DNA of 64,000 bases. Source: Candidatus Magasanikiibacteriota bacterium (GTDB lineage Bacteria > Patescibacteriota > Patescibacteriia > Magasanikbacterales > GWA2-37-8). How positions within the stretch are numbered: the first letter of the stretch is position 1; each line of letters opens with the position of its first letter. A model generated the notes under the pieces. The model was not told where the DNA came from. It was given only the letters and a program-made list of their open reading frames with translations, and did not search any database. Below are positions 1 through 64,000 of this stretch, one piece after another. Made by a program: the position numbers and the translations under genes. Where the stretch lies: the NCBI GenBank assembly GCA_041665405.1, contig JBAYIZ010000004.1:3958-67957 (forward strand), read 5' to 3'.

Positions 1-446
1 AGTTTATGTATTCCCCAATGGTAATTGTCATAAGAAATATTAGCGACTTCCAACAAGACATTTTCAGTATGTTTCAACACCCGACGGTTTTCGCTACATA
101 ATTGGAATTTAGATAAATCAATGCGCAAACTTCTAGTTTGATTCAGATCTCCTTTTCCAGTTCGGGTAAACAAATAACCCTCATTATAAAGTGAGTTCAG
201 ATTACTATCGGAAAAGTTGGTCGTTTTTTTTGAGTTCCAATTTAAATACATGTTAGAAGATTATTTTGAATTTTGTTTTTTTTAATATTGAACAAGCGAG
301 GCAATAATTTGTAGACAAGTAAAGCGTGGCTGTCTCTGCTGTTTGAGCCCAAGGGCGAGTTCAGAGACAGAGCGACACGAGTCACAAATTATCCGAGCGG
401 TTCACAATTAAAAAAAATAAAATTCAAAATATGATGCTATAGGATT

Positions 447-1562
447 TTATTTATAAACAGCCATCCAAATACCAACCACAACCACTAACGCGTGTAAAAT
501 CCAAAACCGCATTACAATTTTTTCTTCACCCCACCCCTTAAATTCTAAGTGGTGGTGTAGAGGGGCCATTTTAAATAAACGACGTCCAAACAATCTGCGT
601 GAAAAAACTTGTAAAATCACCACAATAGTTTCCAAATAAAAAATAAATCCAAAAATTGGAATATATAAAGTCTTATCTATGGAAATCATGTTAATAGCTA
701 ACAACGCGCCAAGACCCAGTGACCCCACATCTCCCATTTGAAATCGCGCTGGCTTAACATTGAAATATGTATAAGCCAATAGTGACCCAGCAACAGTCGC
801 ATTGAGTGGGGCAAAAGCGGTACGTCCTTCAATACAACTAATGACAGTGAGAGCAACAAAAGTAATCAACAATGATCCTCCAGCCAATCCATCCAACCCA
901 TCCGCAATATTTACCGCATTGGCAGTAAACATTACAAAGAAAATAATGATCGGCACAATCCACATACCGACAGAGATACGACCATCAAAAGGAATAGATA
1001 GAGAATGCCAATGAGGATCAAGTTTGGTATACACCCACCAAGCGGCCACAGCGCCAGCCAAAAATTGAAAGATTAATTTTTCATGAACTTGAATGCCGCG
1101 ACCAGGATGTGATCCGAGCATGTGAGTGAGATGTTTGAAAAATTCCCATGGTAAGATCAAAACAAGCCAAACTCGCATGTACCAATGACGGTGAATTTTT
1201 ATTAAAGTGAGAGTTTGCTTCAATGTTCGCAAACGGCGCTTCGCACCAAAAATATTTAACAAATCATCCGCGGCGCCAAGTAAAGCGGCGATGGTCATTA
1301 CACCAATAGGAACGTAGGTATATTTTCTATTCCAATTAAATATCAATGTTATTACCGTCACAACAAGAATTACCAAAAGACCACCCATAACTGGCGTGCC
1401 AATTTTTATTTGGCGGTCGCCGTATAATGTAAAATCATAATCAGAACGACGAGTAATTTTGAATTTATACAAAATTTTAGTCAAAATCGGTGCAAACAAA
1501 AAAGATAGCAAACAAGCGCCGATAAAAAACAACAAAGAGTTTTGTAATAAAGAAATTTCCAT
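447..1562 (-). CDS. mraY: Phospho-N-acetylmuramoyl-pentapeptide transferase MraY
   Basis: 371 aa, multi-TM. Motifs DDxxN, NAVNxADGLDGLA, MGDVGS and PLHHHLE are all present and typical of MraY. It lies adjacent to a Mur ligase gene. Confidence 0.9.
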   Translation of the reverse strand: MEISLLQNSLLFFIGACLLSFLFAPILTKILYKFKITRRSDYDFTLYGDRQIKIGTPVMGGLLVILVVTVITLIFNWNRKYTYVPIGVMTIAALLGAADDLLNIFGAKRRLRTLKQTLTLIKIHRHWYMRVWLVLILPWEFFKHLTHMLGSHPGRGIQVHEKLIFQFLAGAVAAWWVYTKLDPHWHSLSIPFDGRISVGMWIVPIIIFFVMFTANAVNIADGLDGLAGGSLLITFVALTVISCIEGRTAFAPLNATVAGSLLAYTYFNVKPARFQMGDVGSLGLGALLAINMISIDKTLYIPIFGFIFYLETIVVILQVFSRRLFGRRLFKMAPLHHHLEFKGWGEEKIVMRFWILHALVVVVGIWMAVYK

Positions 1563-1607
1563 GGGTAAATATTACTCCAAGCTAGCCAAAAAATCAAGCC
1601 AATTCGT

Positions 1608-2900
1608 TTAACTTAGCCATTCTTTGGTTTGTCGTACTAGTAATTTTGGGGCATCCAACGGTTCGGCCATTACTTCTTTGACTATTTTTTCCATCCGCAA
1701 TCCTTGGGATCCCTTGACGAGTGCCACATCTCCGCGATGTAATTTCTCTTGTAAAAATTTACCTGCGCTGACACTTTCTGCAAAAGAAACAATCTGATTG
1801 TCATCCAAACCAGCTTCGCGTGCCGCGATAGCCGTGTGTTTGCTAGCTTCGCCCACAGTGATGAGAAAATCAATACCCAGCTCGGCTACTTTGAAACCAA
1901 TTTCGCGGTGAGCATTTTCAGTCTCAGTCCCAAGCTCAAGCATATCCGATAAAACAGCAATACGTTTTGCTCCATCAGCAACATTAATTTTGGACAAAGT
2001 AGACAATGCCGATTTGACCGGTTCAGGGCTAGAGTTATATGTGTCGTCAATCAATAAGGTATTTTTTATGCCATCAATGATTCGCATATGACCAGCTAAT
2101 GGTTCGAGGTTGTTTAAGGCTTGTACTGAATCAATCACGTTAATCCCCAAAATATGCCCCACAGCAATCGCCGCCAAAGCAGACGGTATCATATGTTCGG
2201 CGATAGCCCCTGGTAAAAAGACTGGTACAATGTTGCCCTTAAAATTTAATTTAAAATTCAACCCAGTTGGCCAATTGGTTTTTTCATCCGTAATAACATT
2301 GACATCTGTCGCTTTAAAATCGGCGCCTTCTTTGAAACCATAAGTTACAATTTCAGCTTTGGTAGTGTTAGCGTTTTGCATTACTAGTTCATTGTCAAAA
2401 TTTAGCACTGCAAAGCCATCTTGTTGCAAATGTGAAATAATTACGCGTTTTTCTTGGGCAATTTTTTTAATAGTTTTGAATGCCTCGGTGTGAACATGAG
2501 AAATATAAGTCAGCACGCCAATTTTGCAAGGTGCAATATCAATAAGATAGGGGATATCACCAGGTTTGTCCGCTCCCATTTCCAAAACTAAAATTTCTGG
2601 ATAATTTTTATCTTTGATGAGTAACAAATTTTTTGCCTTACAAAATACTTTCATCCAACCAAAAATAGAACTACCAGGAGTTTTTTCAATGCCAATGATG
2701 GTCAAAGGCATCCCAACCTCATTATTATAATTTTTTTGGCTTTTGCGGACATTAAATTTATTTTCCAACACCGCCGCAATCGCTTCCTTGGTGGAACTCT
2801 TACCAATCGATCCAGTAATCCCAATCACATCCGGTCGATATTTTTTAATAATCCTTTTGGAAAAATATTTTAACATCGCATGCAACATCGTTTTAAACAT
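1608..2900 (-). CDS. murF: Mur ligase family protein, probably UDP-MurNAc-tripeptide--D-Ala-D-Ala ligase MurF
   Basis: 430 aa. It has a P-loop GITGSIGKSST typical of Mur ligases and sits immediately upstream of mraY in a dcw-like order. Confidence 0.7.
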   Translation of the reverse strand: MFKTMLHAMLKYFSKRIIKKYRPDVIGITGSIGKSSTKEAIAAVLENKFNVRKSQKNYNNEVGMPLTIIGIEKTPGSSIFGWMKVFCKAKNLLLIKDKNYPEILVLEMGADKPGDIPYLIDIAPCKIGVLTYISHVHTEAFKTIKKIAQEKRVIISHLQQDGFAVLNFDNELVMQNANTTKAEIVTYGFKEGADFKATDVNVITDEKTNWPTGLNFKLNFKGNIVPVFLPGAIAEHMIPSALAAIAVGHILGINVIDSVQALNNLEPLAGHMRIIDGIKNTLLIDDTYNSSPEPVKSALSTLSKINVADGAKRIAVLSDMLELGTETENAHREIGFKVAELGIDFLITVGEASKHTAIAAREAGLDDNQIVSFAESVSAGKFLQEKLHRGDVALVKGSQGLRMEKIVKEVMAEPLDAPKLLVRQTKEWLS

Positions 2901-3077
2901 AAAATAATAATTTCTAATTAATTAACCAGCTGAAAAATATATTAATTTTCGCCGCGCGAATTGTCCGAAGTGGCGAGAATACTAGTGCTGTCTAACAAAC
3001 GTCAAATTCGCCACAAGTCTGAGCGCAAGAAAATTCATATATTTTTCAGCGCTCCAACGGAATTAAGATAAAATAAA

Positions 3078-4805
3078 TCAACGATCTGTTGGCACCACAT
3101 AATACTGCAATGCAAATTTCATTAAATCTCGAAAAACAAACAAAGAAGTCTGTTCTGCCCACTGTCTTTGCGGCTCTTCATATTTTACCACCAAAACAAA
3201 CTGAGGGTTAGTGGCCGGTGCAAAACCAGCGAAAGTGTGGTTGGTACGTTCATCACTATATCCACCAGTCTCAGCGATTTGGGCGGTACCTGTTTTACCT
3301 GCTACATAATATCCATCGACTTTTGCAATTTTGTAATGATTTTCCACTACCGATGTCAACATCCCACTCATCAATTTGGCAGTGCGTTCAGAAATTACTC
3401 GCACAGATTTTTCAGTAGGTGTGACTTCTTTTTGTCCATTGGGGTATCTAGTTTCGGCCACAATAAATGGTTTTGGTAAAAGCCCCTTATTAGCAATTGC
3501 ACTATAAGCGGCGGCTAGCTGTATTGGGGTGACAGTGAGACCTTGCCCAAACGAACCTACTGCGCCGAACACTTCACCTTTTCTTTCCAAAGAAGAAACA
3601 TCTCCTGTGGCTTCCGGACCAAGCTCAATTCCAGTTTTTTCTCCGAAACCAAATTTTTTTACATAATCACCTAAACGGGTATGTCCCAATTTTTCTTCTA
3701 CAAAAATCATACCAGTGTTGATTGAATTTTCCAACACCTGTGTCATAGTTTGAGTGCCGTAACATTTGCTCATAGCGTTTCTGATAGAGTAACCATTGAT
3801 AACTCGCACACAGGGATCGTTAAAGGTAGTGTTGGGTGAAACCAATCCCAAATCTACACCCGCCGCCATGGTGACTGGTTTGAATACTGAACCAGGTTCA
3901 TAGGGGGCAAAAATAGTGTTGTTACTAAAGGCTCTCAAATCTTTCACTTCAGAATATTTGTTGGGATCAAAATCTGGCAAACTACACATGGCCAAAATTG
4001 CACCAGTTTTTGGATTCATCATCACTAGCGAGGCACTTTTTGCTTGATATTCTTCCAACCCTTTTTGGAGCAATTCACAGGCTTTGTATTCTAGTGAGCG
4101 ATCTATGGTCAAAAGTAAATCAGCACCGTCTTGGGCGTTTACCTGAGAATGCATTGCCATTGTAATCCAACTTCCAAGAGCTCCGCGTTCTCCAGAGATG
4201 AAACCTTGACGTCCGGTTAAAATTTTATCCCAATAACCTTCGACACCGTAGTTGCCAATCTGTTGGGTACCTTCATCATTTAGTCGGCAAAAACCCAAAA
4301 TGGAAGCCGCGGTATTTTCTTCTGGATAATAACGGTATTCTTGGGGAGTAGAATAAATGCCATCCAATTTTTCTAATTTTAATTTTTCTATTGTGTCGCT
4401 ATCGATTTTTTTTACCACTGGCTCATATGGGTCGTTTGGTTTTGCCAGTTTAATGTTTAATATCTCGCGGTCAGTTTCAGGTAGTGATAGTATCTGTATT
4501 AATTTATCAACTGTACTTGAAACATTTTCTAGCTTAATTTCACTAGGTACAGCATAGACCAAAAAATATTGACGATTTATAGCCGCTGGAAATTCTTGTT
4601 TATTTCTAGTATCTTGAAAAAAAATCTCGCCACGTTTGGGGTGGAGTTGCTGATAAATTTCATGAGATGAAAGTGCAAACGTACGATAGTATTCTACTTG
4701 GATTATCTGCAATACAAATAATTTCCCGATAATACCAATAGTGACGACGATAAAGAAAATCGCGATTATGCGCAGGCGTTGGTTGTTTTTTTCTTGGTGT
4801 TGCAT
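3078..4805 (-). CDS. Penicillin-binding protein 2 / FtsI-type transpeptidase
   Basis: 575 aa with an N-terminal TM segment. SxxK-like GSVFKP and the KTGTAQ (KTG) motif are present. It follows mraY-murF in dcw order. Confidence 0.8.
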   Translation of the reverse strand: MQHQEKNNQRLRIIAIFFIVVTIGIIGKLFVLQIIQVEYYRTFALSSHEIYQQLHPKRGEIFFQDTRNKQEFPAAINRQYFLVYAVPSEIKLENVSSTVDKLIQILSLPETDREILNIKLAKPNDPYEPVVKKIDSDTIEKLKLEKLDGIYSTPQEYRYYPEENTAASILGFCRLNDEGTQQIGNYGVEGYWDKILTGRQGFISGERGALGSWITMAMHSQVNAQDGADLLLTIDRSLEYKACELLQKGLEEYQAKSASLVMMNPKTGAILAMCSLPDFDPNKYSEVKDLRAFSNNTIFAPYEPGSVFKPVTMAAGVDLGLVSPNTTFNDPCVRVINGYSIRNAMSKCYGTQTMTQVLENSINTGMIFVEEKLGHTRLGDYVKKFGFGEKTGIELGPEATGDVSSLERKGEVFGAVGSFGQGLTVTPIQLAAAYSAIANKGLLPKPFIVAETRYPNGQKEVTPTEKSVRVISERTAKLMSGMLTSVVENHYKIAKVDGYYVAGKTGTAQIAETGGYSDERTNHTFAGFAPATNPQFVLVVKYEEPQRQWAEQTSLFVFRDLMKFALQYYVVPTDR

Positions 4806-4806
4806 T

Positions 4807-5814
4807 TTAAAAAGACTGTTTCAAAATATTTTTTAAGGTAATTTCTGGATTGGCATTTTTCCAAACTATCTGATACACAGCCTGAGCCAGTGGCATTTTT
4901 ATCTTATATTTTTTTGCCAAGGCCAAGGTGATTTTGCAGGCGCTGACCCCTTCAACTATTTGCCCAATTTCTTTAGTGGCTGACTCTTTATTAGGATGTT
5001 TTGGGAGACATTGACCAAAACGACGGTTTCGCGATTGAACAGAAAAAGCGGTATCTATGAGATCTCCTAGTCCAGCCAAATCATTTACAATTTCTTCGCG
5101 TCCGCCCATTTTTTTGATTATGGTTCTCATCTCTTTAATTGCCAAAACTATAATAGCTGCTTTGGTGTTCATAGGCCAATGATAGTAGTCTGCTATTCCG
5201 ATAGCGATGGCATAAATGTTTTTAAATGACCCCGCTATCTCTGTGCCGATAATGTCAGTTGTTTCTTTTAGACGTAAATTATCATTGCACAAAACTTTTT
5301 TCACAAATTTTATTGTTTCACTATTTTTGCTCGAAATATTCATTGCCGTAAAATCTCCATTGGCCATATCGAAAGCAATTGCAGGTCCAGAAATAGTGGA
5401 GACCAAAGGTCGAGAATGACTGGGAATGTTTTTTTGAATTACGGAAGTCATGATATTCAAAGTTTTTTCCTCTACTCCTTTGGAGACATCAACGCAAATA
5501 GTTTTTGGCGACATAAATTTGGCCGCGCGTTTTATTATATCAAGCATGCAATTACTAGGTAGTACGAAAAAAATTATTTTGGCATCACGTATTACCATTT
5601 CCAGATTTTTTTCCGCGATAATATTGTGGGATAGTTTTATACCCGCTAAAAATTTTTTATTTTCATGTAGATTGTTGATTTGTTCAAGCGGTTCCACATC
5701 ACCTTCGTAATTCCAAATCTTTATTTTATAGCCATTTGATCCGATAATTTGAGCGATGGCTGTACCCATATTTCCAGCTCCTAATACAGCGATGGAAAGA
5801 TTATTTTTAGACAT
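4807..5814 (-). CDS. gpsA: NAD(P)H-dependent glycerol-3-phosphate dehydrogenase GpsA
   Basis: 335 aa. It has the N-terminal Rossmann motif LGAGNMGTAIA and GpsA-like central and C-terminal regions. Confidence 0.8.
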   Translation of the reverse strand: MSKNNLSIAVLGAGNMGTAIAQIIGSNGYKIKIWNYEGDVEPLEQINNLHENKKFLAGIKLSHNIIAEKNLEMVIRDAKIIFFVLPSNCMLDIIKRAAKFMSPKTICVDVSKGVEEKTLNIMTSVIQKNIPSHSRPLVSTISGPAIAFDMANGDFTAMNISSKNSETIKFVKKVLCNDNLRLKETTDIIGTEIAGSFKNIYAIAIGIADYYHWPMNTKAAIIVLAIKEMRTIIKKMGGREEIVNDLAGLGDLIDTAFSVQSRNRRFGQCLPKHPNKESATKEIGQIVEGVSACKITLALAKKYKIKMPLAQAVYQIVWKNANPEITLKNILKQSF

Positions 5815-5834
5815 AGTTATTTAATTAAATTATT

Positions 5835-6878
5835 TTATAAATTTTTATTAGCTAATTGACCACAAGCCGCATCAATGTCTAAGCCTTGAGAACGGCGAAT
5901 GGTACAGGTAATATCGTGGTCGTTCATTTTCTTTTGCCAGGTTTGGATAGTGACAAAGTCTGTTCCTTGGAACATATCGTTACAGCCGCTGGCATTGTAG
6001 GGGATTAAGTTGACGCGTATAGACCCCAATTTTAAAACTAATTTAATTAATGCATTGAGATGTTTGATATCATCATTAATTCCTTTTAACATTATATATT
6101 CCAAACCAATAAAATGAGTGCGGCTAGGAAAAGCGGTGTGATATTTTTTTGACCACTCCACCAAGAAATCCAAAAAACTAGGACGATTGGACGGAATGAC
6201 TGCTGAACGACTTTCGGATAAAGCACTATGTAGTGACAGGGCAAATCGCACAGAAGGAAAATCTTTTTCTGTTACCATCTTTTCCATACTCTCTGGAACG
6301 CCGACAGTCGACATAGTAATTTTGCGTGGTCCGATTTTGGCGTATTTTATTAAAATAGCCAACGCCAATTTTACATTTTCATAGTTGAGTAATGGTTCTC
6401 CTTGCCCCATCAATACAATATTTTCTACTTCACCGTCACCTGGTTCTTGCCACATCATTTGTTGCCAAAAACGAATCTGATCAATGATTTCTCGGTAGGT
6501 AAGATTGCGTTTGAAGCCAAGTTTGCCAGTGGCGCAAAAAGCACAACCCATAGGACAACCAACTTGAGAAGAGATACAAACTGTATAACGTAACTCGCCA
6601 CTCTGATCTAGTTTTTTACTAGCTCGTGGCATTAAAACCGTTTCGATAATTTGTCCGTCAGACAGTTCGAGTAGGGCTTTACGTGTGCCGTCATTTTGAC
6701 TAGTCTGTAAAACTTTTTGTTTGACAGTCATCCAAGGTTCGTCAGTTAGTTGTTCGCGTAAATTTTTGGATAGAGTAGTGATCTCAGAAAAATCGTGAAT
6801 GTTTTTATCAAACCAAGCGAGATAAATTTGATCACGCCTATAAGCCGGTTCAGATTTTATTTTTTCTTCCAAAGACAT
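5835..6878 (-). CDS. rlmN: Radical-SAM 23S rRNA/tRNA m2A methyltransferase RlmN family
   Basis: 347 aa. It has the CxxxCxxC cluster GCPMGCAFCATG and a conserved C-terminal Cys, in an RlmN/Cfr-like layout. Confidence 0.8.
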   Translation of the reverse strand: MSLEEKIKSEPAYRRDQIYLAWFDKNIHDFSEITTLSKNLREQLTDEPWMTVKQKVLQTSQNDGTRKALLELSDGQIIETVLMPRASKKLDQSGELRYTVCISSQVGCPMGCAFCATGKLGFKRNLTYREIIDQIRFWQQMMWQEPGDGEVENIVLMGQGEPLLNYENVKLALAILIKYAKIGPRKITMSTVGVPESMEKMVTEKDFPSVRFALSLHSALSESRSAVIPSNRPSFLDFLVEWSKKYHTAFPSRTHFIGLEYIMLKGINDDIKHLNALIKLVLKLGSIRVNLIPYNASGCNDMFQGTDFVTIQTWQKKMNDHDITCTIRRSQGLDIDAACGQLANKNL

Positions 6879-6881
6879 AAT

Positions 6882-9401
6882 TTATTGATTTTTTATTTTT
6901 TTTATTACGAAAGTTGTTAGTGTCATAGCAATTATTGGTATAACGCAGAGAAGTAAAATTTGATTTAAATTTAATGTTTCAATATGAAATATACTGTGCA
7001 AAGCAGGGATGTATATGATTAATGCTAAAACAAAAATTGTCGCGACAGAAATAGACAACAACAATATGTTGCTTTTTATTTGTTCCCATTCGCGACTAAT
7101 TAAAATTATTAAGGTTTGAGATATTATTAATGAAGCAAAAGCCATCGTGCGTCCGATATCCACTTGCCCCAAATTTATAGCATAATAGTAATAAAATCCA
7201 AATGAGACCGCCAAGATTGAAAAGCCCTGCAATAAAATTTTGTTGATCAATCGTAAGTTAATAAGTGATTCGTTGGTAGGTCGTGGTTTTTCGATCATTA
7301 AATTTTGTCTGGCTTTTTCGCGTTCAAAACCAAGTACAGCGGCTGGATCACAAAATAATTCCAAGAAAATAATATTGATTGGTAAAAAAACTAATGGTTT
7401 ACCAAATAATAATGGCAAAATTGCCAATCCGACTATTGGTAAATGAAATGAAAATAAAAATACAAAAGCTTGGCGCAGGTTGTCATAAATTCGGCGCCCT
7501 TCTTTTATGGCTTTGACGATGGTGGCGAAATTATCATCCATTAAAACTATGCCAGCGGCCGCGCGCGCTACCTCTGTGCCTTTTTGTCCCATAGCGATTC
7601 CGATGTTGGCTTTTTTTAAGGCCGGCGCATCGTTGACTCCGTCTCCGGTCATAGCTACTATTTCTCCCATGCTTTGCAAAGCTTCTACGATGGCAAATTT
7701 TTGTTCTGGTTTTACACGAGTAAAAATATCGTGGCGTCGGATAATTTCTTTCAAAGCATCCTCGGATAGTCCGTCTAGATCAGAACCAATAATGATTTGC
7801 TCGTTATGTTTTAGTCCAATATTTTCGGCAATATTGTGGGCGGTGAGTTTGTTGTCGCCAGTGATCATAATTACCCTAATGCCAGCTTTTTGACAGGTAT
7901 CTATGGCTTCCTTTACTCCAATGCGCGGTGGATCACTCATAGCCAACAGCCCAACAAATTCCATGTTTTTTACTTCTATTGATTGGTCATCATTACAATC
8001 TCGTTTGGCTACACCGATTACTCGGTAGCCATTACTGGCCATACTTTCATATGCTCTTTCTGCTTTAATTTTTTCTTCGGTAGAAAGCACACTGTTGTTG
8101 ATGATAAATTCAGGCGCACCAGCACTATATTGTGTGCATGAATTTTCTTTGTCTTTCCACAGATGATGAACCATTTTATTTTTTGATTCAAATGGTAGGT
8201 CTTGAAGTAAAGTATGTTCTCGGAAAAACAAGGAAACATCAATACCAATTTCGGAGGCAAAATTTTGCATTTCTATTTCCATCGGATCAATCGCGATTTG
8301 TTCCAGTGACAATAGAGAAGTTTTGATTAAAGGTAAAAATTTAGTTGAATTTTTTTTGATTTCTTTTACTTCATGTGTTTCACCTTGAAAAAATATTTGT
8401 TCCAAAGCCATTTTGCCTTCTGTCAATGTGCCGGTTTTGTCGGTACAAATAACCGTAGCCGATCCGAGTGTTTCTACCATTGCCATTTCGCGAGTCAAGG
8501 CATTTTGTTTGGTCATACGCCAGACACCCATAATCAAAAATACACTGAAAACGACAGGGAATTCTTCGGGTATCAAAGACATAGCCATAGTCAATCCACT
8601 TAGTAAACCTTGAGCCCAGTTTTCTCTAATACCAATAAATAACCCAACTATGATAGATATAGCCACAGCGATAATCGCCACGGTCTTTACCAGTGAATGT
8701 ATTTTTTTCTGTAATGGTGTGTCTGTCTGTTTTATTTTTTCTAATAAATTTCCTAGTTTTCCATAATCAGTATGACCGCCAGTGGCCGCGACCACAAATG
8801 TACCTTCGCCTTGAACGACCATTGTTCCTTGAAATAATTTGTTTTCATCCACCATATTGTCATCCTCGCGAAAGCGGGGATCTACAGAACTTTTTTGAGC
8901 GGCAATTGATTCTCCGGTGAGCATGGCTTCGTCTACCAACAGACCAAAAGAATTTAGTAAAAATCCATCCGCCGGGACTTTATCGCCAGCAGTTACATAA
9001 ATTAAATCTCCTGGAAATATATTTTTTGCTTCTATTTTTTTTACTTGGCTATCACGATAAACTTCACAAAATTCTACCATCATTTTGTCCAAGGCCTTTA
9101 TCGCTTCGTCGGTGCGTTGTTCTTGAAAAAACTGAATTATTAAAATTGGAATAATGGAAATCAATAAAATTATAGTATCAATTTTGTCACCAATAAAGAA
9201 ATAAACCATAGCGGCTATCAAAAGCAAGAGTATCATCGGTTCACTAATAATACCCCATGCAGAACTCAGCCAAGTTTTGCGTTTGCCAATCGGTCGGATG
9301 TTGAGCCCGTATTTTTCTTGAGCTGTTTTGGCTTGATCTGTGGTTAATCCCTTATAATTGGTGCCTTGAGGTAGAACTTCTTTTAAAATTTCATCTATCA
9401 T
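6882..9401 (-). CDS. P-type cation-transporting ATPase (P2-type, Ca2+/Mg2+-like)
   Basis: 839 aa. It has the phosphorylation motif DKTGTLT, TGDN, the hinge GDGVNDAPALKKA, and about 10 TM segments. Confidence 0.9.
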   Translation of the reverse strand: MIDEILKEVLPQGTNYKGLTTDQAKTAQEKYGLNIRPIGKRKTWLSSAWGIISEPMILLLLIAAMVYFFIGDKIDTIILLISIIPILIIQFFQEQRTDEAIKALDKMMVEFCEVYRDSQVKKIEAKNIFPGDLIYVTAGDKVPADGFLLNSFGLLVDEAMLTGESIAAQKSSVDPRFREDDNMVDENKLFQGTMVVQGEGTFVVAATGGHTDYGKLGNLLEKIKQTDTPLQKKIHSLVKTVAIIAVAISIIVGLFIGIRENWAQGLLSGLTMAMSLIPEEFPVVFSVFLIMGVWRMTKQNALTREMAMVETLGSATVICTDKTGTLTEGKMALEQIFFQGETHEVKEIKKNSTKFLPLIKTSLLSLEQIAIDPMEIEMQNFASEIGIDVSLFFREHTLLQDLPFESKNKMVHHLWKDKENSCTQYSAGAPEFIINNSVLSTEEKIKAERAYESMASNGYRVIGVAKRDCNDDQSIEVKNMEFVGLLAMSDPPRIGVKEAIDTCQKAGIRVIMITGDNKLTAHNIAENIGLKHNEQIIIGSDLDGLSEDALKEIIRRHDIFTRVKPEQKFAIVEALQSMGEIVAMTGDGVNDAPALKKANIGIAMGQKGTEVARAAAGIVLMDDNFATIVKAIKEGRRIYDNLRQAFVFLFSFHLPIVGLAILPLLFGKPLVFLPINIIFLELFCDPAAVLGFEREKARQNLMIEKPRPTNESLINLRLINKILLQGFSILAVSFGFYYYYAINLGQVDIGRTMAFASLIISQTLIILISREWEQIKSNILLLSISVATIFVLALIIYIPALHSIFHIETLNLNQILLLCVIPIIAMTLTTFVIKKIKNQ

Positions 9402-9494
9402 AATATAGTTATTTATCCACTTATTTTATCAGAAAAAACCCCCAAACACAAGCAATAAAAAACCTCCCCAGCAATAGGGAGGTTTTGTGTCAAT

Positions 9495-10895
9495 TTAGAT
9501 GAAATATTTTTTTTCCAACTGGTTTACTGTCTCATCCACCTCGTTTTGTGAAATCGGCGGTATTTCGTCGGATTTTTCTACCAATTCAATAATTGTTTTT
9601 AAAACATGTTTGATACCCGGAATCAGATGTATGTTTTTGTCTTCCGCATAAGAAAATCGGATATATCCTTTACCTCCAATGCCAAAATCACTACCGGCCA
9701 AAGTGGCAATTCCGCGTTCACACAACAGCCAATCAACCATTTCTTTATCGGAATTGATATTTAGCGTGTCTTTAACATATTTTAATTTTAAGATGTTTTC
9801 AAAATTTGGAAATAGATAAAACGCTCCCTCGGCTTTGTTTGGTACTATATATGGTTGTAATAATCGCAAACAAGCTTCTATAAATTGTCCTTTTTTCTCA
9901 TATTCCGCGAAATCTTTGTCAATAATGGGTTGAACTTTGTCTCCGATATATGGATATTTGTGGCCGTCCAATTCCACATCACCAAATATTGTTCCAGCGA
10001 CGATTTGGTTGAAGCGGGGGACACAAGTATATTTATTGATGGCCAATTTGCCAAATATTTCAATAACCCACTCTGGTGCGACAATAAAACCTAGACGCCA
10101 GCCAGTCATAGCAAAATTTTTGGAAAATCCATTTAGATTGATGGTGTAATCAAGCATTCCCGGAATAGAAATAAAACTGAAATGTTTTCTACCTCCAAAA
10201 ACTATTTGATCATAAATATCGTCAAACAAAACCATGAATTTATATTTCTTGACCAATTCGGCAATTTGTTCCAATTTTTCTTTGTTGATCAACATGCCAG
10301 TCGGATTTTGTGGCGTGTTAATAATCAAAAGTTTGACATCAATATTATTTTGTAATATTTTTTCTAAATCTTCCACCAAAAATTCAAAAGTACCGTCGGC
10401 GTTTTTGTGTACTAGCCACGGAATAAAGTTATCATTACTATAAAATCTCCCCAGTGATTCATAAATTGGATATCCTGGACTTTGGCCTACAACTTTATCA
10501 CCCGGTTTCACCAGAGTTTGTAAGGCCAATTCAATCACTGGTTTTCCACCCGGTTGCAACATCACATTTTCTTTTTTTATCTCCACTCCGCGCGTTTTGG
10601 TCCAATGTTTGGCGATATTTTCCAATACTTGAGGGAAGCCCTTGAAATGGGCATACTTGGTTTGTTTGTCTTTGAGTGCTTGGATGGCCACTTCAATAAT
10701 GGGCTCTGGCGTTTTTGGTCCAGTATCACCAACATGAAATTTATAAATTTGTGGAAATTTGCCAGTTTTTTCAAGGTCAGTCACTTTGGCACCAAAATCA
10801 AAAGCACTTTCGGTGCCAAGTAAAAGCAATGCCGGATTGATATTTACATTTGGTGTTAAATTTTTTTCAGCTAAAAATTTTAATGTAACACTCAT
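9495..10895 (-). CDS. PLP-dependent aminotransferase, class I/II
   Basis: 466 aa. It has the aminotransferase class-I lysine region SKNFAMTGWRLGF. The stop/start overlaps the upstream gene by 4 nt (ATGA), suggesting an operon. Confidence 0.65.
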   Translation of the reverse strand: MSVTLKFLAEKNLTPNVNINPALLLLGTESAFDFGAKVTDLEKTGKFPQIYKFHVGDTGPKTPEPIIEVAIQALKDKQTKYAHFKGFPQVLENIAKHWTKTRGVEIKKENVMLQPGGKPVIELALQTLVKPGDKVVGQSPGYPIYESLGRFYSNDNFIPWLVHKNADGTFEFLVEDLEKILQNNIDVKLLIINTPQNPTGMLINKEKLEQIAELVKKYKFMVLFDDIYDQIVFGGRKHFSFISIPGMLDYTINLNGFSKNFAMTGWRLGFIVAPEWVIEIFGKLAINKYTCVPRFNQIVAGTIFGDVELDGHKYPYIGDKVQPIIDKDFAEYEKKGQFIEACLRLLQPYIVPNKAEGAFYLFPNFENILKLKYVKDTLNINSDKEMVDWLLCERGIATLAGSDFGIGGKGYIRFSYAEDKNIHLIPGIKHVLKTIIELVEKSDEIPPISQNEVDETVNQLEKKYFI

Positions 10896-13150
10896 AAAAT
10901 TTTTGTTTTATTTTTTACCGCCTTTAATATCTTTTCTTCAATTTCTCTCGGAGTCAAATGGGCAACTTCATAAACTTCTGGGACATTACCAGATTTTAGA
11001 TAGGTTTCAATCGCAATAGAGCGAGCATCATAATCGGCTGGTAATAAGAATGGATACAAAAAACCCTTCCAACCATTGTGTAAAGCCACCACCAATTCGC
11101 GTTCGCTGTCTGGGAAAATTTCTTGCGCTCCTCGTGGATCTTTTTTTCTGTATTCTTCAAATAATTCCGGTGATGTGACAGCCAAAATTTTCACATCAAA
11201 ATCTTTTTCCAAATTCGGTAAAATTTCTAATGTATTGAACAGCATTTGAGATCCGCAAATTGCCAAAACTGTTTTTTGTTTTTTATTATTGGCAAATGGT
11301 TTGTAAACATAAGCCCCGTTGATAGCCGCGCGTGCTGGTGGAACATTTCCTTCGCGTTTTATTACTGGCGTATCCGGCCGAGTGACCGACAAAGCAATCG
11401 GTTCGCCTTTTTCCAAAGCATAAAACAACATTTCTACAGTTTCATTGGCATCAAATGGTTTGTAAACTTTGATACCCGGTAGAGCGTTGTACAAGCTCAT
11501 CCAATACAATCCTTGGTGGGTCGGGCCGTCCTCGCCAGTTTCAGGACCATCATGAGCGGCCAGCACAATAAAAAATCCTTTGGAATCTGGTTTGAGATGA
11601 TTACCAATCAATGCTAGGCGAACGCAGTTGCCAATCATGGTAGTGAAGACAGCATAAGTTCCAAACACAGAAACTGGTTGAAAGCCTCCTGGTAAAACAT
11701 CTTGAGACATAGCCGCATACATCATGGCCATATTTTGTTCGGCAATACCGAAACGGATACCACGTCCATATGGATTGGTTTGATTTATCAAACCGTAAAT
11801 ATTTTCAGCTTGATTTACCAAAATAGATTTTCCGAGATCACCGGCACCAGCATAAAAGAAAGCAGTTTTTTGCATTAGCCATTTGAACCAGGCGGCAGAT
11901 GCTTTTCTGGTAGCGATTTGTTCTCCACCTTTAAAAATTAATTCAGGAGGCAATGTTTCTGGGCGTCGCAAAGAGACTGGATTTACTAGTGGACGATCTG
12001 GTAGGGCGGTGACCATTTTTTTTATCAACTCCGATTCAGTTTTTAGTTTTTTTGTAGCCAAATCCAATCTTGATAATAAGAATTTTTCATCGTCTTTGGT
12101 GATTTTTCCACAAATATACTCGATATCTTTGATAACTTGCCCAGCAATTCCAGGAATTTCAAAACCCAAATTTTTCATGATGGTGACGTACTCATCATGT
12201 TTGGCCGGTGTGCCGTGAGAGGTGGCGGTATTTTCCATTGAACCATATAGTTTGCCTTTGAGTGTGTGGGCGATAACGGCTGTGGGCAAATTATTTCCAA
12301 AACCTTCAGCGGCCAGACGGTAGGCGTAAAACAATTCTAAAATATTTTCTCCGTCAACCTCGATGACATTCCAACCCATCCCCAGCCAATGATTAATGTA
12401 GGGTGAATTCATCGCCTCTTCTATCGGGCCATCAATACCAAAATGATTATAATCCAAACTTACAATCAGATTATCGGTATTCGTAGTTGATATTACATTA
12501 CGCGCCTCATAACTCATTCCTTCTTCACTTTCGGCATCGCCCATTAGTACAAAAACTTTGGTGTCCAATCCACAAGATTTATGGGCGATGGCGATACCTC
12601 CAGCGGCGGATAATCCGTGACCAGAAGGTCCAGTCGAGGTGTCTGCGAGTGGATATTGACTCTCCACATGTCCTTGAGGACCGTCGGCATGTCTAAAACG
12701 GGTGAGATTTTCAGGGAAAACTGCATGGATTTCAGTTGGAGAAAATTTTCGTCCAGCGCGGCGTAAACATTCATAAATTAATGAATTGATAGAATGTAAA
12801 GCCGGGGTGCAATGTCCAGCGCTCCAAATCAGACGATCACGGCCAGAATTTTTTGGATCGGTAGGATCGTAAGCTAAATTTTCGCCAAGTAATAAGGCTA
12901 AAATTTGTTCAACTTTGCTACTACTGCCACCGGGATGACCAGATTGTCCAGCTTCCACTGCGGCAAAAATTAAGGCGCGCATCAATCGTGCAAGACTGCT
13001 TAGACGTTCTTTGTCAAACCATTTTGGTTCGGACAATTCTAATTTTTGCAAATTTAAATATTGAGATTTGAATTTACAAAGTTCAAATCTTTCTGGTTGT
13101 TCCTTTTTTAATTTTGCCAAATCTTTTTTTTCTAGCAAGTTGTATATCAT
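10892..13150 (-). CDS. Transketolase-like thiamine-diphosphate enzyme (long form)
   Basis: 752 aa. GHPGG and the TPP-binding GDAESEEGMSYEA (GDG...EG-like) motifs are present. Transketolase versus DXS cannot be separated without an alignment. Confidence 0.55.
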   Translation of the reverse strand: MIYNLLEKKDLAKLKKEQPERFELCKFKSQYLNLQKLELSEPKWFDKERLSSLARLMRALIFAAVEAGQSGHPGGSSSKVEQILALLLGENLAYDPTDPKNSGRDRLIWSAGHCTPALHSINSLIYECLRRAGRKFSPTEIHAVFPENLTRFRHADGPQGHVESQYPLADTSTGPSGHGLSAAGGIAIAHKSCGLDTKVFVLMGDAESEEGMSYEARNVISTTNTDNLIVSLDYNHFGIDGPIEEAMNSPYINHWLGMGWNVIEVDGENILELFYAYRLAAEGFGNNLPTAVIAHTLKGKLYGSMENTATSHGTPAKHDEYVTIMKNLGFEIPGIAGQVIKDIEYICGKITKDDEKFLLSRLDLATKKLKTESELIKKMVTALPDRPLVNPVSLRRPETLPPELIFKGGEQIATRKASAAWFKWLMQKTAFFYAGAGDLGKSILVNQAENIYGLINQTNPYGRGIRFGIAEQNMAMMYAAMSQDVLPGGFQPVSVFGTYAVFTTMIGNCVRLALIGNHLKPDSKGFFIVLAAHDGPETGEDGPTHQGLYWMSLYNALPGIKVYKPFDANETVEMLFYALEKGEPIALSVTRPDTPVIKREGNVPPARAAINGAYVYKPFANNKKQKTVLAICGSQMLFNTLEILPNLEKDFDVKILAVTSPELFEEYRKKDPRGAQEIFPDSERELVVALHNGWKGFLYPFLLPADYDARSIAIETYLKSGNVPEVYEVAHLTPREIEEKILKAVKNKTKIL

Positions 13151-13168
13151 AAAGTTTAATTATTAATT

Positions 13169-15430
13169 TTATTTTTCCCAAAAACGTCCGTCGGAAAATA
13201 TTTTTTTCTTCCATTGATAATAGTTTAAAAATTCACACAATGTTAAGGGTTTGCTTACGTCTGCATCATATTGATAATTCGTACAATCCAGATGGCTTGG
13301 TATATTGTAGTCTATCAGTCTTTGACCTGTTTTATCAAGTTGATTTATATACAACCCGAATTCATGCATACCCAAAATATTGGGAAAATCTTTTCTCTCA
13401 TTAAAGATAGAATGTCCTTCGAAAGCGTTGGCGCTATTGATATTGAGTAGATTTAATACAGTCGGTGTAAAATCTATTCCAGATGAAGGCAAATCAATTG
13501 TTTTTGGTAGTACACTTTTTGGTACATAAACCATAAACATATTTTCATCATAAAAACTTAATTTTCCAACCACATCGGCAAAATTATCCTTGGTATAAGC
13601 AGCTGGAAAAACAGCATGATCTGCCACGGTAATGACAATAGTGTTTTTATAAAGAGGACTTAGCGTAAACTCGTCCCAAAATTTTCCGAAGGCATCATCA
13701 GTAGTGTGAATTGAGTTTAGTAAATCATTTTTTCCATCACCATACTTCACCATATCTTTGGCCAATGTAAACGGCGGGTGAGTATCTACAGTAGAAAGCA
13801 TCATCAAAAATGGTTTTTTAGATTGTTCGTTCATAAGTTTCCAGGTAGCTGGGAAAAGTTGATGATCACTCCAGCCCCAGGAAAGCGGTTCTCCGTCAAT
13901 ATATTGTTTCAATTCTTCGGTGCCAAAAAATTTATTTGTGCCCATGTCGGTAATTATAGTACCTTTGTTGGCAAAATCTTTATCTACTGCCGTGATATAG
14001 GCTGAATATTGATAACCATTATTTTTTAAAATTTGTGGCAGACATAGCAAGTGATGGTGACGTACGCCACCATTGGTAATTTCCTCATGTCCAGTAGGTG
14101 GTAAAATAGAACAAAGTTGGGAAAGTAATCCAGTCACAGTGGGAGTAGCAGCATTAAAGTATTTTCTAAAAATTGTAGTATTTGGATCTTTGGACATCTT
14201 ATCTAGCCCAGGAGTGACAGCCACTAAGTTGGGATTGTAGACTTCGCTGAGACGGCTGGAAAATGATTCCAAAAACACAATCAAAATATTTGGTTTTTGT
14301 TGTTGTAAAACTGGTGGTAATAATAGGGTAGAGGTGACTGGAAAAATTTGTTTATGTTGATTTATACTAAATTCGTTCAAGTTATATTTTATACCGAATC
14401 GCTCTAATTTTTTTTGTACGATTGGATTTAATTCGACTTGAATATTATTATCGGCAAAATAATCATAAAAATTTTTTATAATACCGTATTCCGGCGTGGT
14501 TTTTATGGATGAGAATACGATAAGTGAACCGATGGCCAGTATTAATATGGCCAAATTATAATAACTCCAATATTTTTTTTGAATCTGTTTATGAGATAAT
14601 AATATTTTTCTTTTGATAAAAACAAAAATGGTCAACAATAACATCAGCACTAACAGCAAGATGATACTGACGCTGTTGAACACCACTCCAGCGGACCCTC
14701 TGGTATGTTCCAAAATTATCGGACTCAAATTTAGTCCTGAAAAAAACAAGATACCAGCGTTTATACCCCATAAAATGAGAAATAGTACGAATGCCAAAAT
14801 CCAAGTAGTTTTGAAAATAATAGCTGGAATTTTTTTGAAATGACAGTAGGCGAGATCAGATATAGAATATAATAATAACCAAAACATGGTAATAGACCAA
14901 GCGCGAAAAACAATGACATTAAAAAATTTTAAGCCGGTAAATACTACAGCAAACCGGTATGTCCAATATTGCAAACCAAGGTTGATTAGAAAAATAAACA
15001 AAAAGAAAAAGAAATATAATGAGTTTATTTTTTTCCAGACAATCGCATTGGGGTGGGTAGATAAAGTTTTTTGGGTGTACCAAAAAACGAATGATAAAAT
15101 AAAGACGGAATAAATCATGCTTTCAACCTCTACTCGTAAAAAATAAATTAGGAAAACAAGAGAAAATACCAAAAATAATTTTTCCAATTTGTAATAAAAT
15201 TCATTTTCCCAGTAGGGGTGACGTTTGGTTTTGTGTACTAGGTATTTGAAAATACTTTTGAATATTTGAAAACCAACAAACGCTGCCGCCATCACAATTA
15301 ACGCCTTGCCCACAAACTGCAAGTGATTGTGTTTGTTAAAATGGTACCAGCTCCAACCAGCTGATATAACAAAAGCGCCAATTAAAGAATTGGACGCTAA
15401 TATTAGTTTTTTTAATAGGTTTTTTATCAT
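13169..15430 (-). CDS. LtaS/sulfatase-family membrane protein (polytopic N-terminus plus alkaline-phosphatase-superfamily domain)
   Basis: 753 aa. The N-terminal ~330 aa carry about 10 TM helices. The C-terminal domain has STVDTHPPF and VADH motifs typical of the sulfatase / phosphoglycerol-transferase fold. Confidence 0.55.
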   Translation of the reverse strand: MIKNLLKKLILASNSLIGAFVISAGWSWYHFNKHNHLQFVGKALIVMAAAFVGFQIFKSIFKYLVHKTKRHPYWENEFYYKLEKLFLVFSLVFLIYFLRVEVESMIYSVFILSFVFWYTQKTLSTHPNAIVWKKINSLYFFFFLFIFLINLGLQYWTYRFAVVFTGLKFFNVIVFRAWSITMFWLLLYSISDLAYCHFKKIPAIIFKTTWILAFVLFLILWGINAGILFFSGLNLSPIILEHTRGSAGVVFNSVSIILLLVLMLLLTIFVFIKRKILLSHKQIQKKYWSYYNLAILILAIGSLIVFSSIKTTPEYGIIKNFYDYFADNNIQVELNPIVQKKLERFGIKYNLNEFSINQHKQIFPVTSTLLLPPVLQQQKPNILIVFLESFSSRLSEVYNPNLVAVTPGLDKMSKDPNTTIFRKYFNAATPTVTGLLSQLCSILPPTGHEEITNGGVRHHHLLCLPQILKNNGYQYSAYITAVDKDFANKGTIITDMGTNKFFGTEELKQYIDGEPLSWGWSDHQLFPATWKLMNEQSKKPFLMMLSTVDTHPPFTLAKDMVKYGDGKNDLLNSIHTTDDAFGKFWDEFTLSPLYKNTIVITVADHAVFPAAYTKDNFADVVGKLSFYDENMFMVYVPKSVLPKTIDLPSSGIDFTPTVLNLLNINSANAFEGHSIFNERKDFPNILGMHEFGLYINQLDKTGQRLIDYNIPSHLDCTNYQYDADVSKPLTLCEFLNYYQWKKKIFSDGRFWEK

Positions 15431-15435
15431 GGGTA

Positions 15436-15807
15436 CTATTCTTCGATTTTGTATTCCTTATTTTCACGCACTTCGCGTTTGTCTTTTTTATCTTTCTCTC
15501 TTTGGGTAGTTTTATGTTTTTTTATTTCTTCCTCCAAATGGTCACGTACTTTATCTATCGCTTTATACAGATCAGGTTCAGTTTTGGAAACAAACAAATC
15601 ATTGCCAGGTAAATCCAATTTGCATTCGCACACAAACACATTACCTTTGAGGTGATGTTGATTTTCTTTGCCGACTATTACATGAGCACGAACAATTTTG
15701 TCATAAAATTTATCGAGGCCGCTGATTTTTTTCTCTACGTAATCTTTTATCGCTTCAGTAAGGTCGATATTTTTACCGGTGATGTTTATTTGCATAGTCA
15801 TTAACAA
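15436..15807 (-). CDS. hpf: Ribosome hibernation promoting factor (HPF/RaiA family)
   Basis: 123 aa. It begins MQINITGKNIDLTEAIKDYVEKK, a classic HPF/YfiA N-terminus. Confidence 0.85.
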   Translation of the reverse strand: MLMTMQINITGKNIDLTEAIKDYVEKKISGLDKFYDKIVRAHVIVGKENQHHLKGNVFVCECKLDLPGNDLFVSKTEPDLYKAIDKVRDHLEEEIKKHKTTQREKDKKDKREVRENKEYKIEE

Positions 15808-15830
15808 TAAATAAATTAATTTAGTAAATT

Positions 15831-16769
15831 TTATTGTACAATTTCAACTTCCGTTTCTAGCTCAATCTTAAATTTATTATACGCTTTTTCTTTCATTATT
15901 TCAACAATTTTTAATACATCCGTCTGTTTAGCATCCTGAAAATTTACGATAAAATTACCGTGTTCATCGGAAATTTTTGCGCCGCCAACTTCCAGGCCTT
16001 TTATATCAAGCTGTTCCATCACCCAGCCTACCGGCACAGTGCCACGCTGTTGAAATAATTCTGGTAGTTCTTTGACATCCCCAGCCCATTTGGCCAATTT
16101 GATATTTTTGAAAAAACTGCCGGCTGAAGGGAAGCGGGGATAACGTCCAGCGCGGTGCTTCATATATCCTTGTACCTTTTCCATCATTTCTTTTTTGTCT
16201 CCAGGTTTTAGTTCAAAACAAGCACGCAAAACAATGTCTTTGTTAAATTTAAAAAGACTTTCACGATAACCAAATTGACAGTCGCTTTTTTGTACTTCAA
16301 TAACTTCACCATCGCGCCATATTTCAACTTTTGAAATAGTGTGTGCTATATCTAGGCCCATTGCTCCAGCATTGCCTCTTACTGCTCCGCCTATTGTACC
16401 TGGTATTCCAACGGCCCACTCTAAGCCAGCTAGGTTGTTTTTTATCGCCAAATTTAAAACTGCACCTAGTTGAGCGCCAGCTTCGGCGATTATGGTATTG
16501 TCCACCAATTCAATTTTCGATGTTTGGACTTTTATGGTAACTCCCTCTAGACCACTGTCTGGCATCAATAAATTCGAGCCACCACCAAGAATAAAATAAT
16601 TTACACCCTCTCCGTTGAGATAGTTGAGTAATTCAACAAATTTATTGGTATCTGAGACTCGGACGAGGTACTGAGCTGGTCCACCAATGGCGATAGTGGT
16701 AAGTTTAGAAAATGGTGCATTTGTTTTGAGATCTCCGTAATTTTTTAGTTCTGTATAGAGTTGATCCAT
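15831..16769 (-). CDS. murB: UDP-N-acetylenolpyruvoylglucosamine reductase MurB
   Basis: FAD-binding GGGSNLL and GIPGTIGGAVRGNAGAMG motifs are present. The start is more likely the internal Met at MDQLYTEL (~16769) than the longer ORF call at 16898. Confidence 0.8.
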   Translation of the reverse strand: MDQLYTELKNYGDLKTNAPFSKLTTIAIGGPAQYLVRVSDTNKFVELLNYLNGEGVNYFILGGGSNLLMPDSGLEGVTIKVQTSKIELVDNTIIAEAGAQLGAVLNLAIKNNLAGLEWAVGIPGTIGGAVRGNAGAMGLDIAHTISKVEIWRDGEVIEVQKSDCQFGYRESLFKFNKDIVLRACFELKPGDKKEMMEKVQGYMKHRAGRYPRFPSAGSFFKNIKLAKWAGDVKELPELFQQRGTVPVGWVMEQLDIKGLEVGGAKISDEHGNFIVNFQDAKQTDVLKIVEIMKEKAYNKFKIELETEVEIVQ

Positions 16770-16821
16770 AGAAAGTGTGATTAATTGCCAAAACAGCAGT
16801 ATTTTAGTATAATCTGAAGGT

Positions 16822-18051
16822 ATGAAATTTACCCTCAATAAACCGGTTATATATGTAGCTCGTGACCTCGAGCGTACTTTTGGTTTGCCGATTGTCACAA
16901 AAGGCTACTACATTATCTCAAATTATACCGCCTTTGCCAATAGTTTGGTGAAGGGATGTAAAAATGTGCTGTTAATAAAAAGTGATCATCTTTTGGATAC
17001 TAGAGAATTGTTGAATCATCCAATGGCTATAAATTTTATAAATGGGATAAACGACGCGCATATATTAGTCTTTAAAAACACTGCTCAAATCGAAAAGATT
17101 TGTTTGGAACATGATTGGACTTTGTTAAATCCATCGGCCGAACTGGCTTCAAGAGTGGAAGAAAAAATTTCTCAAGTAAAATGGTTGGGAGAACTGAAAA
17201 AAAATTTGCCGCCATTTCAGATTAAAATAGCCAAGGATGTAAAATGGTCTGGCAAATCTTTTATTTTACAATTCAATCGCGCTCATACTGGGAGTGGAAC
17301 AATTTTTGTTGAAAATGAAAAACAGTTGAAAGAAATTCAGGCAAAATTTCCTCTACGTGAAGTGCGGGTAACAAAATATATTACCGGACCAATGTTTACC
17401 AACAACAATGTGGTAGTTGGAAAAAAAGTATTATGTGGAAATATAAATTACCAAATTACAGGTTTGAAACCCTTTACCAATTTGCCATTCGCTACTATCG
17501 GCAATGATTGGGCTCTGCCAAATAAAATTTTAAGTGCCAAACAGAAAAAAGAATATTTGGCGATGGCACAAGCGATTGGCCACAAGTTAGCACGAGATGG
17601 TTGGAAAGGACTGTTCGGCATTGATGTGATTTTGGAGGAAAAAACGGGGAAGTTATATTTGATCGAAATAAACGCGCGCCAACCGGCTAGTACTAGCTTT
17701 GAATCGCAGTTACAACAATTTACAGACAAACTTGGATTGGCGACTTTTACAGCCCATATTTCGGCATTGTTGGGGGAAAAAGTAGTTGGGAAGTTGATAG
17801 TGATAAAATCAGGCGCACAGATTACTCAAAAGGTGACCGATGTTAAAAAAAATATTTCATTAAGTAGGATGTTATATAAAATTAATGATTTAAAAACGAA
17901 AAAAATTCAAATTTTCATTTATGAAAATGATAAACTAGAATCAGACTGGGTTCGAATGCAATCTATTAGCGGTTTGGTAAACAGTCACAATAATCTAAAT
18001 AAATTAGGTCACGAACTAAAAAATTTTTCAGAATCTATTTTAAATAATTAA
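16822..18051 (+). CDS. ATP-grasp domain ligase (unknown substrate)
   Basis: 409 aa. The C-terminal ATP-grasp signature GLFGIDVILEEKTGKLYLIEINARQPAS is present. Confidence 0.55.
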   Translation: MKFTLNKPVIYVARDLERTFGLPIVTKGYYIISNYTAFANSLVKGCKNVLLIKSDHLLDTRELLNHPMAINFINGINDAHILVFKNTAQIEKICLEHDWTLLNPSAELASRVEEKISQVKWLGELKKNLPPFQIKIAKDVKWSGKSFILQFNRAHTGSGTIFVENEKQLKEIQAKFPLREVRVTKYITGPMFTNNNVVVGKKVLCGNINYQITGLKPFTNLPFATIGNDWALPNKILSAKQKKEYLAMAQAIGHKLARDGWKGLFGIDVILEEKTGKLYLIEINARQPASTSFESQLQQFTDKLGLATFTAHISALLGEKVVGKLIVIKSGAQITQKVTDVKKNISLSRMLYKINDLKTKKIQIFIYENDKLESDWVRMQSISGLVNSHNNLNKLGHELKNFSESILNN

Positions 18052-18054
18052 AAT

Positions 18055-18852
18055 ATGCTTTCAGCTAAGGCGCAAAAATTATTAGACGAATATTTCAACC
18101 TTCCTTTTGATGGTATTATGGGTATTCGTTGTCCTTATTTTAATAATGCGAGAAAAAAACAGCGAGCTCAATTGCGTGTATTGGTTGGAAAGGGAACTCC
18201 TAAAGAGATTATAGAAGAAGCAAAAATTATTTCTATCCAGTACCATATTGGTCTGTTTGATAAAACCGGTCATTGTTGTCTGCACAATGAACACACTGGC
18301 AAAGAAGTGAATGGCGAGGAAGTGCGCAAATTTTTGGTGGATCATAATCTGGGAATAGAGTGTTCTGGTTTTGTGACCCAAATTTTACGAGCTCATTTTC
18401 AAGAGACCAAAAATTTTGATGTTGCTCGTAATTTTTTTATAGCTTCACCACGTAATTTTTTCCGATGGATAATTACCAAATTGCGTCCAATAGAGAATAT
18501 TGGGGCGATGACATATATGGACAACAAAAACACTGCCAGCATTTCTTGGCAGGAAGCACAAGCAGGTGATGTAATAGTTTTTTTGGAAACAAATGCGAAG
18601 TTTCAACGCAACCATATAATACTTATCACTGATAGGATCAACGATGTTATCCACTATGCTCACGCTCGTGCTTGGGGCAGTGAAGGAAAATATGGTCATG
18701 GTATGGCCAAAGGAGAAATAAAAATTGTAGATCAAAAAGGGGATTTGTTAAAACAAGAATGGACGGAATTCTGTAAAACCAATGAACAGAATGAAACATA
18801 TTTGGAAGCCAAGAGTGCCAAGGTTTTGGAAGTAAGGAGAATAATTATTTAA
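18055..18852 (+). CDS. NlpC/P60- or CHAP-like papain-fold cysteine hydrolase
   Basis: 265 aa. Candidate nucleophile motif IECSGFV is followed by GDVIVF...NHIILITD (the His region), the order seen in NlpC/P60 amidases. Assignment rests on motifs only. Confidence 0.4.
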   Translation: MLSAKAQKLLDEYFNLPFDGIMGIRCPYFNNARKKQRAQLRVLVGKGTPKEIIEEAKIISIQYHIGLFDKTGHCCLHNEHTGKEVNGEEVRKFLVDHNLGIECSGFVTQILRAHFQETKNFDVARNFFIASPRNFFRWIITKLRPIENIGAMTYMDNKNTASISWQEAQAGDVIVFLETNAKFQRNHIILITDRINDVIHYAHARAWGSEGKYGHGMAKGEIKIVDQKGDLLKQEWTEFCKTNEQNETYLEAKSAKVLEVRRIII

Positions 18853-18854
18853 CT

Positions 18855-19358
18855 ATGTCAATATCATTTTTATCGGTAGTTATCGCACTATTAATTTTTT
18901 TATTGTTTGTGTTAGTTTTTTCGCCGATATTTTTAGGTGTACCATTTTTGCCAACACACAAAAAACAGGCCTTGCAAATGATAGAGTGGGCGAATATACA
19001 GGCAGGAATGAAGGTAATTGATTTGGGCTCTGGGGCTGGGCGCTTGTTATTTTTGGCGGCCAAAAAAGGTGCCAATGCCGAGGGGTACGAATTGAATCCA
19101 TTTTTGGTAGTTTGGACGAGATTGGTGATTTTTTTAAGGAAAGAAAAAAATGTAAAAGTTTATTACAAATCAATTTATGATGCCGATATCAGCAATGCCG
19201 ATATTGTCGTGATGTTTTTATTTCCACCTCACATGAAAAAGATGACGGAAAAATTAAAGGAGGTAAAACCGGGTGCAAAAATATTGTCGTATGCTTTTTC
19301 TTTGCCTGGTTGGACACCAATAAAACATGAACAGGGGATATTTATTTACCAGCGATAA
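18855..19358 (+). CDS. Membrane-anchored class I SAM-dependent methyltransferase
   Basis: 167 aa with an N-terminal TM helix. Motif I VIDLGSGAGRLL is present, in a small MTase fold. Confidence 0.6.
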   Translation: MSISFLSVVIALLIFLLFVLVFSPIFLGVPFLPTHKKQALQMIEWANIQAGMKVIDLGSGAGRLLFLAAKKGANAEGYELNPFLVVWTRLVIFLRKEKNVKVYYKSIYDADISNADIVVMFLFPPHMKKMTEKLKEVKPGAKILSYAFSLPGWTPIKHEQGIFIYQR

Positions 19359-19409
19359 TCATTGACTTTCACGATATTTTTTGATATATTCAAATCAATA
19401 AATTCAAAC

Positions 19410-19481
19410 GGCCTGTTCGTCTAATGGTTAGGACTTTACCTTCTCAAGGTAGAAATACGGGTTCGATTCCCGTACGGGCTA
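19410..19481 (+). tRNA. tRNA-Glu (anticodon CUC)
   Basis: The cloverleaf was folded by hand. The acceptor stem GGCCTGT/ACGGGCT contains two G-U pairs. The D-arm TTCGTCTAATGGTTAGGAC is tRNA-Glu-like. The anticodon loop is TTCTCAA and the T-loop is TTCGATT. Confidence 0.75.
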
Positions 19482-19483
19482 CA

Positions 19484-19607
19484 AAAGCGGAAGAGTACTT
19501 CCGGTCCAGTCACTCTGGTTCTAACGACATCAGCTTCGGTCTACAAAAGCGGAAGAGTACTTCCGGTCCAGTCACTCTGGTTCTAACGACCTCGGCTTCG
19601 GGCTACA
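19484..19607 (+). repeat. Tandem 62-nt direct repeat (2 copies). Each copy ends with the tRNA-Glu 3' terminus (GGGCTACA / GGTCTACA).
   Basis: Copies at 19484-19545 and 19546-19607 differ at 3 positions. Each unit contains the hairpins CGGAAG-AGTA-CTTCCG and CCAG-TCACT-CTGG. The array abuts the tRNA 3' end. Confidence 0.8.
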
Positions 19608-19679
19608 ACGAACTTTGCTATTAGAACCTCTGGTATATCCAGGGGTTTTTGTATATAATACCCGTTATTAAGATGTTAT

Positions 19680-20144
19680 ATGTATAAAATCGTCGCATAT
19701 GATGACACGATGAAAGATGGTGTTGTCCAATTTCTACTTTCAATATTAGAAGGAGAATTTAATCACACTGGCATTGAACGACCAGACATATATTCTATTT
19801 CAGCCACATATCAAAAAGATGGCGGTAATTTTTGGGTTGCTTTTGATCAAGATAAATTAATAGGAACCGCTGGTCTGATTAATTATGGTTCAAATAATGG
19901 ATATATAAAAAGAATGAGTGTTGATCCTAATTATCGTGGTAAGGGAATCGCTCAGAGCCTGTTAAATGTTTTATTAGATTTTGCCAAAGAATATAGTTAT
20001 AAAAAACTATATTTGGCCACTTCAGAAAATATGATAGCCGCTCAAAAATTTTATGAAAAAGAAGGGTTCAACAGAATACCAAAATTACCAAATGGTTTTC
20101 CTACATCTGGAGCCACAATTTTTTATAAATTGTCGTTAAATTAA
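19680..20144 (+). CDS. GNAT-family N-acetyltransferase
   Basis: 154 aa. It has the acetyl-CoA binding motif RGKGIAQSLL and a GNAT fold pattern. Confidence 0.75.
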   Translation: MYKIVAYDDTMKDGVVQFLLSILEGEFNHTGIERPDIYSISATYQKDGGNFWVAFDQDKLIGTAGLINYGSNNGYIKRMSVDPNYRGKGIAQSLLNVLLDFAKEYSYKKLYLATSENMIAAQKFYEKEGFNRIPKLPNGFPTSGATIFYKLSLN

Positions 20145-20155
20145 GTTTTTTCTGT

Positions 20156-20689
20156 ATGATAAAAACTCTAAGCAAAAAACTAATATATAAAAATCATTGG
20201 ATAACTGTTTGGGAAGATAAAGTAGATTTTGGTAAAAATAATAAAGGCATGTATTCGTATATGGAGCGTAATGATGCTGGCCCGATAATGATTGCCCTTA
20301 CCAAAGATAATAAAGTAGCACTATTAAAAGAATGGAGATATCCGATAAAGAAATACTCGCTAGGTTTTCCAGTTGGCGGTCGGGAAAAAAATGAGAGCTG
20401 GAGTAGTGCTGCTAAGCGTGAGTTGAAAGAAGAAACGGGTATTAGCGCGCGCAAGTGGACAAACCTTGGGAAAATATACATTGATCCTGGAGTGAGTACT
20501 CAATATTCTTATGTTTATCTGGCAGAGGATTTAATTTTTGGCGTTCAGGAGCTTGAACATTCTGAAAATCTTACAGTCAAATTTGTCTCTTTAGTTGAAT
20601 TAGAAAAACTGATTTTAAAAAGTGCAATAAAAAGTAATTGGTTATTAGCAAGCTACGCAAAATTATCTGTTTATTTAAATTCAAGATAG
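20156..20689 (+). CDS. NUDIX hydrolase
   Basis: 177 aa. The Nudix box GGREKNESWSSAAKRELKEETGI (GX5EX7REUXEEXGU) is present. Confidence 0.8.
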   Translation: MIKTLSKKLIYKNHWITVWEDKVDFGKNNKGMYSYMERNDAGPIMIALTKDNKVALLKEWRYPIKKYSLGFPVGGREKNESWSSAAKRELKEETGISARKWTNLGKIYIDPGVSTQYSYVYLAEDLIFGVQELEHSENLTVKFVSLVELEKLILKSAIKSNWLLASYAKLSVYLNSR

Positions 20690-20701
20690 TTTTGATAAAA
20701 A

Positions 20702-20730
20702 AGTTTGCCTACCGTCTCGGTAGGGTCTAC
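20702..20730 (+). repeat. Island repeat copy 1: AGTTTGCCTACCGTCTCGGTAGGGTCTAC with an upstream A-run
   Basis: Exact 29-mer with internal inverted repeat CCTACCG-TCT-CGGTAGG. It starts 12 nt after the NUDIX stop. Confidence 0.9.
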
Positions 20731-20736
20731 ACGCAC

Positions 20737-20766
20737 AATTACGCTAAAAATAGCGTAATTTTTGTT
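20737..20766 (+). terminator. Rho-independent terminator (AATTACGCTA-AAAA-TAGCGTAATT then TTTTGTT)
   Basis: Perfect 10-bp stem followed by a T-run, immediately after repeat copy 1. Confidence 0.7.
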
Positions 20767-20782
20767 ACATTTAATATGATAC

Positions 20783-20811
20783 TTGACATATATATAAAAT
20801 ATAGCTATAAT
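20783..20811 (+). promoter_or_regulatory. Consensus sigma70-type promoter TTGACA-N17-TATAAT upstream of the TA operon
   Basis: TTGACA at 20783-20788 and TATAAT at 20806-20811 with an exact 17-nt spacer. The antitoxin start lies ~34 nt downstream. Confidence 0.6.
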
Positions 20812-20844
20812 ATATACATATTAAATCAGTATAATTTACAGAAT

Positions 20845-21120
20845 ATGACCACCCAAGTAATTTTCAAAATTGATACAAAACTTAAAAATCGGGCGATGGC
20901 CAAGGCACAACACGAAGGTATCGCTTTCTCGTCAATTCTTAAATTTGCCACCAAAGCATTTGTTGATGGTGATTTGAATTTGGGTTTAATTGGAAGTGAA
21001 AAGTTCAACTCAACTGTTGGCAGGGATGTGGCAAATGCACAAAAAGATATTTCAAAAGGAAAAAATCTTTCGCCTAGTTTTTCTTCTGCCAAAGCAGCAA
21101 TTAATTTTCTTAAAAAATAA
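20845..21120 (+). CDS. RelB/DinJ-family antitoxin (type II TA)
   Basis: 91 aa from the internal Met (MTTQVIFKIDTKLKNRAMAKAQHEGIAFSSILKF). It has a DinJ-like N-terminus and immediately precedes a RelE-like ORF. The longer ORF call from 20638 runs over the repeat and terminator and is probably not translated. Confidence 0.6.
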   Translation: MTTQVIFKIDTKLKNRAMAKAQHEGIAFSSILKFATKAFVDGDLNLGLIGSEKFNSTVGRDVANAQKDISKGKNLSPSFSSAKAAINFLKK

Positions 21121-21384
21121 ATGAAACTTATGGAGGTAAGATTTCATAAAAATTTTACGAAAAAATTTAAGAAATTACCAGTTAAAATTCAGGAACAATT
21201 TTATGAACGATTAGAGTTGTTTTTTCAGAATAAGTTTGATATAACACTCAATAATCATTCGGTAGACAAAGTTTTCTCAAATTGTAATAGCATAAATATA
21301 AGTGGGGATTACAGAGCGATTTTTGAAGATCAGGATATTATAACTATATTTATTACAATTGGGACTCATTCGGATTTATATTAA
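21121..21384 (+). CDS. RelE/ParE-superfamily toxin (YafQ/RelE-like, type II TA)
   Basis: 87 aa. It reads KFKKLPVKIQEQFYERLELF ... GDYRAIFE ... ITIFITIGTHSDLY, typical of RelE/YafQ mRNA interferases. Its start overlaps the antitoxin stop. Confidence 0.7.
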   Translation: MKLMEVRFHKNFTKKFKKLPVKIQEQFYERLELFFQNKFDITLNNHSVDKVFSNCNSINISGDYRAIFEDQDIITIFITIGTHSDLY

Positions 21385-21387
21385 AAG

Positions 21388-21418
21388 AAAGTTTGCCTAC
21401 CGTCTCGGTAGGGTCTAT
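21388..21418 (+). repeat. Island repeat copy 2 (AAAGTTTGCCTACCGTCTCGGTAGGGTCTAT)
   Basis: It starts 4 nt after the toxin stop and has one terminal mismatch (C to T). Confidence 0.9.
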
Positions 21419-21437
21419 AAAAAAATTGAAAATTAAA

Positions 21438-21461
21438 ATACCTGAAAACAGGTATTTTTTT
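21438..21461 (+). terminator. Rho-independent terminator (TACCTG-AAAA-CAGGTA plus T7)
   Basis: Hairpin plus T-run 20 nt after repeat copy 2. Confidence 0.7.
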
Positions 21462-21470
21462 ATTTTATAA

Positions 21471-21499
21471 TTGACTGTATAGGGTATGGCTGTTAAAAT
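21471..21499 (+). promoter_or_regulatory. Promoter-like TTGACT-N17-TAAAAT, followed by TATAAT and a GGGAGG SD, feeding the GC-rich cassette
   Basis: The -35 and -10 boxes have 17-nt spacing. The SD GGGAGG at 21521-21526 lies 3 nt before the ATG at 21530. Confidence 0.5.
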
Positions 21500-21529
21500 A
21501 ATCCCGCCCTATAATCTCGGGAGGTCGTC

Positions 21530-22201
21530 ATGTTCAAGCACTTTTGTTTGTGCGTGTGGGCGTTCCAGATTGTCTGGGCGCAAGTCGAAATTTCACATTC
21601 AGACCGTCTGCGTCTGTGGATCAAGAGTCTGGCGCTGTACCTGTCGTTCCTCGCATTCACCGATCGCGAGCGACCGAAGGTTCAACTCAAACGAGCCATG
21701 ATCTCGGCAGTGCTCTCGGCGTTGTATGATTACGACACCGATTGGGTGCGGACGAGTGATCCGGCAAGTTCGATGTTCTACCAACAGGTGGACGTACTGC
21801 TCGCTGATCATCCAGCGCGGGAGGAATCCTCGACAACTGTCAAGAATCTCTTCCAGATGGACTGGGAGGGAAAGTTTTCGGCCGATGGTTTGGAGCGCGG
21901 CGGTGTTGCCCTTCGATCCTATAGGAAAATCATCTAAAGTCGGTGGTTGTCAAAATACACCGAGAAGGAGATTGATCACTTCGGTAGAAAATTGCAGATG
22001 GTGGATGACATGCTCGATCTCGAGAAGGACGCTGCGTCCGGAGATACGAACTGTTTTCACCTACCAGCTGCACAGACCTACCGCACTGAACTGCGGCGTT
22101 TCCTGAGGAGTGAGTTCTTCAGGGAGTTGGAGCAGAACTCCTGGGTCTACAAGTCTGTTCGCATGAGGTGCGAACGCAAACTCCAGAGAGGTGTACTGTG
22201 A
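21530..22201 (+). pseudogene. Isoprenyl-diphosphate-synthase-like (Asp-rich GxxLQMVDDMLDL motif) gene interrupted by an in-frame TAA at 21935-21937
   Basis: ~64% GC. ORFs 21530..21937 and 21947..22201 are in the same frame, separated by a single TAA. The downstream part has a trans-IPPS second-Asp-rich-motif-like GRKLQMVDDMLDLEKD...GDTNCFHLP. The whole is shorter than canonical IPPS, so the enzyme may be degenerate. Confidence 0.35.
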
Positions 22202-22992
22202 TTGCTAAGCTCATCTCGACCAGTCGGCCGATGACGGGCGTCTTCGCGGCGCTCCTTTCTGTCGCTGGATTTCGGTACTTCAACGACGCGCCGTGGATGC
22301 TCGTGTCGGCCACCGCCGTTCTCTTCTTGGGAATCACTTGGCACATCATGTCGTTCAACGATCTGATGGACAGGGTGAACGACCTGCGCAAGAACAAACG
22401 GTTCGCGTACGAAAACGAGTGGGCTCTGCGCCAGTACATCGCGGTGCTGAGTTCGGCCACGCTCACCGTCCTTGGTGCGGTCACTGTGTGGGACATGCGT
22501 GTCGGGTTCTTCTGCGCTTGTGTCTGGGCGCTCGGCGTTCTGTACTCGTTCGTGCCGCACTGGTTCGTCGTCCAGAATTTGATCGTCGCGGTGTGCTCTG
22601 GTTCGCCGGTACTCGTCGGCGTGGTCAACAGTGGGGAAGTGGATTACAGGCCGTTGCTCGTGTTTTGCGCCTTCGTCTTTATCATCTTCATTCGTGAAGT
22701 GTACAAAGACATCGAAGACCAGGACACGGACACCGGATACAAGACCACTCTTCCCATCGTGCTCGGCCACGAAGCGAGTGTGGAGGTGACTACTGGGCTG
22801 ACCTTCGGTTGGGCGGTTTGTCTGTTCCTTTACCCCGACACCTTGTTGGGTGTGATCGGGTTGGGTGGGGGTTCGGCTCTGTTGTCCATTCACCAAGAAC
22901 TCTTGTACGACCACAGGAAGTTCGCCCAAGCAAAAGCGGCTTTGGATTGGGTGATCCGAGCCGTCATCGTCAGCATCCTCATCACCCAATAG
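22198..22992 (+). CDS. UbiA-superfamily aromatic/glyceryl prenyltransferase
   Basis: GC-rich. It has the motifs FNDLMDRVNDL (NDxxDxxxD) and YKDIEDQDTDTGYKTTLP (DxxxD...TLP), with 7-8 predicted TM helices. A candidate GTG start at 22198 overlaps the upstream stop (GTGA). The ORF call gives an upstream alternative start at 22168. Confidence 0.7.
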   Translation: MIAKLISTSRPMTGVFAALLSVAGFRYFNDAPWMLVSATAVLFLGITWHIMSFNDLMDRVNDLRKNKRFAYENEWALRQYIAVLSSATLTVLGAVTVWDMRVGFFCACVWALGVLYSFVPHWFVVQNLIVAVCSGSPVLVGVVNSGEVDYRPLLVFCAFVFIIFIREVYKDIEDQDTDTGYKTTLPIVLGHEASVEVTTGLTFGWAVCLFLYPDTLLGVIGLGGGSALLSIHQELLYDHRKFAQAKAALDWVIRAVIVSILITQ

Positions 22993-23122
22993 GAGTGTTT
23001 TCGTTTCGTCCAACCACCTTGAATGCAGGTGGCATGGACGGAATTAAAAAACCGTTCGTGCTACCTGCTTTGATTCTTTATTTGGAATCAGAGCAAGGAG
23101 ATTTTTCACGAGCGGTTTTTTT

Positions 23123-23155
23123 AAAAAGTTTGCCTACCGTCTCGGTAGGGTCTAC
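23123..23155 (+). repeat. Island repeat copy 3 (AAAAAGTTTGCCTACCGTCTCGGTAGGGTCTAC)
   Basis: Exact core. It is preceded by a long-range inverted repeat AAAAACCGTTCGTG (23046) ... CACGAGCGGTTTTTTT (23107) and followed by a terminator. Confidence 0.9.
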
Positions 23156-23163
23156 TGTAAGGG

Positions 23164-23196
23164 ACTGCATCTTCAAAATGGTGCAGTTTTTGTTTT
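23164..23196 (+). terminator. Rho-independent terminator (ACTGCA ... TGCAGT plus TTTTTGTTTT)
   Basis: Hairpin plus T-run 8 nt after repeat copy 3. Confidence 0.6.
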
Positions 23197-23287
23197 GGTT
23201 AAGAGAAGAAATGGAGTTTGCCATTCGAAATTTTTGCATTAGAAATTGTAATATGATAGTATTATAGATATATAAATAATATCCAAT

Positions 23288-23866
23288 ATGGAAGATTGGC
23301 AAAAGAAATTAGAAGCAATGAGATCTGGTTTGCCAAAACAAACTGATTCTTTTGTAATAAATGATGCTTTAATTGTTCCTGCAGCTAAAAAAGAAATTGT
23401 AAGTGTAAAACCTAGCGATAGAGATAGTGTAGAAGTGGAAAAAGATGATGTCCGTACCAGAACTGATTATGATGAACAGGTTAAAAAGGAAATATTAGAA
23501 AAAGAATCATATGATAATGACCCTGATTTTTTAGAAGTAGTTATAATTTTAGGATTGAAAAAAGGCCAGAATAGATATTTTAGAATTCGAGATATTTTTT
23601 ATCATGCAACAAGAACGGATGTCGATTATGAAGTTAATAGATATCTTACATTTACTAATGAAAAGGTACTTTCAATTAAAAAAAAATTAAGAGTACAAGG
23701 ATACAAATCGGCTGCCTACAGATTTTGGTTGTCCGCACAGCCAGAAGGTATGCGATACGGAAAACAAGTAAAAGAAGAACGTTTGAGTCAGGCCGAATAT
23801 TATGCTAAACAAGCGAGAACTACTTTGCAAGAAATTATAGATGGTCACGAGCAGCGTCTTAAGTAA
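23288..23866 (+). CDS. Hypothetical protein (AT-rich cassette, charged/K-E rich)
   Basis: 192 aa. No recognisable motif. Its own promoter-like TTGCAT-N17-TAGTAT lies upstream at ~23234. Confidence 0.4.
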   Translation: MEDWQKKLEAMRSGLPKQTDSFVINDALIVPAAKKEIVSVKPSDRDSVEVEKDDVRTRTDYDEQVKKEILEKESYDNDPDFLEVVIILGLKKGQNRYFRIRDIFYHATRTDVDYEVNRYLTFTNEKVLSIKKKLRVQGYKSAAYRFWLSAQPEGMRYGKQVKEERLSQAEYYAKQARTTLQEIIDGHEQRLK

Positions 23867-23889
23867 TGATTTTTTGGGTTTAGATCAAT

Positions 23890-23918
23890 AGTTTGCCTAC
23901 TGTCTCGGTAGGGTCTAC
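23890..23918 (+). repeat. Island repeat copy 4 (AGTTTGCCTACTGTCTCGGTAGGGTCTAC)
   Basis: It starts 24 nt after the stop and has one stem mismatch (C to T, giving a G-U wobble if transcribed). Confidence 0.85.
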
Positions 23919-23975
23919 ACTGCTGTACACAGGTTCTGGGTGACCGAGAGGACTCAAATCTGTACAGAAAATAAA

Positions 23976-23999
23976 ATACCAATAAAATGGTATTTTTTC
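23976..23999 (+). terminator. Rho-independent terminator (ATACCA-ATAAAA-TGGTAT plus T6)
   Basis: Hairpin plus T-run. It is preceded by a second long hairpin (CTGTACA ... TGTACAG, 23924-23968). Confidence 0.65.
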
Positions 24000-24129
24000 T
24001 TATTTAATAAAATTATACATTTTTCACATCAGAGTATTGAATTTTTCTTAAGTACATGTTAGTTTTATCTTATTCGGTTTCTGCTGTCATGCGGCAGTAG
24101 GAGAAGACAACTCCCACAGGAGGTTCAAC

Positions 24130-25362
24130 GTGAACCGTCATCCGGTGCTGGATCTGTTTCTCAAGTATGCGGCCATCGACACCAAGTCCGGGGTGAATGA
24201 GGAGAATCACCCCAGCTCGGTCGGCCAGACGACCTTGATCGCGATGATCAAGCAGGACCTGCTCGCCAGCGGCGCTACGGAAGGCCAGTTCTTGCACTTC
24301 AAGGACGGCTCGATGTTGGTGCGCTTCGAGGGCACCGTGAACGGCAAGGCGATCTGCTATGCCGCTCACGTGGACACCAGTCCGGAAGCCGCCGGAGGTG
24401 CGACGTGCATCATCCACGAGTACGACGGTGGTGACATCGTCCTGCCCGAGGGGGATGTCGTCATCTCGGAGAAGGATCTCGCCGACAAGAAGGGCACGAT
24501 CGTGACCGCGAACGGACTGACCACGCTCGGTGCCGACGACAAAGCTGGTGTGGCCATCCTCTGCCAGATCGGATCCGACCTGGCCAACGGGACCATCGCC
24601 CACCATCCTCCCGTCGACCTGTACTTCTGCGTGGACGAGGAGATCGGACAGCTCGAGATTGGCGTCGTGCCGTCTGAGATCGTCGGTTCGTGGAGCGCTT
24701 TCATCACGCTCGACGGCGGCAATCCGCAGATGGTCGACACCAGCTGCTTCAACGGCTGGGAGACGATCGTCGAGTTCTTCGGCCAGAGCGCTCATCCTGG
24801 TGCTGACGGCGAGAACCTCAAGCCGGCCCACTACGCGATGGCGCGGCTCATCACCGAGCTGCAGGATACTTGGGTCGTCGATGCTCCCTGGATTTCCCGG
24901 GGCGATGCACCGTTCATCTACGTGTCCAGGGTGGGGGAAATGACCCCCGTTCATGCGCAAGCCGAGGTCATGCCGCGATCCTTCAATGCCGAGGACCTTC
25001 CCAAGTTCCACGAGCTGATTGTCGAGATCACCGAGAACATCGTCGCGTCGTACGGCGTCCGCTGTCAGATCAGTGGTCGTGGGTTGCTGTACGTCAACAC
25101 GGCCACGGCCATCAAGCAGCACCCTGAAGTCCTCGATCCCATCATGCACGCGATCCACGAGATCCTGCATACGACGGGCGAGAACGCCGTCCGCGGCGGC
25201 ACCGATGGTGCCATGGCGAACATGAAGTACCCCGGCCTGCCCTCTCCGAACCTCGGCGTCGGCATGTACAAGTTCCACGGCGTCCGCGAGTTCCTCGTCG
25301 TGAAGGAGATGCTCGCGATGTACGAGGTCATGAAGCTCCTCGTGCCAGCCTATGCCGACTAG
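24130..25362 (+). CDS. pepT: Peptidase T (tripeptide aminopeptidase, M20B family)
   Basis: 410 aa, ~66% GC with GC3 above 80%. Motifs HVDT, GADDKAG, DEEIGQ, GQSAHPG and FHGVRE are present. The SD AGGAGG lies 7 nt before a GTG start. The antisense ORF 24070..25278 is a GC-rich shadow. Confidence 0.8.
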   Translation: MNRHPVLDLFLKYAAIDTKSGVNEENHPSSVGQTTLIAMIKQDLLASGATEGQFLHFKDGSMLVRFEGTVNGKAICYAAHVDTSPEAAGGATCIIHEYDGGDIVLPEGDVVISEKDLADKKGTIVTANGLTTLGADDKAGVAILCQIGSDLANGTIAHHPPVDLYFCVDEEIGQLEIGVVPSEIVGSWSAFITLDGGNPQMVDTSCFNGWETIVEFFGQSAHPGADGENLKPAHYAMARLITELQDTWVVDAPWISRGDAPFIYVSRVGEMTPVHAQAEVMPRSFNAEDLPKFHELIVEITENIVASYGVRCQISGRGLLYVNTATAIKQHPEVLDPIMHAIHEILHTTGENAVRGGTDGAMANMKYPGLPSPNLGVGMYKFHGVREFLVVKEMLAMYEVMKLLVPAYAD

Positions 25363-25492
25363 TTCGTCCCGCCACAGTTCGTTTCCGCTCGCATCCCGCC
25401 AAATTGACTGGGTGCGACCACAAGTCCATCCAGTCCCCTTAATTGATAGTTTAATTCTGTCATTTAAGGGGAATGGATTTGTAAAATAATAA

Positions 25493-25530
25493 AACCACTT
25501 ATAGTAATATGAGTGGTTTTTTGTTGTTTT
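25493..25530 (+). terminator. Rho-independent terminator after pepT (ACCACTTA ... TGAGTGGT plus TTTTTTGTTGTTTT)
   Basis: Hairpin plus T-run. This cassette junction lacks the conserved 29-nt repeat. Confidence 0.6.
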
Positions 25531-25644
25531 AACTTTTAATAATAATTGACAAAAATAGTCTATAGTTGTAGTTTTAACCTAGGTTTCTTGTGTCGCAGGG
25601 TGGTCCTGCGCGAACCAGATCAAGCGCCTCAAGGAAGGTGTCCG

Positions 25645-27093
25645 ATGTTGTTGTCCCCGGTGAAGACCTACTTCCAAGACTTCGGCCAGCTGTTCAAGCT
25701 GCCGAGGGAGTTCTGGGCCATCCAGGCCTTGAACTTCGTGTATTGCGCGTTCTACTTCACGTTCGTGACGATCAGCGCGCTGCACCTGAGCCAGGATGTC
25801 GGCTTCAGCGATGAAGGTGCCGGCCTGCTCTTCGGCGTGTTCATGTTCGGCACGGCGATCATCCAGATCCTGATGGGTCCTGTCGTGGACCGTCTCGGTT
25901 TTCGGAAGACGCCGCTCGTGGCCGCCATGATCATCACCGTCGGCATGCTCGGCATCGGCTTCACGCCGCTCGTGTTCGGCGCCAACAACCTCGCTCGTGC
26001 TCTGATGGTGCTCTTCTACCTCGTGGCTATGGTCGGGAACGGTCTCATGTCCCCGGTTGTCACGGCAGGAGTGAAGAGATTCTCCAATTCCGAGACGCGC
26101 GGCGCGGGCTTCAACATGTGGTACCTGACTATGAATGTCGGAGCTATGCTGACCTTCGTCATCGACTTCATGCGTCGGCCGCTTGAGGACAAGGCCACCG
26201 CCGAACAACTCGCTGCCTTTCGTGATGGTGGGGGCAACTCCAACATCGTGTGGTACCTCGTCGGCCTGCTCGTCGTCTGCTGGCTGGTCGTGTACCTCTT
26301 CCTCAAGAAGGAGGCGCAGTTCGCCGAGTTCAACACGGCCGTGTCGCAGTCGAAGGTCGTCGCGACCAAGACCAAGCAACCGCCTTTCGGCGAGATGATC
26401 AAGGAGATCTGGGCGGACAAGGCGTTTCGCAAGGTCCTCGCCCTCCTGTTCTTCACCATCCCGGCTCACATTCCCTTCGTCGCGATCTTCGTGATCTATC
26501 CCAAGTACTACACGCGGGTGATCGCGCCGGACGTGAACCTGGGGATGTTGCAGTCGCTCAACCCGGTCATCATCGTCGTCGGCCTGCTCATGTTCGCGCC
26601 GTTGCTCAAGCGCTTCAGCGTGTACTGGGTTCTGACCGTCGGCATGTTCATCGGCGGAGCTTCCTGCCTGGTCCTCGCGATCCCTCCGCTGTGGCTCGGC
26701 AAGCTCTTCGGCATCAGCGCCATCGGTGATGTCTACCTCGCGATGGTGGGCGTGCAGATCGTGATCTTCTCGATGGGCGAATTCGTCTGGAGCCCTCAGC
26801 TCCAGGCCTACGTCGGCGCCATCGCTCCCGAAGGCAAGGAAGGCACCTACATGGGCGTGACGAGGTACCCCTACACCCTCGCCAAGTTGTTGGGCGGAGC
26901 CATCGGCGGCCTCCTCCTGGCGCACTACTGCCCTGAGGGAATCAAGCCGTTGCTCGAAGCTGGCAAGGTCGGGTACACCGACGGCCCCGAGTTCATGAAC
27001 CTGATCCTCGCCCTGTTCGCGCTCTCGAGCCCGATGTTCCTGATCCTGCTCCGGAAGAAGTACTACGTCGACACGCGCGCCGAGGCGAGCTGA
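25645..27093 (+). CDS. MFS-family transporter (12 TM helices)
   Basis: ~66% GC. The SD AAGGAAGG lies 6 nt before the ATG at 25645. There are two 6-helix halves with Gly-rich TM segments, and TTGACA at 25546 lies upstream. The ORF call's 25546 start includes the promoter. The antisense ORF 25579..27234 is a shadow. Confidence 0.7.
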   Translation: MLLSPVKTYFQDFGQLFKLPREFWAIQALNFVYCAFYFTFVTISALHLSQDVGFSDEGAGLLFGVFMFGTAIIQILMGPVVDRLGFRKTPLVAAMIITVGMLGIGFTPLVFGANNLARALMVLFYLVAMVGNGLMSPVVTAGVKRFSNSETRGAGFNMWYLTMNVGAMLTFVIDFMRRPLEDKATAEQLAAFRDGGGNSNIVWYLVGLLVVCWLVVYLFLKKEAQFAEFNTAVSQSKVVATKTKQPPFGEMIKEIWADKAFRKVLALLFFTIPAHIPFVAIFVIYPKYYTRVIAPDVNLGMLQSLNPVIIVVGLLMFAPLLKRFSVYWVLTVGMFIGGASCLVLAIPPLWLGKLFGISAIGDVYLAMVGVQIVIFSMGEFVWSPQLQAYVGAIAPEGKEGTYMGVTRYPYTLAKLLGGAIGGLLLAHYCPEGIKPLLEAGKVGYTDGPEFMNLILALFALSSPMFLILLRKKYYVDTRAEAS

Positions 27094-27290
27094 CGAATAC
27101 GACTTCACCACACCCCATCTTCCGAAATACGGTGGGGAAGAGCGACGCTGACTGTCGCTCCGTCCGAAAGGATGTTCATCTTGGCCACCCGGCCAGGTGA
27201 GGAGGATTTGGTCAGAACATTCGACCACCCGCACTCACTTAAATTCAGAATTCATTTCTGGCTTTAAGCGACGGGTGGTTTTTGTTTATG

Positions 27291-27322
27291 AAAAGTTTGC
27301 CTACCGTCTCGGTAGGGTCTAC
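27291..27322 (+). repeat. Island repeat copy 5 (AAAAGTTTGCCTACCGTCTCGGTAGGGTCTAC)
   Basis: Exact core. It is preceded by a terminator-like CCACCCG ... CGGGTGG plus TTTTTGTTT (27222-27288) and followed by a second terminator. Confidence 0.9.
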
Positions 27323-27333
27323 TAGTTTAAAAA

Positions 27334-27360
27334 TTCGCTTATCGAAGCGGATTTTTTGTT
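27334..27360 (+). terminator. Rho-independent terminator (TTCGCTT-ATCG-AAGCGG plus ATTTTTTGTT)
   Basis: Hairpin plus T-run 10 nt after repeat copy 5. Confidence 0.6.
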
Positions 27361-27367
27361 ATCTATC

Positions 27368-27396
27368 TTGACAATACTACTAAATTATGTTATTTT
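27368..27396 (+). promoter_or_regulatory. Promoter-like TTGACA-N17-TATTTT with an AGGAGG SD at 27414
   Basis: Spacing is 17 nt. The SD lies 7 nt before the ATG at 27427. Confidence 0.45.
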
Positions 27397-27426
27397 AATC
27401 AGTCCGAATTTTTCAGGAGGTTCAGA

Positions 27427-27708
27427 ATGCCCAAGCATCGCGCTGGTGGCAAGTACTCAGGTTCGCACACGACCATCATCGATGCCGCCGAGGTGGTCGC
27501 AGACACTGCGGCAAAATTGAAGGAGGTGAGCAAGATTATCCTTGGGATGATAAAGGTTGCGCCTTCAAAACAGGCGCGCCTCAAGATCACGGTCGTTCCG
27601 GCCGGGTTGGAGGTGGTGGTTTACGGCAGAATCTCTCTGCAGACCATCTTCGTCTACACCAAGGACACGAAGAACGTTCAGAGCGCTATCGAGCGAGCTT
27701 TCCGCTGA
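27427..27708 (+). CDS. Small hypothetical protein (93 aa, ~58% GC)
   Basis: A good SD is present. No recognisable motif. The 3' UTR is GC-rich and has two terminator-like hairpins before repeat copy 6. Confidence 0.4.
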   Translation: MPKHRAGGKYSGSHTTIIDAAEVVADTAAKLKEVSKIILGMIKVAPSKQARLKITVVPAGLEVVVYGRISLQTIFVYTKDTKNVQSAIERAFR

Positions 27709-27858
27709 AGGCAAACTCGTGCGCAAGCAACTGACGCTACACCGCGAAGCGTCTGGCAGTGTTGCAACTCGGAATCGCGGTACTGTCAAAAGCAGCTTTG
27801 TTAAAGGCTGTTTTTGTTTTTAAATACATTCGAACTATTTTCGAATTTTTTAATTTAA

Positions 27859-27891
27859 TAAAAAGTTTGCCTACCGTCTCGGTAGGGTCTA
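27859..27891 (+). repeat. Island repeat copy 6 (AAAAAGTTTGCCTACCGTCTCGGTAGGGTCTAC)
   Basis: Exact core. It is preceded by the terminator ATTCGAA-CTATT-TTCGAAT plus T6 (27827-27852) and followed by another. Confidence 0.9.
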
Positions 27892-27902
27892 CTAATCAAA
27901 AA

Positions 27903-27930
27903 ACCAGATCTAAAATTGTCTGGTTTTTTT
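27903..27930 (+). terminator. Rho-independent terminator (ACCAGA-TCTAAAATTG-TCTGGT plus T7)
   Basis: Hairpin plus T-run 11 nt after repeat copy 6. Confidence 0.65.
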
Positions 27931-27984
27931 GTATAAAAATAAAAATGTGCTAAAATATACAGTATTATAAATTTAATATAATTT

Positions 27985-28209
27985 ATGCAACTACCAAATA
28001 ATTTAACCGAAAATACTCAAATCGCGATTTTCAAAGGAAAAGAAATTAGGAAAACTATTTATCAGGGGGAATGGTGGTTTGTTATAGTTGATGTGATAGA
28101 GGCACTTACTGATTCGGTAAATCCAAAACAGTATTTGAAGAATATGCTTAATAGAGATACTGAACTTACCAAAGGGTGGGTTCAAATTGAACGCCCCCTT
28201 GGAAATTAA
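27985..28209 (+). CDS. Short protein (74 aa) with a DinD/Bro-N-like N-terminal motif
   Basis: IAIFKGKEIRKTIYQGEWWFVIVDVIEALTDS is paralogous to the ORF at 63346..63564 and to the N-terminus of the DinD-like gene at 39831. I recognise the motif as DinD/Bro-N-like (antirepressor-type). Bro-N proper is recalled from memory only. Confidence 0.5.
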   Translation: MQLPNNLTENTQIAIFKGKEIRKTIYQGEWWFVIVDVIEALTDSVNPKQYLKNMLNRDTELTKGWVQIERPLGN

Positions 28210-28477
28210 CAGAACTGAAAATTCAAAAGGTGTAGCAAAATTAAAAAGTGATGCCAAAGCCGGTGGTGATATCGCTGGCGGAGCAAGGAAGAAATTGGAA
28301 AAACGCCTTGGCCGATCGATTGTGACAAAGAGGAATTTTATTAAATGAAATGGCCTACAAATTTAATTTGACAAACAAAAAATAGAATGTTAAGCTAAAT
28401 ACATATGATTAAATTGTTCACCAACAATAATTGCAATAATAATTCCCTTTGCGGGTGAGTTTTGTTTTTTATAAGAT

Positions 28478-28507
28478 AAAACTTCCCGCGATTGGGAAGT
28501 TTTTTTA
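28478..28507 (+). terminator. Rho-independent terminator (AACTTCCC-GCGATT-GGGAAGTT plus T7) just upstream of tRNA-Asn
   Basis: Perfect 8-bp stem plus T-run. Confidence 0.6.
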
Positions 28508-28508
28508 T

Positions 28509-28580
28509 TCCTGGGTAGTTGAGTGGTACAACGCCACGCTGTTAACGTGGATATCCTTGGTTCGAATCCAAGCCCAGGAG
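28509..28580 (+). tRNA. tRNA-Asn (anticodon GUU)
   Basis: Hand fold: acceptor TCCTGGG/CCCAGGA, U8, D-stem GTTG/CAAC with a GG loop, anticodon stem CCACG/CGTGG with loop CTGTTAA, and T-arm CTTGG-TTCGAAT-CCAAG. Confidence 0.8.
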
Positions 28581-28695
28581 CGAACAAAGTGAGCGAAAGA
28601 CAGTAGCACACTCGCGTGCGCTACGTTTGGATGAGAAGTTTATGCCCCGAGGGGTAAATCCAAGCCCAGGAGCGAACAAAGTGAGCGAAAGACAG
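28566..28695 (+). repeat. 38-nt direct repeat (ATCCAAGCCCAGGAGCGAACAAAGTGAGCGAAAGACAG) at 28566-28603 and 28658-28695. The first copy includes the last 15 nt of tRNA-Asn.
   Basis: Two identical copies 92 bp apart. This is the att-site-like duplication pattern of tRNA 3' ends. Confidence 0.8.
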
Positions 28696-28707
28696 GAGCG
28701 CACATAA

Positions 28708-29673
28708 TTATTTAATCCCGCAATGTTGTTTTAGTTGCAAAATATCTTCTGGTAATAATTTTTCATTAATACCATTATTCAAATAATACATCATCGCTTT
28801 GGTGCTAGACACATGCTCCAAACCCAGAGCATGGCCGAGTTCGTGTGCCAACACTCGCACCAGTTTGTTGTTGTCATCAAATTGATAAATGTTGATTTCT
28901 TGACCAGCCGCCGAGCTTTTGTATGAACCTTCTTCAAATTCTTCGCCTCGACTAGATCCAATAGTGTTGTAGTGGTCTACTGATAAATTGAGAGTTTGGG
29001 CTAAATTATTGAGTGTATTTGCGAGTGCGTTTATCTCGTCTATTTTGTTGTTGAAAATATTTTGTTGAGTTTCAAAATTGGCTAGTAGTTGGTTAAGTGC
29101 GATCTCTTTAGAGTGAATGCTCTCAATTTCTGCGGGTGAAGCACCACCTTTGCGGTTTAAATTTTTTATTTCCGCATTGTAAATAGTGATGCGACGATCC
29201 AGTTCGGCACCTAGTTTATCTAAATTTGTTTTGTCTGTTTGATATGATTTTTGTAGAGATGCGAATTGGGTTTTTAATTTGTCATAAGTGGCCTGATCAT
29301 TTTTTACCACGATACCCAGTTGTTTTAATTTCAAAGTAGTATCTTGACGATAATCATAAATTAAATTTATTTTCAAAGTACCATTGGGCGCGTATTCAAA
29401 AAGATTCAGACCACTTGGTTTTTCCCAAATTTGTTCAGCTGATGTGATTGCCGTTAATAAATTTTTTTGGCTAATGCCGAAATGTTGGTCAACCTCACCA
29501 AGTTGATAGGTGATTGGCTCTTGGCAGGGGAGAAAGCGTTGGTAAAAATGATTTTTAAGGTTTGGTAAATCATCACGAAAAAAATAGGCCAAACCGCCAA
29601 GCATAGATATAATAATTAACCAGTTTATGATTTGGTAAAAATTTTTATTCATATTATTTATATTATACCACAA
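28708..29673 (-). CDS. Membrane-anchored zinc metalloprotease (metzincin/matrixin-like HExxHxxGxxH)
   Basis: 321 aa. It has an N-terminal TM helix, a coiled-coil-like middle, and a C-terminal HELGHALGLEHV zinc-binding motif. Confidence 0.6.
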   Translation of the reverse strand: MWYNINNMNKNFYQIINWLIIISMLGGLAYFFRDDLPNLKNHFYQRFLPCQEPITYQLGEVDQHFGISQKNLLTAITSAEQIWEKPSGLNLFEYAPNGTLKINLIYDYRQDTTLKLKQLGIVVKNDQATYDKLKTQFASLQKSYQTDKTNLDKLGAELDRRITIYNAEIKNLNRKGGASPAEIESIHSKEIALNQLLANFETQQNIFNNKIDEINALANTLNNLAQTLNLSVDHYNTIGSSRGEEFEEGSYKSSAAGQEINIYQFDDNNKLVRVLAHELGHALGLEHVSSTKAMMYYLNNGINEKLLPEDILQLKQHCGIK

Positions 29674-29804
29674 ATTGGCAATTGGTTGGTTATATAGAGG
29701 TATGGGTATGGAGTTTTGAGTTTGCTATTGACTGATTTTTTGATAGGGTATACACTTAAATCATTAAACAAGTATTTAATTAATTAACTATTTAACATAA
29801 CTAT

Positions 29805-30155
29805 ATGTTAAGCAAACAAGAGCTTCAAAAAAACCGGGAAATACTCAGTGAAGCGGACAAAAGTATGGCCGCGACATTCAAAGTGCTTAGCGATGTGAAT
29901 CGCTATCGGATTTTTCGTATTCTTGTAGAACAGCCAAAGCTCACAGTGAGCGCCATTGCCTTGATTTTAGACATTTCTTTACCACTAGCATCGCAACATC
30001 TCAAAATTTTGGTGCAGGCCAATCTACTCAAAAAAGTGCGTGAAGGTAAAAAAGTTTTTCCAAAAATTAAACAGACCAATCCGTTCGTCCCGGCTATCCT
30101 TAAAACCATTAAACATGCTTATAAATTACGAAATAAAATAAACACAGAAATATAA
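29805..30155 (+). CDS. ArsR/SmtB-family HTH transcriptional regulator
   Basis: 116 aa. It reads FKVLSDVNRYRIFRIL...LTVSAIALILDISLPLASQHLKILVQANLL, a winged-helix ArsR pattern. A palindrome TTAACATA-ACTA-TATGTTAA overlaps its start codon. Confidence 0.7.
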   Translation: MLSKQELQKNREILSEADKSMAATFKVLSDVNRYRIFRILVEQPKLTVSAIALILDISLPLASQHLKILVQANLLKKVREGKKVFPKIKQTNPFVPAILKTIKHAYKLRNKINTEI

Positions 30156-30215
30156 AATATTTGATTAGTATCTCGTTCATTAAAAATTAAATTTATTAAG
30201 TAACACAAAAGAAAT

Positions 30216-31493
30216 ATGAGAAAGTTTAACAAGACATTGATAATATCATTGGCAGTTTCATTAGTACTTGGTCTCATTGGGCCAGTTACAGTGTTCGCGG
30301 CTAACCCATCAGCAGTAAATCTTGGCACAGCTGGTAACTATACAATTTTATCAAAAACCGGAATTTCAACTACCGGTGTGACTTCAGTTGTTGGAGATAT
30401 TGGAGTTAGCCCCGTGGCCGCTACGGCGATCACCGGATTTGCTTTGACTCTTCCAGCAGCCGGTGCTTTTTCCACTTCAGCTCAGGTAACTGGAAAAGTA
30501 TACGCGCCTGGTTATGCCAATCCAACTCCTGCCAATCTCACCACCGCAATTAATGATATGCAAACCGCTTATACCAGCGCCATGGGACAAGCACCGACTG
30601 TTACTGAACTTGGCGCAGGAAATATTGGTGGCCTCACACTTGTCTCTGGTGTTTACAAATGGGGTACTGGTCTAGCCATACCAACCGATGTGACTCTTTC
30701 TGGTTCAGCCAACGATGTGTGGATTTTTCAAGTAGCTCAAAATTTAAATCTTAGTCCTGCAAAAAAAATTATTTTAAGTGGGGGAGCTCAGGCCAGTAAT
30801 ATTTTCTGGGTTGTGGGTGGACAAACCACTATCGGCACAACCGCTGTTTTTAATGGAAATATTTTGGATCAAACAGCCATCGTCTTGAATACCGGTGCAG
30901 TATTAAACGGCCGAGCTTTGGCTCAGACCGCAGTAACTTTGGATTCAAATGTTGTTAGTGCATCAGCTTCGGCAGGTGCAACACCGGCGACACCAGCGAT
31001 TCCGGCAATACCAGCGGTTCCTGTAATTCCCGCGTTACCAGTCGTTTCTGTAATTGGTACAATTACTTCTACCACTTCTACAATTCCAGTAATCCCAGCC
31101 ACCCCCGCTATCCCAGCTACTCCAGCGGTTCCAGCAACACCAATCAATCCATCTGCTCAAAATCAAAATAATCAAGTTCCAACCTATTCACTTGAAGCGC
31201 AAGTAATATTACAAGATGCAGTTGCTCAAAACACAGGTACTCACCAAATTCAAAAATTTGTTAGAAATCTTGGACAAAGAAACAGCGGGGAAGATGTAAG
31301 AACTTTACAACAATTTTTGATTGATCAAAATAATGGTAAGGCCGCTCAAGTTTTAAATAGAGTTGGCGCGACTGCATATTTTGGTCCGTTAACTCGCGCG
31401 GCTTTGGCAGAATTTCAGGCGAAAGTTGGTATCAAACCAGCGTGGGGAAATTTTGGCCCAATCACTCGTGCTTATTTAATCGCAAATTTTTAA
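30216..31493 (+). CDS. Secreted DUF3494 (ice-binding-like) domain protein with a Pro-rich linker and C-terminal peptidoglycan-binding domain
   Basis: 425 aa. After the signal peptide comes LGTAGNYTILSKTGISTTGVTSVVGDIGVSPVAATAITGF (DUF3494-type start). There are PAIPAIPAVPVIP repeats, and a PG_binding_1-like end (LQQFLIDQ...YFGPLTRAALAEFQ). Confidence 0.6.
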   Translation: MRKFNKTLIISLAVSLVLGLIGPVTVFAANPSAVNLGTAGNYTILSKTGISTTGVTSVVGDIGVSPVAATAITGFALTLPAAGAFSTSAQVTGKVYAPGYANPTPANLTTAINDMQTAYTSAMGQAPTVTELGAGNIGGLTLVSGVYKWGTGLAIPTDVTLSGSANDVWIFQVAQNLNLSPAKKIILSGGAQASNIFWVVGGQTTIGTTAVFNGNILDQTAIVLNTGAVLNGRALAQTAVTLDSNVVSASASAGATPATPAIPAIPAVPVIPALPVVSVIGTITSTTSTIPVIPATPAIPATPAVPATPINPSAQNQNNQVPTYSLEAQVILQDAVAQNTGTHQIQKFVRNLGQRNSGEDVRTLQQFLIDQNNGKAAQVLNRVGATAYFGPLTRAALAEFQAKVGIKPAWGNFGPITRAYLIANF

Positions 31494-31535
31494 TTAAAAC
31501 AAAAATATATAATAGATTATTAATTAATAAACCGT

Positions 31536-31865
31536 ATGGAAAATAAATTTAAAAAAGGATTGATCTTGGGTGGAATATTGGCAGTGGTGGCCGCGGTCGG
31601 ATTGGCCAAAACGAAAGAAGGACAATATCTTACCGATGAATTACAAAATGATCTCAAGGTGTTGGTAAAACACTTGAAAAAAAATCTACACAATTCAGAA
31701 GATGAAACCAAAGAAGGTTTTCACAACCTCGTAGACACCATCGTTGAGGAATATGCGAAAACTAAAGAGCTAACCATTGAAGCAAAAAACGCGCTTATAA
31801 GCGAATTGAGAGGAAAATGGGACGAAATGGAAGCAGAATATGTAGCTGAGCAAGATAAAAAATAG
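31536..31865 (+). CDS. Small membrane-anchored protein (YtxH-like)
   Basis: 109 aa with an N-terminal hydrophobic segment followed by a charged helical region. Confidence 0.35.
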   Translation: MENKFKKGLILGGILAVVAAVGLAKTKEGQYLTDELQNDLKVLVKHLKKNLHNSEDETKEGFHNLVDTIVEEYAKTKELTIEAKNALISELRGKWDEMEAEYVAEQDKK

Positions 31866-31869
31866 TTTT

Positions 31870-32439
31870 ATGAATAAAAAAATTTTATTTCTATCTGCTT
31901 TTATACTCCCATTGTTGACAATGGGAGTGGGGTGCAGTCAATCTCCAGTCGATCAAACCCCAACCACTACACTCACTCCGGTCGTGACTCAGCCGATTGC
32001 TAAGCCGGTTGATCAAACCACCAATTGGAAAACATATACCAACAAAGAACTCGGGTTTACATTAAAGATGCCCGCTGATGTATCTGTGGACAAAGTTTTC
32101 AATGACAAAGACAATCGCTTGGTTCTATTCAAGAGCGCAAAAGAAAATTTTGAAGTTCGTATTATCAGAGACAATCTTGCCACCATGGATGAGTATTATT
32201 ATCTAGGATTTCCAATTTCTTACAAATCCTCTCTAGGTGGACAAGTAGCCAATGTATATGAAGCGCCACAAGGATATTGTGATGGCCCAGGATGTAGTAG
32301 CTCGTTTATTGCATATTCAACACAAAGAGGTGATGATTTTTATAGTCTGGTTTTTAAGGACATAAAAACAATTAACGCGACTGAAAAAAATATTATTTCT
32401 TCTTTCGAATTTATTTCGGAAGATATTTTACAACCATAA
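31870..32439 (+). CDS. Lipoprotein (lipobox LLTMGVGC), hypothetical
   Basis: 189 aa. It has a signal peptide with a lipobox. The C-terminus ...SEDILQP is shared with the ORF at 33341. Confidence 0.5.
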   Translation: MNKKILFLSAFILPLLTMGVGCSQSPVDQTPTTTLTPVVTQPIAKPVDQTTNWKTYTNKELGFTLKMPADVSVDKVFNDKDNRLVLFKSAKENFEVRIIRDNLATMDEYYYLGFPISYKSSLGGQVANVYEAPQGYCDGPGCSSSFIAYSTQRGDDFYSLVFKDIKTINATEKNIISSFEFISEDILQP

Positions 32440-32664
32440 TGAAAAAAGAAGATGTAATCAATTTATCGAGAGAATTATTCAAGATTCGGATATCATCCTC
32501 AAATGAGGGTCTTTCTCAAAATGATGGCACCCACAAATTGACAGTTGAAGGTATTACTTTTTATAACCATGAAACAATAGAAAAGTGGTATAAAGAAGCA
32601 ATCGGAACAGCTGAGGTTATTATAGGTATTGAAGAAGAGTATTTAAAAATTATTTGATTGTTGT

Positions 32665-33336
32665 ATGAAAAGCAAAATTTTGATCGCATGGATAGTCGCT
32701 GGCTTATTTTTTGTTGTTTTTGCAGTATTCGCACAAAGAAAACCATCTCAACAATCAGAAAATACAATTGAGCCAAAATTTTCGTTTACCACACAAACGG
32801 TTCAATTACTTCAAAGTGGATTTGATATTAAGGAAATTTCAAAACCAGATTTAATTCTTCCAAAAGACATAAATGAAGGTCAAATAAAAAAATATTTTAA
32901 AATTGATAATATTTTATTTGCGCTTGTTCTTCGTAGTTCAACAAATGTAGTTTTATCACTGCCAGCCAATTTTACTACTTCGTTTTCAGGTGTTCTTGTC
33001 GCAAAACAAGGAGACGCGCGATGGTTTAAATTGTTGGAAATTACAGATGTGGAGACAATGAGTAAAAATAATCCTTACTACTTGGTAGTAGATAATAAAG
33101 AATTGTTATTAACTGTGGTCGATCAAAATGGTGCCGGTTCTGGAGAAGGTATGATGAAAGTTTACGCGTTGTCTGAAACAACAAATTGGGGGTTGGAAGG
33201 TTGTTTTTACTTTGGCGCGAGTTATAACGACCTTTTAACCGACGGAGATTATTTTGCTTTTTCAACCATATTTTCAAAGCAGGTACCCCAAGCAATTAGA
33301 TTATGTAATAGTGTTAAATTAATTTCTAACGAATAA
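32665..33336 (+). CDS. Hypothetical exported/membrane-anchored protein
   Basis: 223 aa with an N-terminal TM/signal segment. No recognisable motif. Confidence 0.4.
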   Translation: MKSKILIAWIVAGLFFVVFAVFAQRKPSQQSENTIEPKFSFTTQTVQLLQSGFDIKEISKPDLILPKDINEGQIKKYFKIDNILFALVLRSSTNVVLSLPANFTTSFSGVLVAKQGDARWFKLLEITDVETMSKNNPYYLVVDNKELLLTVVDQNGAGSGEGMMKVYALSETTNWGLEGCFYFGASYNDLLTDGDYFAFSTIFSKQVPQAIRLCNSVKLISNE

Positions 33337-33340
33337 ATGT

Positions 33341-33895
33341 ATGATTAATAAAAATTTAATTTTGTGGATAGTTGGAGGAATTTTGGTCTTGGTGGTTGTT
33401 GGTTTGGTCAGTGCCAAAATATTTACTCGTGAAGACAGCTTGGTTTCTCAGGGAGAACCAATTGTTGTACAACCAGTTTCCACAGAAGTAGCCGAAGTGG
33501 TGCAATACCAAACAGTAAAAGTTTTTTTCAATAATATTATATTTGATCCTGGTTTAATGGATTGTGCCAGTGTGTATCCGGTAAATCGTGCCATCAAACC
33601 TACTCTCGCGGTCGGACGAGCCGCCTTGGAAGAATTGTTTCGAGGTTTAGTTGCAGGTGAAAGTGAATTGGGATATTTGACTAATTTAAACACTGGAGTA
33701 AAAATTCAAAAATTGACTATTGAAAACGGAATCGCTAAAGTTGATTTTTCCGAAGAATTACAGAGTGGAGTAGGTGGATCATGCAAAGTTACAGCCATCC
33801 GTTCTCAAATTACTCAAACTTTGAAACAATTTCCTACTGTGCGAGAAGTTATTATTTCTATTGATGGTAATATAGAAGATATCCTACAACCTTAA
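33341..33895 (+). CDS. GerMN-like domain protein (membrane anchored)
   Basis: 184 aa. It has an N-terminal TM helix and a GerMN-type region (VYPVNRAI ... VTAIRSQITQTLKQFPTVREVIISIDG). It ends in ...IEDILQP. Confidence 0.45.
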   Translation: MINKNLILWIVGGILVLVVVGLVSAKIFTREDSLVSQGEPIVVQPVSTEVAEVVQYQTVKVFFNNIIFDPGLMDCASVYPVNRAIKPTLAVGRAALEELFRGLVAGESELGYLTNLNTGVKIQKLTIENGIAKVDFSEELQSGVGGSCKVTAIRSQITQTLKQFPTVREVIISIDGNIEDILQP

Positions 33896-33912
33896 TTATT
33901 ATATATTTTTAA

Positions 33913-34410
33913 TTGATGTTTATGAATAAAAAAATTGCATTTCTTTTGATTTTAGTTGCCCCATTTTTAATAATGGGAGTTGGATGTAGCCAAGAACAAC
34001 CAAACCAATCAATCCGGTTAAATCAACCAACACAACCAACCCAAACTCAAATTTCGTATTATTTTACTGGTGGTGTGGCAGATGTATCAAATTTTTGTGA
34101 TGGTGAGAAAATGGATAGTGCTAGTTATAAAGCTGCTATAACAAAAAGGGTAGTTCAGATTGTAACGGGCAATTTAACTACAGAAGAGAAGATTAAAACA
34201 ACATTGAGCTTGGCCGCTGACGCGGAATTATTTGATCAAACATACACTCGCATCGCCAGAACTGTATTTGAAAATGGCATTGTGACTATGCACTCTGCGG
34301 ATGGTTGGGCCGGTTCGTCCATATTTTATTGTGGTTGGAAGCCATTTGTAGAAAAAAACTTGGAACAATTTCAGGAGGTAAAAAGAATTGAATGGGTGTC
34401 TGAGGATTAG
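33913..34410 (+). CDS. Lipoprotein (lipobox LIMGVGC), hypothetical
   Basis: 165 aa. The signal peptide is paralogous to the 31870 lipoprotein. Confidence 0.5.
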   Translation: MMFMNKKIAFLLILVAPFLIMGVGCSQEQPNQSIRLNQPTQPTQTQISYYFTGGVADVSNFCDGEKMDSASYKAAITKRVVQIVTGNLTTEEKIKTTLSLAADAELFDQTYTRIARTVFENGIVTMHSADGWAGSSIFYCGWKPFVEKNLEQFQEVKRIEWVSED

Positions 34411-34562
34411 AAGGTATTTAATATTGGAGAACAGTTTACAATTTGTAGACTGTTTTTTTGTTGTTTAATAAAGCATTTGTCCCATTTTTCTTAAAGTGGT
34501 ATAATGATTAAGGAAGAAGATTTTGTTTCATTTTTTAATAAATTTTTATTTAATATGAATTT

Positions 34563-37046
34563 ATGACTGTAGTCACTTTTTTGAGACGGGTCAGCGCAAT
34601 AACTTTCGCTGTCATGCTTGGAAGTGTTTTGTTTTTTGTACTTATTTTTGGAAAAGGAGCTGTCGCACAAACTGGCTCTGAAGAAAAACCAGAAGAATTG
34701 AATGATATAAAAAAAATCACGGTCTATGCCGGTGTTGAAGTATATTATAAAAATTCCGCTTTTGAAGTAAACGGGGCGGCGAGCGACCCCAAAACCAGTT
34801 TGTCAGATCCTTTGGATATGCGTTGGTCTCAAATTTCCGGTCCAGTGGGCGGCAAGGTGATTTTCAGTCAGGCAAAGTGTACACCATCCAATTGGATGGG
34901 TTTTTGTAAGACGACTATTTCTGCCACAAAGGACGGGGTATATAAAATTCGGTTAAAAGCTACAAATATCAAAAAAAACAGTAGTTATGATGATATTGCT
35001 TTGGTGTGGGATACAAAAGCTCCAATTTTAAAGGAAGTGAAAAAGATTCCAGTTATTGGAAACGATCCTAATCCGATAGTTACTATTAATGTCTCGGTTA
35101 TCAATTCCGTCAAACAAGTTTATAATCGTTTTGGATATATTATCTATGGTGGCGCATGCGCGGGACATGATACCTCAGCCAAACAAGGAAACAATGCGAT
35201 TGAGTTGTTGAAACTAGCTGATGGCACATATAATGATTGTACTATTCAAGTACAGGATATGGCTGGAAATTTAAGTAATATCTTAAAAATTTCTAAATTT
35301 ACCATTGATACTCAGCCACCGGCGTTGCCAGAAATGAATCAACCGGAAGACGATATTACTGATTCATCATACATAATATCAGGCACAAAAGAGGCCGGGA
35401 CTTCCGTTTGGTTGAAAAATAAGGAGATAGTGAAACACAATGATGATACAAGCTGGAAGTATAAAGTTAAATTAAATAGTGGGGAAAATAAATTTAGTAT
35501 ATTTACTGAAGATAAGGCGGATAATAATAGCCACAAGGTTGTTTTTAATGTTGAAAAGCAAAAACCGGTTTGTACCGCGTGGGCATATGGTACATGGGGA
35601 AAGTGTGACGATAATCAACAAATACGAAAAATAGTTTCGGCTTCGCCGTGGAAATGTGCTGGTGGTAAACCGGTGGTGTCTAAAGATTGTAAGGCAGAAA
35701 AAAATAAACCATTGTGTGAATCGTATAATTATTCGGTGTGGAGTAAGTGTATAAACAATAAGCAGGTTAGGACTATTGAATCAACATTGCCGGATAATTG
35801 CCGTGGTGGTGAGTCGCCGGTATTGAGTCAAACATGTGGTAAAGATGTTTGTGACTCCGTCAATTACACTACATGGAGTAATTGTGATAAAACAACTGGT
35901 AAAAAAATACGTAAGGTAGAATCAACCGTGCCAGCGGTTTGTGTTGTGGAAAATCCGGTGTTGAGTACGGATTGTAACGGTTGTGAATCGTACAATTATT
36001 CAATATGGAATATTTGCGCGAATAATTTGCAAACTAGAGCTATTGAATCGACTTTTCCTGCTGATTGTAGTGGTGGTGTTAAACCAGTGTTAAGTCAGGT
36101 GTGTGGTAAGTCAACATGCGATTTTGTCTATTACACCACTTGGAGCGCTTGTGACAAAGCTACCGGCAAACGAACGCGTCAGATTGAATCAACATCACCA
36201 AAAACTTGTGTTCCGGAAAACCCAGAATTATCTAAGGATTGTAATGCCTGTGAATCATACAATTATTCTATGTGGAGCACTTGTGTAAACAATACGCAAA
36301 CGAGAACTGTTGAATCAACATTTCCGTCTGATTGTAGCGGCGGTGTTCAACCAATAAAAAGTCGTGAATGTGGTAAAACCGCTTGCGATTTTACATATTA
36401 CACTACTTGGAGTGCCTGTGATAAAGCCACTGGTCAAAGAACGCGACAAGTAGAGTCAACTGTGCCAACAGTTTGTGTTGTGGAAAATCCTTGGTTAACA
36501 AAGGATTGTAATGCTTGTGAGTCATACAATTATTCTATGTGGAGCGCTTGTGTGAATAATACGCAGAGCCGAACTATTGAATCCACTTTTCCTTCTGATT
36601 GTAGTGGTGGTGCTCAACCATTATTGAGCAGGGAGTGTGGCAAGGAATTCTGTGATTATGTTTATTACACAACATGGAGTAAGTGCGATAAAAATACTGG
36701 TCAAAGAACACGGGCGGTAGAATCAACTTCACCAGCGGTTTGTGTTCCGGAAAATCCTTGGCTGACAAAAGATTGTGATCTATGTGAGTCATATAACTAT
36801 TCGGCATGGAGTGAGTGCGATGGGAGTGGGGTACAACATCGTACTATGGAATCAACATTTCCTGAAGATTGTTATGGAGGAGCCTCACAAACATACACAC
36901 GTACATGTCCGCCTTGTGACTCATGGATATATTCCTCATGGGGCACTTGCGCGAACGGTCAACAGACCAGAACTGTAATGCCAGGGACGGCTCTACCTCT
37001 TAATTGTTGGGGTGGTTCACCGTTGCTTTCACAGTCGTGCTTTTGA
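34563..37046 (+). CDS. Large exported Cys-rich protein with ~10 tandem thrombospondin-type-1-like (WSxC...RTR) repeats
   Basis: 827 aa. It has an N-terminal signal/TM segment. From aa ~330 there are alternating ~45-aa units: CESYNYSxWSxCxNNxQTRTIESTFPxDCSGGxxPxLSxxCGK and CDxVYYTTWSxCDKATGxRTRQVESTxPxVCVxENPxLxKDCNxC. Confidence 0.55.
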   Translation: MTVVTFLRRVSAITFAVMLGSVLFFVLIFGKGAVAQTGSEEKPEELNDIKKITVYAGVEVYYKNSAFEVNGAASDPKTSLSDPLDMRWSQISGPVGGKVIFSQAKCTPSNWMGFCKTTISATKDGVYKIRLKATNIKKNSSYDDIALVWDTKAPILKEVKKIPVIGNDPNPIVTINVSVINSVKQVYNRFGYIIYGGACAGHDTSAKQGNNAIELLKLADGTYNDCTIQVQDMAGNLSNILKISKFTIDTQPPALPEMNQPEDDITDSSYIISGTKEAGTSVWLKNKEIVKHNDDTSWKYKVKLNSGENKFSIFTEDKADNNSHKVVFNVEKQKPVCTAWAYGTWGKCDDNQQIRKIVSASPWKCAGGKPVVSKDCKAEKNKPLCESYNYSVWSKCINNKQVRTIESTLPDNCRGGESPVLSQTCGKDVCDSVNYTTWSNCDKTTGKKIRKVESTVPAVCVVENPVLSTDCNGCESYNYSIWNICANNLQTRAIESTFPADCSGGVKPVLSQVCGKSTCDFVYYTTWSACDKATGKRTRQIESTSPKTCVPENPELSKDCNACESYNYSMWSTCVNNTQTRTVESTFPSDCSGGVQPIKSRECGKTACDFTYYTTWSACDKATGQRTRQVESTVPTVCVVENPWLTKDCNACESYNYSMWSACVNNTQSRTIESTFPSDCSGGAQPLLSRECGKEFCDYVYYTTWSKCDKNTGQRTRAVESTSPAVCVPENPWLTKDCDLCESYNYSAWSECDGSGVQHRTMESTFPEDCYGGASQTYTRTCPPCDSWIYSSWGTCANGQQTRTVMPGTALPLNCWGGSPLLSQSCF

Positions 37047-37107
37047 TTACAATTTTAATTCAAAGGTCGAATATTGACTAAAGTTAAATTTAAATTTATT
37101 AAAATTT

Positions 37108-37503
37108 ATGAATTCAAAAAATAAATTTTTAGCAACAGTAGTTTTATTTTCAGGAGTTCTTTTGTTGGTAGGGGCAGGTTGTGCGCAAAAATCAACTATT
37201 CCAACACCAAAAAATGAAGGCACACCAGCTGTCGCTCCAGCAAAAGAAGAAGCGGCAAAACCGGGGGACGTCGGTAGTATGACAGATGATATTTATGTAA
37301 ATATAGCGGCCGAAATGAATTATGCGCTAGGAAAAGGGGATCTAAAATATTCTGGGGATGAAGGATTTGCGAAATTATTAAAGGACAATGGTGTAACAAA
37401 GGAAAATTTTGATGCCTTTTCAACAGCATTGGAGAAAGATAACGCTCGTTCAGCTAGTTTAGGATTGAAGATTATGGAACGGCTTAAGGAAATTTCAAAG
37501 TAA
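37108..37503 (+). CDS. Small lipoprotein (lipobox LVGAGC), hypothetical
   Basis: 131 aa with a signal peptide and lipobox. Confidence 0.45.
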   Translation: MNSKNKFLATVVLFSGVLLLVGAGCAQKSTIPTPKNEGTPAVAPAKEEAAKPGDVGSMTDDIYVNIAAEMNYALGKGDLKYSGDEGFAKLLKDNGVTKENFDAFSTALEKDNARSASLGLKIMERLKEISK

Positions 37504-37553
37504 CAAATAATAAAAACAGGTGAAAGCGAAATAAATTCGCTTTCACCTGTAAA

Positions 37554-39815
37554 GTGTTTTTGGAATATTTTTTTAGTATGAAATTTAAAGGAATCCAATT
37601 TAAAAATTCTGAACATATTTTTATAATTTTGGCGATTATTTTTTGTGTTTTAATTGTTTGGGGAGCCAGTCGCGCGCAAATCGCGCAAGATGCGATTACT
37701 TTTGTTAAACATTATCGGATACAAGATTGGTCAGACGCCAGAGGTATTTTTCAAACCAAAGATGGTGGATATATTTTTACCGGTCAGGCAAATTCTGATA
37801 AAATGGGGGTGTTGTCGGATATGGACGCTTTTATTTCCAAAGTTGACGCGCAAGGTGATCAACAATGGACCAAACTTTTTCAATCATTTCATTTGGTAAA
37901 AATAGATAAAGGTATCGGTGGGTATGCTAAAAAAGGGGATGAATATGGCCGTGAAATTGTTGAGCTTAATGACGGCAGTTTTTTGATGGCTAGCCAAGGG
38001 GTGGGTTTTGTGGATAGTAAATATTTAAAATCAAAAGAGAAATGGGATGATGTTTTTTTAACTAAATTTGATAAGCTCGGTAATCATCTTTGGACAAAAA
38101 TGATCGGCGATTATTCTACTGATCGCGTTTACAAAGTTTTTGCTACGCAAGATAATGGATTTTTATTTTCCGGTTATTCTACTCAGACCGGTTTTGGCAA
38201 AAAAACAGCGCCAACTTATTTTATTTTGGCTAAATTTGATAAAAATGGAAAAAAAGAGTGGTCAAAAATGGCGGATATGTCCAATGTGGATATTCAACCG
38301 TTGGCCGAAGGTGGTTTTATCGGGATAGGCAGTGTCAAAACCGCTGGTAAAGAAAGTGGCCCCGCAGAAAAATTTGTAGATTCAGCCATACCTGTGGTTA
38401 TTAAATTTAATTCCAATTTTGGAATTGAGTGGTCAAAAAGTTTAGAAATTGTTCCGTTGGAGGAATCAATTTATAAGACGGGTGAGGATGGCCACACCAA
38501 AATGAGTTATAGAACAACGCGAAATGCGGCTGGTAAATTGTTCACTATTTCGCAAACCGCTGATGGCTATATGGCCTTGGGTTTTATGTCTCCGATTTTA
38601 TCCGCTGGTTCTATTTTTTCTACGCCAGCCGGTAAATATTCATTAATGGCTATAAAAATAAATAAGTCCGGTGATTTGCAATGGGCGAAAGCGATAAAAT
38701 TGGGAATACAATATGGCGGGCAATTTAATAATGATGTAAGCGGGACAAAAATAATCAAAACAAATGATAATGGTTTTGTTTTTAAAATTGATTTTTTGCC
38801 ACCTCCTAGAATTGATCAAGAAAATAAGACAGACATAGTTGATGGAAAATCAGATCAATTAAATGCTTTGTGTGAAAGTAAAAATAGAGTTCAGGATTGT
38901 GAAGATGGAAAAATAACCAATGATCCGGAAATTCTTTTGGCATGGGAAGATTATATTAAGACGGCCAAGAGTTTTGATACAACTTTAAATAATGGTATTT
39001 TATTGGTAAAAACAGATGCGGATTTTAACCCACAATGGTCAAAAAAGATTAGTTTGGAAGATTATGTTTATGGTTATGGAATTGCGCCAACTGCAGATGA
39101 TGGTTTGATTATTTCCGGCAGTTACAATACCTCAATTTTAAGTTATAGTACCGGCATGGGGCAGGGTTATTTTGTGGATACTTTGCTTCTTAAATTGGAT
39201 GTTAATGGTAACGCCGCCAATAACCAAGGAATGATTTCCGAATATAATGATTTGTCTATCAAAGATGTCGGACCTTTTCTGGCCTTAAAAGATTTTGCGC
39301 CAGTGGTAAAAAATATCGTTTTAAAAATTGATAAAAAAGTGGTACCAAAAACGCCGGTTTTCAAAACGAAAGTTATAGATATTTACGCCACGGCTGTTAC
39401 CTCGGTGGAGCCAGTTGGTTCTGGTAGTTTACCAAAAGTTTTTCCTGCTCAAATTCCACCAATAACAAAAACTTGGGCGGAAATAAATTTTGCGAGTATG
39501 GCAGATACCGTAGAAATAAAACCAGTTTATAAAACTGCTATTCAAGTTAATCAAGAAATTTTACCTGTCCTTAATCAAATATTTTCCAATGAAGTAAAAT
39601 TAAAACCGGATGTTTTTGGTGGTCTGGAATATGTTTTTGGACGGTTGGTGAATGAGAGTGATAAAACGGCAGTACAAAAATATCTTGAAGGGATTGGATA
39701 TAAAACTTATTTAGCCGAAGGCGACCAACTAGTAATGATGAAAATTGGCAGGACGCTGACCATCACTTTTTCTTTCGCGGATAAGACGCAAGGGACTTTG
39801 TATGTGACTTATTAA
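37554..39815 (+). CDS. Membrane-anchored PQQ/BamB-like beta-propeller repeat protein (paralog A)
   Basis: 753 aa with an N-terminal TM helix. Repeats such as DGGYIFTG...FISKVDAQGDQQWTK, FLTKFDKLGNHLWTK and ILAKFDKNGKKEWSK recur every ~50 aa. A conserved ~90-aa C-terminal domain ending ...LYVTY is shared with 42772..45087. Confidence 0.45.
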   Translation: MFLEYFFSMKFKGIQFKNSEHIFIILAIIFCVLIVWGASRAQIAQDAITFVKHYRIQDWSDARGIFQTKDGGYIFTGQANSDKMGVLSDMDAFISKVDAQGDQQWTKLFQSFHLVKIDKGIGGYAKKGDEYGREIVELNDGSFLMASQGVGFVDSKYLKSKEKWDDVFLTKFDKLGNHLWTKMIGDYSTDRVYKVFATQDNGFLFSGYSTQTGFGKKTAPTYFILAKFDKNGKKEWSKMADMSNVDIQPLAEGGFIGIGSVKTAGKESGPAEKFVDSAIPVVIKFNSNFGIEWSKSLEIVPLEESIYKTGEDGHTKMSYRTTRNAAGKLFTISQTADGYMALGFMSPILSAGSIFSTPAGKYSLMAIKINKSGDLQWAKAIKLGIQYGGQFNNDVSGTKIIKTNDNGFVFKIDFLPPPRIDQENKTDIVDGKSDQLNALCESKNRVQDCEDGKITNDPEILLAWEDYIKTAKSFDTTLNNGILLVKTDADFNPQWSKKISLEDYVYGYGIAPTADDGLIISGSYNTSILSYSTGMGQGYFVDTLLLKLDVNGNAANNQGMISEYNDLSIKDVGPFLALKDFAPVVKNIVLKIDKKVVPKTPVFKTKVIDIYATAVTSVEPVGSGSLPKVFPAQIPPITKTWAEINFASMADTVEIKPVYKTAIQVNQEILPVLNQIFSNEVKLKPDVFGGLEYVFGRLVNESDKTAVQKYLEGIGYKTYLAEGDQLVMMKIGRTLTITFSFADKTQGTLYVTY

Positions 39816-39830
39816 TGAATAATTATTTTT

Positions 39831-40679
39831 ATGGAAAAAAATATAATAACTCATTTACATAAAACTTTTGAAGATTGTGTTCACATAGAAGATGATATTG
39901 AATTTTGGTTAGCAAGGGAATTACAGGTTTTGCTTGGGTATGAGAGGTGGGAGAATTTTGAAAATGCCATAAAAAGGGCAAAAATTGCTTGTACAAATGC
40001 TAAAAATGATGTTTTGGACCATTTTCGTGGCGTCACGAAAATGGTTGATGTTGGTTCTAGAACGACTCGTGAGATAGAGGATATAAAACTCACCCGTTAC
40101 GCGTGCTATCTTATCGCTCAAAATGGCGACCCACGCAAGGATGAAATCGCTTTTGCTATGACATATTTCGCGGTTCAGACCCGTAAACAAGAAATTATAG
40201 AACAGCGATTGGCTCAGTGGGATCGTTTACATGCGCGAGAAAAACTTTCCATATCCGAAAAAGGGCTTTCAGGTATATTATTTGAGCGAGGTGTTGATAA
40301 TGTAGGTTTTGCACGAATTCGCAGTAAGGGCGACGCGGCGTTATTTGGCGGGTATACCACAAGCGAAATGAAAAATAAATTAAGAGTTCCAGTTAGCCGT
40401 CCACTTGCGGATTTTTTGCCAAGTGTAACTATAAAAGCTAAAGATTTGGCGACTGAAATAACCAGCCATAATGTTAAAAAAGATCAATCGCTTAATGGCG
40501 AGCCGATAATCACCGACGAACATATAAAAAATAATCAAAATATGCGTGATATGTTGGTCAAGAGTGGTATCTATCCGGAGTCATTGCCACCGGAGGAAGA
40601 TGTTAAAAAAATGGAACGAAAAATCAAATCCGCGGATAAAAAATTGGTAAAAAATGTTAAGAAGTTAATAAGGGAATAA
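39831..40679 (+). CDS. DinD-like protein (DNA-damage-inducible protein D family)
   Basis: 282 aa. The N-terminal ~110 aa (FEDCVHIEDDIEFWLARELQVLLGYERWENFENAIKRAKIACTNAKNDVLDHFRGVTKMVDVGSRTTREIEDIKLTRYACYLIAQNG) closely follows E. coli DinD as I recall it. Confidence 0.6.
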   Translation: MEKNIITHLHKTFEDCVHIEDDIEFWLARELQVLLGYERWENFENAIKRAKIACTNAKNDVLDHFRGVTKMVDVGSRTTREIEDIKLTRYACYLIAQNGDPRKDEIAFAMTYFAVQTRKQEIIEQRLAQWDRLHAREKLSISEKGLSGILFERGVDNVGFARIRSKGDAALFGGYTTSEMKNKLRVPVSRPLADFLPSVTIKAKDLATEITSHNVKKDQSLNGEPIITDEHIKNNQNMRDMLVKSGIYPESLPPEEDVKKMERKIKSADKKLVKNVKKLIRE

Positions 40680-40749
40680 AAATTAATTAACAAAACAAAT
40701 TGTTTTTGTCACTTAAAAAAATAAAATAAAAAAGAAAAGAAAATAATTT

Positions 40750-42741
40750 ATGAAATCAATTTTCATTGAGAAAGTAAATCATGAAATAAAGAATGATTTT
40801 TCATATTCCTTTGAAACAAACGAAGGAATTTTTCTTATTGAAATAATCGCGAAGGCAAAAAGTTGGTGGCAGAATTTAAAAGGCCTGAAAAGTTTTTTTA
40901 AGGATGATGATATAACTTTGAATTTAAATAATGCTGAAATTTTTACTTCCAACAGCAAGGATAGCGATGTCAGAGCGATCTGGAATGGCAATGAGTTAAA
41001 GGGCTTAACCAAAACAGTATTGGTAGTCGCAAAATTAAAAAAAGGTAAACATTCGTTGATTTTTAAGCCAGATAAAATCCCTATTTTAGAAAGCATTAGA
41101 ATAATAGAAATAGAAGAAATAGATGCCAATAAAATAATTTACATCCCGATTGACAACAATCCACCCGAGAAAGGTGATAGAAGACCGTGGATAAGTTATG
41201 TTTTTCTTAATTTAGCCGTTAAAGAATTGAGCATACTTGCTAAGGCAAATAAGGAAAGTGGGGATGATCAAGATATTAAGTTAATTATTGACGGAAAGGT
41301 GGAAGAGAATGAAGATAAAAGTTCGCATAAAGATTGGTTTTGGTGCGGGAAAGTATTAAAGGGGAATGAAAAGGAATTTAAAAAAGAAATAAACTTAAAA
41401 AGTGGAAAACATTCTATTGAATTATGGGCGGATAAATGTCCATATCTAAAAAAGATTGAGGTAATTGTTTCGGATACTGAGGATAGTAGTAAAGGAGAAA
41501 ATAACGCAGTAATTATTAAACCCTATACTTGCGGAGGCGTGGGTTGTAAGGAAAATTATAATCGGTATGATGAAATAATAGCTGAAGTTGTCGCTTATTG
41601 GAATAATGAATTTTTGAAAGATATTGATCCACCAGACGAACCTTTGAATCCGAACTTAGTGAAAGCAATGATATATCAGGAAAGCAGGATGGGATTTGAT
41701 GAAACGGCTGGAATAAATATAATGCAAGTTGGGAATGAGGGCGATCCATCAATATTAACTTTGAGAGGAGAGTCCCCAGAATATTGGATTCACAATGGAA
41801 AATTAATTCTCTTAAAATATGACGCCAAAGTAGAATCTACAAAAGATAGCGTCAATTGGGGTGTAAGGTGGCTTTATCACAAAGCCCAAGGATCAACAAA
41901 AGATAAAAAAAGATATTGGATACCATGGAGAGATGCTGTAATAAAATATGGACCTCCGGAAGAAGAATACATTGTTAGTGTTTGGAATATTTATAAGAAT
42001 GGGATTAAAAAAGAAAAAAATGGGGCAGTCCGTTTATGGTCAATAATTTTGCTCGCTCTTATAATTTTATTTTGTGGCAAGGGAGAGGCCTATTCGTTTG
42101 ATGTGAAGATGAATGATCAAATTATTAAGGAACAAAATCAAGAAATTGATGGCATTGAATTATCATACAGCAAGGATAAAAAATATTTTTTGGCGCAAAT
42201 AGAGCAGGAAAAAGATTGGTGGGAGAAATTTGGAGTTGGCCGACTTGTTAAAGAAAATATTCATTGGCTTACAATAGATAAACCGTTGGATGGACCATTT
42301 GGTGAGCAGGCTATTTTATCAGCAAAATTTGTTGATTTAAAGGAGTTTGGTAATCCATTGGTAGAGATCTATGGATTAACACACATTGGTCATGGTTTTT
42401 TATATATTTATGAAATTAAAGATGACGAGTTAAATTTATTATTTAAGTCCCCTGCAGTTGACTTCAACCCTGACACCAGATGGGCGCCGGGTAATTACAA
42501 AAAATACGGATATGGAACTTGCGGCGAGATTTTTGTCGGCGGGAAATTAGCGAGCGATTATAAAGATGTAAACAATGACGGTATCTCGGATATAATTTTA
42601 AGCGGTACGCAAGAAATAATTTGTGAAAGCGAAGGTGATTTTGCTGCAATCCATGAGTTTAAGGTAGCTACGATTCCAGTGAAAAGAATTTTTTTGTGGG
42701 ATAATAATGCGCGTGTTTGGAGTGGTGGATCGGCTAATTAA
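40750..42741 (+). CDS. Large protein with a putative lytic-transglycosylase (SLT-like) motif and a C-terminal TM segment
   Basis: 663 aa. It reads NLVKAMIYQESRMGFDETAGINIMQV (the SLT E-S...GLMQ-like catalytic region) and later WGVRWLYHK. A TM helix lies at aa ~440. Domain identity rests on motifs only. Confidence 0.4.
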   Translation: MKSIFIEKVNHEIKNDFSYSFETNEGIFLIEIIAKAKSWWQNLKGLKSFFKDDDITLNLNNAEIFTSNSKDSDVRAIWNGNELKGLTKTVLVVAKLKKGKHSLIFKPDKIPILESIRIIEIEEIDANKIIYIPIDNNPPEKGDRRPWISYVFLNLAVKELSILAKANKESGDDQDIKLIIDGKVEENEDKSSHKDWFWCGKVLKGNEKEFKKEINLKSGKHSIELWADKCPYLKKIEVIVSDTEDSSKGENNAVIIKPYTCGGVGCKENYNRYDEIIAEVVAYWNNEFLKDIDPPDEPLNPNLVKAMIYQESRMGFDETAGINIMQVGNEGDPSILTLRGESPEYWIHNGKLILLKYDAKVESTKDSVNWGVRWLYHKAQGSTKDKKRYWIPWRDAVIKYGPPEEEYIVSVWNIYKNGIKKEKNGAVRLWSIILLALIILFCGKGEAYSFDVKMNDQIIKEQNQEIDGIELSYSKDKKYFLAQIEQEKDWWEKFGVGRLVKENIHWLTIDKPLDGPFGEQAILSAKFVDLKEFGNPLVEIYGLTHIGHGFLYIYEIKDDELNLLFKSPAVDFNPDTRWAPGNYKKYGYGTCGEIFVGGKLASDYKDVNNDGISDIILSGTQEIICESEGDFAAIHEFKVATIPVKRIFLWDNNARVWSGGSAN

Positions 42742-42771
42742 TAATAATATATCAAAAATATTAATAATTCT

Positions 42772-45087
42772 ATGTCAAAAATTAGTTCATTTTTTAAAAA
42801 TAGTTGGCAATTTTTTTTGATTGGTATTTTATTTGTTGGTAGTTTTAGTTCATTTTATTTTTTTTGTAATCAGATTTTGTCTGTTAGTGCCGAACCGAAT
42901 AGTATTATGTTCGCCAACCCAGCGGGGACAATAAATATTCCAAATACCACTTTTCTCAAATCATATCGTCTTTTGGCTTTAACAAAAATCAGCGGCACTT
43001 GGCCGACTAAAGATGGTGGATATATTGTTTCAGGCACTACTGATCCAAATATTATGATGGTGCCACCAGATGGTTTTGTGGCCAAATTGGATAAACAAGG
43101 CAGTGTTTTGTGGATGAAATTTTTGAAAAGTACCAATGCGGCCGGTGTTGGTAATCGGCTTGGTGACGAAGATGTGCAATCAATTATTGAACTGGAAAAT
43201 GGTGGCTATTTGATGGCTTCCAAGGTCTGGGGTTTTATCACGACTGCGGAATCTAGCTCTGGTGGAGAAGTAAATAAAATTTTGCTTACGAGATTAGATA
43301 AAAACGGCAACATGATTTGGAATAAATCATTTACCGCGGCAGTGGAGGACGCAAAAAATTCTTTAGTGGAAACCGAAGATGGTTTTGTGTTTCACGCGAA
43401 CATGATTGATCTCGCACCTTCTAAAAGAGGAGAAGACAGTGCTGTATATATGGATCTGCCTTTCGCCTCGTTGAAGGTTTTGAAATTGGATAAAAATGGA
43501 AATCTTTTGTGGTCAAAAAATATCAAAAATTTTATTGCTCGCGAAAATGCTTCTTATTTTATTGCGACACAGGATGGTGGATATGCTTTGGCCGGAAATA
43601 TAACCGAAACCAATCCGGAAAAAGAACCGCCTTATAATTTTGATACTTATCCGGGTTTGGCAAAGTTTGATAAAGATTTTAATTTTGAATGGGCGAAAAG
43701 CATGGAAGGCATACCTCTGGATATGGCAATGGCCGTTCTTCAAGAGGATGGGAGTTATAAAATGGTTTGGAAAAAATGGCGTCAGGGAGCGATGGTGGCT
43801 CACGGTCTTGTTCAAACAGGGGATAATGGATATTTAATTTTAGGAAATTTTTCCGGATTATCTATGTTGTCTGATAGTTTTAATTTAAAAGCCGGTGTAA
43901 AAAATTGGATGGTAGGATTCAAATTTGATTCTACCGGCAATATGGAATGGGCAAAAAAATTAACTTTTGGTTTTAATGAATTTACTTCGCCGATGCTGAA
44001 ATTTTCCATGTCTATGACGGATGATAATCAAATAATGGTTGTTGGTCCAATTACTTGGGCGCAGGATGATTATCATACGCAAATTATCAATGCCAACACA
44101 CAGCGTGATTTATATTGTGTAAAATATCAAATTAGTGAGGAAAAATGCAAAGGTAATCAAATAGAAAATATTAAGGATAGTGAACAAACAGAACAAGATT
44201 GGGAAAAAGTGCAGACACTATATACATCTGTGCAAGAATCCTTTCGTCCGGGTGTATTTATGATGAAAATGGATGATAAATTAAATACAAGTTGGGCAAA
44301 GATAATTAACCCACAGCGCGCGGTTACGAATTATGTTTTGGAGCCGACGACAGATAGTGGTGCGGTCATCGCAGGTGAATATTCAACCAATGTAGTTAAA
44401 TCGGTTACCTTTGGTGAGAAAAATTATTATAAGGATGGTTTTTTGATGAAGTTAGACGCTAGTGGAAATGTAAAAGATGACAAAAATTGGATCATAGATT
44501 TTAATGGTGGGTTTGTCACGGAATTGATGACACCGTATTCTATTACGAATAATATAGTTGTAAAAGTAGATCCTTTTAAAATTAAATTAACAGCGCGAAA
44601 ACCGGAATTTTCACTTTATAGTAAAACAAAAACTACTATTTACGCACCTTTTAATAAATCTCTCAGCACCCCGTCTCCTACTGCGCCTATAGTGAATGCC
44701 AACAATGCTCCTTTATTAAATTCTATCATTAATTCAACCGCGCCTAGAACTTGGCCGCAAATTAATTATGAAAAAGCAGTTCCAGTTGAGCCAATCAACG
44801 ATAGAAGTCGCACTCTCAACAATGAACTTTTGCCGATTTTGAATCAACTTTATAACAACCAAGTTAAATTAAACGACAACATGGGTGGATCAATGCTTAG
44901 TTATGTTTTTGGTCGGGTTATTACCACAGAAGATATGACAGCAGTAAAAAATTATTTAGTGGGTTTGGGATATAAAACCCAAGACGAAGGACAGTATCAG
45001 TTGACAATATATAAAGTTGGATATTTCTTGAATTTAACTTTTACGGTGAACAATCTTAATAATGCGTCTTTGGATGTGACTTATTAA
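42772..45087 (+). CDS. Membrane-anchored PQQ/BamB-like beta-propeller repeat protein (paralog B)
   Basis: 771 aa. It is clearly homologous to 37554..39815 (KDGGYIVSG, GDEDVQSIIELENGGYLMAS, ILLTRLDKNGNMIWNKS ... C-terminal LDVTY). Confidence 0.45.
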   Translation: MSKISSFFKNSWQFFLIGILFVGSFSSFYFFCNQILSVSAEPNSIMFANPAGTINIPNTTFLKSYRLLALTKISGTWPTKDGGYIVSGTTDPNIMMVPPDGFVAKLDKQGSVLWMKFLKSTNAAGVGNRLGDEDVQSIIELENGGYLMASKVWGFITTAESSSGGEVNKILLTRLDKNGNMIWNKSFTAAVEDAKNSLVETEDGFVFHANMIDLAPSKRGEDSAVYMDLPFASLKVLKLDKNGNLLWSKNIKNFIARENASYFIATQDGGYALAGNITETNPEKEPPYNFDTYPGLAKFDKDFNFEWAKSMEGIPLDMAMAVLQEDGSYKMVWKKWRQGAMVAHGLVQTGDNGYLILGNFSGLSMLSDSFNLKAGVKNWMVGFKFDSTGNMEWAKKLTFGFNEFTSPMLKFSMSMTDDNQIMVVGPITWAQDDYHTQIINANTQRDLYCVKYQISEEKCKGNQIENIKDSEQTEQDWEKVQTLYTSVQESFRPGVFMMKMDDKLNTSWAKIINPQRAVTNYVLEPTTDSGAVIAGEYSTNVVKSVTFGEKNYYKDGFLMKLDASGNVKDDKNWIIDFNGGFVTELMTPYSITNNIVVKVDPFKIKLTARKPEFSLYSKTKTTIYAPFNKSLSTPSPTAPIVNANNAPLLNSIINSTAPRTWPQINYEKAVPVEPINDRSRTLNNELLPILNQLYNNQVKLNDNMGGSMLSYVFGRVITTEDMTAVKNYLVGLGYKTQDEGQYQLTIYKVGYFLNLTFTVNNLNNASLDVTY

Positions 45088-45300
45088 ATTAAATGTAGTT
45101 GCTTCCAAAAGTTATGCACTGCTACTATTTTGGATTTAAAGTATAAAAAGTGTTATAATACATGCTGACCCGTGCCCTTATTAAAAGGATCATGTTAAAT
45201 TTCATTTCAACAATTTTTTTAAATATAATTTTCTTAGGAAGCCAAGATAAATTTTTGGTTTCTTTTATTTTTTATTAATTTCATTAATTTAAATATTAAT

Positions 45301-48300
45301 ATGCAAAGAAAAGTTTTATCATTTTTGCTATTACCCATATTACTGGTGGGTATTAGTATCGGAGTTTTTTCATTCGGGCAAGCGGCTAATGCTATCAATT
45401 TGACGGTAGCACCGGTTACTTCGTCATATGATAACTTGATTGGTGCCACGAATGCGCGTTGGCAATTTACTGTCACGACTACTGCTGATATTGTAGCTAC
45501 TGATACGGTTCGCTTTATGTTTCCATTTGTAAACAATAGCGTCCCATTCTCAATTTCCAATCCTACTATTGTTACCAGTACAGGTATAACGCTATATAGC
45601 AGTTTGGGAGGGCAACTTTTATCCAATCGATTGTCCAATCCTTCTTTTGAAAATAATACTTCCAGTTGGTCATATTCGGTGGGTGGGCCACCATCTGACA
45701 CGTGGAGCCAGGTTTCTGTGACTACTTCGGCAAAATATGGCAGTAAAGCAATAGTGATGAATGCTACGAGTACAAATATAGCGAAAGTTTTTCAAAGCGC
45801 ATCAGTTGCTACCAGTTCTCTCTTTTCTGTTAGTTATTGGACAAAAGGAACAGCTGGAACCACAACTACAGCGCGATTGTTTTTGCAGGGTTCTATCAGC
45901 AGCGGGTGTGCCGGAGGAGAAGGTTATTTTTATAATTTTGCCATCGGTGATTGGGCATGTGTGGTAATGGAAAGTTTAAATGTTTCTAGTACACCATTTT
46001 CATATAATGTTGATTTGGCTGGTTCTGAATTTCAGCGCATTAGCTTTTCTACCACCTCACCTGCCACTTCTACATATAGTGGAACGGTGACTGTTTTGGT
46101 GGCGATGGGTGGTTCTGATACCATATATGATATGGAGATGATTTTGGATGCAGTGCAAATAGAAATGAGTGCCTCAGCCACTACATTTAATTTGGGCGGT
46201 GCCGCTCCCGCCACGGAAGGCGTGTTAAGCGCTACTTACGGTGAAGGTCCATCTGCTCGGCCATTTATTTATGGTTTTGTTAATACTACTACGCCGAATG
46301 GTACGGCTTTTTCATGTACTTTTGATGGTATTACCAATCCAGTGGCTCAGCGTACAGATTTGGAAGCCGCTCGTTTGACATGGAATGTTACTGGTGGAAC
46401 TTTACCAGGGGAGAGTCCAACGGCAGATTTTGTTGGTGGGAATAAATTTACTTCCAATACAAATGTAGCCGTGGTTCGATCTGGTGGAAATATAATTGTA
46501 AATCAAAATAGCAATATCACGGCTAGCGCTTTTACTACCAGTGCCTCCAATGTTACATATACATATACTTTTACACCTACTAGTAGTATTCCGACTGGAG
46601 GGAAAATAATAATGAATTTTCCGCTTGCTTACAATAATTTGTTAAATAATATTTCGGTCAGTACATCAGAAAGAATTAGTGCAGTCAATACCACTACTAT
46701 TGCCTCTTTTACCACTTCTACGGTTGGTAGCTTTGGTAATGTTAGAGTGACTATGATAACTGCTGACAGTCCTACTGATTCTGGGACAGTTATCACAATT
46801 AAAATTTATGGAGTTACAAATCCGGCAACCGCTGGTGTTTATGGTGGAGAAATGGGCGGTCCGGAAAGCAAGTTTACAGTTTATACTGCTAAGAATAATG
46901 ATGGTGTAGTGGACGGTTCGCCATTTGGAGAGGAATCGGGCGATTTTGGTACAAACGACGGTCCTCCACCTACACGAGCTCTCCATATTGGGGGAACTAA
47001 CAACATTAATATTTTAGTATATAAACAAAGTGGTAGCGGTGATGTTAGATTGTCTGATAGTGAAGTGGCTAGTATGAAAGTCGGTGTTAGCTGTCCAGAT
47101 AAAGGATTTTTTGTGGGACAGAAAAAATTAGCGACTTCAACCGATCATTCTTATGCTTCATATAATAATATTTTGGATTGTAATTATATTGTAAATGCAG
47201 AGCCGAACAACAAAGGTGACAGTACTTTTTATGAAGATTTCTTGATGCCTGCGCAAAAATCTGTGCCTGCAATTGGTGGGGTGACAGTGACCACGAGCAT
47301 TGTTTTTGGAGTGCCAAATGCTTCGACTACTTTACAGGTGACTGGTGGTGTGAGTGGAGAGGTCGCCTTTATGCAAGCATATAGTTCTGATTTTATGTCT
47401 TTTTCTCCGATATATGCGAATTCAAATTGTACTGGTAATCCAGGATTTACTTCAACAGGTACAGGTTGGGCGTGTTTGAATTTAAAGAGTGATCAAAATT
47501 GGAATTTTACAGTGATGGGGGGAGAAATGGGAAATTCAGCCAATATTACTGATGCTGATGGTAGTAAATATTGGCCGCCAACAATTCCGTCTGTTTATGT
47601 TGCCTCTGCTGGGCACACCAACCTGGGTCCGTATGCCTATGTAAAAGCGGATAAAAATTTAATTGTTAATGTAAAAAAAGCTGGTACAGATTCTATAGTA
47701 GAAAATGCATGTATTGGTGTTAAAAGAAATGGTGGCGGGATGTTTATGGGTTCGCAGGATATGACTTGTGGAAATGGTACTAAAACTTTTAAAGTACCTG
47801 TTGGATCAATTACCGTACAAGTAAGTCTACCTGGATTTGGTATGCCACAAGAATATTCAGTGGCAATTGCCGATGTAACAACTACAAAAAATATTTTTGT
47901 TAGTCAGCCGACTACTTTTATTTCTGTGCTTGTAGAGGATAGTGTTGGGAACAAAATAAATGGTGCGCCGGTGTTTGCGCATGGAAATGGTTTTGGGCAG
48001 GGTATGACTGGATCAACTGGTACAACAACTATTTATGTAGCTCCTGGAATTTATGTGGTAGAAGGTTTTGCCCCTGGTTTAGGTAAATTAACAGCTCAAA
48101 CAGTAACAGTGCCGGGGAACGGCGGTGTAGCGGCCAATTTTGAAGTTATTACAGCAAATCTAGGTACGATCTCTGGACGAGTGTACACTGATGCCGATGA
48201 TGATGGTGCTTACGATGTGATAGGCGACACTCCATTGAGTGGAATAAAAATTGGTGCCCGTGGTATTGGTAGTACCAGTGGAGGAAATGGTACAGAAACC

Positions 48301-51195
48301 GATTCCAATGGTAATTATAGTTTATATTTACCAGCTGGAACTTATGAAATTGGTGGTTGGTCATCTGACACAGGAGGTTTTCAAGCGGCCAGTAGCAAAA
48401 CAGTTACTGGAGGTGTTGCGACCACTTTGAATGTTCCGTTGCAAGGTCAAGGAACTTTACATATTACTATTCAAAACGCTTCCACCATTAGTCCATTGTT
48501 TGCCGGAGCATTTTCCTCAGTTACTGGCAAAGGAAATGGTACGGATTCATGGACAACCAGCGGAACAAGTAAAATCGCAAATCTCACTTTTCCAGCTGGC
48601 TCGTATGAATTTCATGTTGGGTCGCCGGTTACAGGTGAATTGGGAGCATCTACTCAAGTTATAACAGCTGGTGGAACTACCAATGTCACTATTGATGCTA
48701 ATGCAATTGCACCATTGGTGATAATTAGTGGTACTGTGGCTAGTAGTAGTACTGGCATTGCCAACGCTACGGTGTGGGCGGCAAAAACAGGTGGTGGACC
48801 AGGAAATTTCTCTACACAAACAGACAGCGACGGTAATTATTCTTTCAAAGTTCCACAAAATAGTTCTTTCCGCATGGGTGTTAAAATTTTGGGATATATT
48901 GCTAATGATATAAATACTTCTACAGTAACAAGTAATATTGTTGTGGATTTTGATTTGTTTGTTGCTGGCGGTACAATTAGTGGATCTGTAATAAATTCTA
49001 GTAGCGCAGCCATTGCTAACGCTTGGGTATCAGCAAAAAAAGTTGTTGGTGCTGGAGAGATGGATGTTTGGACTGGTGGTCCGACTGATGGGAATGGTAG
49101 TTTTTCTCTGAATGTTGATTCTGGAAATTGGATTGTTTTTGCAGAGGCACCTTGTTATCAACGCTCCACCGGTGTTTCCAAGGCCATTAATACGGCAGTG
49201 ACTACCACGTTAGTAGCTATTTCTGGATGTACTGCAAATGCACCGGAAATGCAAGGATTTACCCCGACAACTGGTGGACAAATGGCTAAAGGTGATATGA
49301 ATTTAGATATTCCCGCCAATGCTTTGGGTACAGGAAGTGGCACTGTTAGTTTATCGGTGGTCACGACCACTCCACGCACCGCTCCAAATGCGACTGCCTT
49401 GGCAAATTCAGTGCAAAGAATCACTGCTTCTGATAATACGGGACAATCAATTACAACATTAAATAATAATGCTTCCCTAAGTATCACATATAATGAATCC
49501 GATTTGCCAACTGGTTTTAGTGAAACCAATTTGCAATTGGGTTATTTTGACGAAACTACTGGACAATGGGAGACAGTGGCATCTACTGTGGATACAGTAA
49601 ATAATAAAATATCGGCTTCCATAAATCACTTTACTGATTATGGTCCGATATTGCCAAATGTTCCAACTGCGCCAACTGGCTTGACAGCTACAGCATCATC
49701 CACTGCTGAAATTGATTTGAGTTGGACAGCTTCTGCACCTGTGTCAGCTGATTATTATATTATTTATGCGTCTACTACTGCATTGACTGATTTTGCAACT
49801 AGTACATTAATTGCCACTACCACTGCGACATCTTATGCTCATTCTAGTTTGGATGATGCTGCTACTTGGTATTATAAAGTAGCTGGTTATAATACAAATG
49901 GTGAAGGTTGGAATTCTGGCAGAGCCAATGCTACTACTGATGCTGGTAGTTGTTCTACACTTACTGGTGCGGCCACTTACAATGCTTATCCGACTTGCGG
50001 TGCGGCCACTTGTTCTAGTGGTTATACTTTGTCTGGTTCTGGCTCAGGTGCTACTTGTACAGCCAATCAATCCAGCGGTGGCGGTGGTAGCGCTACAGAC
50101 ACCACGCCTCCAACGAATACTTCAATAGTGATTGCTGGCGGTGCGACTTCTACCGCGAATATTTCTGTAACCTTGACTCTTGGTGCTATTGATGCTGGTT
50201 ATATGATGATTAGTAATGATAGTATTTTTACCAGTAGCACATGGGAAATATATGCAACAACAAAACCATGGACATTGGCAACTATTACTGGAACGAAAAC
50301 GGTATATGTTAAATTTAAAGATACGGCCGGCAATATTTCCGCGGTAATATCTGATTCTATTGAATTGTTATCTGGGTATGTAATTGTTCCTCCTGCTGTT
50401 ATTTTTCCTCTAGTAGTAACTCCGCTGGTCATTGTTCCGGTATTTGAGATTCCAGTTGTGATTCCAACTGTAATAGTGTCCAATCCTGATTCCAAAGTGA
50501 TAGTTACTCCTCCAACAATTGCTTCTTATCAACCTGGTTCTGCTCTTAAATTTAACTATTCATATAAAAATGAGACAACAAAACCATTATTAGTAAGAGT
50601 AACTAGACAATTGATAAATAGTAAGAATAAAATAATAAAGACGGCAAGTGCCAACAAGACACTCAAAGTTGGTGGTATATTTACAAGTAAGGTTAATGAA
50701 GCCATTCCTAGGAATTTGGTAGCAGGTGAATACGCCATTAAGATTAAAATATTTAATGCTAAAACCAATAAATTGTTAGCAGAAAATAGTTTCAAGATTC
50801 AAGCGGAAAAGTTGAAAAAGAAATATTTTTCTTTGGTTGGTGAAATGCCGGTGGAGACAGACATTGCTTTTGATAAAACAGCGTGGGGTAAAGTCAAAAC
50901 AAATGTTCTTGTACCTAATAGTTTAAAATTAAAATATTCCTATACCAACAATACTGATAAAAAGCATACGGCAAAAATGGTTCGCGAATTGGTGGATTCT
51001 AACAGTAAGGTATTGGAAACAAAAACTGGCAAATGGGTAATGAAAGTTGGAGAAAAAGACAGCACAACTTTCACACAAGCCATCTCAACCAAATTAATTG
51101 CGGGTGAATATGCAATTAGGATTAGAGCTTATGATTGGACGTCCAAAGAACTATTAGCAGAAAATAGTTTTGGATTTAAAGTAGAATTGAAATAA
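45301..51195 (+). CDS. Giant secreted surface/adhesin-like protein (1964 aa) with CarbopepD_reg/SdrD-B-like and FN3-like repeats
   Basis: It has a signal peptide and Thr/Ser/Gly-rich beta-sandwich repeats (GRVYTDADDDGAYD...TDSNGNYSL, SDGNYSFKV). An FN3-like segment (PTAPTGLTATASSTAEIDLSWTA) is present. The C-terminal KxK-rich repeats are duplicated, with KPLLVRVTRQL... and DKKHTAKMVREL... as variants. Confidence 0.6.
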   Translation: MQRKVLSFLLLPILLVGISIGVFSFGQAANAINLTVAPVTSSYDNLIGATNARWQFTVTTTADIVATDTVRFMFPFVNNSVPFSISNPTIVTSTGITLYSSLGGQLLSNRLSNPSFENNTSSWSYSVGGPPSDTWSQVSVTTSAKYGSKAIVMNATSTNIAKVFQSASVATSSLFSVSYWTKGTAGTTTTARLFLQGSISSGCAGGEGYFYNFAIGDWACVVMESLNVSSTPFSYNVDLAGSEFQRISFSTTSPATSTYSGTVTVLVAMGGSDTIYDMEMILDAVQIEMSASATTFNLGGAAPATEGVLSATYGEGPSARPFIYGFVNTTTPNGTAFSCTFDGITNPVAQRTDLEAARLTWNVTGGTLPGESPTADFVGGNKFTSNTNVAVVRSGGNIIVNQNSNITASAFTTSASNVTYTYTFTPTSSIPTGGKIIMNFPLAYNNLLNNISVSTSERISAVNTTTIASFTTSTVGSFGNVRVTMITADSPTDSGTVITIKIYGVTNPATAGVYGGEMGGPESKFTVYTAKNNDGVVDGSPFGEESGDFGTNDGPPPTRALHIGGTNNINILVYKQSGSGDVRLSDSEVASMKVGVSCPDKGFFVGQKKLATSTDHSYASYNNILDCNYIVNAEPNNKGDSTFYEDFLMPAQKSVPAIGGVTVTTSIVFGVPNASTTLQVTGGVSGEVAFMQAYSSDFMSFSPIYANSNCTGNPGFTSTGTGWACLNLKSDQNWNFTVMGGEMGNSANITDADGSKYWPPTIPSVYVASAGHTNLGPYAYVKADKNLIVNVKKAGTDSIVENACIGVKRNGGGMFMGSQDMTCGNGTKTFKVPVGSITVQVSLPGFGMPQEYSVAIADVTTTKNIFVSQPTTFISVLVEDSVGNKINGAPVFAHGNGFGQGMTGSTGTTTIYVAPGIYVVEGFAPGLGKLTAQTVTVPGNGGVAANFEVITANLGTISGRVYTDADDDGAYDVIGDTPLSGIKIGARGIGSTSGGNGTETDSNGNYSLYLPAGTYEIGGWSSDTGGFQAASSKTVTGGVATTLNVPLQGQGTLHITIQNASTISPLFAGAFSSVTGKGNGTDSWTTSGTSKIANLTFPAGSYEFHVGSPVTGELGASTQVITAGGTTNVTIDANAIAPLVIISGTVASSSTGIANATVWAAKTGGGPGNFSTQTDSDGNYSFKVPQNSSFRMGVKILGYIANDINTSTVTSNIVVDFDLFVAGGTISGSVINSSSAAIANAWVSAKKVVGAGEMDVWTGGPTDGNGSFSLNVDSGNWIVFAEAPCYQRSTGVSKAINTAVTTTLVAISGCTANAPEMQGFTPTTGGQMAKGDMNLDIPANALGTGSGTVSLSVVTTTPRTAPNATALANSVQRITASDNTGQSITTLNNNASLSITYNESDLPTGFSETNLQLGYFDETTGQWETVASTVDTVNNKISASINHFTDYGPILPNVPTAPTGLTATASSTAEIDLSWTASAPVSADYYIIYASTTALTDFATSTLIATTTATSYAHSSLDDAATWYYKVAGYNTNGEGWNSGRANATTDAGSCSTLTGAATYNAYPTCGAATCSSGYTLSGSGSGATCTANQSSGGGGSATDTTPPTNTSIVIAGGATSTANISVTLTLGAIDAGYMMISNDSIFTSSTWEIYATTKPWTLATITGTKTVYVKFKDTAGNISAVISDSIELLSGYVIVPPAVIFPLVVTPLVIVPVFEIPVVIPTVIVSNPDSKVIVTPPTIASYQPGSALKFNYSYKNETTKPLLVRVTRQLINSKNKIIKTASANKTLKVGGIFTSKVNEAIPRNLVAGEYAIKIKIFNAKTNKLLAENSFKIQAEKLKKKYFSLVGEMPVETDIAFDKTAWGKVKTNVLVPNSLKLKYSYTNNTDKKHTAKMVRELVDSNSKVLETKTGKWVMKVGEKDSTTFTQAISTKLIAGEYAIRIRAYDWTSKELLAENSFGFKVELK

Positions 51196-51229
51196 TAATT
51201 AACCCCGAAATATTATTCGGGATAACAAA

Positions 51230-51877
51230 ATGTGTATGGACAAAAAGACAAAAACAATTGTCATCGTGGTATTGGCGGTGATAGTTGTGGCTGGTGCATA
51301 TTATGGCATCAATCGTTGGCGTCAACAACGGTTGGTTAACCAATATTTGAAAGGCCTGTATGGTGGAGGAGTGAACACAGGTTTGCTTGGTAATTTTGCT
51401 GGTGGTATTGGCGGTGGAATTACTCAGGAGCAAATCGCCAAAGAAATAGCCAAAGAAATGGCGAAAGAAGAGTTGCAACAGAAAAATAATGAAATAAAAG
51501 AAGCCGCAAAAACTCCAGAAGATAAATATGATGCGGTTGAAGAAATGCCGACTTATGATGCTAACTCCAAAGCATTGGCAGATGTGGGCAAAGATATTAT
51601 AGAAAAGGCGTTTGGTAAAGCAAAATTGACTACTATTTCCAGTGGTTTATATGGTGCCGGTTCTGGAATGGTTAGTTTTACAATTGCTCGTCCTACGACT
51701 GCTGCTGATTTGGCCGCGCTTGGTAAAGTATTGACTGACAAGGGATTGCCAATTATGCAAAGTGGCATTGAAGATAAAAGTGCAGGAGTAATGTCTGGAG
51801 CAAATAATTTTATTTATACTATTAGTTTTGAAATAGGCGAACAGGAGGTGGGAATGCTTATTATGAAAACTAATTAA
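51230..51877 (+). CDS. Hypothetical membrane-anchored protein
   Basis: 215 aa with an N-terminal TM helix followed by a Gly-rich and KE-rich region. Confidence 0.4.
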   Translation: MCMDKKTKTIVIVVLAVIVVAGAYYGINRWRQQRLVNQYLKGLYGGGVNTGLLGNFAGGIGGGITQEQIAKEIAKEMAKEELQQKNNEIKEAAKTPEDKYDAVEEMPTYDANSKALADVGKDIIEKAFGKAKLTTISSGLYGAGSGMVSFTIARPTTAADLAALGKVLTDKGLPIMQSGIEDKSAGVMSGANNFIYTISFEIGEQEVGMLIMKTN

Positions 51878-51899
51878 TAATTTATTTAATTTATTTTGT

Positions 51900-52232
51900 A
51901 TGGTAGATATTATTTCGCCAATCAGTGGTAAAAAAAATACCGCGATGGCAGTTATCGCGTATATAATATTTTTTGTACCGCTTTTGACTGGTGATGCCCA
52001 AAAAGATCCGTTTGTAAAATATCATGTCAAACAGGGTTTGGTGTTATTTTTACTTGTAGTTTTAATTAATTTGCTTAGTTGGGTAGTGCCATTTTATCTG
52101 TGGTTGACATTTAGCTGGATTTTGAGTTTGGGCGCTCTCGTGTTATTTATTTTAGGAGTTATTAACGCGGTAAATGGCAAACAAGAACCATTACCATTGG
52201 TTGGAAAATTTGCTGATGTGTTTAAATTTTAA
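51900..52232 (+). CDS. Small integral membrane protein
   Basis: 110 aa with 3 TM helices. It is followed by the terminator AAAAGCCCGCT-CATCAT-AGCGGGTTTTTG at 52254-52284. Confidence 0.4.
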   Translation: MVDIISPISGKKNTAMAVIAYIIFFVPLLTGDAQKDPFVKYHVKQGLVLFLLVVLINLLSWVVPFYLWLTFSWILSLGALVLFILGVINAVNGKQEPLPLVGKFADVFKF

Positions 52233-52352
52233 TTTGTTAGTATAATTCAGACAAAAGCCCGCTCATCATAGCGGGTTTTTGTTATTTATTAACATCTATA
52301 CTTTTAATAGTTTTTATGTTAAAATGATGTAGTTATTTTTAAATAAAAAATT

Positions 52353-52703
52353 ATGGCCGACCTTCAAGAGTTATTCAATAGGATACAGGAAACGAAAAAG
52401 AAACAAAAAGATATAAAAAGTGCTTATCGCGATGCCTTGAATTCTTCTCAGGAATATAAAGATATAGAAGATAAATTAAAAGAATTAAAAGCTAAGAAAA
52501 AACAAATTGAGGTATCGGTTCAGCAGGATTTTTCCGGTGAGTTCCAGAAATTAGAAGATTATGCGGTGGATATTGAATCGGATAATACCATGCTATCGGA
52601 CGCCGCGTTCGCGAAATTATTGAAGGGGGAGACAGTGGCTGTTACTGATGAATATAATAATAATTATGAACCGTTGTTTACCGTGAAATTCAAAAAAACC
52701 TAG
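52353..52703 (+). CDS. Hypothetical protein
   Basis: 116 aa, charged. It is followed by the terminator AAAATCCCGC-GACT-GCGGGATTTTATTTT at 52716-52745. Confidence 0.4.
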   Translation: MADLQELFNRIQETKKKQKDIKSAYRDALNSSQEYKDIEDKLKELKAKKKQIEVSVQQDFSGEFQKLEDYAVDIESDNTMLSDAAFAKLLKGETVAVTDEYNNNYEPLFTVKFKKT

Positions 52704-52786
52704 ATTCTTCAAATAAAATCCCGCGACTGCGGGATTTTATTTTAGTTGATTTTTTGCTCAATACGGTATAAAGTATAGTAGTATTT

Positions 52787-53890
52787 ATGCCTAGTGATTT
52801 TAGTTATAAATTTTATCGTGATACCGTCTCTGCTCTACGAGCAATGCAAGAGGCGATTTTGGGCGCGCAAAAATCAATTTATTGGGAGATTTATTCCTTG
52901 ATTGACGATAAGACGGGCAAACCGTTTGTGGACGCTTTGTGTGAACGAGCTTTGGCTGGCTTGGAGATAAAAATTATTATTGACGCTATAGGGAGTTATG
53001 AGATATCGCAACCGAGTTTAAACCGTTTGCGCACGGCTGGGGTGGATATCGTTTTTTACAATTCATTTGGACCTCGCTGGTCGGCAAGCGGTTGGGCGAG
53101 ATCATTATGGCAGAGAAATCATCGCAAAGTTTTAGTAATAGATAAAGAAGCAGTTTTTATTGGAGGAGTGAATGTAGCGGAAAGTTATTGTAGTTGGGAT
53201 GATTTACATGTTCGTATCACAGGTATGGAAGTTTCTCCATTGTTAAGAGGATTTGCACGGTCGTATATACGAGGCGGTGGTGAAAGGAAAAAAGTTCGTC
53301 ATCTTTTATATTTTCATTTTAAAAAAGAATGGAATGAAATTAAAGGTCATTTAAAATATATTTTACAGTCGCCTTTAACTAATCGTTATTCGCGCGCTAA
53401 AAGAATATTTTTGACTACACTTTCCAAAGCAAAACTAAATTTTAATTTACTTACGCCATATTTTGTTCCAGATAAAAGATTTTTTGAATTAGTTTCGTTG
53501 GCAAAAAAAAGAGGAGTGAAAATTGATCTTTTTTTACCACTGCGTCCTGACCATAAATTTATAGAATTGGTTGGCGGATTTTATTCCAAAATGGCTCACA
53601 AATATGGAATGAATGTCTTTTTTTCTCCCAAAATGAATCATGGCAAAGCGATGACTTGCGATGGTGAAATTGGATTTGTTGGTAGCGTAAATTTTACGCA
53701 ACGCAGTTTTTTTAATAACGAAGAGTCAGGTATTTTGTTTCGTGATAGTGCTATGGTAAAAGATTTGGACGATATGTTTGCTGATTTGCGAGCTAGCGCT
53801 TTTGTTTTAAATGATAAAAATTATTTGCATTTCGGGTTAAAAGGTAAAATAAAAGATTGGCTCGGAAAGCAATTTGGAGGTTGGATATGA
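52787..53890 (+). CDS. Phospholipase D / cardiolipin synthase family protein (two HKD motifs)
   Basis: 367 aa. HRKVLVID...GGVN (the first HxKxxxxD) and NHGKAMTCD...GSVNFTQRS (the second) are present. Confidence 0.7.
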   Translation: MPSDFSYKFYRDTVSALRAMQEAILGAQKSIYWEIYSLIDDKTGKPFVDALCERALAGLEIKIIIDAIGSYEISQPSLNRLRTAGVDIVFYNSFGPRWSASGWARSLWQRNHRKVLVIDKEAVFIGGVNVAESYCSWDDLHVRITGMEVSPLLRGFARSYIRGGGERKKVRHLLYFHFKKEWNEIKGHLKYILQSPLTNRYSRAKRIFLTTLSKAKLNFNLLTPYFVPDKRFFELVSLAKKRGVKIDLFLPLRPDHKFIELVGGFYSKMAHKYGMNVFFSPKMNHGKAMTCDGEIGFVGSVNFTQRSFFNNEESGILFRDSAMVKDLDDMFADLRASAFVLNDKNYLHFGLKGKIKDWLGKQFGGWI

Positions 53891-55116
53891 TAAACTATAC
53901 ACCATTATCGGACCGCATGAGATCGCGCAATTTTGATGAATTTTTTGGACAAGAAGAAATTGTCGGCAAAGGTAAATTGTTGCGCCGTCTTATTGAAAGT
54001 GATCAATTATCTTCACTTATTTTTTGGGGACCTCCGGGAGTTGGTAAAACTACTTTAGCGCAAATAGTTGCCAATCAAACCAAAGCGCGATTTATAAATA
54101 TTTCCGCTGTGATGAGTGGGAAAGATGAATTACGCAAAGCAGTGGACGACGCCCAACATCATTTGCGATTGGAAAACAAACGCACAGTGTTGTTTATTGA
54201 TGAAATTCATCGTTGGAATAAAGCTCAACAGGATGCATTGTTGCCTTATGTAGAAAAAGGTCTGATAACCCTCATTGGCGCGACCACGGAAAATCCTTCT
54301 TTTGAAATTATCGGTGCGCTATTATCTCGTTCGCGAGTTTTTATTTTAAAATCTTTGGAAAATGAAGATATTGTAAAAATAATCAAACAGGCAATCAAGG
54401 ATAAAGAAAGAGGATTAGGAAAATTTAAAATTAAAATTGGTATAAATGAAATAAGTTTATTAGCAGATTTGTGTGGTGGGGATGCACGAACAGCTCTCAA
54501 TGGGCTGGAACTGGCGGTAAATGCCAAGGCGGGCAATAGTGTTGAAACTGAAATAAAAATTTCTAAAGAGGACATAAAAGAGGCTTTACAAAAAACCCAC
54601 TTGATTTTTGACAAACGCGGCGAAGAATTTTATAATCTTATTTCTGCTTTGCATAAATCGATGCGAGGTAGTGATCCAGATGCGGCGATTTATTGGTTGG
54701 CGCGCATGCTTGAAGGTGGAGCCGATCCATTATATGTAGCTAGACGCGTTTTGCGTTTTGCCAGTGAGGATATTGGTATGGCAAATAGTGAAGCACTTAT
54801 TCAAGCTAATGCGGCTTATGACGCCTGTCACAAGATTGGTTATCCAGAGTGTACCGTGCATTTGGCACAGGCTGTAGTCTATTGTGCCAAGTCAGCCAAA
54901 TCTAATTTACTATATACTGCTTATCAAGAAGCAGCTGAAGATGCAAAGAATACTTCAAATTTGGGGGTACCATTACATCTACGCAATGCACCAACAAAAT
55001 TTATGAAAAATATTGGTTATGGAAAAGACTATAAATATAATCCAGATTTCAAAGGCCCAGTAGTACAAGATTATTTACCAAAAGAATTAAAAGGTAAAAA
55101 ATATTTTAAGAAATAA
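53887..55116 (+). CDS. rarA: Replication-associated recombination protein A (RarA/MgsA AAA+ ATPase)
   Basis: It has Walker A GPPGVGKTTLA, Walker B VLFIDEIHRWNKAQQDALL, and a C-terminal RarA helical domain. The likely start is the ATG at 53887, overlapping the upstream stop (ATGA). The longer ORF call starts at 53857. Confidence 0.8.
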   Translation: MINYTPLSDRMRSRNFDEFFGQEEIVGKGKLLRRLIESDQLSSLIFWGPPGVGKTTLAQIVANQTKARFINISAVMSGKDELRKAVDDAQHHLRLENKRTVLFIDEIHRWNKAQQDALLPYVEKGLITLIGATTENPSFEIIGALLSRSRVFILKSLENEDIVKIIKQAIKDKERGLGKFKIKIGINEISLLADLCGGDARTALNGLELAVNAKAGNSVETEIKISKEDIKEALQKTHLIFDKRGEEFYNLISALHKSMRGSDPDAAIYWLARMLEGGADPLYVARRVLRFASEDIGMANSEALIQANAAYDACHKIGYPECTVHLAQAVVYCAKSAKSNLLYTAYQEAAEDAKNTSNLGVPLHLRNAPTKFMKNIGYGKDYKYNPDFKGPVVQDYLPKELKGKKYFKK

Positions 55117-55121
55117 TATAT

Positions 55122-55439
55122 ATGGGCGAAATAATTAGGTTTCCAAACAAATTTGAAGGTCAAAAACGAGAATCAAAAAGAGTCGAAAAAGTTAAACTAG
55201 ACTTAGTGAAGACTGTTGACTTGAGAGGTTTTCTAGAAGCATTATTGGCTAGCAGTGGACCGTTGGTTGGTAAAAAAACTACTGAGGCGTATCAACAACT
55301 TTGTGGCGGATATTCTGATCGTCAAATTGTTGAAATGATTAATAACTCTGCCAAATCTGATTGGCAAAAAAGCCCTGGCTACTATTTGGTTTTGTTAGAT
55401 GTTTGTTATAAAAGAAATTTATTTGAAAAGGAATTATAA
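55122..55439 (+). CDS. Hypothetical protein
   Basis: 105 aa. No recognisable motif. Confidence 0.35.
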   Translation: MGEIIRFPNKFEGQKRESKRVEKVKLDLVKTVDLRGFLEALLASSGPLVGKKTTEAYQQLCGGYSDRQIVEMINNSAKSDWQKSPGYYLVLLDVCYKRNLFEKEL

Positions 55440-55444
55440 TTTTT

Positions 55445-55996
55445 ATGGAGAAATTTTTGTTACACACTTGTTGTGCGCCGTGTAGTATTGCGGTAATCGA
55501 AGAACTAAAAGAAAAATTTGATTTGACTGTCTTTTTTTATAATCCCAATATTTTCCCTATCGAAGAATATCAAAGGCGTAAAGACGAAGTGATAAAAGTT
55601 TGTCAGGAATGGAATGTGCCGATGATTGACATGGACTATGACGCTACACAATGGCATGAAAAGATTGCGGTTGGACTCGAAATGGAAGAAGAAGGCGGGA
55701 CCAGATGTGCTTTGTGTTTTCGTTTTCGTTTGGCCAAAGCCGCGGAATATGCTGGAAAAAATGGTTTTCAATATTATGGCTCCAGTCTCACTAGTGGTAG
55801 AAATAAAAAAGCCGAAGTGATTCATCCTATCGGCCATGAGTTTGCAAAAATATACAAAATTAAATTTTACGATGAAGATTGGAAAAGGGCTGGAAGGCAA
55901 GAGCGTGGTAGAAAATTGGTGGCAGATAAGGGGATATATCGTCAAAATTATTGCGGTTGTGAATATTCCCTGCGTGATCGACCTAAATCATCATAA
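55445..55996 (+). CDS. queH: Epoxyqueuosine reductase QueH (DUF208)
   Basis: 183 aa. It has LLHTCCAPCS, CALCFRFRL and NYCGCEYS Cys motifs, as QueH does. Confidence 0.7.
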   Translation: MEKFLLHTCCAPCSIAVIEELKEKFDLTVFFYNPNIFPIEEYQRRKDEVIKVCQEWNVPMIDMDYDATQWHEKIAVGLEMEEEGGTRCALCFRFRLAKAAEYAGKNGFQYYGSSLTSGRNKKAEVIHPIGHEFAKIYKIKFYDEDWKRAGRQERGRKLVADKGIYRQNYCGCEYSLRDRPKSS

Positions 55997-56408
55997 TTTT
56001 TCTTTTATTTTCTCCTAGGTGTTCAATGGTAATAGTGAAAGTTTTTTTGTTTTTAAGTAACCCAGATAATTTTTCTGGCCATTCAATCACACAGAGCGAT
56101 TCTGGTTCACACAGATAATCCTCGATGCCGATATCTTTTAGTTCATGTTCATCTTTTAAACGGTAGGTATCGATATGAACCAAATTTTTAACCGAATGAT
56201 TTTTGGTAGGGTAATGATTCATTAAAGTAAAAGTAGGGCTAGAAACTTCAACCTTGACACCGAGACCATCGGCTAAACCTTTCATGAGTGTAGTTTTTCC
56301 CGTGCCCAATTCTCCATTTAGAAGTAAAATATCGCCACCTCTAAATTGTCCGGCTAATTCCTTTCCAAATTCATACGTTTCTTCCTGAGAGTTTGTAATT
56401 ATTTCCAT
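55983..56408 (-). CDS. tsaE: tRNA threonylcarbamoyladenosine biosynthesis protein TsaE
   Basis: 141 aa. It has the P-loop GELGTGKTTLMKG and SSPTFTLMNHY. Confidence 0.75.
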   Translation of the reverse strand: MEIITNSQEETYEFGKELAGQFRGGDILLLNGELGTGKTTLMKGLADGLGVKVEVSSPTFTLMNHYPTKNHSVKNLVHIDTYRLKDEHELKDIGIEDYLCEPESLCVIEWPEKLSGLLKNKKTFTITIEHLGENKRKIMMI

Positions 56409-56571
56409 ATGACCGATTTTTAATATATTACACCCCTCATTTAATCATTGAATTATACGTGATTCGATTTTGTGAGTCAACGGATTTTTTCCACAGTTGT
56501 TAATAGAGTATTTTGAATTTGCCAATCTTTGGATTTTTTTGTATAATACAGCCATAATTTTAACCACAATT

Positions 56572-56877
56572 ATGTCACTATCTATTGAAGAGGTTCGGAA
56601 AATTGCCAAATTAGCCCGTATCAAACTAACACCGGCTGAAGAAAAACGTCATGCCGATACTATTTCTACAGTATTGAATTTTGTTAATACTTTAAATGAG
56701 GTGGATACGCAGGGAGTTGAACCGACCGCTCAGGTGACGGGGTTAGAAGATGTAACGCGTGAAGACGTAACAAAAATTTGTCCATATAAAAAAGAACTAC
56801 TTGCACAAATGCCGTTGATTAGTGCAAACTTATTAAAAGTGCCGGCAGTATTTGGTGATAGTGAAGATGTGATTTAA
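56572..56877 (+). CDS. gatC: Asp/Glu-tRNA amidotransferase subunit C
   Basis: It starts at the internal Met: MSLSIEEVRKIAKLARIKLTPAEEKRHADTISTVLNFVNTL. It is directly followed by gatA. Confidence 0.75.
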   Translation: MSLSIEEVRKIAKLARIKLTPAEEKRHADTISTVLNFVNTLNEVDTQGVEPTAQVTGLEDVTREDVTKICPYKKELLAQMPLISANLLKVPAVFGDSEDVI

Positions 56878-56881
56878 ACTT

Positions 56882-58306
56882 ATGAAATTAAACGAACTTA
56901 CAATCTCAGAGGCTCAGGCTGGTTTACGCAGTAAAAAATTTACTGCGGTAGAATTAACTCAGGCTTGTTTGAATAGAATAAAAGAAAGAAATAAAGAGCT
57001 GAATGCTTTTATTACTGTCTGCGAAGAGTTAGCCTTAATGGAAGCGGCAATAGCTGACAAAAGGCTTGTACAGGGCAAGGCGTTACCACTAACTGGCATT
57101 CCGTTTGCAGTGAAAGATGCAATTTGTACAGCTGGAGTTCGTTCAACAGGTGCGGCCAAAATTTTGGATAATTATGTTCCGCCGTTCAATGCGACTGTAA
57201 TAGAAAAAATTCGCACTCAGGGTGGAATCTTATTAGGCAAAAATAATTGTGATGCTTTTGGACATGGTGCTAGTAACGAAAATAGCATGTATGGGCCGGT
57301 AAAAAATCCGCGTGATTTGAAAAAAGTGGCAGGTGGATCTTCGGGTGGTTCAGCGGCGGCGGTGGCGGACAATATGTGTTTGTTTGCGATTGCCGAAGAT
57401 ACCGGTGGTTCTATTCGTCAGCCGGCTAGTTTTTGTGGAGTGGTTGGTATGCGTCCAAGCTATGGTCGCAATTCACGTTTTGGTATTATGCCAATGGCTT
57501 CATCTTTTGATACAGTAGGGCCTATCACCAAGACTGTTGCTGATATGGCTATAGTAATGCAAGTAATTGCTGGTAAAGATTCGCTAGATGCTACCACTGT
57601 GTCGGAAGTTGTACCAGATTATAATGTTGAAATAAAAAAAGATTTAGAAGGTTTGCGTGTGGGTGTACCAAAAGAATATTTTGAGGTAGATGGCATGGAC
57701 AAAGAAGTTCGAAAAATTATTGAAAATCAAATAAAAAATTTGGAAAAACAGGGGGCAGAAATTATAAACGTTAGTTTGCCACTGACCAAATATGCTATTG
57801 CAGTTTATTATGTTTTGGTACCGAGTGAGGTAAGTTCGAATCTAGGTCGTTTGGACGGTGTGCGCTATGGTGTGCGTGCAGAAGGCAAAGATCTATTGGA
57901 TCTATATTCAAATAGTCGTGCCCAAGGTTTTCCTGAAGAAGTAAAACGTCGTATTTTGATTGGTACCTATGCTTTGTCGGCTGGCTATTATGATGCGTAT
58001 TATAAAAAAGCTCAGCAAGTACGTACATTGATTCGTCTTGATTTTGATCGAGTTTTTAGTGACGTGGATGTGTTGATAACACCGACGTCACCATTTCCAT
58101 CATTTGGTTTAGGTGAAAAATCTTCAGATCCGATTCAATTGTATTTGGCAGATATTTTGGTAAGTCCGGCGGCTAGTGCTGGTATACCGGCGATTTCAGT
58201 CCCAGCTGGAGAAACAAAATCTGGTTTACCAGTAGGCCTGCAAATTATGGGGTCACGTTTAAATGAGGGTTTAATTATGCGCGTTGCTAATTATATAAAA
58301 AGATAA
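56882..58306 (+). CDS. gatA: Glu-tRNA(Gln)/Asp-tRNA(Asn) amidotransferase subunit A
   Basis: 474 aa. It has the amidase signature GGSSGGSAAAVA, with the catalytic Ser-cisSer-Lys context. Confidence 0.85.
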   Translation: MKLNELTISEAQAGLRSKKFTAVELTQACLNRIKERNKELNAFITVCEELALMEAAIADKRLVQGKALPLTGIPFAVKDAICTAGVRSTGAAKILDNYVPPFNATVIEKIRTQGGILLGKNNCDAFGHGASNENSMYGPVKNPRDLKKVAGGSSGGSAAAVADNMCLFAIAEDTGGSIRQPASFCGVVGMRPSYGRNSRFGIMPMASSFDTVGPITKTVADMAIVMQVIAGKDSLDATTVSEVVPDYNVEIKKDLEGLRVGVPKEYFEVDGMDKEVRKIIENQIKNLEKQGAEIINVSLPLTKYAIAVYYVLVPSEVSSNLGRLDGVRYGVRAEGKDLLDLYSNSRAQGFPEEVKRRILIGTYALSAGYYDAYYKKAQQVRTLIRLDFDRVFSDVDVLITPTSPFPSFGLGEKSSDPIQLYLADILVSPAASAGIPAISVPAGETKSGLPVGLQIMGSRLNEGLIMRVANYIKR

Positions 58307-58316
58307 ATTTTATTTT

Positions 58317-59693
58317 ATGCCCAAAAAATTACCAGAAATAAATTTGCCACAAGTTTCAGAATCGGCTAATGCTCCAACTGTCAGAACTCTACCTCCTCAA
58401 AATTTTACTACCACTGGTGAGGCGGTAAATTTTAGAGACAGCTGGAGAATTTTTAGAATTATCAGTGAGTTTATTGACGGTTATCAATTTTTAAATAAAT
58501 TTAAAAAAGAGGTAACTATTTTGGGCTCTGCTCGCTTACCAAAAAATGGACATTATTATAAAGTTGCTGAGGAATTGGGTTGGTTACTTGGTAAAAATGG
58601 TTTTACTACTATTACCGGTGGCGGCCCAGGTATAATGGAAGCCGCCAACAAAGGTGCGTTTGAAGCAGGTGGTACTACAGTGGGTATCAATATCCAACTA
58701 CCATTTGAACAGCGCATGAATCCGTATGTCAAAGAGTCAGTTGGTTTTTTCTATTTTTTCACTCGTAAAGTAATGTTGACTTCGCCAGCGGATGCTTTTG
58801 TGTTTTTCCCTGGTGGCTTTGGTACAATGGATGAATTTTTTGAAGTGGTAGATTTTATGGAACTTGGCTTCATGCAAAAAGTGCCAATTATTTTAGTTGG
58901 CAAAGAATTTTGGGAACCGTTGCTAAAATTTTTACGTCAAAGTTCTAGTGGTATCGCTCATTCTATTCCAGAGGATATTATTGATGGTTGGCACGTGGTG
59001 GATACCGCGCAAGAAGCTTTTGAATATATAAAAAATGTAGAAGATTTCCCAAATGAATGCTCAGTTTCAGATAATAACGTCTATTGTCAAGGCGGTCCAG
59101 ATTGGCGCGTGTTTCGTATAATGGCTGAATTGGTAGATGGGTTTGAATTTTTAACAACATTAAAAAATGACGTTACTGTTTTTGGAACAAAAAGTATTTT
59201 GCCAGGTTCTTCATATTATAACGTGGCCTATGAAGTTGGAAAATTGTTAGCTCAAAACGGTTTTACTACTATTACCGGTGGTGGCCCAGGAATTATGGAG
59301 GCCGCCAATAAGGGAGCGTTTGAAGCTAATGGTGAAAGTATTGGTATTAATATGCGCTGGGAAAAAGGGGAGCGTGTAAATAACTATATTACCAAATCTG
59401 CTGGATTTTTCTTTCCATTTGTGCGTAAGTTGATTATCACATCTCCATCCAAAGCTTTTGTATTTTTTCCAGGTGGATTTGGCACTTTACACCAGTTGTT
59501 TGAATTATTGACTTTACAAGAAACAAAAAAAATTGCACCTGTACCAATTATTTTGGTGGGTAGTGATTTCTGGAAACCATTATTGGAATATTTCCATATT
59601 TTGTATCATGATTTCAAGACAATTGGTTTGACTGATCAAGATTTGGTAAAGGTAGTAGATCGCGCGGATGATGTTATTAAATATATCAAATAA
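58317..59693 (+). CDS. Tandem-duplicated LOG/TIGR00730-family (Rossmann-fold nucleotide-binding) protein
   Basis: 458 aa. Two homologous halves each carry GGGPGIMEAANKGAFEA and PGGFGT(M/L) motifs. Confidence 0.65.
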   Translation: MPKKLPEINLPQVSESANAPTVRTLPPQNFTTTGEAVNFRDSWRIFRIISEFIDGYQFLNKFKKEVTILGSARLPKNGHYYKVAEELGWLLGKNGFTTITGGGPGIMEAANKGAFEAGGTTVGINIQLPFEQRMNPYVKESVGFFYFFTRKVMLTSPADAFVFFPGGFGTMDEFFEVVDFMELGFMQKVPIILVGKEFWEPLLKFLRQSSSGIAHSIPEDIIDGWHVVDTAQEAFEYIKNVEDFPNECSVSDNNVYCQGGPDWRVFRIMAELVDGFEFLTTLKNDVTVFGTKSILPGSSYYNVAYEVGKLLAQNGFTTITGGGPGIMEAANKGAFEANGESIGINMRWEKGERVNNYITKSAGFFFPFVRKLIITSPSKAFVFFPGGFGTLHQLFELLTLQETKKIAPVPIILVGSDFWKPLLEYFHILYHDFKTIGLTDQDLVKVVDRADDVIKYIK

Positions 59694-59694
59694 A

Positions 59695-60489
59695 ATGATT
59701 CCTTATTTTCAGGCCAACGCCATAGCATTCGGTCCACTCACTATCCAGGTGTGGGGGTTGTTTGTGTCACTGGGAATTTTATCTGGTTTGATTTTGGCTT
59801 ATAAACTTTCGCGCAAATATTTTTTGGCGGAGCAGGTTGTTTTGGATTTGGGAGTGTGGAGCATTGTGGGCGGTTTGATTATGGCTAGAATATTTCATGT
59901 CGTATTCTATGCACCAGAATATTATTTATTGCACCCGTCTGAGATAATTTATTTTTGGCAAGGTGGAGCATCTTCGCTAGGTGGGTTTGTGGGAGCGGCT
60001 TTTGCAATTTATATTTTTGCAAAATATAAAAAGTTTACACTAAAAGAACTATGGCCTTATTTTGATGTTATGTCTTTGAGTTTGTGGTTGGGGTGGGCGA
60101 TTGGGAGGATTGGTTGTTTTATTATTCATGATCATCCGGGGATGTTATCCAATTCTTTTTTGGCTGTAAATTTTCCCAGTGGTGCGCGTTTTGATTTGGG
60201 TTTGTTTGATTCATTATTAGGTTGGTTTATTTTTATTGTGTTTGCGCTATTGTTTAAAAAATTAGTAAAAGCGCGTTGGGGATTAGTGGTTCAATTGTCT
60301 TTTATGGTTTACGCTTTTGTGCGTTTTTGGTTGGATTTTTTGCGTGCTACGGATGTGACACAAGCGGATGTGAGATATCTGATGTTGACCCCAGCTCAAT
60401 GGGGAATGCTGGCGATATTTATCGGATTGACTTTTTGGTTGGTTTTTGATAGTATTCAACGACGAAAAAATCTCGGAGAGGTCGCATAG
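59695..60489 (+). CDS. lgt: Prolipoprotein diacylglyceryl transferase
   Basis: Polytopic. The Lgt signature GRIGCFIIHDHPG (GRxGNFxNxE-like) is present. The start is more likely the ATG at 59695 than 59668. Confidence 0.75.
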   Translation: MIPYFQANAIAFGPLTIQVWGLFVSLGILSGLILAYKLSRKYFLAEQVVLDLGVWSIVGGLIMARIFHVVFYAPEYYLLHPSEIIYFWQGGASSLGGFVGAAFAIYIFAKYKKFTLKELWPYFDVMSLSLWLGWAIGRIGCFIIHDHPGMLSNSFLAVNFPSGARFDLGLFDSLLGWFIFIVFALLFKKLVKARWGLVVQLSFMVYAFVRFWLDFLRATDVTQADVRYLMLTPAQWGMLAIFIGLTFWLVFDSIQRRKNLGEVA

Positions 60490-60559
60490 TGGCCGAGTGC
60501 GCCGCCTTGGAAAGGCGGTATACCGCAAGGTATCGAGGGTTCGACTCCCTCTCTCTCCG
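60475..60559 (+). tRNA. tRNA-Ser (anticodon GGA), class II with long variable arm
   Basis: Acceptor GGAGAGG/TCTCTCC, anticodon stem CCGCC/GGCGG with loop TTGGAAA, variable hairpin TACC-GCAA-GGTA, and T-arm GAGGG-TTCGACT-CCCTC. Its 5' end overlaps the lgt stop region. Confidence 0.75.
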
Positions 60560-60596
60560 CTGGGTCACGCTTATATGAGCGACTTGCTCATATTCC

Positions 60597-60629
60597 AAAA
60601 ACATCTCGATTATGTCGGGATGTTTTTTT
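60597..60629 (+). terminator. Rho-independent terminator (AACATC ... GATGTT plus T7) after tRNA-Ser. A perfect hairpin ATATGAGC-GACTT-GCTCATAT (60573-60593) precedes it.
   Basis: Stem-loop plus T-run. Confidence 0.55.
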
Positions 60630-60705
60630 ATTGACAAATATATTTATTTATCATAGGCTTTCAACAATGAGACTTCGCGGATCTTCCGCAAGGAAGGAGG
60701 CACTC

Positions 60706-61041
60706 ATGTGTTCATTGCGTGGACCGTACCATGAGACCGTCGTCAACGGGCTCAACGAAGCACTCTCCAGCTTCCTGGCAAGCCCAAATGTCGCCTTTCT
60801 TCGGGACATGGAGACACTCCTCAAGCACGTCGACAACACGACGTGCTTGCCGGAGCACCTGCCCGGGGTGCTGCGGGCACTCGAAGCTCTGCGGATCCAG
60901 GTGATAGGGAACGAGCTACCGGTGTCCATCAGCTTCCGGATCCAGACCTCAGTCAATCTCTTGCTTGAATACCAAAGCGAGATGGTCGAGGAGGGCGAAC
61001 TGGAGCCGACGAAGGTGTGGACTCCTCATCACACCCTGTAG
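60706..61041 (+). CDS. GC-rich (~60%) hypothetical protein, putatively foreign
   Basis: 111 aa from the ATG at 60706, preceded by the SD AAGGAAGGAGG. TTGACA lies at ~60631. It is followed by a long imperfect hairpin plus T-run (61151-61225). The composition stands out sharply from the flanks. Confidence 0.45.
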   Translation: MCSLRGPYHETVVNGLNEALSSFLASPNVAFLRDMETLLKHVDNTTCLPEHLPGVLRALEALRIQVIGNELPVSISFRIQTSVNLLLEYQSEMVEEGELEPTKVWTPHHTL

Positions 61042-61288
61042 ACCCTCCACAAATCACCCTGCCTTCGTCTATGGCCGGGTTGAGAGGTGTATAACAACAC
61101 CCCTCCGTCTCTATGAGACGTGAACTGCAGAAATGCGATGAGCAGGGAAGTCAGACACATTGGACCACCTACACTCATCCAAAATTAGAAATAGTATTCT
61201 TATTTTGGATGATAGGTGGTCTTTTGTTTTATTAAAAAATATAATTGACTGCAAGACCAAAAAAGCATACAATTAAGACTGAAAAAAT

Positions 61289-61789
61289 ATGAGTTATTTT
61301 ATTATTATTCGCGGACCATTGGGAGTAGGAAAATCTGCCATCTCCAAAAAGTTGGCTGAGATTTTACATGCCGAATATATTTCAATTGATAAAATTTTGG
61401 AACAGTATCAGCTAGATCCAGCTGATCCAAATCAAGAAAGTATTCCACTTTCTAGTTATATCAAAGCTCAAGAAATAGTACTACCGATAGCGCAAGGAGC
61501 TTTGGAACGCGAGCAGATTGTTATCTTTGATTCTTGTTTTTATTTTAAAGAAGAAATCGAACAGTTGATTCAGACGTTGCCGTATGATCATTATGTTTTT
61601 ACATTAAAAGCTCCACTGGATGTTTGTATCGATCGCGATAGTAAGCGGGATAAAGTGTATGGCAAAGAAGCGGCTGAAGCCGTACATAATATGGTGTCTC
61701 GGTTTGATTATGGGAATGTTATTGATGTAAATAGAAATATTGATTTTGTCGTCGAGGAAATTTTGTCTATTATACCTAAAAAAATATGA
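61289..61789 (+). CDS. P-loop NTPase / small kinase-like protein
   Basis: 166 aa. Walker A IIIRGPLGVGKSAISK is present. It is in the size range of AAA_33 / nucleotide kinases. Confidence 0.5.
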   Translation: MSYFIIIRGPLGVGKSAISKKLAEILHAEYISIDKILEQYQLDPADPNQESIPLSSYIKAQEIVLPIAQGALEREQIVIFDSCFYFKEEIEQLIQTLPYDHYVFTLKAPLDVCIDRDSKRDKVYGKEAAEAVHNMVSRFDYGNVIDVNRNIDFVVEEILSIIPKKI

Positions 61790-62715
61790 AACCAATTTTG
61801 GTAACGTGCTATGTAGATCCTGATTTAGATGGGACAGCCGGTGTTGTCGCATATTCTGAATATTTAAATAAAACTGGTGTGGGAGCATTGGCGGGTGTTA
61901 TTGGTATTCCACATGATGAAGCAAAGTATGTTTTGGATAGGTTTAATATTAAATATCCAAATTCAATTTTTGGTGGGGATGATTTTGATAAAATTATTTT
62001 GGTGGACTGTAGCGATTTAAACGGGTTGAATGGAAAAGTTGAGCCAGAAAAAGTGGTTGAAATAATTGATCATCGAAAGATTCACGAAGCTCATAAATTT
62101 CCGAATGCAAAGGCGCAAATTGAGTTGGTCGGAGCGGCGGCTACTTTGGTGGCGGAAAAATTTATGCAAGATAATGTTGAAATTTCTAAGGAATCTGCAA
62201 TTTTGTTGTTGTCAGCAATTATCTCAAGCACTTCTAATTTTAAAGGCAGTGTGTCGACTGATCGGGATCAAAAAGCCGCAGTATGGTTAAATAAAATTGC
62301 AGATTTAGATCCAGGTTATTGGAGAGATTTATTTTTAGCAAAATCAGATTTGGATGGTAAAAAATTATTCGAAAGGATTGAAGGTGATCTGGCTTGGTTT
62401 GATATTGGAGATAAAAAAATTGGAATAGCACAAATTGAGATGATTGGAGCACAAGATCTAATTGATAAGAGGGTGGTAGAAATTGTTAATATATTGCAAT
62501 ATATTAAGAATAATAAGAAGTTTGATTATATATTTTTAAACGCTGTTGAATTGGAGCAAGTTTACAATATATTTGTTACGGGAGATATAGATTCGAAAAC
62601 TTTGCTAGAAAAAGTGTTAGGTATTGAATTTGTCGGAAATGCTGCAAAACGATCAAATTTAATTATGCGTAAACAATTAGTACCTTTATTAAAAGAGGAA
62701 TTAGAAGAAAATTAA
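61786..62715 (+). CDS. DHH-family phosphoesterase (NrnA/PpaC-like)
   Basis: 309 aa. It reads ILVTCYVDPDLDGTAGVVAYSEYL (DHH motifs I/II-like), ILVDCSD and IIDHRK. Confidence 0.45.
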   Translation: MKPILVTCYVDPDLDGTAGVVAYSEYLNKTGVGALAGVIGIPHDEAKYVLDRFNIKYPNSIFGGDDFDKIILVDCSDLNGLNGKVEPEKVVEIIDHRKIHEAHKFPNAKAQIELVGAAATLVAEKFMQDNVEISKESAILLLSAIISSTSNFKGSVSTDRDQKAAVWLNKIADLDPGYWRDLFLAKSDLDGKKLFERIEGDLAWFDIGDKKIGIAQIEMIGAQDLIDKRVVEIVNILQYIKNNKKFDYIFLNAVELEQVYNIFVTGDIDSKTLLEKVLGIEFVGNAAKRSNLIMRKQLVPLLKEELEEN

Positions 62716-62716
62716 T

Positions 62717-63256
62717 ATGAGCATTAAAGTAACATATTTTGTTCATGGAACAACTATCGATAATGAAAAAGGTTTGGCAACTGGTTGGGAGCAAGGCAAA
62801 CTATCTGAATTAGGAATTGAACAATCCAATAAACTGCCGAGTTTATTAAAAGAAAATAAATTTGACGCTGTTTTTTGTTCGGATTTGAAAAGGGCAATAG
62901 ATTCAGCGGAATTGGCTTTTGGGAATAAATACCAAATTATACAAGATGAACGTTTACGAGAAGTGAATTATGGTGATTTAACATTAGGAAAAGAATTTAA
63001 AGATGAATTAAAAAAGTATATTGATCAACCATTTCCTAGTGGAGAAAGTTACAAAGACGTTGAGAATAGAATGAGAGAGTTTGTTAATTTTTTAAAGGAA
63101 AATAATGATGGTGGGCATATAGCTATTGTAGCTCATCAAGCACCACAGTTGGCTTTGGACGTAATATTGGGTGACAAAACATGGCAACAAGCGATTGATG
63201 AAGATTGGAGAAAAATAAAAGCGTGGCAACCAGGGTGGAATTATATTATAAAATAA
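62717..63256 (+). CDS. Histidine phosphatase superfamily (phosphoglycerate-mutase-like) protein
   Basis: 179 aa. It has the N-terminal YFVHGTTIDNE (RHG-like motif) and a later AHQAP. Confidence 0.45.
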   Translation: MSIKVTYFVHGTTIDNEKGLATGWEQGKLSELGIEQSNKLPSLLKENKFDAVFCSDLKRAIDSAELAFGNKYQIIQDERLREVNYGDLTLGKEFKDELKKYIDQPFPSGESYKDVENRMREFVNFLKENNDGGHIAIVAHQAPQLALDVILGDKTWQQAIDEDWRKIKAWQPGWNYIIK

Positions 63257-63276
63257 TTTTTCAATATCTAGTAGTA

Positions 63277-63308
63277 AAAATGACCCTATACAGCAGGGTC
63301 ATTTTGTT
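63277..63308 (+). terminator. Rho-independent terminator (TGACCCT-ATACAGC-AGGGTCA plus TTTTGTT)
   Basis: Stem-loop plus T-run after the histidine-phosphatase gene. Confidence 0.55.
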
Positions 63309-63345
63309 ATATTATATATAGGTATTTTTTAATTTATTAAAATAT

Positions 63346-63564
63346 ATGGAGGAGACAAAAATAGCTTTGTTTAAGGGCAAACAAGTTAGGAAGACGTTAT
63401 TTGAGAAGGAATGGTGGTTTTCGATTGTGGATGTTGTTGGTGTTTTAACAGACAGCTTAGACGCTAATGATTATTGGTATAAGATGAAAATTCGTGTAGA
63501 GAATGAAGAAAAAATTGAACTATCGACAATTTGTCGACAGTTGAAATTGATGTCCTCTTATTAA
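63346..63564 (+). CDS. Short protein (72 aa) with DinD/Bro-N-like motif, paralog of 27985..28209
   Basis: IALFKGKQVRKTLFEKEWWFSIVDVVGVLTDS is about 60% identical to the other copy over the N-terminal 45 aa. Confidence 0.5.
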   Translation: MEETKIALFKGKQVRKTLFEKEWWFSIVDVVGVLTDSLDANDYWYKMKIRVENEEKIELSTICRQLKLMSSY

Positions 63565-63582
63565 AGGAAAGAAAAAATTGAA

Positions 63583-64000
63583 ATGAAATCACAAACTCCC
63601 GCACAAATCTTGAAAACGAAATTTGGTTATGAATCGTTTCGATTTAATCAAGAAGAAATTATAAATACTATTTTGCAGAAACGCGATGCGTTTGTGCTGA
63701 TGCCTACCGGTGGTGGCAAATCTTTGTGTTATCAAATTCCGGCGCTTATTTTTGCTGGATTGACGGTAGTTATTTCGCCCCTGATCGCTCTTATGAAAGA
63801 CCAAGTCGATGCTTTGCGTCTCAATGGTATTTCGGCAGAGTATATCAACTCATCTTTGGATGGGGATGAGATTGCAGAGATTTATCGACGTCTAAAGAAA
63901 AATGAAATAAAATTATTATATGTTTCGCCAGAACGTTTGTTGGGCAACAGCCAACAGTTTTTGGTATTTTTGAGAAGTTTGGATATTTCTTTATTTGCTA
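63583..64000 (+). CDS. recQ: ATP-dependent DNA helicase RecQ (5' partial, runs off the window)
   Basis: It reads ILKTKFGYESFRFNQEEIINTIL, LMPTGGGKSLCYQIPAL (helicase motif I) and VVISPLIALMKDQVDAL. There is no stop before the window end. Confidence 0.8.
   Translation, partial: MKSQTPAQILKTKFGYESFRFNQEEIINTILQKRDAFVLMPTGGGKSLCYQIPALIFAGLTVVISPLIALMKDQVDALRLNGISAEYINSSLDGDEIAEIYRRLKKNEIKLLYVSPERLLGNSQQFLVFLRSLDISLFA

Follow-up and report, generated by a model that had tools for sequence, protein, structure and literature searches.

Features of the locus

The window, i.e. the complete stretch of 64 kb that was analysed, comes from a tiny-celled CPR bacterium (Magasanikbacteria) and contains a tRNA-Glu(CUC) gene on the plus strand at 19410-19482, which is called as tRNA-Glu(CTC) by both ARAGORN and Rfam (19410-19481/2). 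Its last ~25 nt read …GGTTCGATTCCCGTACGGGCTAC^, and the junction (marked ^ throughout) lies after C74 (CTAC^). A tandem repeat with a period of 62 nt, found by TRF at 19475-19608 (2.2 copies, 94% matches, score 247), starts within the last 8 nt of the gene. Unit 1 (19483-19544, plus strand) ends in CGGTCTAC; unit 2 (19545-19606, plus strand), which is 95% identical to it, ends in CGGGCTAC^ and is followed by a terminator at ~19630-19655. Unit 1 carries no genes and is a mini-element made up of a right-arm-like part (AAAAGCGG…) and an attP-type left arm, GGTTCTAACGACATCAGCTTCGGTCTAC^. The units had previously been taken for duplications of the tRNA 3' end. However, only 8-9 nt (CGG[G/T]CTACA) are common to them and the tRNA-Glu end, and the remaining ~53 nt of each unit are non-tRNA sequence similar to attP arms from an integrative element. 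Across the junction of tRNA-Glu and unit 1, the minus strand reads …SAF^VARTGIEPVFLP.

About seven cassettes of 0.6-3.4 kb with 1-3 genes each are stacked after tRNA-Glu, all in one direction (plus strand) and with their own promoters and terminators. Six plus-strand copies of a 29-nt element, AGTTTGCCTACCGTCTCGGTAGGGTCTAC, end at 20730, 21418, 23155, 23918, 27322 and 27892, with at most one mismatch per copy; 100 shuffles produced 0 matches. Cassette 1 (19607-20730) encodes a GNAT acetyltransferase (19680-20144) and a Nudix hydrolase (20156-20689) ahead of its 29-nt arm (20702-20730). Cassette 2 (20731-21418) consists of a terminator, a consensus promoter, an antitoxin (20845-21120), a ParE/YafQ-like toxin (21121-21384) and an arm (21390-21418) that ends in TCTAT. 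A UbiA-family prenyltransferase (22168-22992) is encoded in cassette 3 (21419-23155, GC-rich with ~55%, arm at 23127-23155), in which two short ORFs upstream of this gene had no Pfam matches. Cassette 4 (23156-23918) encodes a 192-aa protein of unknown function (23288-23866), and its arm (23890-23918) has a C-to-T change that results in a G-T pair in the stem. Cassette 5 (23919-27322, GC-rich with ~62%) contains genes for an M20/peptidase-T-like protein (24130-25362) and an MFS transporter (25546-27093), with the arm at 27294-27322; at its start the minus strand reads FCTDLSPLGHPEPVYSS^V. Cassette 6 (27323-27892), also GC-rich, encodes a DUF2103-like 93-aa protein (27427-27708; arm at 27864-27892), and the last segment (27893-28508), which has no 29-nt arm at its end, contains a BRO-N-like 74-aa gene (27985-28209). 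GC contents of 55-63% in three of the cassettes compare with a window average of 38.6%.

Every copy of the 29-nt element sits between a stop codon and a plus-strand terminator. The minus strand of the element scores as an intrinsic terminator itself (a 7-bp stem, then CAAACTTTTT); it is composed of GTAG, AC and the hairpin, and its translation, VDPTETVGKLF, is followed by the hairpin and a T-run. All copies are confined to one 7-kb variable segment, with none elsewhere in the 64 kb. The exact element had no match in GTDB genomes or JGI metagenomes, and a looser pattern had none in IMG/VR. When the right sides of the six junctions were compared, no recognisable common right arm emerged. The end GGTCTAC^ is found both in the 29-nt element and in the 3' half of the 62-nt unit.

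Further to the right, a tRNA-Asn(GUU) gene (28509-28581, plus strand; tRNA-Asn(GTT) at 28509-28580/1 according to both ARAGORN and Rfam) is associated with two plus-strand copies of a 47-nt repeat (28565-28611 and 28657-28703; 96% identical, 92-nt spacing), each comprising the last 16 nt of the tRNA and 31 nt of downstream sequence. Both tRNA genes and their repeats had been noted in the preliminary description, and the analysis confirms them. The adjoining DNA at 28708-29725, with a minus-strand gene for a matrixin-like metalloprotease (28708-29604) and the DNA upstream of it, still belongs to the variable segment. Since neither the metalloprotease, which was not found at this locus in any relative, nor tRNA-Asn is present in orthologous loci, and the conserved right flank begins only at ~29726, upstream of ArsR (29805-30155), tRNA-Asn lies inside the variable segment and, contrary to what had been assumed, does not bracket the array. 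The flank is recognisable in the related locus L011, where positions 5043-5450 match 29726-30142 of the window.

A hot spot for site-specific integration

The site is effectively empty in one relative (L015), where tRNA-Glu is followed by ArsR and an ice-binding-like gene without any cassettes. Other relatives carry different cargo, or the same toxin-antitoxin cassette, after tRNA-Glu, and in eight relatives with an identical tRNA-Glu the downstream sequence diverges exactly after CTAC. In L011 the toxin-antitoxin cassette, with its start ^TAAACGG…, adjoins the tRNA end GGGCTAC^, and in L014 it adjoins the end of another cassette, …AAAGTCTAC^; the arm of the toxin-antitoxin cassette is of the 29-nt type in the window and of a second type (type B) in L094. 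The first ~55 nt of cassette 5 (from 23919, after the fourth 29-nt copy) are homologous to the DNA directly after tRNA-Glu in L094 (^ACTGCTGTACACAGGTTCTGGGTGACCGAGAGG in the window, tRNA^GCTGCTGTACATAGGTTCTGGGTGACCGAGAGG in L094). Type-B arms occupy positions equivalent to those of the 29-nt arms and have the same GGTCTAC^ end, but no hairpin. In the array of L008, a type-B arm is found beside a variant of the 29-nt element (AGTTTATCTATCGTCTCGGTATGGTCTAC^) in which a stem pair is broken. As the preliminary description had proposed, and as the empty site and the two positions of the toxin-antitoxin cassette bear out, the tRNA-Glu locus is a site-specific integration hot spot at which cassettes have accreted. 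The GGTCTAC similarity, which had been regarded as weak and perhaps coincidental, is in fact the central feature: it marks the junction in every array.

The repeats might instead function at the RNA or DNA level, for instance as 3'-UTR stabilisers, bidirectional terminators or REP-like sequences, and have spread together with the genes, the 62-nt and 92-nt copies being products of replication slippage without any recombinase. Both the terminator score of the 29-nt element and its constant position between stop codon and terminator fit this explanation, and head-to-tail duplications of 62 and 92 nt are what slippage is expected to produce. It is nevertheless unlikely. The six 29-nt copies are restricted to a single variable segment and a single orientation. 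The 62-nt units are missing from all 11 orthologous loci with a tRNA-Glu call by ARAGORN, and also from the tRNA-Glu loci found later; they are therefore not a conserved ncRNA but, in line with the preliminary description, recombination scars. Where cassettes begin with homologous sequence, the joint falls on the same nucleotide, whether the left partner is the tRNA end or a cassette end with only CTAC in common, and this requires a site-specific reaction. A terminator role of the 29-nt element is compatible with the recombinase explanation given below, and does not replace it.

Large serine recombinases at the tRNA end in relatives

In relatives, a large serine recombinase (LSR) gene lies directly after tRNA-Glu, and its ORF crosses the junction to end in the tRNA antisense (…V^ARTGIEPVFLP, then stop). 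L091 and L092 encode a full-length LSR with a YYRVSTxEQ motif and a Zn-ribbon, the ORF of which ends with …ANPPV^VARTGIEPVFLP and a stop codon inside the tRNA antisense. On contig P0005, the LSR P0128 has the same tRNA-antisense ending 88 nt after the flanking methyltransferase, and LSR 3' remnants of 33-39 codons directly follow tRNA-Glu in L014 (E = 3e-14), L008 (2e-9) and L095 (8e-8). We found 279 LSR homologues with Resolvase, Recombinase and Zn_ribbon_recom domains; at least 83 of the 120 listed homologues have the ending G[IFV]EP (T-loop antisense), and others have variants such as RIEL and GLEP. In L098, two LSRs lie in series at tRNA-Arg, the tRNA-adjacent one ending in tRNA antisense and the outer one in a native tail, an example of tandem insertion.

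Neither an LSR gene nor a significant LSR remnant was detected in the window or in the examined parts of the 75-kb contig, and an LSR with a tail reading VDPTETVGKLF was not found. Tyrosine integrases were not seen in these sequences either. The repeats had been described as the classic footprint of an integrase. Accordingly, the array could consist of genomic islands of the tyrosine-integrase type, with duplicated tRNA 3' ends as attL/attR core and a phage-type enzyme supplied in trans. Indeed, tyrosine integrases usually target the 3' ends of tRNAs, and the duplicated 16 nt of tRNA-Asn resemble a classical att core. Tycheposons, most of which use tyrosine recombinases, are also documented to accrete in tandem at tRNAs, with partial tRNAs scattered among them. 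However, a tyrosine integrase was not found beside tRNA-Glu in any related locus examined either, and the recombinase that is present there in relatives is an LSR. Together with the short 8-9-nt identity of tRNA-Glu end and repeats, and with array repeats in L021 that are LSR coding sequence, this makes tyrosine islands an unlikely source. Judging by the relatives, the enzyme involved is probably an LSR and not a classical tyrosine integrase.

The L021 locus has an LSR-less array of eight repeat copies at tRNA-Glu, with a cargo that includes Fic. The minus strand of seven copies translates into VHYCIENLHPL[VIL]xxIxxW, the tail of the full-length LSR P0140 (…SSIV^DYCIENLHPLVLDIKKW), and the repeats show 60 synonymous codon differences in the tail frame vs 10 and 19 in the other two frames. 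(The same test was not significant for type-B arms, with 56 synonymous differences vs 55 and 31 in the other frames.) Because the seven copies encode the native C-terminal LSR tail, the L021 repeats can be identified as attP left arms. For GTTC, the start relative to the junction is -22 in the tRNA arm, compared with -27 in both 62-nt units and in type-B arms; GGTTC starts at -23 in tRNA-Glu and at -28 in unit 1, and GGGGT at -25 vs -30 in L021. This 5-bp shift between the tRNA arm and the element arms matches the published attB/attP half-site rule, by which the zinc-ribbon motif of attB is nearer to the centre than that of attP by 5 bp (PMC3783163). That the 29-nt element belongs to the same LSR system we only infer, because no LSR was found in the examined parts of the contig; the common GGTCTAC^ end, the L008 array with both arm types and the toxin-antitoxin cassette with either arm speak for it.

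On the minus strand, the tRNA-Asn repeat reads …SLTLFA^PGLGFEP and loosely resembles LSR ends, and an HMM of the LSR C-terminus gave no significant match to it. The repeat is possibly a separate scar of a mini-element of the kind seen at tRNA-Glu.

Another candidate explanation is an integron-like platform, in which a dedicated recombinase would insert cassettes with promoters at the tRNA-Glu end as an attI-like site, reading the folded, single-stranded 29-nt hairpin as attC-like, and LSR prophages would just use the same hot spot. The unidirectional cassettes of 1-3 genes with a near-identical hairpin element at the end, the integron-typical cargo (toxin-antitoxin, GNAT, Nudix, and Fic in L021) and the stem variant that still pairs (G-T) would all agree with it. 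In addition, cassettes with a high GC content circulate among Magasanikbacteria. One of them, in L104, lies outside the tRNA-Glu locus and has a different repeat, made up of hairpin and terminator, at its flanks. We consider this platform unlikely, however, as there is no IntI-like gene, and the 29-nt element, much smaller than the known attC sites, has no R''/R' core sites (RYYYAAC/GTTRRRY). Moreover, the L008 variant breaks a stem pair, the equivalently placed type-B arms do without a hairpin, and the L021 repeats are demonstrably LSR tails.

Proposed mechanism and comparison with known systems

With a probability of roughly 0.6, we favour the explanation that the 3' end of tRNA-Glu is the attachment site of a Patescibacteria LSR family and that the cassettes were stacked at CTAC^. 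The ~25-nt end of tRNA-Glu(CUC) would be the chromosomal attB-type left half-site, with the junction after C74. The LSR gene would lie at one end of the element and read outward, its last codons containing attP. As long as the element is free or in tandem, the ORF would run on past the junction, and the left arm of attP (P arm) would encode its "tail"; once the element is integrated, the ORF would end in tRNA antisense, and the P arm would be left at the far end of the insert. Newer inserts at the tRNA side would displace older ones outward, and each unit of the stack would take the form of a right-arm remnant acting as terminator, a promoter, the cargo and a P arm ending in CTAC^. The six 29-nt elements would then be P arms, with the minus-strand hairpin and T-run as terminator for the former LSR transcript, and the two 62-nt units would be cargo-less P'+P mini-elements. 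The seven cassettes would have lost their own LSR or never had one, so that further movement would need an LSR in trans; we infer both this mobilisation and the order of insertion. Stacking would need another step or a relaxed choice of sites, since recombination between attP and attL is not carried out by the well-studied serine integrases (PMC3783163). Unlike the diverged copies of L021, the six 29-nt copies are nearly identical, a likeness that could be due to duplication or gene conversion instead of six insertions.

Integrons are similar in their unidirectional cassettes of 1-3 genes that end in a hairpin repeat, in cargo (toxin-antitoxin, acetyltransferase, Nudix) and in foreign base composition. 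Here, in contrast, there is no tyrosine IntI and there are no attC core sites, the repeat has only 29 nt, the cassettes have their own promoters and terminators, and the anchor is a tRNA gene and not attI. The tycheposons (Prochlorococcus) and other tRNA accretion islands likewise integrate repeatedly at one tRNA, move older elements outward, scatter degenerate remnants and att copies in the island, carry adaptive or defensive cargo and live in streamlined hosts. Tyrosine recombinases are used by 910 of 937 tycheposons, and their att copies are partial tRNAs (bioRxiv 10.1101/2020.12.28.424599). At our locus, the scars would be LSR coding tails with only ~8 nt common to the tRNA, and the units, each of which has a promoter and a terminator of its own, are of integron size (0.6-3.4 kb).

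In SCCmec and other SCC elements, the large serine recombinases CcrAB insert cassettes at the 3' end of rlmH, and tandem composites, separated by short repeats, contain pseudo-SCC units that have no recombinase but are mobilisable in trans. Going by this established knowledge, the likeness lies in serine-recombinase cassettes that are inserted in tandem at the 3' end of a conserved gene, some of them without a recombinase. Recombinase family, target gene and phylum are different, SCC units measure tens of kb, and we know of no overlap of ORF and att site for Ccr.

Phage-type large serine integrases (Listeria A118/LI, phiC31, Bxb1, SPbeta SprA) are comparable to the Resolvase, Recombinase and zinc-ribbon protein at the junction in relatives, and also in their short left arms (~25-30 bp) without long direct repeats and in a common motif whose distance from the junction is 5 bp greater in the element arm than in the host arm. 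They differ in that integration here targets a tRNA gene at its 3' end, which to our knowledge is unusual for serine integrases, and in that attP lies in the last codons of the integrase, integration swapping 10-25 C-terminal residues for ~12 tRNA-antisense residues. Inserts stack here, most of the stacked units without an integrase, whereas canonical enzymes do not target attL. In the SSV1-type integrases of archaeal fuselloviruses, attP is inside int, and integration into a tRNA splits int. They share with our system an attachment site within the recombinase ORF and a recombinase gene that is altered or partitioned by integration into a tRNA. However, those are tyrosine enzymes of archaeal viruses with a gene split in two, while the exchange here affects no more than the C-terminal tail, and the enzyme is a bacterial serine recombinase.

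Organization of the tRNA-Glu locus

ARAGORN and Rfam both called a tRNA-Glu(CTC) at 19410-19481/2 and a tRNA-Asn(GTT) at 28509-28580/1, each on the plus strand, and Rfam found no family besides the tRNAs in the window. Directly 3' of tRNA-Glu, Tandem Repeats Finder detected a repeat with a period of 62 nt at 19475-19608 (2.2 copies, 94% matches, score 247). The two tandem 62-nt units of the preliminary description (19483-19544 and 19545-19606) were thus borne out. The register of the repeat starts in the last 8 nt of tRNA-Glu, unit 1 ends in CGGTCTAC and unit 2 in CGGGCTAC. The sequence common to the tRNA and the units is only 8-9 nt long, and the remainder of the units is non-tRNA.

Between the two tRNA genes, a 29-nt element (AGTTTGCCTACCGTCTCGGTAGGGTCTAC; degenerate form CGTCTCGGTA[GT]GGTCTAC) occurs six times, always on the plus strand, and shuffled versions of the window contained no match. 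Each copy lies 3' of the stop codon of a single gene or a gene pair and has a terminator-like hairpin and a sigma-70-like promoter downstream of it. The cargo as identified by Pfam comprises GNAT and Nudix genes, an antitoxin with a ParE/YafQ-like toxin, UbiA, an unknown 192-aa protein, an M20 peptidase with an MFS transporter, DUF2103 and a BRO-N-like gene. Three cassettes have a GC content of 55-63%, compared to 38.6% for the window. Assembly chimerism was ruled out: the final k-mer was 141 against a repeat of 29 nt, an independent Logan assembly yielded matching pieces that are broken at the repeats, and the NCBI MAG has the same M20 gene.

Upstream of UbiA, at 21530-22201, there are two short GC-rich ORFs (135 aa and 84 aa) without a Pfam hit, which may be one frameshifted gene; the 84-aa ORF has a DDMLDLEKD motif that recalls polyprenyl synthases. 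The ENA gene calls place minus-strand ORFs of 402 aa (24070-25278) and 551 aa (25579-27234) opposite the M20 and MFS genes, as seen in the entries L001, L003 and L005, and a 288-aa ORF opposite UbiA; NCBI has the M20 gene on the correct strand. Such wrong-strand calls typically arise as artefacts when high-GC inserts sit in a low-GC genome. The BRO-N-like last gene of the array (27985-28209) has a small paralogue near the right end of the window (63346-63564; …FKGKxxRKTxxxxEWWFxxVDV…), and a larger BRO/DinD-like gene is found at 39831-40679. A further tandem repeat (267 nt, 3.5 copies, 73% identity; 35863-36802) lies inside the gene of an 827-aa secreted protein (34563-37046).

The M20 peptidase gene has a GC content of 62%, and its nearest homologues (61-67% identical) are located in other Magasanikbacteria, where they also reside in GC-rich islands (62% vs 49% overall in locus L103, 59% vs 43% in L104). 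Peptidase T sequences from outside the CPR are about 31-33% identical to it. A recent origin of the cassette from a GC-rich non-CPR donor was ruled out by these nearer homologues, and GC-rich cassettes thus circulate within the group. The M20 cassette of L104, which adjoins core aminoacyl-tRNA synthetase genes away from tRNA-Glu, is flanked by a direct repeat of about 85 nt (hairpin plus terminator; ACCCCAGCGTAACAGAGGAACGCTGGACAGACATTCAGTAACTCATGCCGCAGTGC…TTTTTTT) at 700-990 and 2220-2400. This repeat may be a further cassette-boundary element.

Related loci and the recombination junction

Eighty orthologous loci were retrieved from GTDB genomes with an alignment of a 265-aa protein, whose gene is the second one upstream of tRNA-Glu, and in 11 of them ARAGORN called tRNA-Glu(CTC) 3' of the ATP-grasp / 265-aa / methyltransferase operon. 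Further loci were obtained from JGI metagenomes via the tRNA sequence and by homologue look-ups. The 62-nt units are absent from the 11 loci with a called tRNA-Glu and from loci L087 and L090-L095. They are therefore not a conserved ncRNA, which had been the alternative to an origin as integration scars. An effectively empty site, for which the preliminary description had suggested searching, exists in L015: here tRNA-Glu is followed within about 400 nt by the ArsR gene and the ice-binding-like gene of the window's right flank, with no array in between. The distance from tRNA-Glu to ArsR (90% identical between both) is about 3 kb in L011 and 10.3 kb in the window. No counterpart of tRNA-Asn and the matrixin-like gene was found in the compared relatives. 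Both belong to the variable segment, and the idea that the array is bracketed by two tRNA genes had to be given up.

The position of the junction (marked ^ in the following) is evident from several comparisons. Eight loci with identical tRNA-Glu diverge exactly after …GGGCTAC. The toxin-antitoxin cassette, which starts with ^TAAACGG…, has the tRNA end as its left neighbour in L011, and in L014 it adjoins the …CAGTCACCGTCAAAGTCTAC^ that ends a methyltransferase cassette. Similarly, what follows the fourth of the window's 29-nt copies (^ACTGCTGTACACAGGTTCTGGGTGACCGAGAGG) shows homology to the DNA directly 3' of the tRNA in L094. As far as alignments can define it, the junction is CTAC^. Since the joined partners have only CTAC in common, the joining must be site-specific. 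Serine integrases cross over at a defined central dinucleotide and leave hybrid attL and attR sites with no long duplication of the target; candidates for this dinucleotide here, judging from the sequence, are TA, AC or CA. The first reading of the locus was confirmed as an observation and partly supported as an interpretation.

Two other features were seen in these loci. Just upstream of tRNA-Glu in L087, ARAGORN called a tRNA-like gene on the minus strand (tRNA-Cys, anticodon ACA; 11498-11575), and inverted T-arm-like sequences (GGGAATCGAACCC) are a recurring feature 5' of the toxin-antitoxin promoter (L014, L090 and L094).

Large serine recombinases and attP-type arms

In L091/L092, a full-length large serine recombinase (LSR) with a YYRVSTxEQ catalytic motif and a zinc ribbon is encoded on the minus strand directly 3' of tRNA-Glu. 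Its frame crosses the junction and stops in tRNA antisense (…QQKRGFASANPPV^VARTGIEPVFLP, then the stop codon). This stretch is listed in IMG/VR as a 7.1-kb provirus, which also encodes a possible replication protein and a P-loop protein that we read as putatively Zot-like. The provirus agrees with the inoviruses that Roux et al. (PMC6813254) described from the CPR. In another relative (contig P0005), the LSR has the same ending as in L091/L092, and its stop lies 88 nt after the methyltransferase gene. Remnants of 33-39 codons were detected directly 3' of tRNA-Glu with an HMM of the LSR C-terminus in L014 (E = 3e-14), L008 (2e-9) and L095 (8e-8); in these loci the recombinase body is deleted. 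The conserved sequence after the tRNA (…GTTTAATCATAGAGAAAATATTGGGTTCGATTA) can be ruled out as native flank in all three, because the HMM identifies it as the 3' remnant of an LSR. In L087 and L090, the match of this HMM to the post-tRNA sequence was not significant.

The LSR family consists of 279 homologues at E ≤ 1e-20, all of which contain the Resolvase, Recombinase and Zn_ribbon_recom domains. Among the 120 homologues listed of these 279, 83 have the C-terminal end …V-x-x-x-G[IFV]EP…, which is the antisense of tRNA T-loop and acceptor, and many others have close variants of it. A few LSRs carry other, "native" tails (P0140 …SSIV^DYCIENLHPLVLDIKKW…; P0204 …SSYV^NYCLTNWNSLIDEIRRW…; P0196 …SPKV^PLREKISKRFNEIIGEIKRW…). 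When the window was searched with the 120 LSRs (tblastn) and the C-terminus HMM, only the tRNA-antisense stretch matched, and no LSR gene was found in the window or in the examined parts of its source, a 75-kb ENA contig of a Candidatus Magasanikbacteria MAG.

The conserved C-terminal LSR motif (K/R)(E/D)(L/F)AxA(N/K)S… (P0121-P0240; 85-130 in reoriented L092) is encoded by a palindromic stretch, whose opposite strand is the intrinsic terminator of the tRNA gene. One DNA segment thus appears to be used twice, as LSR coding sequence and as tRNA terminator.

Stacking of elements does occur, as is seen at a tRNA-Arg in L098. Two LSRs are arranged in series there, the inner one ending in tRNA antisense and the outer one in a native tail, which is supplied by the arm of a newer element. 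A diversity-generating retroelement (bAvd and reverse transcriptase; 6111-8026) adjoins the tandem LSR elements, with two Fib_succ_major/N_methyl genes, possible targets, alongside.

A relation between LSR genes and cassette ends is found in L021, a locus from a more distant species. Its tRNA-Glu ends in GGTGGTAC, and its array has eight copies of another repeat, ending in …AGTGTAC^, so that the repeat end co-varies with the tRNA end. The cargo includes a methyltransferase, a PEP-utiliser-domain protein, a Nudix hydrolase, a Fic protein and unknowns. Seven of the repeat copies, translated from the minus strand, give VHYCIENLHPL[VIL]xxIxxW, which is the tail of P0140, and the DNA of the P0140 gene (locus L100) matches the repeat over its first ~33 nt. 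Differences between the copies are synonymous in 60 cases in the VHYCIENLHPL frame, compared to 10 and 19 in the other two frames. DNA match, protein match and synonymous bias together mean that this LSR-less array at tRNA-Glu is built from the part of LSR genes beyond the crossover. Sequence comparison thus identifies the L021 repeats as attP left arms (element-side half-sites) of LSR elements.

A second arm type, type B (…GTTCCAAYAGTCA…AGTGGTCTAC^), is located at cassette ends in L008, L010, L011, L014, L087, L090 and L094. In the corresponding minus-strand reading it yields VD[HF]xxD[YC]WNx[LF]xxEIKxW and resembles the tails of P0204 and P0140. Unlike the L021 type, type B gave no significant result in the codon-frame control, and a clearly protein-coding nature with codon-like variation is therefore unsupported; the connection of type B to the LSRs is made through the likeness to these two native tails. 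In L008, the type-B arm occurs in one array with a variant of the 29-nt element (AGTTTATCTATCGTCTCGGTATGGTCTAC^). The toxin-antitoxin cassette ends with the 29-nt arm in the window, with the type-B arm in L094 and with a truncated 29-nt arm (AAAAGTTTG…) in L011.

The 29-nt element ends in GGTCTAC^, as do other arms. Translated from its minus strand it gives VDPTETVGKLF; a 7-bp hairpin with a T-run comes next and was flagged as a minus-strand terminator, which is what an unintegrated element would be expected to have where its LSR transcript ends. Only by analogy, the element may be regarded as an attP-derived arm of the LSR system; the link is drawn from the common tRNA, the common junction, the co-occurrence with type B and the interchangeability on identical cargo. 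The search revealed no LSR with a VDPTETVGKLF tail. To the right of the six 29-nt junctions there is no motif in common, and two of the sequences there (…YSSAF^V and …EPVYSS^V) bear a faint resemblance to LSR ends. The element was matched neither by its exact pattern in GTDB genomes or JGI metagenomes nor by a looser one in IMG/VR, and it seems to be confined to this lineage or to collections beyond those scanned. Likewise, the 62-nt unit, the type-B arm and the tRNA-Asn repeat had no match in IMG/VR.

Half-site geometry provides another line of evidence. In serine integrase sites, the motif of the zinc-ribbon domain is 5 bp nearer to the crossover in attB than in attP (Rutherford et al., PMC3783163). 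This spacing was observed here: the first base of GTTC is at -22 in the tRNA arm, compared to -27 in both of the window's 62-nt units and in three type-B arms. For L021, the corresponding positions of GGGGT are -25 (tRNA) and -30 (repeat). The 29-nt element matches the rule only approximately (A-run, then GTTT at -28). The GTTC at -27 marks the 3' half of each 62-nt unit (GGTTCTAACGAC…CGGTCTAC^) as an attP-type left arm, and the whole unit looks like a cargo-less mini-element made of a right arm plus a left arm. tRNA-Glu and the two units would then represent attL, an attP-like site and attR, in this order.

The duplication of the tRNA-Asn 3' end 92 nt downstream was also reproduced, as two 47-nt copies (28565-28611 and 28657-28703; 96% identity) comprising the last 16 nt of the tRNA and 31 nt downstream. 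The copies (period 92 nt, 1.5 copies) enclose merely 45 nt (28612-28656) and no island, in an arrangement that resembles the tRNA-Glu mini-elements. On the minus strand the repeat reads …SLTLFA^PGLGFEP, loosely like LSR ends; the C-terminus HMM gave no significant hit here. It is possibly the scar of a mini-element. A further tRNA-linked region was noticed at 60475-61200. Behind tRNA-Ser(GGA) come a terminator, a promoter-like TTGACA site, an ORF with 55% GC (60631-61041) and a long hairpin terminator. The surrounding DNA has about 36% GC, and the region showed no 29-nt arm; it may represent one more foreign cassette immediately 3' of a tRNA.

Interpretation and comparison with known systems

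Our favored interpretation, to which we assign a probability of about 0.6, is that the locus is a tRNA-Glu hot spot of a Patescibacteria LSR family, in which the 29-nt and 62-nt repeats are arms that derive from attP, and the cassettes are remnants or satellites devoid of a recombinase. A more far-reaching and rather unlikely proposal is an LSR-driven counterpart of integrons in the CPR. Non-autonomous cassettes would carry just an attP arm of about 29 nt, their own promoter and their own terminator; LSRs from resident or infecting elements would act on these in trans and pile them up at the 3' ends of tRNAs. The C-terminal tail of the LSR would be swapped on integration (native vs tRNA-antisense), which could be a built-in switch of directionality or site choice and would permit attP x attL-type stacking that is forbidden for canonical serine integrases. 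If so, minimal CPR genomes would have a platform for capturing genes, among them GC-rich ones of foreign composition.

Islands growing at tRNA genes are well known, and as such the finding is ordinary. Three aspects are not. Hundreds of Patescibacteria LSR ORFs run across their own attachment site and end antisense inside a tRNA gene, so that integration rewrites the C-terminus of the enzyme. Tiny self-contained cassettes without recombinase genes form regular, integron-like arrays in several Magasanikbacteria species, each with a lineage-specific arm. Finally, cargo with 55-63% GC resides in a genome of 38.6% GC with very limited metabolism. If confirmed, the system would explain how CPR genomes acquire accessory genes and would provide natural tRNA-targeting serine integrases, possibly with relaxed directionality, which is relevant to genome engineering. 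For annotation, it would mean that many "C-terminal" LSR residues, and the short repeats found close to tRNAs, are artefacts that the att site produces once the element is integrated.

Classical tRNA islands have a tyrosine integrase gene beside the tRNA or at the end of the island, and they are flanked by direct repeats that take in at least about 15 nt from the 3' end of the tRNA. The preliminary description had seen such a classic footprint here. No tyrosine integrase was found in the Pfam hits of the scanned window genes, in the examined contig-stretch annotations or in those of the related loci, and with 8-9 tRNA nt in the tRNA-Glu repeats and only 45 nt enclosed by the 16 nt of tRNA-Asn, the locus differs from a tyrosine-integrase island. 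Integrons possess an IntI next to attI and the Pc promoter; their attC sites measure about 57-141 nt and contain R''-L''…L'-R' cores (RYYYAAC…GTTRRRY), and their cassettes are mostly promoterless. The product of the proposed system does look like an integron array. However, no IntI is encoded upstream of it, where the conserved ATP-grasp / 265-aa / methyltransferase operon is found (as in array-less genomes), the 29-nt element is a 7-bp stem with a 3-nt loop and no core motifs, and each cassette has promoter-like and terminator-like sites of its own. Without IntI and attC cores, an integron is ruled out.

CRISPR repeats of 23-50 nt are separated by short spacers of similar length; the 29-nt hairpin repeats are 570-3404 nt apart (start to start) with promoter-bearing genes between them, which excludes a CRISPR array. 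REP elements consist of GTAG and a palindrome and are dispersed intergenically over the genome, often in both orientations. The reverse strand of the 29-nt element does read GTAG-AC-hairpin, but six copies in one orientation within one 7-kb segment and none elsewhere in the 64 kb rule out a REP/RAYT family. Defining features of integrons, CRISPR arrays and REP families were thus tested and found lacking. An IS200/IS605-type single-strand mechanism (GTAG plus hairpin) was dropped in view of the LSRs at the junction and of the type-B arms, which have no hairpins.

Our search of the literature outside subscription journals revealed no account of LSRs in the CPR that target tRNAs and show ORF/att overlap, nor of cassette stacks there that lack an LSR. 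Systems with partial likeness do exist. SCC composite islands, which are built by Ccr serine recombinases, are similar in their mode of working. The swap of the LSR C-terminus during integration is reminiscent of the SSV1-type integrases, tyrosine recombinases of archaeal viruses. The tRNA-anchored accretion, in which newer elements push older ones outward, is shared with tycheposons (bioRxiv 10.1101/2020.12.28.424599).

Follow-up and report, generated by a model that had tools for sequence, protein, structure and literature searches.

Arrays of IMEX, elements that integrate at dif, have dif-like sites in direct orientation on either side, and the PeSL motifs of T4-type phages, which carry a promoter within the conserved unit and flank the mobile ORFs of hyperplastic regions, have been proposed to shuffle modules. 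Transposition of IS200/IS605 elements proceeds via single-stranded DNA (ssDNA) and is coupled to replication, for which a uniform orientation within one replichore is expected. The pdif modules (0.5-5 kb), toxin-antitoxin pairs among them, bring promoters of their own but no recombinase, relying on host XerC/D in trans (PMC13141974). Tycheposons integrate serially, whereby older insertions are pushed inward, att remnants are left, and integrases are lost (10.1101/2020.12.28.424599). GTAG-1/2 REPs have 6-9-bp stems and 2-3-nt loops, and REPs were not described in Patescibacteria within the same survey (PMC3733652).

The locus analyzed here belongs to an uncultivated CPR host, a Candidatus Magasanikbacteria MAG (~36% GC), and was studied in a 64,000-nt stretch of one contig (the window). 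Six co-oriented + strand copies of a 29-nt hairpin, AGTTTGCCTACCGTCTCGGTAGGGTCTAC (the 29-mer), occur in 20702-27892, spaced 0.6-3.4 kb apart; four are exact and two have one change. This agrees with what a sequence-only reading had reported, namely six copies, four of them exact, in the same orientation and with none elsewhere in the window, and five of its positions stand, while the sixth copy starts at 27864 rather than 27863. No further copies were found in the whole window, even at up to 10 mismatches, nor in the sequence running 5.7 kb past its end (~70 kb of contig searched in total), and 0 of 100 shuffled controls gave any match. The earlier description of the element as sharply bounded, near invariant, and limited to one 7-kb stretch likewise holds: substitutions across the six copies amount to 2 in 174 nt, no decayed or diverged copies were found in the window or its extension, and the flanks of the copies are unrelated except for a ~4-nt A-rich run on the 5' side. 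The hairpin has a 7-bp stem and a 3-nt loop (~-10.6 kcal/mol both isolated and in context), and its non-palindromic flanks vary no more than the stem does. The copies and the terminators that follow them, each terminator unlike the other five in sequence, are:

20702..20730, + strand: copy 1, exact; NUDIX stop codon 12 nt before
20737..20760, + strand: terminator after copy 1
21390..21418, + strand: copy 2, last base C>T; stop codon of a ParE/YafQ-like toxin 5 nt before
21435-21458, + strand: terminator after copy 2
23127..23155, + strand: copy 3, exact; stop codon 134 nt before, preceded by the strong terminator of the UbiA module at 23050-23117
23160-23191, + strand: terminator after copy 3
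23890..23918, + strand: copy 4, C12>T in the 5' stem arm, with pairing kept as G-T/G-U on the + strand only; stop codon of a 192-aa gene 23 nt before
23973-23996, + strand: terminator after copy 4
27294..27322, + strand: copy 5, exact; stop codon 200 nt before, preceded by the MFS/POT gene terminator at 27223-27280
27329-27356, + strand: terminator after copy 5
27864..27892, + strand: copy 6, exact; stop codon 155 nt before, preceded by a terminator at 27787-27816 and a second hairpin of the DUF2103 module
27898-27929, + strand: terminator after copy 6

The sequence-only reading had placed a terminator close behind every copy, which is correct for five, where a distinct intrinsic terminator begins 4-16 nt 3' of the 29-mer, but not for copy 4, where a long hairpin that is not a terminator intervenes and the terminator begins 54 nt past the copy. 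A sigma-70-like promoter lies 3' of each of the six terminators. Copies 3, 5, and 6 also have a strong terminator of the upstream gene ahead of them, a feature absent from the earlier note, and copies 1, 2, and 4 lie 5-23 nt past the stop codon with no terminator in between. Being located between two terminators, copies 3, 5, and 6 are therefore badly placed for a role in mRNA, which argues for a role of the 29-mer at the DNA rather than the RNA level.

The array lies in a 9-kb island with tRNA-Glu on one side and tRNA-Asn on the other, comprising the following borders and gene modules (GC3 denotes GC at codon position 3):

19410..19607, + strand: tRNA-Glu(CTC) and two 62-nt tandem units ending in the tRNA 3' end TTCGG[G/T]CTACA; left island border
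19608..20701, + strand: module S0, with terminator, promoter, acetyltransferase, and NUDIX; GC3 0.21-0.28
20731..21389, + strand: module S1, with a perfect TTGACA-17-TATAAT promoter, a 91-aa antitoxin-like gene, and a ParE/YafQ/RelE-like toxin; GC3 0.24-0.27
21419..23126, + strand: module S2, with promoter, ORF 21530-22201 (interrupted by an in-frame TAA at 21935), UbiA prenyltransferase 22198-22992, and its own terminator; GC3 0.65-0.77
23156..23889, + strand: module S3, encoding a 192-aa protein of a small all-helical family without known fold; GC3 0.19
23919..27293, + strand: module S4, with an M20/M42-type peptidase 24130-25362 (GC3 0.84) and a POT-like MFS transporter 25645-27093 (GC3 0.88)
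27323..27863, + strand: module S5, with promoter, DUF2103 gene 27427-27708 (GC3 0.72), and two terminator hairpins
27985..28348, + strand: degraded Bro-N/antirepressor-like gene after the last copy, with one ORF matching the N-terminal and the other the C-terminal end of a single 274-aa PHROG family
28509..28703, + strand: tRNA-Asn(GTT), whose 3' 47 nt recur as a duplicate 92 nt downstream; right island border

Every module has its own promoter, and the GC3 class changes at each 29-mer (0.28 / 0.24-0.27 / 0.65-0.77 / 0.19 / 0.84-0.88 / 0.72 / 0.29), with the classes that switch at the copies spanning 0.19-0.29 and 0.65-0.88. Copies occupy 6 of the 7 intergenic gaps in the island versus 0 of 21 elsewhere (P ~2e-5), many of the 21 being equally 3'-proximal and unidirectional. 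The placement of the element at the borders of independent gene units, as first proposed from the sequence alone, is thus strengthened by the GC3 boundaries, by the enrichment in island gaps, and by the repeat-flanked peptidase cassette of another Magasanikbacteria MAG (below). The sole copy-free gap in the island, within S4, separates a peptidase from a peptide transporter. The two genes, each with its own promoter and terminator, have equal GC3 and linked functions, as would be expected of a single acquired unit. At the left border of S0, a core resembling the tRNA-Glu 3' end takes the place of the 29-mer, and the layout of core, terminator, and promoter seen at the 29-mers recurs here behind a copy of the tRNA end.

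Duplicated 3'-end segments at both bounding tRNAs are a hallmark of integrase traffic. Extended by the following base, the right arm of the 29-mer (GTAGGGTCTACA) agrees with the tRNA-Glu 3' end (GTACGGGCTACA) at 10/12 positions, in register and on the same strand, and the window holds only three other matches as good; this likeness, as well as an 8/11 likeness to the XerD arm of dif, is post hoc and statistically weak. The GC skew keeps one sign throughout the array, and the island is close to an origin-like GC-skew switch rather than at a terminus. An ArsR/HTH_5 regulator is encoded at 29805-30155.

The same array was recovered, identical, in an ENA contig (ERZ27249449 k141_1534100), as well as in two JGI 3300037810 contigs (one with a SNP in the antitoxin) and in Logan SRR6484324, and it is therefore no assembly artefact. 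Module order was the same in all assemblies of the population, with no presence/absence or order polymorphism, so that the cassette gain, loss, or shuffling between strains that the sequence-only reading had proposed looking for was not observed. The locus of the closest NUDIX ortholog (71% identity) is not syntenic and lacks the 29-mer, and therefore provides no empty site for comparison. Searches of GTDB representative genomes, JGI metagenome contigs, IMG/VR, plasmids, and phages returned no copy of the 29-mer, and there is therefore no second array for comparison. In another Magasanikbacteria MAG (L011), a homologous peptidase cassette lies between 87-nt direct repeats (98% identical), each consisting of a 7-bp-stem hairpin and a terminator and unrelated in sequence to the 29-mer; in all, the genomic setting of the peptidase differs between each of L010, L011, and the window. 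Neither a recombinase nor a RAYT, relaxase, or Y1 transposase domain is annotated on ~70 kb of contig; the sequence-only reading had proposed looking for a recombinase, a TnpA/RAYT, or an IntI-like gene within about 50 kb. Rfam gave no match to the 29-mer, including no CRISPR-DR, and a CRISPR array was rejected, as it had been before, on this basis and on the absence of cas genes and the kb-scale spacing.

With respect to mobility, the copies most resemble scars of serial site-specific insertion, with a REP-type selfish repeat as the main rival. We tentatively favor the 29-mer as a DNA-level junction core left by such insertion, and infer both the insertion mechanism and an enzyme acting in trans. 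Small self-contained modules (terminator, promoter, gene or genes, terminator) would be inserted serially at one hotspot, the tRNA-flanked variable island of the Candidatus Magasanikbacteria chromosome, with the 29-mer as the shared core remaining at each module border. A recombinase from elsewhere in the genome, or from a helper element, would recombine a module-borne site with a chromosomal copy, each insertion adding one module and one directly repeated 29-mer, while exchange between two direct copies would free a module as a circle with one site. Alternatively, the catalyst may be an HUH enzyme that recognizes the hairpin in its folded form together with its 3' tail. The 29-mer parses as 11-7-11 (AGTTTGCCTAC / CGTCTCG / GTAGGGTCTAC), in which the inner 5 bp of the arms are inverted repeats, the outer 6 bp are divergent, and the 7-bp center is asymmetric and, as we propose, may set orientation. 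This layout resembles that of the core sites used by tyrosine recombinases, such as dif or the lambda core, and the argument that a center of only 3 nt rules out an Xer-like site is invalid, as the inner arms of dif are also palindromic. Sharp edges, unrelated flanks, few substitutions, and a lack of decayed copies are typical of cores regenerated by strand exchange. In favor of this reading are also the confinement to the island, the coincidence with GC3 borders, the position of copies 3, 5, and 6 between terminators, the duplicated tRNA ends, the repeat-flanked peptidase cassette of L011, and the precedents of tycheposons and pdif modules; against it are the lack of an annotated recombinase on the contig, the uniform module order, and the want of a second array or an empty site. 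As neither gain, loss, or shuffling of cassettes nor a recombinase was seen, the earlier proposal of a new kind of cassette-junction site has the status of a hypothesis.

It is possible, if rather doubtful, that the element is instead a GTAG-tagged REP, a non-autonomous miniature repeat moved as ssDNA by a RAYT/IS200-like HUH transposase encoded elsewhere, which would have spread recently and locally into permissive 3'-proximal spots, making the link to cassettes incidental. REPs were dropped too fast in the sequence-only reading, since the minus strand fits the published GTAG-1/2 format (PMC3733652), with an unpaired GTAG tag, the dinucleotide AC, a 7-bp stem (CCTACCG and CGGTAGG) around a 3-nt loop (AGA), and the far-side 3-nt motif CAA(ACT). 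REPs also occur mostly just 3' of ORFs between unidirectional genes, commonly have G-T stem pairs, and can be clustered rather than dispersed, as in the GTAG-23 family of T. roseum. Near-identical copies fit a recent burst, and their uniform orientation together with the constant GC-skew sign fits replication-coupled ssDNA transposition. However, such spread does not predict the one-to-one coincidence with compositional borders, nor the contrast between the island gaps and the 21 gaps elsewhere. Moreover, inverted dimers, dominant in most REP families, and diverged copies are lacking, and the contig carries no annotated Y1 transposase.

An improbable reading is that of a cis-regulatory or structural site without a role in gene movement, either a duplex operator or insulator (for example, for the ArsR/HTH_5 regulator) or an mRNA 3'-end hairpin (stabilizer, processing, or antitermination) acting with the downstream terminator. 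All copies are sense to the upstream gene and followed by a terminator, three of them soon after a stop codon, and the lone stem substitution pairs as G-U on the + strand only, but the three copies past strong terminators would rarely be transcribed, and a plain hairpin needs no invariant flanks. In size, the 7-3-7 palindrome corresponds to a dimeric HTH operator, and its center lies 102 nt before the predicted start site in S1 and S2 alike, yet the distance to the next promoter varies over all copies (~95-128 nt), Rfam has no match, and there is no obvious logic in one downstream site regulating a toxin-antitoxin pair, a prenyltransferase, and a peptidase. Such a site would also be expected at other genes in the remaining 57 kb, where there is none. 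We consider it very unlikely that no dedicated enzyme is involved and that the 29-mers are PeSL-like short homology patches, reused by RecA-type recombination or template switching on DNA captured after natural transformation. Patescibacteria are naturally competent, 29-33 nt is near the minimal length for RecA-dependent exchange, and the 87-nt repeat in L011, with its ordinary terminator, is more like duplicated homology than an enzyme site. Nonetheless, homology exchange does not give identical sharp 29-nt edges at six junctions and would tolerate drift, of which there is no trace among the copies, and flanks that are asymmetric yet conserved in full point to specific recognition.

Integron arrays and CALINs share with this locus co-oriented short gene units of heterogeneous origin, a toxin-antitoxin pair, and a hairpin-forming site ending each unit. 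An attC site was nevertheless rejected, in agreement with the sequence-only reading: the 29-mer is only 29 nt long with a perfect 7-bp stem, unlike the 57-141-nt imperfect R''-L''...L'-R' structure of attC, it lacks a GTTRRRY core, no intI occurs in 70 kb, and each unit comes with a promoter and terminators of its own, unlike integron cassettes, most of which have no promoter. PeSL motifs are similar in being short conserved stem-loops that recur in a hypervariable region, between small ORFs that are each expressed independently, but here conservation is limited to the 29-mer, every promoter and terminator is different, and the setting is a bacterial chromosome rather than a phage. The likeness to GTAG REP/RAYT systems covers the 29-nt length, stem, loop, tag with dinucleotide, far-end motif, and location just 3' of ORFs between co-directional genes (PMC3733652), in contrast to which there are only six copies, all direct and in one 7-kb island, without dimers, sequence variants, or a RAYT gene on the contig. 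Xer-dependent pdif/dif modules and IMEX resemble the array in a ~28-29 bp site with two distinct arms and an asymmetric orienting spacer. However, the spacer would be 7 bp instead of 6 and the ATAA/TTAT inner arm motif is lacking, so that the 29-mer does not qualify as a canonical dif; its likeness to a dif XerD arm is limited to the outer part of one arm (8/11 positions shared with B. subtilis dif), the direct copies differ from the alternating orientation that pdif needs, and the island lies by an origin-like skew switch rather than at the terminus. Compared with the tycheposon islands of Prochlorococcus, the modules are far smaller (0.7-3.4 kb) and without integrase or integrase remnant, and the inter-module repeat only resembles a tRNA 3' end, but both are tRNA-adjacent, with partial tRNA 3' ends duplicated and cargo located between direct repeats (10.1101/2020.12.28.424599).

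A window scan recovered six occurrences of the 29-mer AGTTTGCCTACCGTCTCGGTAGGGTCTAC, all on the plus strand, as single copies in direct orientation spaced 570–3404 nt apart, and zero matches were obtained from window shuffles. The six copies lie within 7 kb of the 9-kb island between tRNA-Glu and tRNA-Asn, compared with none in the other ~63 kb examined. The sequence-only reading had described these copies correctly, as judged by window scan and alignment, and its coordinates stand for five starts; the last copy begins at 27864.

Copies of the 29-mer and borders of the island (window coordinates)
19410-19482, tRNA-Glu, left border of the island
20702 (start), plus strand, copy 1, exact by sequence match
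21390 (start), plus strand, copy 2, last base C>T
23127 (start), plus strand, copy 3, exact by sequence match
23890 (start), plus strand, copy 4, C12>T, by which a stem pair becomes G-T/G-U
27294 (start), plus strand, copy 5, exact by sequence match
27864 (start), plus strand, copy 6, exact by sequence match
28509-28581, tRNA-Asn, right border of the island

No further or decayed copies with up to 10 mismatches were found in the window and the 5.7 kb past its end, nor any half-sites or inverted half or full copies in the window. When the six copies were aligned with 50-nt flanks, conservation ended sharply on both sides, with the exception of an A-rich run of ~4 nt on the 5' side. Whether folded by itself or in its context, the element forms a hairpin of -10.6 kcal/mol, its perfect 7-bp stem capped by a 3-nt loop. 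Counting all intergenic gaps of at least 35 nt, a 29-mer was present in 6/7 gaps of the island vs 0/21 gaps elsewhere (P ~2e-5 under uniform placement); the array is far from chance.

The host DNA has ~36% GC and a GC3 of 0.2–0.3, and its genes are typical of CPR (MraY, Mur ligase, PBP, MurB, GatC, and a RecQ-type helicase). The island comprises seven units, S0 to S6, and all six borders between them carry a 29-mer.

Units of the island, with gene content and GC3
S0, acetyltransferase and NUDIX genes, 0.21-0.28
S1, antitoxin-like gene and ParE/YafQ/RelE-like toxin gene, 0.24-0.27
S2, ORF split by an in-frame TAA and UbiA prenyltransferase gene, 0.65-0.77
S3, gene for a 192-aa protein of unmatched fold, 0.19
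S4, M20/M42 peptidase and POT-like MFS transporter genes, 0.84-0.88
S5, DUF2103 gene, 0.72
S6, degraded Bro-N gene, 0.29

The sole island gap without a 29-mer separates the peptidase from the transporter, two genes alike in composition and function. Each 29-mer is followed by a terminator of differing sequence and then by a sigma-70-like promoter, in one case a perfect TTGACA-17-TATAAT; the earlier claim of a terminator after every copy is thus confirmed, except that copy 4 has a long hairpin ahead of its terminator. Behind the three AT-rich units, the 29-mer lies 5–23 nt past the stop codon, and behind the three GC-rich units the gene's own strong terminator precedes it, placing the 29-mer between two terminators. 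Comparison of the window junctions yielded no second common motif other than -35-region words.

At the left border, two 62-nt tandem units come after tRNA-Glu (19475-19607), and both have a TTCGG[G/T]CTACA end; true copies of the tRNA 3' end were found at 19535 and 19597 only. At the right border, a second copy of the final 47 nt of tRNA-Asn and its trailer lies 92 nt downstream (28565-28703). Such 3'-end duplications resemble att remnants from earlier integrase activity at either border of the island. Cumulative GC skew has an origin-like minimum near 16.5 kb and rises through the array. At that minimum, gene orientation flips from minus to plus (near 16.5–16.8 kb, within 15800-16900), in an intergenic gap of only 52 nt that lacks a DnaA-box cluster; across the window, DnaA-box clusters occurred at chance level only.

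The array was recovered from several assemblies. The window matches the 75-kb ENA contig ERZ27249449 k141_1534100, with 7 SNPs that all fall outside the array, and a 70.6-kb contig of an NCBI Candidatus Magasanikbacteria MAG, in which the array genes are the consecutive proteins MFA6423994-MFA6424002, with locus tags WCV83_01615-01655. Contigs of JGI 3300037810 (one with a SNP in the antitoxin gene) and of Logan SRR6484324 likewise contain 29-mer-bearing parts of the array; the Logan contig stops exactly at the end of the first 31-mer common to several copies, as a k=31 assembly would be expected to do. An assembly chimera was ruled out, as the junctions are unique sequence found again in independent assemblies. 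JGI contig ends near AT/GC junctions were dropped as evidence of strain variation, a 990-bp JGI contig showing merely that the region is fragmented. In the annotation of the ENA contig, gene calls without Pfam hits place the GC-rich genes on the wrong strand, and the UbiA, peptidase, and MFS genes are therefore hidden by automated annotation.

Wrong-strand gene calls on the ENA contig (window coordinates)
22147-23013, wrong strand, 288 aa
24070-25278, wrong strand, 402 aa
25579-27234, wrong strand, 551 aa

Among the genes carried by the units, the peptidase has its nearest relatives (61%–67% identity) in other Magasanikbacteria MAGs or similar contigs. The family has 57%–63% GC in four contigs, namely the window (24130-27093) and three contigs with a homologous peptidase, L010, L011, and L012; it forms a GC-rich island in a lower-GC genome in the window, L010, and L011, each time in a different chromosomal context, while L012 is GC-rich throughout. 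The neighboring gene encodes an OPT transporter in L010 and L012 and the POT-like MFS transporter in the window, the latter from a narrow family of 23 detectable members, one of them from Peregrinibacteria. GC3 within the peptidase family stays at 0.8–0.9 despite only 61%–67% protein identity. Likewise, the window and L012 share the AT-rich terminator behind the peptidase, although the proteins are just 66% identical. This retained terminator, together with the essentially CPR-restricted distribution of the peptidase and MFS families, led us to reject a recent capture of the genes from an actinobacterial host, and neither the peptidase nor the 192-aa gene had IMG/VR relatives that would indicate a phage origin. 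A seventh GC-rich mini-unit without a 29-mer lies at 60592-61235, directly after tRNA-Ser (60475-60560). It combines an ATTGACA promoter and a GC-rich ORF (within 60631-61041) with two terminators, one of them a long hairpin (61166-61235) homologous to the 3' hairpin of the MFS gene (27218-27285). In this part of the CPR, the circulation of GC-rich transcription units with AT-rich control regions therefore does not depend on the 29-mer, which is a feature of this one hotspot.

The 192-aa protein (23288-23866) is part of a small family, with 35 representatives at E<=1e-3. AlphaFold models it confidently (pLDDT 88.6) as all-helical; Foldseek matched nothing in the PDB, and neither Pfam nor PHROG gave a hit. 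Considered as a candidate enzyme, it is no recognizable recombinase. In S2, a single reading frame (21530-22201) is broken by an in-frame TAA (21935-21937) that is also present in a JGI contig, whose protein P0246 ends at the same residue; the part downstream bears a DDxxD-like motif (VDDMLDLEKD), suggesting that the broken ORF was a prenyl-synthase-like partner of UbiA, its neighbor. After the array, the Bro-N gene (27985-28348) is a pseudogene, broken into two pieces that correspond to the N- and C-terminal parts of a 274-aa PHROG family. Two more Bro-N paralogs, intact or short, are located at 39831-40679 and 63346-63564, with 71% nucleotide identity between 28019-28094 and 63359-63434. Elsewhere, four tandem 267-nt repeats of 68%–72% identity (35715-36815) lie inside the gene for an 827-aa Big_13/Ig-like surface protein.

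Because an upstream terminator protects half of the copies from being transcribed, and because the unpaired flanks vary no more than the stem, our observations argue for the 29-mer acting as DNA. The best-supported reading, which we favor only tentatively, is that of a cassette-junction site. The element can be read as 11-7-11, with arms AGTTTGCCTAC and GTAGGGTCTAC around an asymmetric centre, CGTCTCG; over their inner five bases the two arms form an inverted repeat, and over the outer six they differ. In the dif sites of Escherichia coli and Bacillus subtilis, arms are also palindromic in their inner halves and divergent in their outer ones, the divergence distinguishing XerC from XerD. The objection that a 3-nt centre rules out a Xer-like site therefore fails. 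Under the 11-7-11 reading, the C>T of copy 2 would affect the outermost arm base, and C12>T of copy 4 would open the overlap region, in which heterology is known to block exchange by tyrosine recombinases. The right arm and the next base match the 3' end of the bounding tRNA-Glu at 10/12 positions, in register, and arm GTAGGCAAACT (minus strand) matches the XerD arm of B. subtilis at 8/11 and that of E. coli at 6/11 positions (dif string as in PMC3025954); both resemblances were noticed post hoc and are only suggestive. The enzyme could be supplied in trans, as it is for pdif modules and IMEX elements, which would fit the absence of a recombinase from the ~70 kb, and the tRNA-end remnants would fit serial integration as described for tycheposon islands.

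A serious alternative, to which we give only somewhat less weight, is that the 29-mer is a GTAG-type REP element. Its minus strand reads GTAG-AC-stem-loop-stem-CAA, which is the GTAG-1/2 format of Di Nocera et al. (PMC3733652), REPs favor sites just downstream of ORFs between co-directional genes, and transposition of single-stranded DNA coupled to replication could give a uniform orientation. However, the copies are confined to the island and match its compositional borders one to one, they include neither inverted dimers nor sequence variants, and no RAYT (Y1 transposase) gene was found on contig positions 1420-71112. A regulatory RNA or operator is less likely: some 29-mers lie behind terminators, other genes have none, and Rfam offers no match, returning at E<=1 only the two tRNAs and sub-threshold noise over 18.5–30 kb. 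Capture of the units by enzyme-free short homology would leave the sharp, identical edges of the 29-mer unaccounted for.

Searches for the exact 29-mer and its 19-nt core in GTDB representative genomes, JGI metagenome contigs, and IMG/VR returned three chance hits only, all within high-GC coding regions, and among PLSDB plasmids and INPHARED phages blastn found no match, or chance ones of 21 nt in mycobacteriophage terminase genes. Pfam annotation of the accessible contig (~70 kb) included no recombinase, and the locus of the nearest NUDIX ortholog (71%, L013) is not syntenic, carries no 29-mer, and offers no empty site. Overall, no mobility, enzyme, or second array was found in the data examined. 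A comparable arrangement is present in L011 (GCA_964359005.1), where an 87-nt direct repeat, 98% identical between its copies (728-814 and 2268-2354), flanks the homologous peptidase unit. Unrelated in sequence to the 29-mer, this repeat consists of a hairpin (CCAGCGT-9-ACGCTGG, 7-bp stem), a spacer, and an intrinsic terminator, and each copy is followed by a promoter. It supports the insertion of such units at, or together with, a hairpin-containing repeat, while naming no mechanism.

A broader proposal, which we regard as rather doubtful, is that Magasanikbacteria, and perhaps other CPR, possess an undescribed gene-capture system that stacks complete transcription units at a 29-bp hairpin-forming site, catalyzed in trans by a recombinase or HUH enzyme, with the site being lineage-specific and the L011 repeat its counterpart. 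The captured unit would comprise terminator, promoter, gene, and terminator, at a GC3 of up to 0.88 vs ~0.25 in the host, and the outcome would be a "promoter-carrying integron" without a linked integrase. CPR/Patescibacteria have tiny genomes with few recognized mobile elements and, to our knowledge, their gene acquisition beyond natural competence is largely unknown. If the 29-mer is a junction site, foreign-composition genes would arrive ready to express and delimited by one precise site, providing a concrete, testable route of gene gain in a major uncultivated part of the bacterial tree and a possible landing pad for genetic tools. If it is a REP, GTAG-type REPs would extend to Patescibacteria, and their restriction to an island would be unusual. 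In both cases, the sharp GC3 mosaic (0.2 vs 0.65–0.88), seen again for this peptidase family across several Magasanikbacteria MAGs, calls for explanation.

Among known systems, REPs of the GTAG super-family are palindromes of 20–40 bp with a 6–13-bp stem and short loop, a format that the 29-mer (29 nt, 7 bp, and 3 nt) fits, as does its unpaired minus-strand end, 5'-GTAG-AC-stem (ATAG in copy 2); by the same REP criteria (PMC3733652), such elements are dispersed through the genome in high copy number, and the ~70 kb examined holds one cluster, in the island; they also frequently form inverted HH/TT dimers, of which there are none here. Xer sites, whose arm layout is described for pdif, have two 11-bp arms and a 6-bp spacer (28 bp; PMC13141974); parsed as 11-7-11, the 29-mer would have a spacer one base longer. 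Its inner motif CCTAC/GTAGG does not match the dif consensus (inner ATAA/TTAT, XerD arm TTATGTWAAMT). Adjacent pdif sites alternate in orientation, unlike the six 29-mers, and chromosomal dif/IMEX lie at the replication terminus rather than near an origin-like GC-skew minimum. Integron attC sites surround an imperfect 57–141-nt palindrome containing extrahelical bases with R'' (RYYYAAC) and R' (GTTRRRY), and integrons and CALIN elements combine intI, attI, and Pc with promoterless cassettes; by contrast, the 29-mer has a perfect stem and GTTTGCC in place of the GTTRRRY core, the island modules each have a promoter, and no Phage_integrase domain occurs on the contig, so that attC was excluded on size, stem, core, and absent intI, as the sequence-only reading had already concluded from the element itself. 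Its dismissal of a CRISPR array was borne out as well: spacers there are 20–70 nt long with cas genes or a leader, whereas expressed genes lie between the kb-spaced 29-mers, and no cas domains on the contig and no Rfam CRISPR-DR hit were found. A parS or centromere-like site was also excluded, as parS is a 16-bp orientation-free palindrome (TGTTNCACGTGAAACA) near parAB and the origin, from which the 29-mer differs in sequence and in its oriented, non-palindromic flanks, and canonical-parS-like hits in the window were at chance level only. In arrays of tRNA-targeting elements the repeats are copies of tRNA 3' ends and an integrase lies at one end; the 29-mer arm resembles the tRNA-Glu end at 10/12 positions, and no integrase was found on the contig. 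The 29-mer is best filed as akin to att/dif-like junction cores or GTAG REPs, and we know of no description of either in the Patescibacteria phylum.

Follow-up and report, generated by a model that had tools for sequence, protein, structure and literature searches.

A Candidatus Magasanikbacteria (Patescibacteria/CPR) contig with a background of ~36% GC carries, in the window analyzed here (the whole stretch of 64,000 nucleotides), several genes of far higher GC content, which raises the question of where these genes came from and how they were assembled into one locus. A first-pass annotation correctly described the genes as compositionally alien and the region as modular, and it proposed that coding segments of Actinobacteria-like origin had been placed one by one into a native AT-rich scaffold.

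A row of expression units between two tRNA genes

Two-state HMM segmentation of the window, which delimited the GC tracts, together with GC profiles bore out the reported mosaic: four GC-rich tracts were separated by AT-rich spacers of 23-33% GC. The GC content of the blocks was 55-61%, not the 60-68% initially given, and the reported GC3 above 80% held for the pepT-like and MFS genes but not for the UbiA gene, the 93-aa ORF or the first ORF of cassette 2 (Table 1); genes lying outside the four tracts had a GC3 of 0.19-0.42. We also recovered the AT-rich 192-aa ORF interleaved among the blocks and both antisense shadow ORFs (402 and 551 aa). As described, the blocks ended near the ORFs, beginning 13-55 nt upstream of start codons (4-18 nt downstream of the -10 hexamer) and stopping 49-145 nt downstream of stop codons; their non-coding parts had 57% GC (659 nt), compared with 29% in the spacers (1257 nt). 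Each GC-rich tract is thus the whole transcribed stretch, untranslated ends included. The sigma-70-like promoters with 17-nt spacers and the hairpin terminators reported around the blocks were likewise found flanking the units. Moreover, a Shine-Dalgarno motif was present on 6/6 GC-rich genes versus 3/50 AT-rich host genes (hypergeometric p about 3e-6), and this contrast was repeated at six other loci carrying relatives of these genes (L002, L005, L007, L008, L009 and L010).

The tracts are the core of a ~9 kb accessory-gene island (roughly 19.5-28.7 kb). Between tRNA-Glu(CUC) and tRNA-Asn(GUU), this island comprises self-contained expression units in a row: in each, one or two genes lie between a sigma-70-type promoter and a hairpin terminator. 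Six copies of a 29-nt repeat delimit five cassettes, two AT-rich and three GC-rich, and the GC-rich units number four, holding five genes. Duplicated 3′ ends at both edge tRNA genes, a toxin-antitoxin cassette and a nonsense-interrupted ORF are hallmarks of an island, and the tandem 62-nt copies at tRNA-Glu look like att-type scars from past integration. GAG, which tRNA-Glu(CUC) reads, was favored by the GC-rich genes (fraction 0.71 versus 0.20 in host genes).

Table 1 Features of the island and of the outlying GC-rich unit, in window coordinates
Feature	Position	Strand	Details
tRNA-Glu(CUC), island left edge	19410..19482	+	ARAGORN, Rfam
Two tandem 62-nt copies, starting with last 8 nt of tRNA-Glu	19475..19598	+	repeat search
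GNAT acetyltransferase, AT-rich, upstream of repeat copy 1	19680-20144	+	GC3 0.21; Pfam
NUDIX hydrolase, AT-rich, upstream of repeat copy 1	20156-20689	+	GC3 0.28; Pfam
Repeat copy 1	20702..20730	+	exact
Cassette 1, AT-rich	20731..21389	+	terminator 20737-20760; consensus promoter 20783-20811
Putative antitoxin, cassette 1	20845-21120	+	
RelE/ParE-family toxin, cassette 1	21121-21384	+	
Repeat copy 2	21390..21418	+	last base T
Cassette 2	21419..23126	+	terminator 21435-21458; promoter 21471-21499
GC-rich tract 1, cassette 2	21503-23041		55% GC
First ORF of cassette 2	21530-22201	+	GC3 0.65; function not assigned by profile
UbiA-family prenyltransferase, cassette 2	22198-22992	+	GC3 0.75
Long hairpin terminator, end of cassette 2	about 23046-23121	+	
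Repeat copy 3	23127..23155	+	exact
Cassette 3, AT-rich	23156..23889	+	terminator 23160-23191
192-aa ORF without assigned function, cassette 3	23288-23866	+	GC3 0.19
Repeat copy 4	23890..23918	+	C-to-T in stem, leaving T-G (RNA U-G) pair
Cassette 4, two GC-rich transcription units	23919..27293	+	no repeat between units
GC-rich tract 2, pepT-like gene	24075-25438		61% GC
pepT-like M20 peptidase, cassette 4	24130-25362	+	GC3 0.84
GC-rich tract 3, MFS gene	25590-27238		61% GC
Peptide-transporter-like MFS gene, cassette 4	25645-27093	+	GC3 0.88
Hairpin terminator after MFS gene	27230-27283	+	
Repeat copy 5	27294..27322	+	exact
Cassette 5	27323..27863	+	terminator 27329-27356; promoter 27368-27396; terminator 27787-27816
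GC-rich tract 4, cassette 5	27414-27780		56% GC
DUF2103 ORF (93 aa), cassette 5	27427-27708	+	GC3 0.72
Repeat copy 6	27864..27892	+	exact
Terminator-like hairpin after copy 6	about 27903-27930	+	ACCAGA...TCTGGT + T run; read from sequence
Truncated Bro-N ORF, after repeat copy 6	27985-28209	+	Pfam
tRNA-Asn(GUU), island right edge	28509..28581	+	ARAGORN, Rfam
47-nt direct repeat duplicating tRNA-Asn 3′ end	28565-28611 and 28657-28703	+	repeat search
tRNA-Ser(GGA), directly before outlying unit	60475-60560		
Fifth GC-rich unit, single gene, outside island	60668..61170	+	GC segmentation, 60676-61169
ORF of fifth GC-rich unit	60706-61041	+	Shine-Dalgarno motif

The first ORF of cassette 2 is interrupted by an in-frame TAA at 21935-21937, and its earlier label, "isoprenoid-synthase-like", found no support in Pfam (E up to 5), NCBIfam or PDB sequences. 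Its stop is overlapped by the GTG start of the UbiA gene (GTGA). With its in-frame stop and lower GC3, this unit is probably older and decaying. In cassette 4, the pepT-like and MFS genes, which would probably serve peptide uptake and breakdown for the cell, are separated by a 151-nt spacer (23% GC) that contains a hairpin, a terminator and a promoter. A fifth GC-rich unit, at ~60.7 kb beside tRNA-Ser and beyond the coordinates of the first-pass annotation, is without the 29-nt repeat.

The 29-nt hairpin repeat

The 29-mer AGTTTGCCTACCGTCTCGGTAGGGTCTAC occurred in six copies, all on the + strand with at most one mismatch, confined to 20.7-27.9 kb (a span of 7.2 kb), where chance would yield none; under random scatter, such clustering has a probability of about 2e-5. 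No further or degenerate copy was detected in the other 56.8 kb of the window with up to 9 mismatches, nor was there a match in the public collections searched, among 102 loci or to any Rfam family, CRISPR repeat families included. The repeat folds into a 7-bp perfect stem (-12.2 kcal/mol, z = -3.1) and, read from its sequence, can be parsed as 11-7-11, in which the arms are palindromic over their inner 5 bp and differ at the outer positions, as is likewise the case in tyrosine-recombinase core sites. Its 7-nt central region and 7-bp perfect stem are atypical compared with known Xer or integron sites.

A repeat had been assigned to every module. Six direct copies do exist, but none lies between pepT and MFS, and three (at 20702, 21390 and 23890) directly follow AT-rich genes, indicating that the repeat is not specific to the GC blocks; rather, it separates units of unrelated composition. 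A parallel was found at L002, where direct repeats of 87 nt (98% identical), made up of a hairpin and a terminator, lie on either side of pepT. The 29-nt repeat is probably a recombination joint, and cassettes added singly, as the first-pass annotation argued, fit the direct repeats better than a single contiguous island.

It is possible, but in our view doubtful, that the repeat is instead a transcription or RNA element copied between units, such as a hairpin with a stabilizing or processing role at the 3′ end, an insulator bound by a protein or the antisense half of a bidirectional terminator. Consistent with such a role, the stable hairpin is invariably preceded by a stop codon or terminator and followed by another terminator, its minus strand scores as an intrinsic terminator (hairpin then CAAACTTTTT), and the sole stem mutation, in copy 4, retains a G-U pair. 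After the three AT-rich genes, the repeat lies 5-23 nt past the stop codon, ahead of the only terminator, and would therefore be transcribed there. However, a strong terminator precedes the repeat in 3/6 junctions, so that it would rarely be transcribed there with the upstream gene. Furthermore, 28-29 of the 29 bases are identical, loop and flanks included, across units of differing age and origin, an identity that a hairpin would not need; the copies are limited to one 7-kb array despite about 50 other intergenic regions, and the lack of an Rfam match also counts against an RNA element.

If the repeats are recombination joints, circular cassettes would most likely have recombined in successively at a short specific site, each leaving a repeat as the joint. 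The recombinase would be encoded elsewhere; Pfam searches found none within the 64-kb window, which counts against this reading. Integron cassette arrays, CALINs (attC clusters without integrase) above all, similarly comprise short one-directional cassettes of mixed composition with near-identical, structured, genome-specific repeats; the toxin-antitoxin cassette and the lack of an adjoining integrase are further points of resemblance. In contrast to the 29-nt repeat, attC sites are about 57-140 nt long, with an R″/L″-L′/R′ layout and GTTRRRY box that are absent here; integron cassettes are mostly promoterless, whereas each cassette here has its own promoter and terminator; and neither the attI nor the Pc of integrons is present in this array. 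The Xer-dependent pdif modules of Acinetobacter plasmids are likewise small and integrase-less, with one or few genes and a recombinase provided in trans by the host, and their ~28-nt sites also have two arms around a short center, palindromic at the inner bases and different at the outer ones. Nevertheless, pdif sites are 11-6-11, recognizably dif-like, alternating (inverted) in orientation and mostly on plasmids, whereas the six copies here are direct and chromosomal, with a 7-nt center unlike any dif.

Tandem accretion of integrative elements at tRNA genes, together with their integrase-less derivatives (cis-mobilizable elements, CIMEs), shares the tRNA genes with duplicated 3′ ends and the integrase-less tandem elements with a common direct repeat, but at 0.57-3.4 kb the units here are much smaller, their repeat does not derive from a tRNA gene and no integrase-bearing parent is visible. 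Finally, REP/BIME elements, with their RAYT transposases, are also short GC-rich palindromes in 3′ intergenic regions, and the reverse complement of the repeat begins with GTAG, like that of REPs, with all copies in one orientation; however, REPs are spread over the whole genome, number tens to hundreds and are often paired in inverted orientation, compared with six in one array here, and no RAYT gene was present.

Origin of the GC-rich units

Homolog searches placed the closest relatives of the pepT-like and MFS genes in the same radiation, contrary to the Actinobacteria-like donor that had been expected. The pepT and MFS proteins of the window itself are listed by NCBI under Ca. Magasanikbacteria. 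The nearest pepT-like relatives were 67% identical (Ca. Magasanikbacteria), followed by 66-61% and then 36% (Patescibacteria group); MFS relatives were about 51-82% identical, with Ca. Peregrinibacteria at 51%, and the best matches in other phyla or on plasmids were at most 35% identical. In 5.8 billion proteins, the MFS family had 24 matches and UbiA three. The first-pass annotation held that closest homologs in the same low-GC lineage would refute its proposal; such homologs were indeed the closest, but they are themselves GC-rich islands in AT-rich contigs. The GC3 of pepT was 0.86 in L001, 0.80 in L002, 0.91 in L005, 0.75 in L007 and 0.90 in L009, and that of MFS was 0.85-0.90 in L008, L009, L095, L098, L099 and L102, 0.78 in L100 (a partial gene) and 0.76 in L010, whose genome itself has about 52% GC. 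Where sequence covered the flank, the AT-rich flanks of the relatives had a median GC of 0.32-0.47. These relatives are single-gene islands at differing loci, three of them either adjoining a tRNA gene or lying no more than about 1.2 kb from one, and the units at all other loci were without the 29-nt repeat. Equally GC-rich relatives in AT-rich CPR genomes point to a shared gene pool, not a distant phylum: the composition is foreign to each host, yet the gene families are those of the radiation. Among gene transfers detected in Patescibacteria, most have other Patescibacteria as their source (PMC12455944).

On balance, we favor the view that this is an island flanked by tRNA genes, whose complete expression units came from a GC-rich pool that circulates among Patescibacteria and were added singly at the 29-nt repeat. 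The units would have been acquired horizontally as wholes, bringing some or all of their AT-rich signals along, and the pool, shared across Patescibacteria, may ultimately derive from a GC-rich, Shine-Dalgarno-using source without a sampled member. No contig of uniformly high GC with a close homolog was found; the only candidate for a donor-type genome is L003, with about 57% GC, AT-rich spacers and a Shine-Dalgarno motif on 3/3 genes whose start lies inside the contig. The units resemble the alien genes of Lawrence and Ochman's amelioration model in GC, GC3, codon and amino-acid usage unlike those of the host, in tRNA adjacency and in one decaying member. They differ in that the atypical composition ends at transcript boundaries, is shared by all the relatives sampled, which span CPR classes, even though synonymous divergence is near saturation, and leads to no identifiable donor genome.

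Fourfold sites between copies were near saturation (45-51% different) while GC3 held at 0.8-0.9, implying either that imports were recent, numerous and independent or that some force maintains high GC. The latter would mean that these CPR-restricted genes have long resided in, or circulated only among, AT-rich genomes, their transcripts being kept at ~60% GC by a gene- or cassette-specific process (GC-biased gene conversion tied to frequent cassette recombination, or selection on RNA stability and Shine-Dalgarno-led translation of structured mRNAs) instead of being un-ameliorated imports. We regard this as unlikely, although several observations fit it. Close homologs lay beside AT-rich DNA at nearly every locus with neighboring sequence, except L003 and L010, and their GC3 varied little (0.75-0.91) over the range of flank GC (0.32-0.57). 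On terminal branches, C-G interchanges were as common as GC-to-AT changes. The ratio of GC-to-AT to AT-to-GC changes ranged from 1:1 to about 5:1 for the branches leading to W, L001, L009 and L095 and reached about 12:1 for those leading to L002 and L003, in each case below the ~17:1 expected for free decay toward GC3 0.3. The GC-rich untranslated ends rule out codon selection alone, and two otherwise identical strains differ solely in the AT-rich spacer 3′ of the MFS gene, demonstrating recombination at unit boundaries. Nevertheless, GC-to-AT changes still exceeded AT-to-GC changes on most branches; the parsimony counts are biased and small; the lower-GC3 copies (L002, L003 and cassette 2) appear partly ameliorated; no bacterial mechanism is known to restrict so strong a GC bias to single transcripts; and imports would be expected to show the variable loci, tRNA adjacency and Shine-Dalgarno signature seen here.

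The original proposal, single coding segments from a distant high-GC phylum in a native AT-rich promoter-repeat-terminator module, is highly improbable and largely refuted by the homolog searches. Codon and amino-acid usage does resemble that of a ~60-65% GC genome (GC1 0.53-0.62, GC3 up to 0.88), the tracts begin just past the -10 hexamers, and the spacer between two GC-rich genes is exchangeable between strains. However, no homolog above 35% identity was found outside the radiation, and the AT-rich terminator of pepT shows 94% identity across 35 nt with its counterpart in L003, which follows a 66%-identical pepT. At least one AT-rich terminator therefore travels with its gene, making the AT-rich parts more than a native scaffold. 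The pepT|MFS junction, the 60.7-kb unit and the other loci, all GC-rich without the repeat, and the AT-rich cassettes flanked by it also contradict such a scaffold.

A chimeric assembly, in which reads from a GC-rich organism were joined to a CPR contig, is very unlikely, with a probability close to nil: the MFS gene does stand alone on 1.66-1.68 kb contigs in other assemblies, breaking in or near AT-rich spacers, and several Peregrinibacteria copies are partial at contig ends, but short contigs of two other assemblies match the window at 100% identity through the AT-to-GC junction upstream of MFS, functional signals and hairpin stems straddle the AT/GC junctions, and the same mosaic recurs in about ten contigs of different samples from NCBI, JGI, ENA and Logan.

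Anatomy and composition of the island

Between tRNA-Glu and tRNA-Asn, this bacterium of the Candidate Phyla Radiation (CPR, Patescibacteria) carries an island of self-contained expression cassettes, with six copies of a 29-nt repeat marking off five cassettes. Both edge tRNAs show the hallmark of tRNA-adjacent insertion, a direct repeat of the tRNA 3′ end, and these duplications look like scars of integration and excision. Pfam searches detected no integrase or other mobility gene between 19.4 and 28.7 kb, and no recombinase or transposase domain, tyrosine recombinases included, in any ORF of at least 80 aa in the 64-kb window. Every repeat is followed by a hairpin terminator, different in sequence each time, and farther on by a promoter-like site before the next gene. 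A consensus scan scored three promoters (TTGACA-17-TATAAT before the antitoxin, TTGACT-17-TAAAAT before cassette 2 and TTGACA-17-TATTTT before cassette 5), and the remaining promoter-like sites ahead of cassette genes were read from the sequence. The GC-rich cassettes close with their own long hairpin terminator 5′ of the repeat, so that the junctions there fold as terminator, repeat hairpin and terminator.

Features of the island and of the 60.7-kb unit (window coordinates)
Feature	Position	Strand	Remarks
tRNA-Glu(CUC)	19410-19482		left edge of array
Direct repeats of tRNA-Glu 3′ end	19475-19598		2 x 62 nt, beginning inside tRNA
GNAT and NUDIX genes	5′ of first 29-nt repeat		AT-rich; Pfam
29-nt repeat, six copies	20702, 21390, 23127, 23890, 27294, 27864	+
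Cassette 1, putative antitoxin	20845-21120		AT-rich toxin-antitoxin pair
Cassette 1, RelE/ParE-family toxin	21121-21384		AT-rich toxin-antitoxin pair
GC-rich tract	21503-23041		55% GC
Cassette 2, first ORF	21530-22201		GC-rich; in-frame TAA 21935-21937
Cassette 2, UbiA-family prenyltransferase	22198-22992		GC-rich
Cassette 3, 192-aa ORF	23288-23866		AT-rich; no assigned function
GC-rich tract	24075-25438		61% GC
Cassette 4, pepT-like M20 peptidase	24130-25362		GC-rich; own transcription unit
GC-rich tract	25590-27238		61% GC
Cassette 4, peptide-transporter-like MFS gene	25645-27093		GC-rich; own transcription unit
GC-rich tract	27414-27780		56% GC
Cassette 5, DUF2103 ORF (93 aa)	27427-27708		GC-rich
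Truncated Bro-N ORF	3′ of last 29-nt repeat		Pfam
tRNA-Asn(GUU)	28509-28581		right edge of array
Direct repeats of tRNA-Asn 3′ end	28565-28611, 28657-28703		47 nt twice, 45 nt apart, beginning inside tRNA
tRNA-Ser(GGA)	60475-60560
Fifth GC-rich single-gene unit	60668-61170		57% GC; directly 3′ of tRNA-Ser
ORF of the fifth unit	60706-61041		111 aa; matches no known family

Two-state segmentation, together with the GC profile, bore out the alternation of GC-rich and AT-rich DNA proposed in the first-pass annotation, resolving four tracts in the island against a window mean of 36-37% GC; the spacers between them are AT-rich (23-33% GC), and the sole further tract of comparable size in the 64 kb lies at 60676-61169. 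The antisense ORFs of 402 and 551 aa are likewise present. The GC content of the blocks had been put somewhat too high, although it is indeed elevated, at 55-61%. GC3 is 0.65 in both halves of the first ORF of cassette 2, 0.75 in UbiA, 0.84 in pepT, 0.88 in the MFS gene and 0.72 in the 93-aa ORF, and 0.79 when pooled with the 60.7-kb unit, compared with 0.19-0.42 in the other genes measured. The fraction of glutamate codons that are GAG is 0.71 in the GC-rich genes and 0.20 in host genes, and GC1, at 0.53-0.62 versus about 0.45, shows a shift in amino-acid usage too. The tracts begin 4-18 nt past the -10 hexamer and end at the terminator hairpin; since non-coding DNA inside them is also GC-rich (57% versus 29% in the spacers), it is the whole transcript, beyond the codons alone, that is GC-rich.

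The start codon is preceded, at a distance of 4-20 nt, by an AGGAGG-like motif in all six GC-rich genes versus 3 of 50 AT-rich genes (hypergeometric p about 3e-6). Composition, codon usage and translation signals thus all set the GC-rich genes apart from the host genome. The 47 host genes of the window that are without a Shine-Dalgarno motif have A/T-rich upstream regions. The unit at 60.7 kb also carries this motif, together with a TTGACA promoter; its 3′ end is GC-rich and closes in a long terminator hairpin whose 5′ arm, GACCACCTACACTCA, resembles the MFS terminator, GACCACCCGCACTCA. The unit is without the 29-nt repeat.

An assembly chimera is very unlikely, because contigs of 1.66-1.68 kb from JGI and Logan match 25526-27208 and 25492-27150 at 100% identity and cross the AT-to-GC junction before the MFS gene, because the architecture recurs in many sequencing projects and because hairpins straddle the junctions.

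In cassette 2, UbiA is translationally coupled to the preceding ORF through a GTGA overlap at 22198. That ORF had been labelled isoprenoid-synthase-like, an identity for which our searches gave no support. Its in-frame TAA is a nonsense mutation that splits the ORF, within the least GC-rich of the GC blocks, and is consistent with decay. To the left of the island, at ~16.8 kb, the GC skew changes sign and gene orientation switches from minus strand on the left to plus strand on the right, where the starts of murB and an ATP-grasp gene overlap, 3-11 kb from the island; this could be a replication origin or merely a local strand switch.

Relatives of the GC-rich units across Patescibacteria

The pepT and MFS proteins of the window are assigned by NCBI to Candidatus Magasanikbacteria, on a 70.6-kb contig. 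The nearest relatives of pepT are 67% identical in another Ca. Magasanikbacteria MAG and 66-61% identical on contigs, followed by sequences at 49-40% and by two MAGs of the 'Patescibacteria group' at 36%; beyond these, matches are ordinary peptidase T at ~30% from Bacteroidota, Planctomycetota, Actinomycetes and others. A search of 5.8 billion proteins yielded only 24 members of the MFS family (82-51% identity), four Ca. Peregrinibacteria MAGs among them, and UbiA has three relatives at 48-38%. All close relatives fall in Patescibacteria, or on contigs that look CPR-like wherever neighbouring genes are visible, and matches outside Patescibacteria are at most 35% identical. pepT, MFS, UbiA, DUF2103 and the 192-aa ORF had no relatives in viral contigs, and plasmid matches were at most 31% identical, leaving a phage or plasmid reservoir without evidence. 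A pepT profile scan of the genome collection returned, among the matches listed (80 loci), generic PepT genes at 28-35% identity and neither CPR loci nor a close relative. The Actinobacteria-like donor anticipated by the first-pass annotation therefore fails, and no donor lineage outside the host clade could be identified among the closest relatives. The pepT product scores 207.6 bits against the NCBIfam PepT subfamily model (cut-off 255), with the candidate metal-binding residues H80, D82, D137, E170, E171, D195 and H383 invariant across 29 relatives; by these sequence comparisons it probably belongs to a divergent, PepT-like clade.

The homologues, at loci designated L001, L002 and so on, were compared with the DNA fetched around them. 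The relative is nearly always a GC-rich gene amid far more AT-rich DNA, and the pepT of L004 (41% identical) is the only one that matches the composition of its own genome.

GC3 of pepT and MFS homologues and composition of their surroundings
Locus	Gene	GC3	Median flank GC	GC3 of next host gene
L001	pepT	0.86	0.47
L002	pepT	0.80	0.41
L005	pepT	0.91	0.46
L007	pepT	0.75	0.45
L009	pepT	0.90		0.36
L008 (Peregrinibacteria)	MFS	0.85	0.38
L095	MFS	0.88	0.38
L098	MFS	0.87	0.35
L102	MFS	0.88	0.36
L010	MFS	0.76	0.52

The Shine-Dalgarno contrast was reproduced in L002, L005, L007, L008, L009 and L010. Neighbouring genes vary by locus (tRNA synthetases, sigma-70 and DnaG, RecG, ribosomal proteins L10/L12, GreA and NusA), and in three loci tRNA genes adjoin the gene or lie within about 1.2 kb of it. 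L003 carries an OPT-pepT-OPT-thiolase series, all at 57-62% GC with spacers of 30-35%, and is either a multi-gene island of like kind or a glimpse of a donor-type genome; several further GC-rich genes with no assigned function occur in L095. As to the Shine-Dalgarno motif, every GC-rich pepT or MFS unit of the window and of L002, L005, L007, L008 and L010 has it, and so does the pepT of L004, which is not GC-shifted and whose neighbours are without it.

The first-pass annotation had regarded the AT-rich parts as a native scaffold, which holds only in part. At 25487-25521, the AT-rich terminator that follows pepT shares 94% identity with that after the 66%-identical pepT of L003, and forms one heritable unit with its gene. 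Conversely, the JGI contigs L095 and L096 are identical over 21 kb save for one AT-rich stretch, the terminator-promoter spacer that follows the MFS gene (L095 11444-11538, 95 nt; L096 11444-11631, 188 nt), where the sequences are unrelated; spacers are therefore exchangeable. This replacement also alters the C-terminus of the MFS protein. A sub-threshold match to the Rfam trpB ncRNA motif (25432-25528; 37 bits, gathering score 59) spans the AT-looped hairpin and terminator after pepT, and a similar hairpin follows the pepT of L009; the match is probably merely terminator structure.

Collectively, the GC-rich cassettes belong to a Patescibacteria-shared pool of GC-rich, Shine-Dalgarno-bearing units rather than being genes recently captured from a distant phylum and set in a native scaffold. 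Patescibacteria, which rely on other cells, have very small genomes, and little is understood of how they acquire and trade functions. At this locus, accessory genes, those for peptide scavenging among them, arrive as units that are ready to be expressed, recurrent across classes of the radiation and marked in three independent ways: GC-rich transcripts, Shine-Dalgarno sites in hosts without them, and long hairpin terminators. These marks offer a simple screen of CPR genomes for a shared mobile gene pool. Our literature search found no report of a mosaic of this kind or of integron-like arrays in Patescibacteria.

Several smaller features were observed at the related loci. In L002, an 87-nt direct repeat (728-814 and 2268-2354; 98% identical), which contains a hairpin and an intrinsic terminator, brackets the GC-rich pepT; it is a second, unrelated repeat-bounded cassette and an independent parallel to the window array. 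The pepT leaders of L001 (~9790-9920), L002 (~900-985), L003 (~2540-2635) and L009 (~1800-1920) have common motifs, CAACGGAGGT or CAAC...GGAGG...CAAC followed by GTTCTGG, that are absent from the window copy. This common leader may be cis-regulatory; among these related loci it matched no Rfam family, and folding of the alignment gave no convincing structure. In L009, the pepT unit and the next AT-rich gene are separated by non-coding DNA (~3580-3900) that is GC-rich (~60%), seems structured and matched no Rfam family at E up to 0.1. A (C)ATGATT-rich repeat occupies intergenic stretches of L095 (266-302, 5354-5390, 9259-9304, 13418-13450) and L096 (~11490); it is a genome-specific intergenic repeat and, at L095 ~13420 and L096 ~11490, sits just past a terminator, a position comparable to that of the window 29-mer.

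The 29-nt repeat at the cassette junctions

The six copies of the 29-mer AGTTTGCCTACCGTCTCGGTAGGGTCTAC lie in one orientation with at most one mismatch, where none would be expected by chance, and no further copy was detected in the 64-kb window with up to 9 mismatches allowed. Alignment confined conservation to 29-33 bases, with unrelated flanks beyond. The repeat folds as a 7-bp hairpin (-12.2 kcal/mol, z = -3.1) and resembles no Rfam family (E up to 1), the region scan returning only the two tRNAs as significant. Exact searches for TTTGCCTACNGTCTCGGTAGGGTC in genome, metagenome and viral collections were empty, as was a fuzzy search of the 102 fetched loci. The first-pass annotation had placed the repeat around each GC-rich block; however, the repeat is not tied to these blocks, as pepT and the MFS gene have no copy between them and three copies come immediately after AT-rich genes. 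GC-rich units without it comprise the pepT/MFS junction, the 60.7-kb unit beside tRNA-Ser and all the other loci.

We infer that the repeat is a DNA joint rather than an RNA element, because it is 28-29/29 identical across units that differ in composition and apparent age, with no degenerate copies, because it is restricted to one array, because it follows a strong terminator in three junctions, and because it can be parsed as 11-7-11, that is, two 11-nt arms with palindromic inner 5 bp and differing outer bases around an asymmetric 7-nt centre, a layout like that of tyrosine-recombinase core sites. Against a joint stand the lack of any recombinase in the window and the single arrangement seen. 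The 29-nt site is a concrete candidate for how the units get stacked. That the repeat acts instead as an insulator is a live rival, since on the minus strand it also scores as a terminator. An operator for the downstream promoter was rejected, as the repeat stands anywhere between 45 and about 118 nt from the -35, with a terminator intervening.

The array was compared with several known systems. Integron cassettes are mostly promoterless, co-oriented and read from a common promoter, and a complete integron has the integrase gene intI with attI and Pc beside the array. The co-orientation matches, but here a terminator follows every repeat, a promoter-like site precedes the cassette genes and no tyrosine recombinase domain occurs in the 64 kb. 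attC sites measure 57-140 nt, with imperfect inverted repeats (R''-L''...L'-R') and a conserved 3′ GTTRRRY; the unit conserved here is 29-33 nt, with GTTTGCC at its 5′ rather than its 3′ end and no inverted RYYYAAC partner within 100 nt upstream. The array is an unusual form of cassette stacking in which there is no integrase and each cassette has its own promoter. Xer/dif sites are 28 nt long, with an 11-nt XerC arm, a 6-nt centre and an 11-nt XerD arm, and resemble the host dif, and the sites flanking dif modules are inverted (C/D then D/C); all six copies here are direct and the parsed centre is 7 nt, which fits pdif sites poorly. REP/BIME elements occur in many copies dispersed in intergenic regions, often as inverted pairs and with a RAYT gene; here the six copies lie within 7.2 kb, the rest of the 64 kb has none with up to 9 mismatches allowed, no copy is inverted, and Pfam detected no Y1 transposase. 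CRISPR repeats of 23-47 nt alternate with short spacers of similar length (about 26-72 nt), unlike the gene-containing spacings of 570-3404 nt found here, and no CRISPR-DR family of Rfam matched.

Repeated import or maintained GC content

The high GC content may be inherited from an unsampled donor or actively maintained. Repeated import of GC-rich units is favoured by the variable loci, the tRNA adjacency and att-like scars, by the Shine-Dalgarno signature and the decaying cassette 2, and by a published report that the majority of the transfers detected into Patescibacteria originate in other Patescibacteria (PMC12455944). Near-constant GC3 across hosts speaks for a maintained composition, as does the failure to find any uniformly GC-rich contig with a close homologue. 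If GC content is indeed actively maintained rather than donor-inherited, the units would provide an exceptionally clear example, among bacteria, of base composition controlled transcript by transcript.

A more comprehensive reading, which we consider improbable, is a cassette system of Patescibacteria in which complete promoter-to-terminator units move between genomes, are stacked at short hairpin sites by a trans-acting recombinase and have transcripts held at ~60% GC. Such units would carry Shine-Dalgarno sites inside genomes of 35-45% GC that lack them, and their GC content would be kept by a recombination-linked process (for example, GC-biased gene conversion) or by RNA-level selection and would not be a remnant of a GC-rich donor.

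Fourfold sites differ by 45-51% between the window genes and their closest relatives, with saturation for this base composition at about 60%, and GC3 stays at 0.77-0.90 despite that divergence. Synonymous third-position changes on terminal branches were counted by parsimony.

Synonymous third-position changes on terminal branches
Branch	GC-to-AT	AT-to-GC	C-G interchange
MFS, window	23	5	9
MFS, L009	16	6	24
MFS, L095	19	6	28
pepT, window	24-26	5-15	12-19
pepT, L001	16	16	2

Free decay to the host GC3 of ~0.3 would by our estimate yield roughly 17:1 GC-to-AT over AT-to-GC changes, whereas at equilibrium the ratio would be 1:1, pushed up by the bias that parsimony is known to have in skewed sequences. 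With small counts and this bias, the observed ratios are intermediate between free decay and equilibrium.
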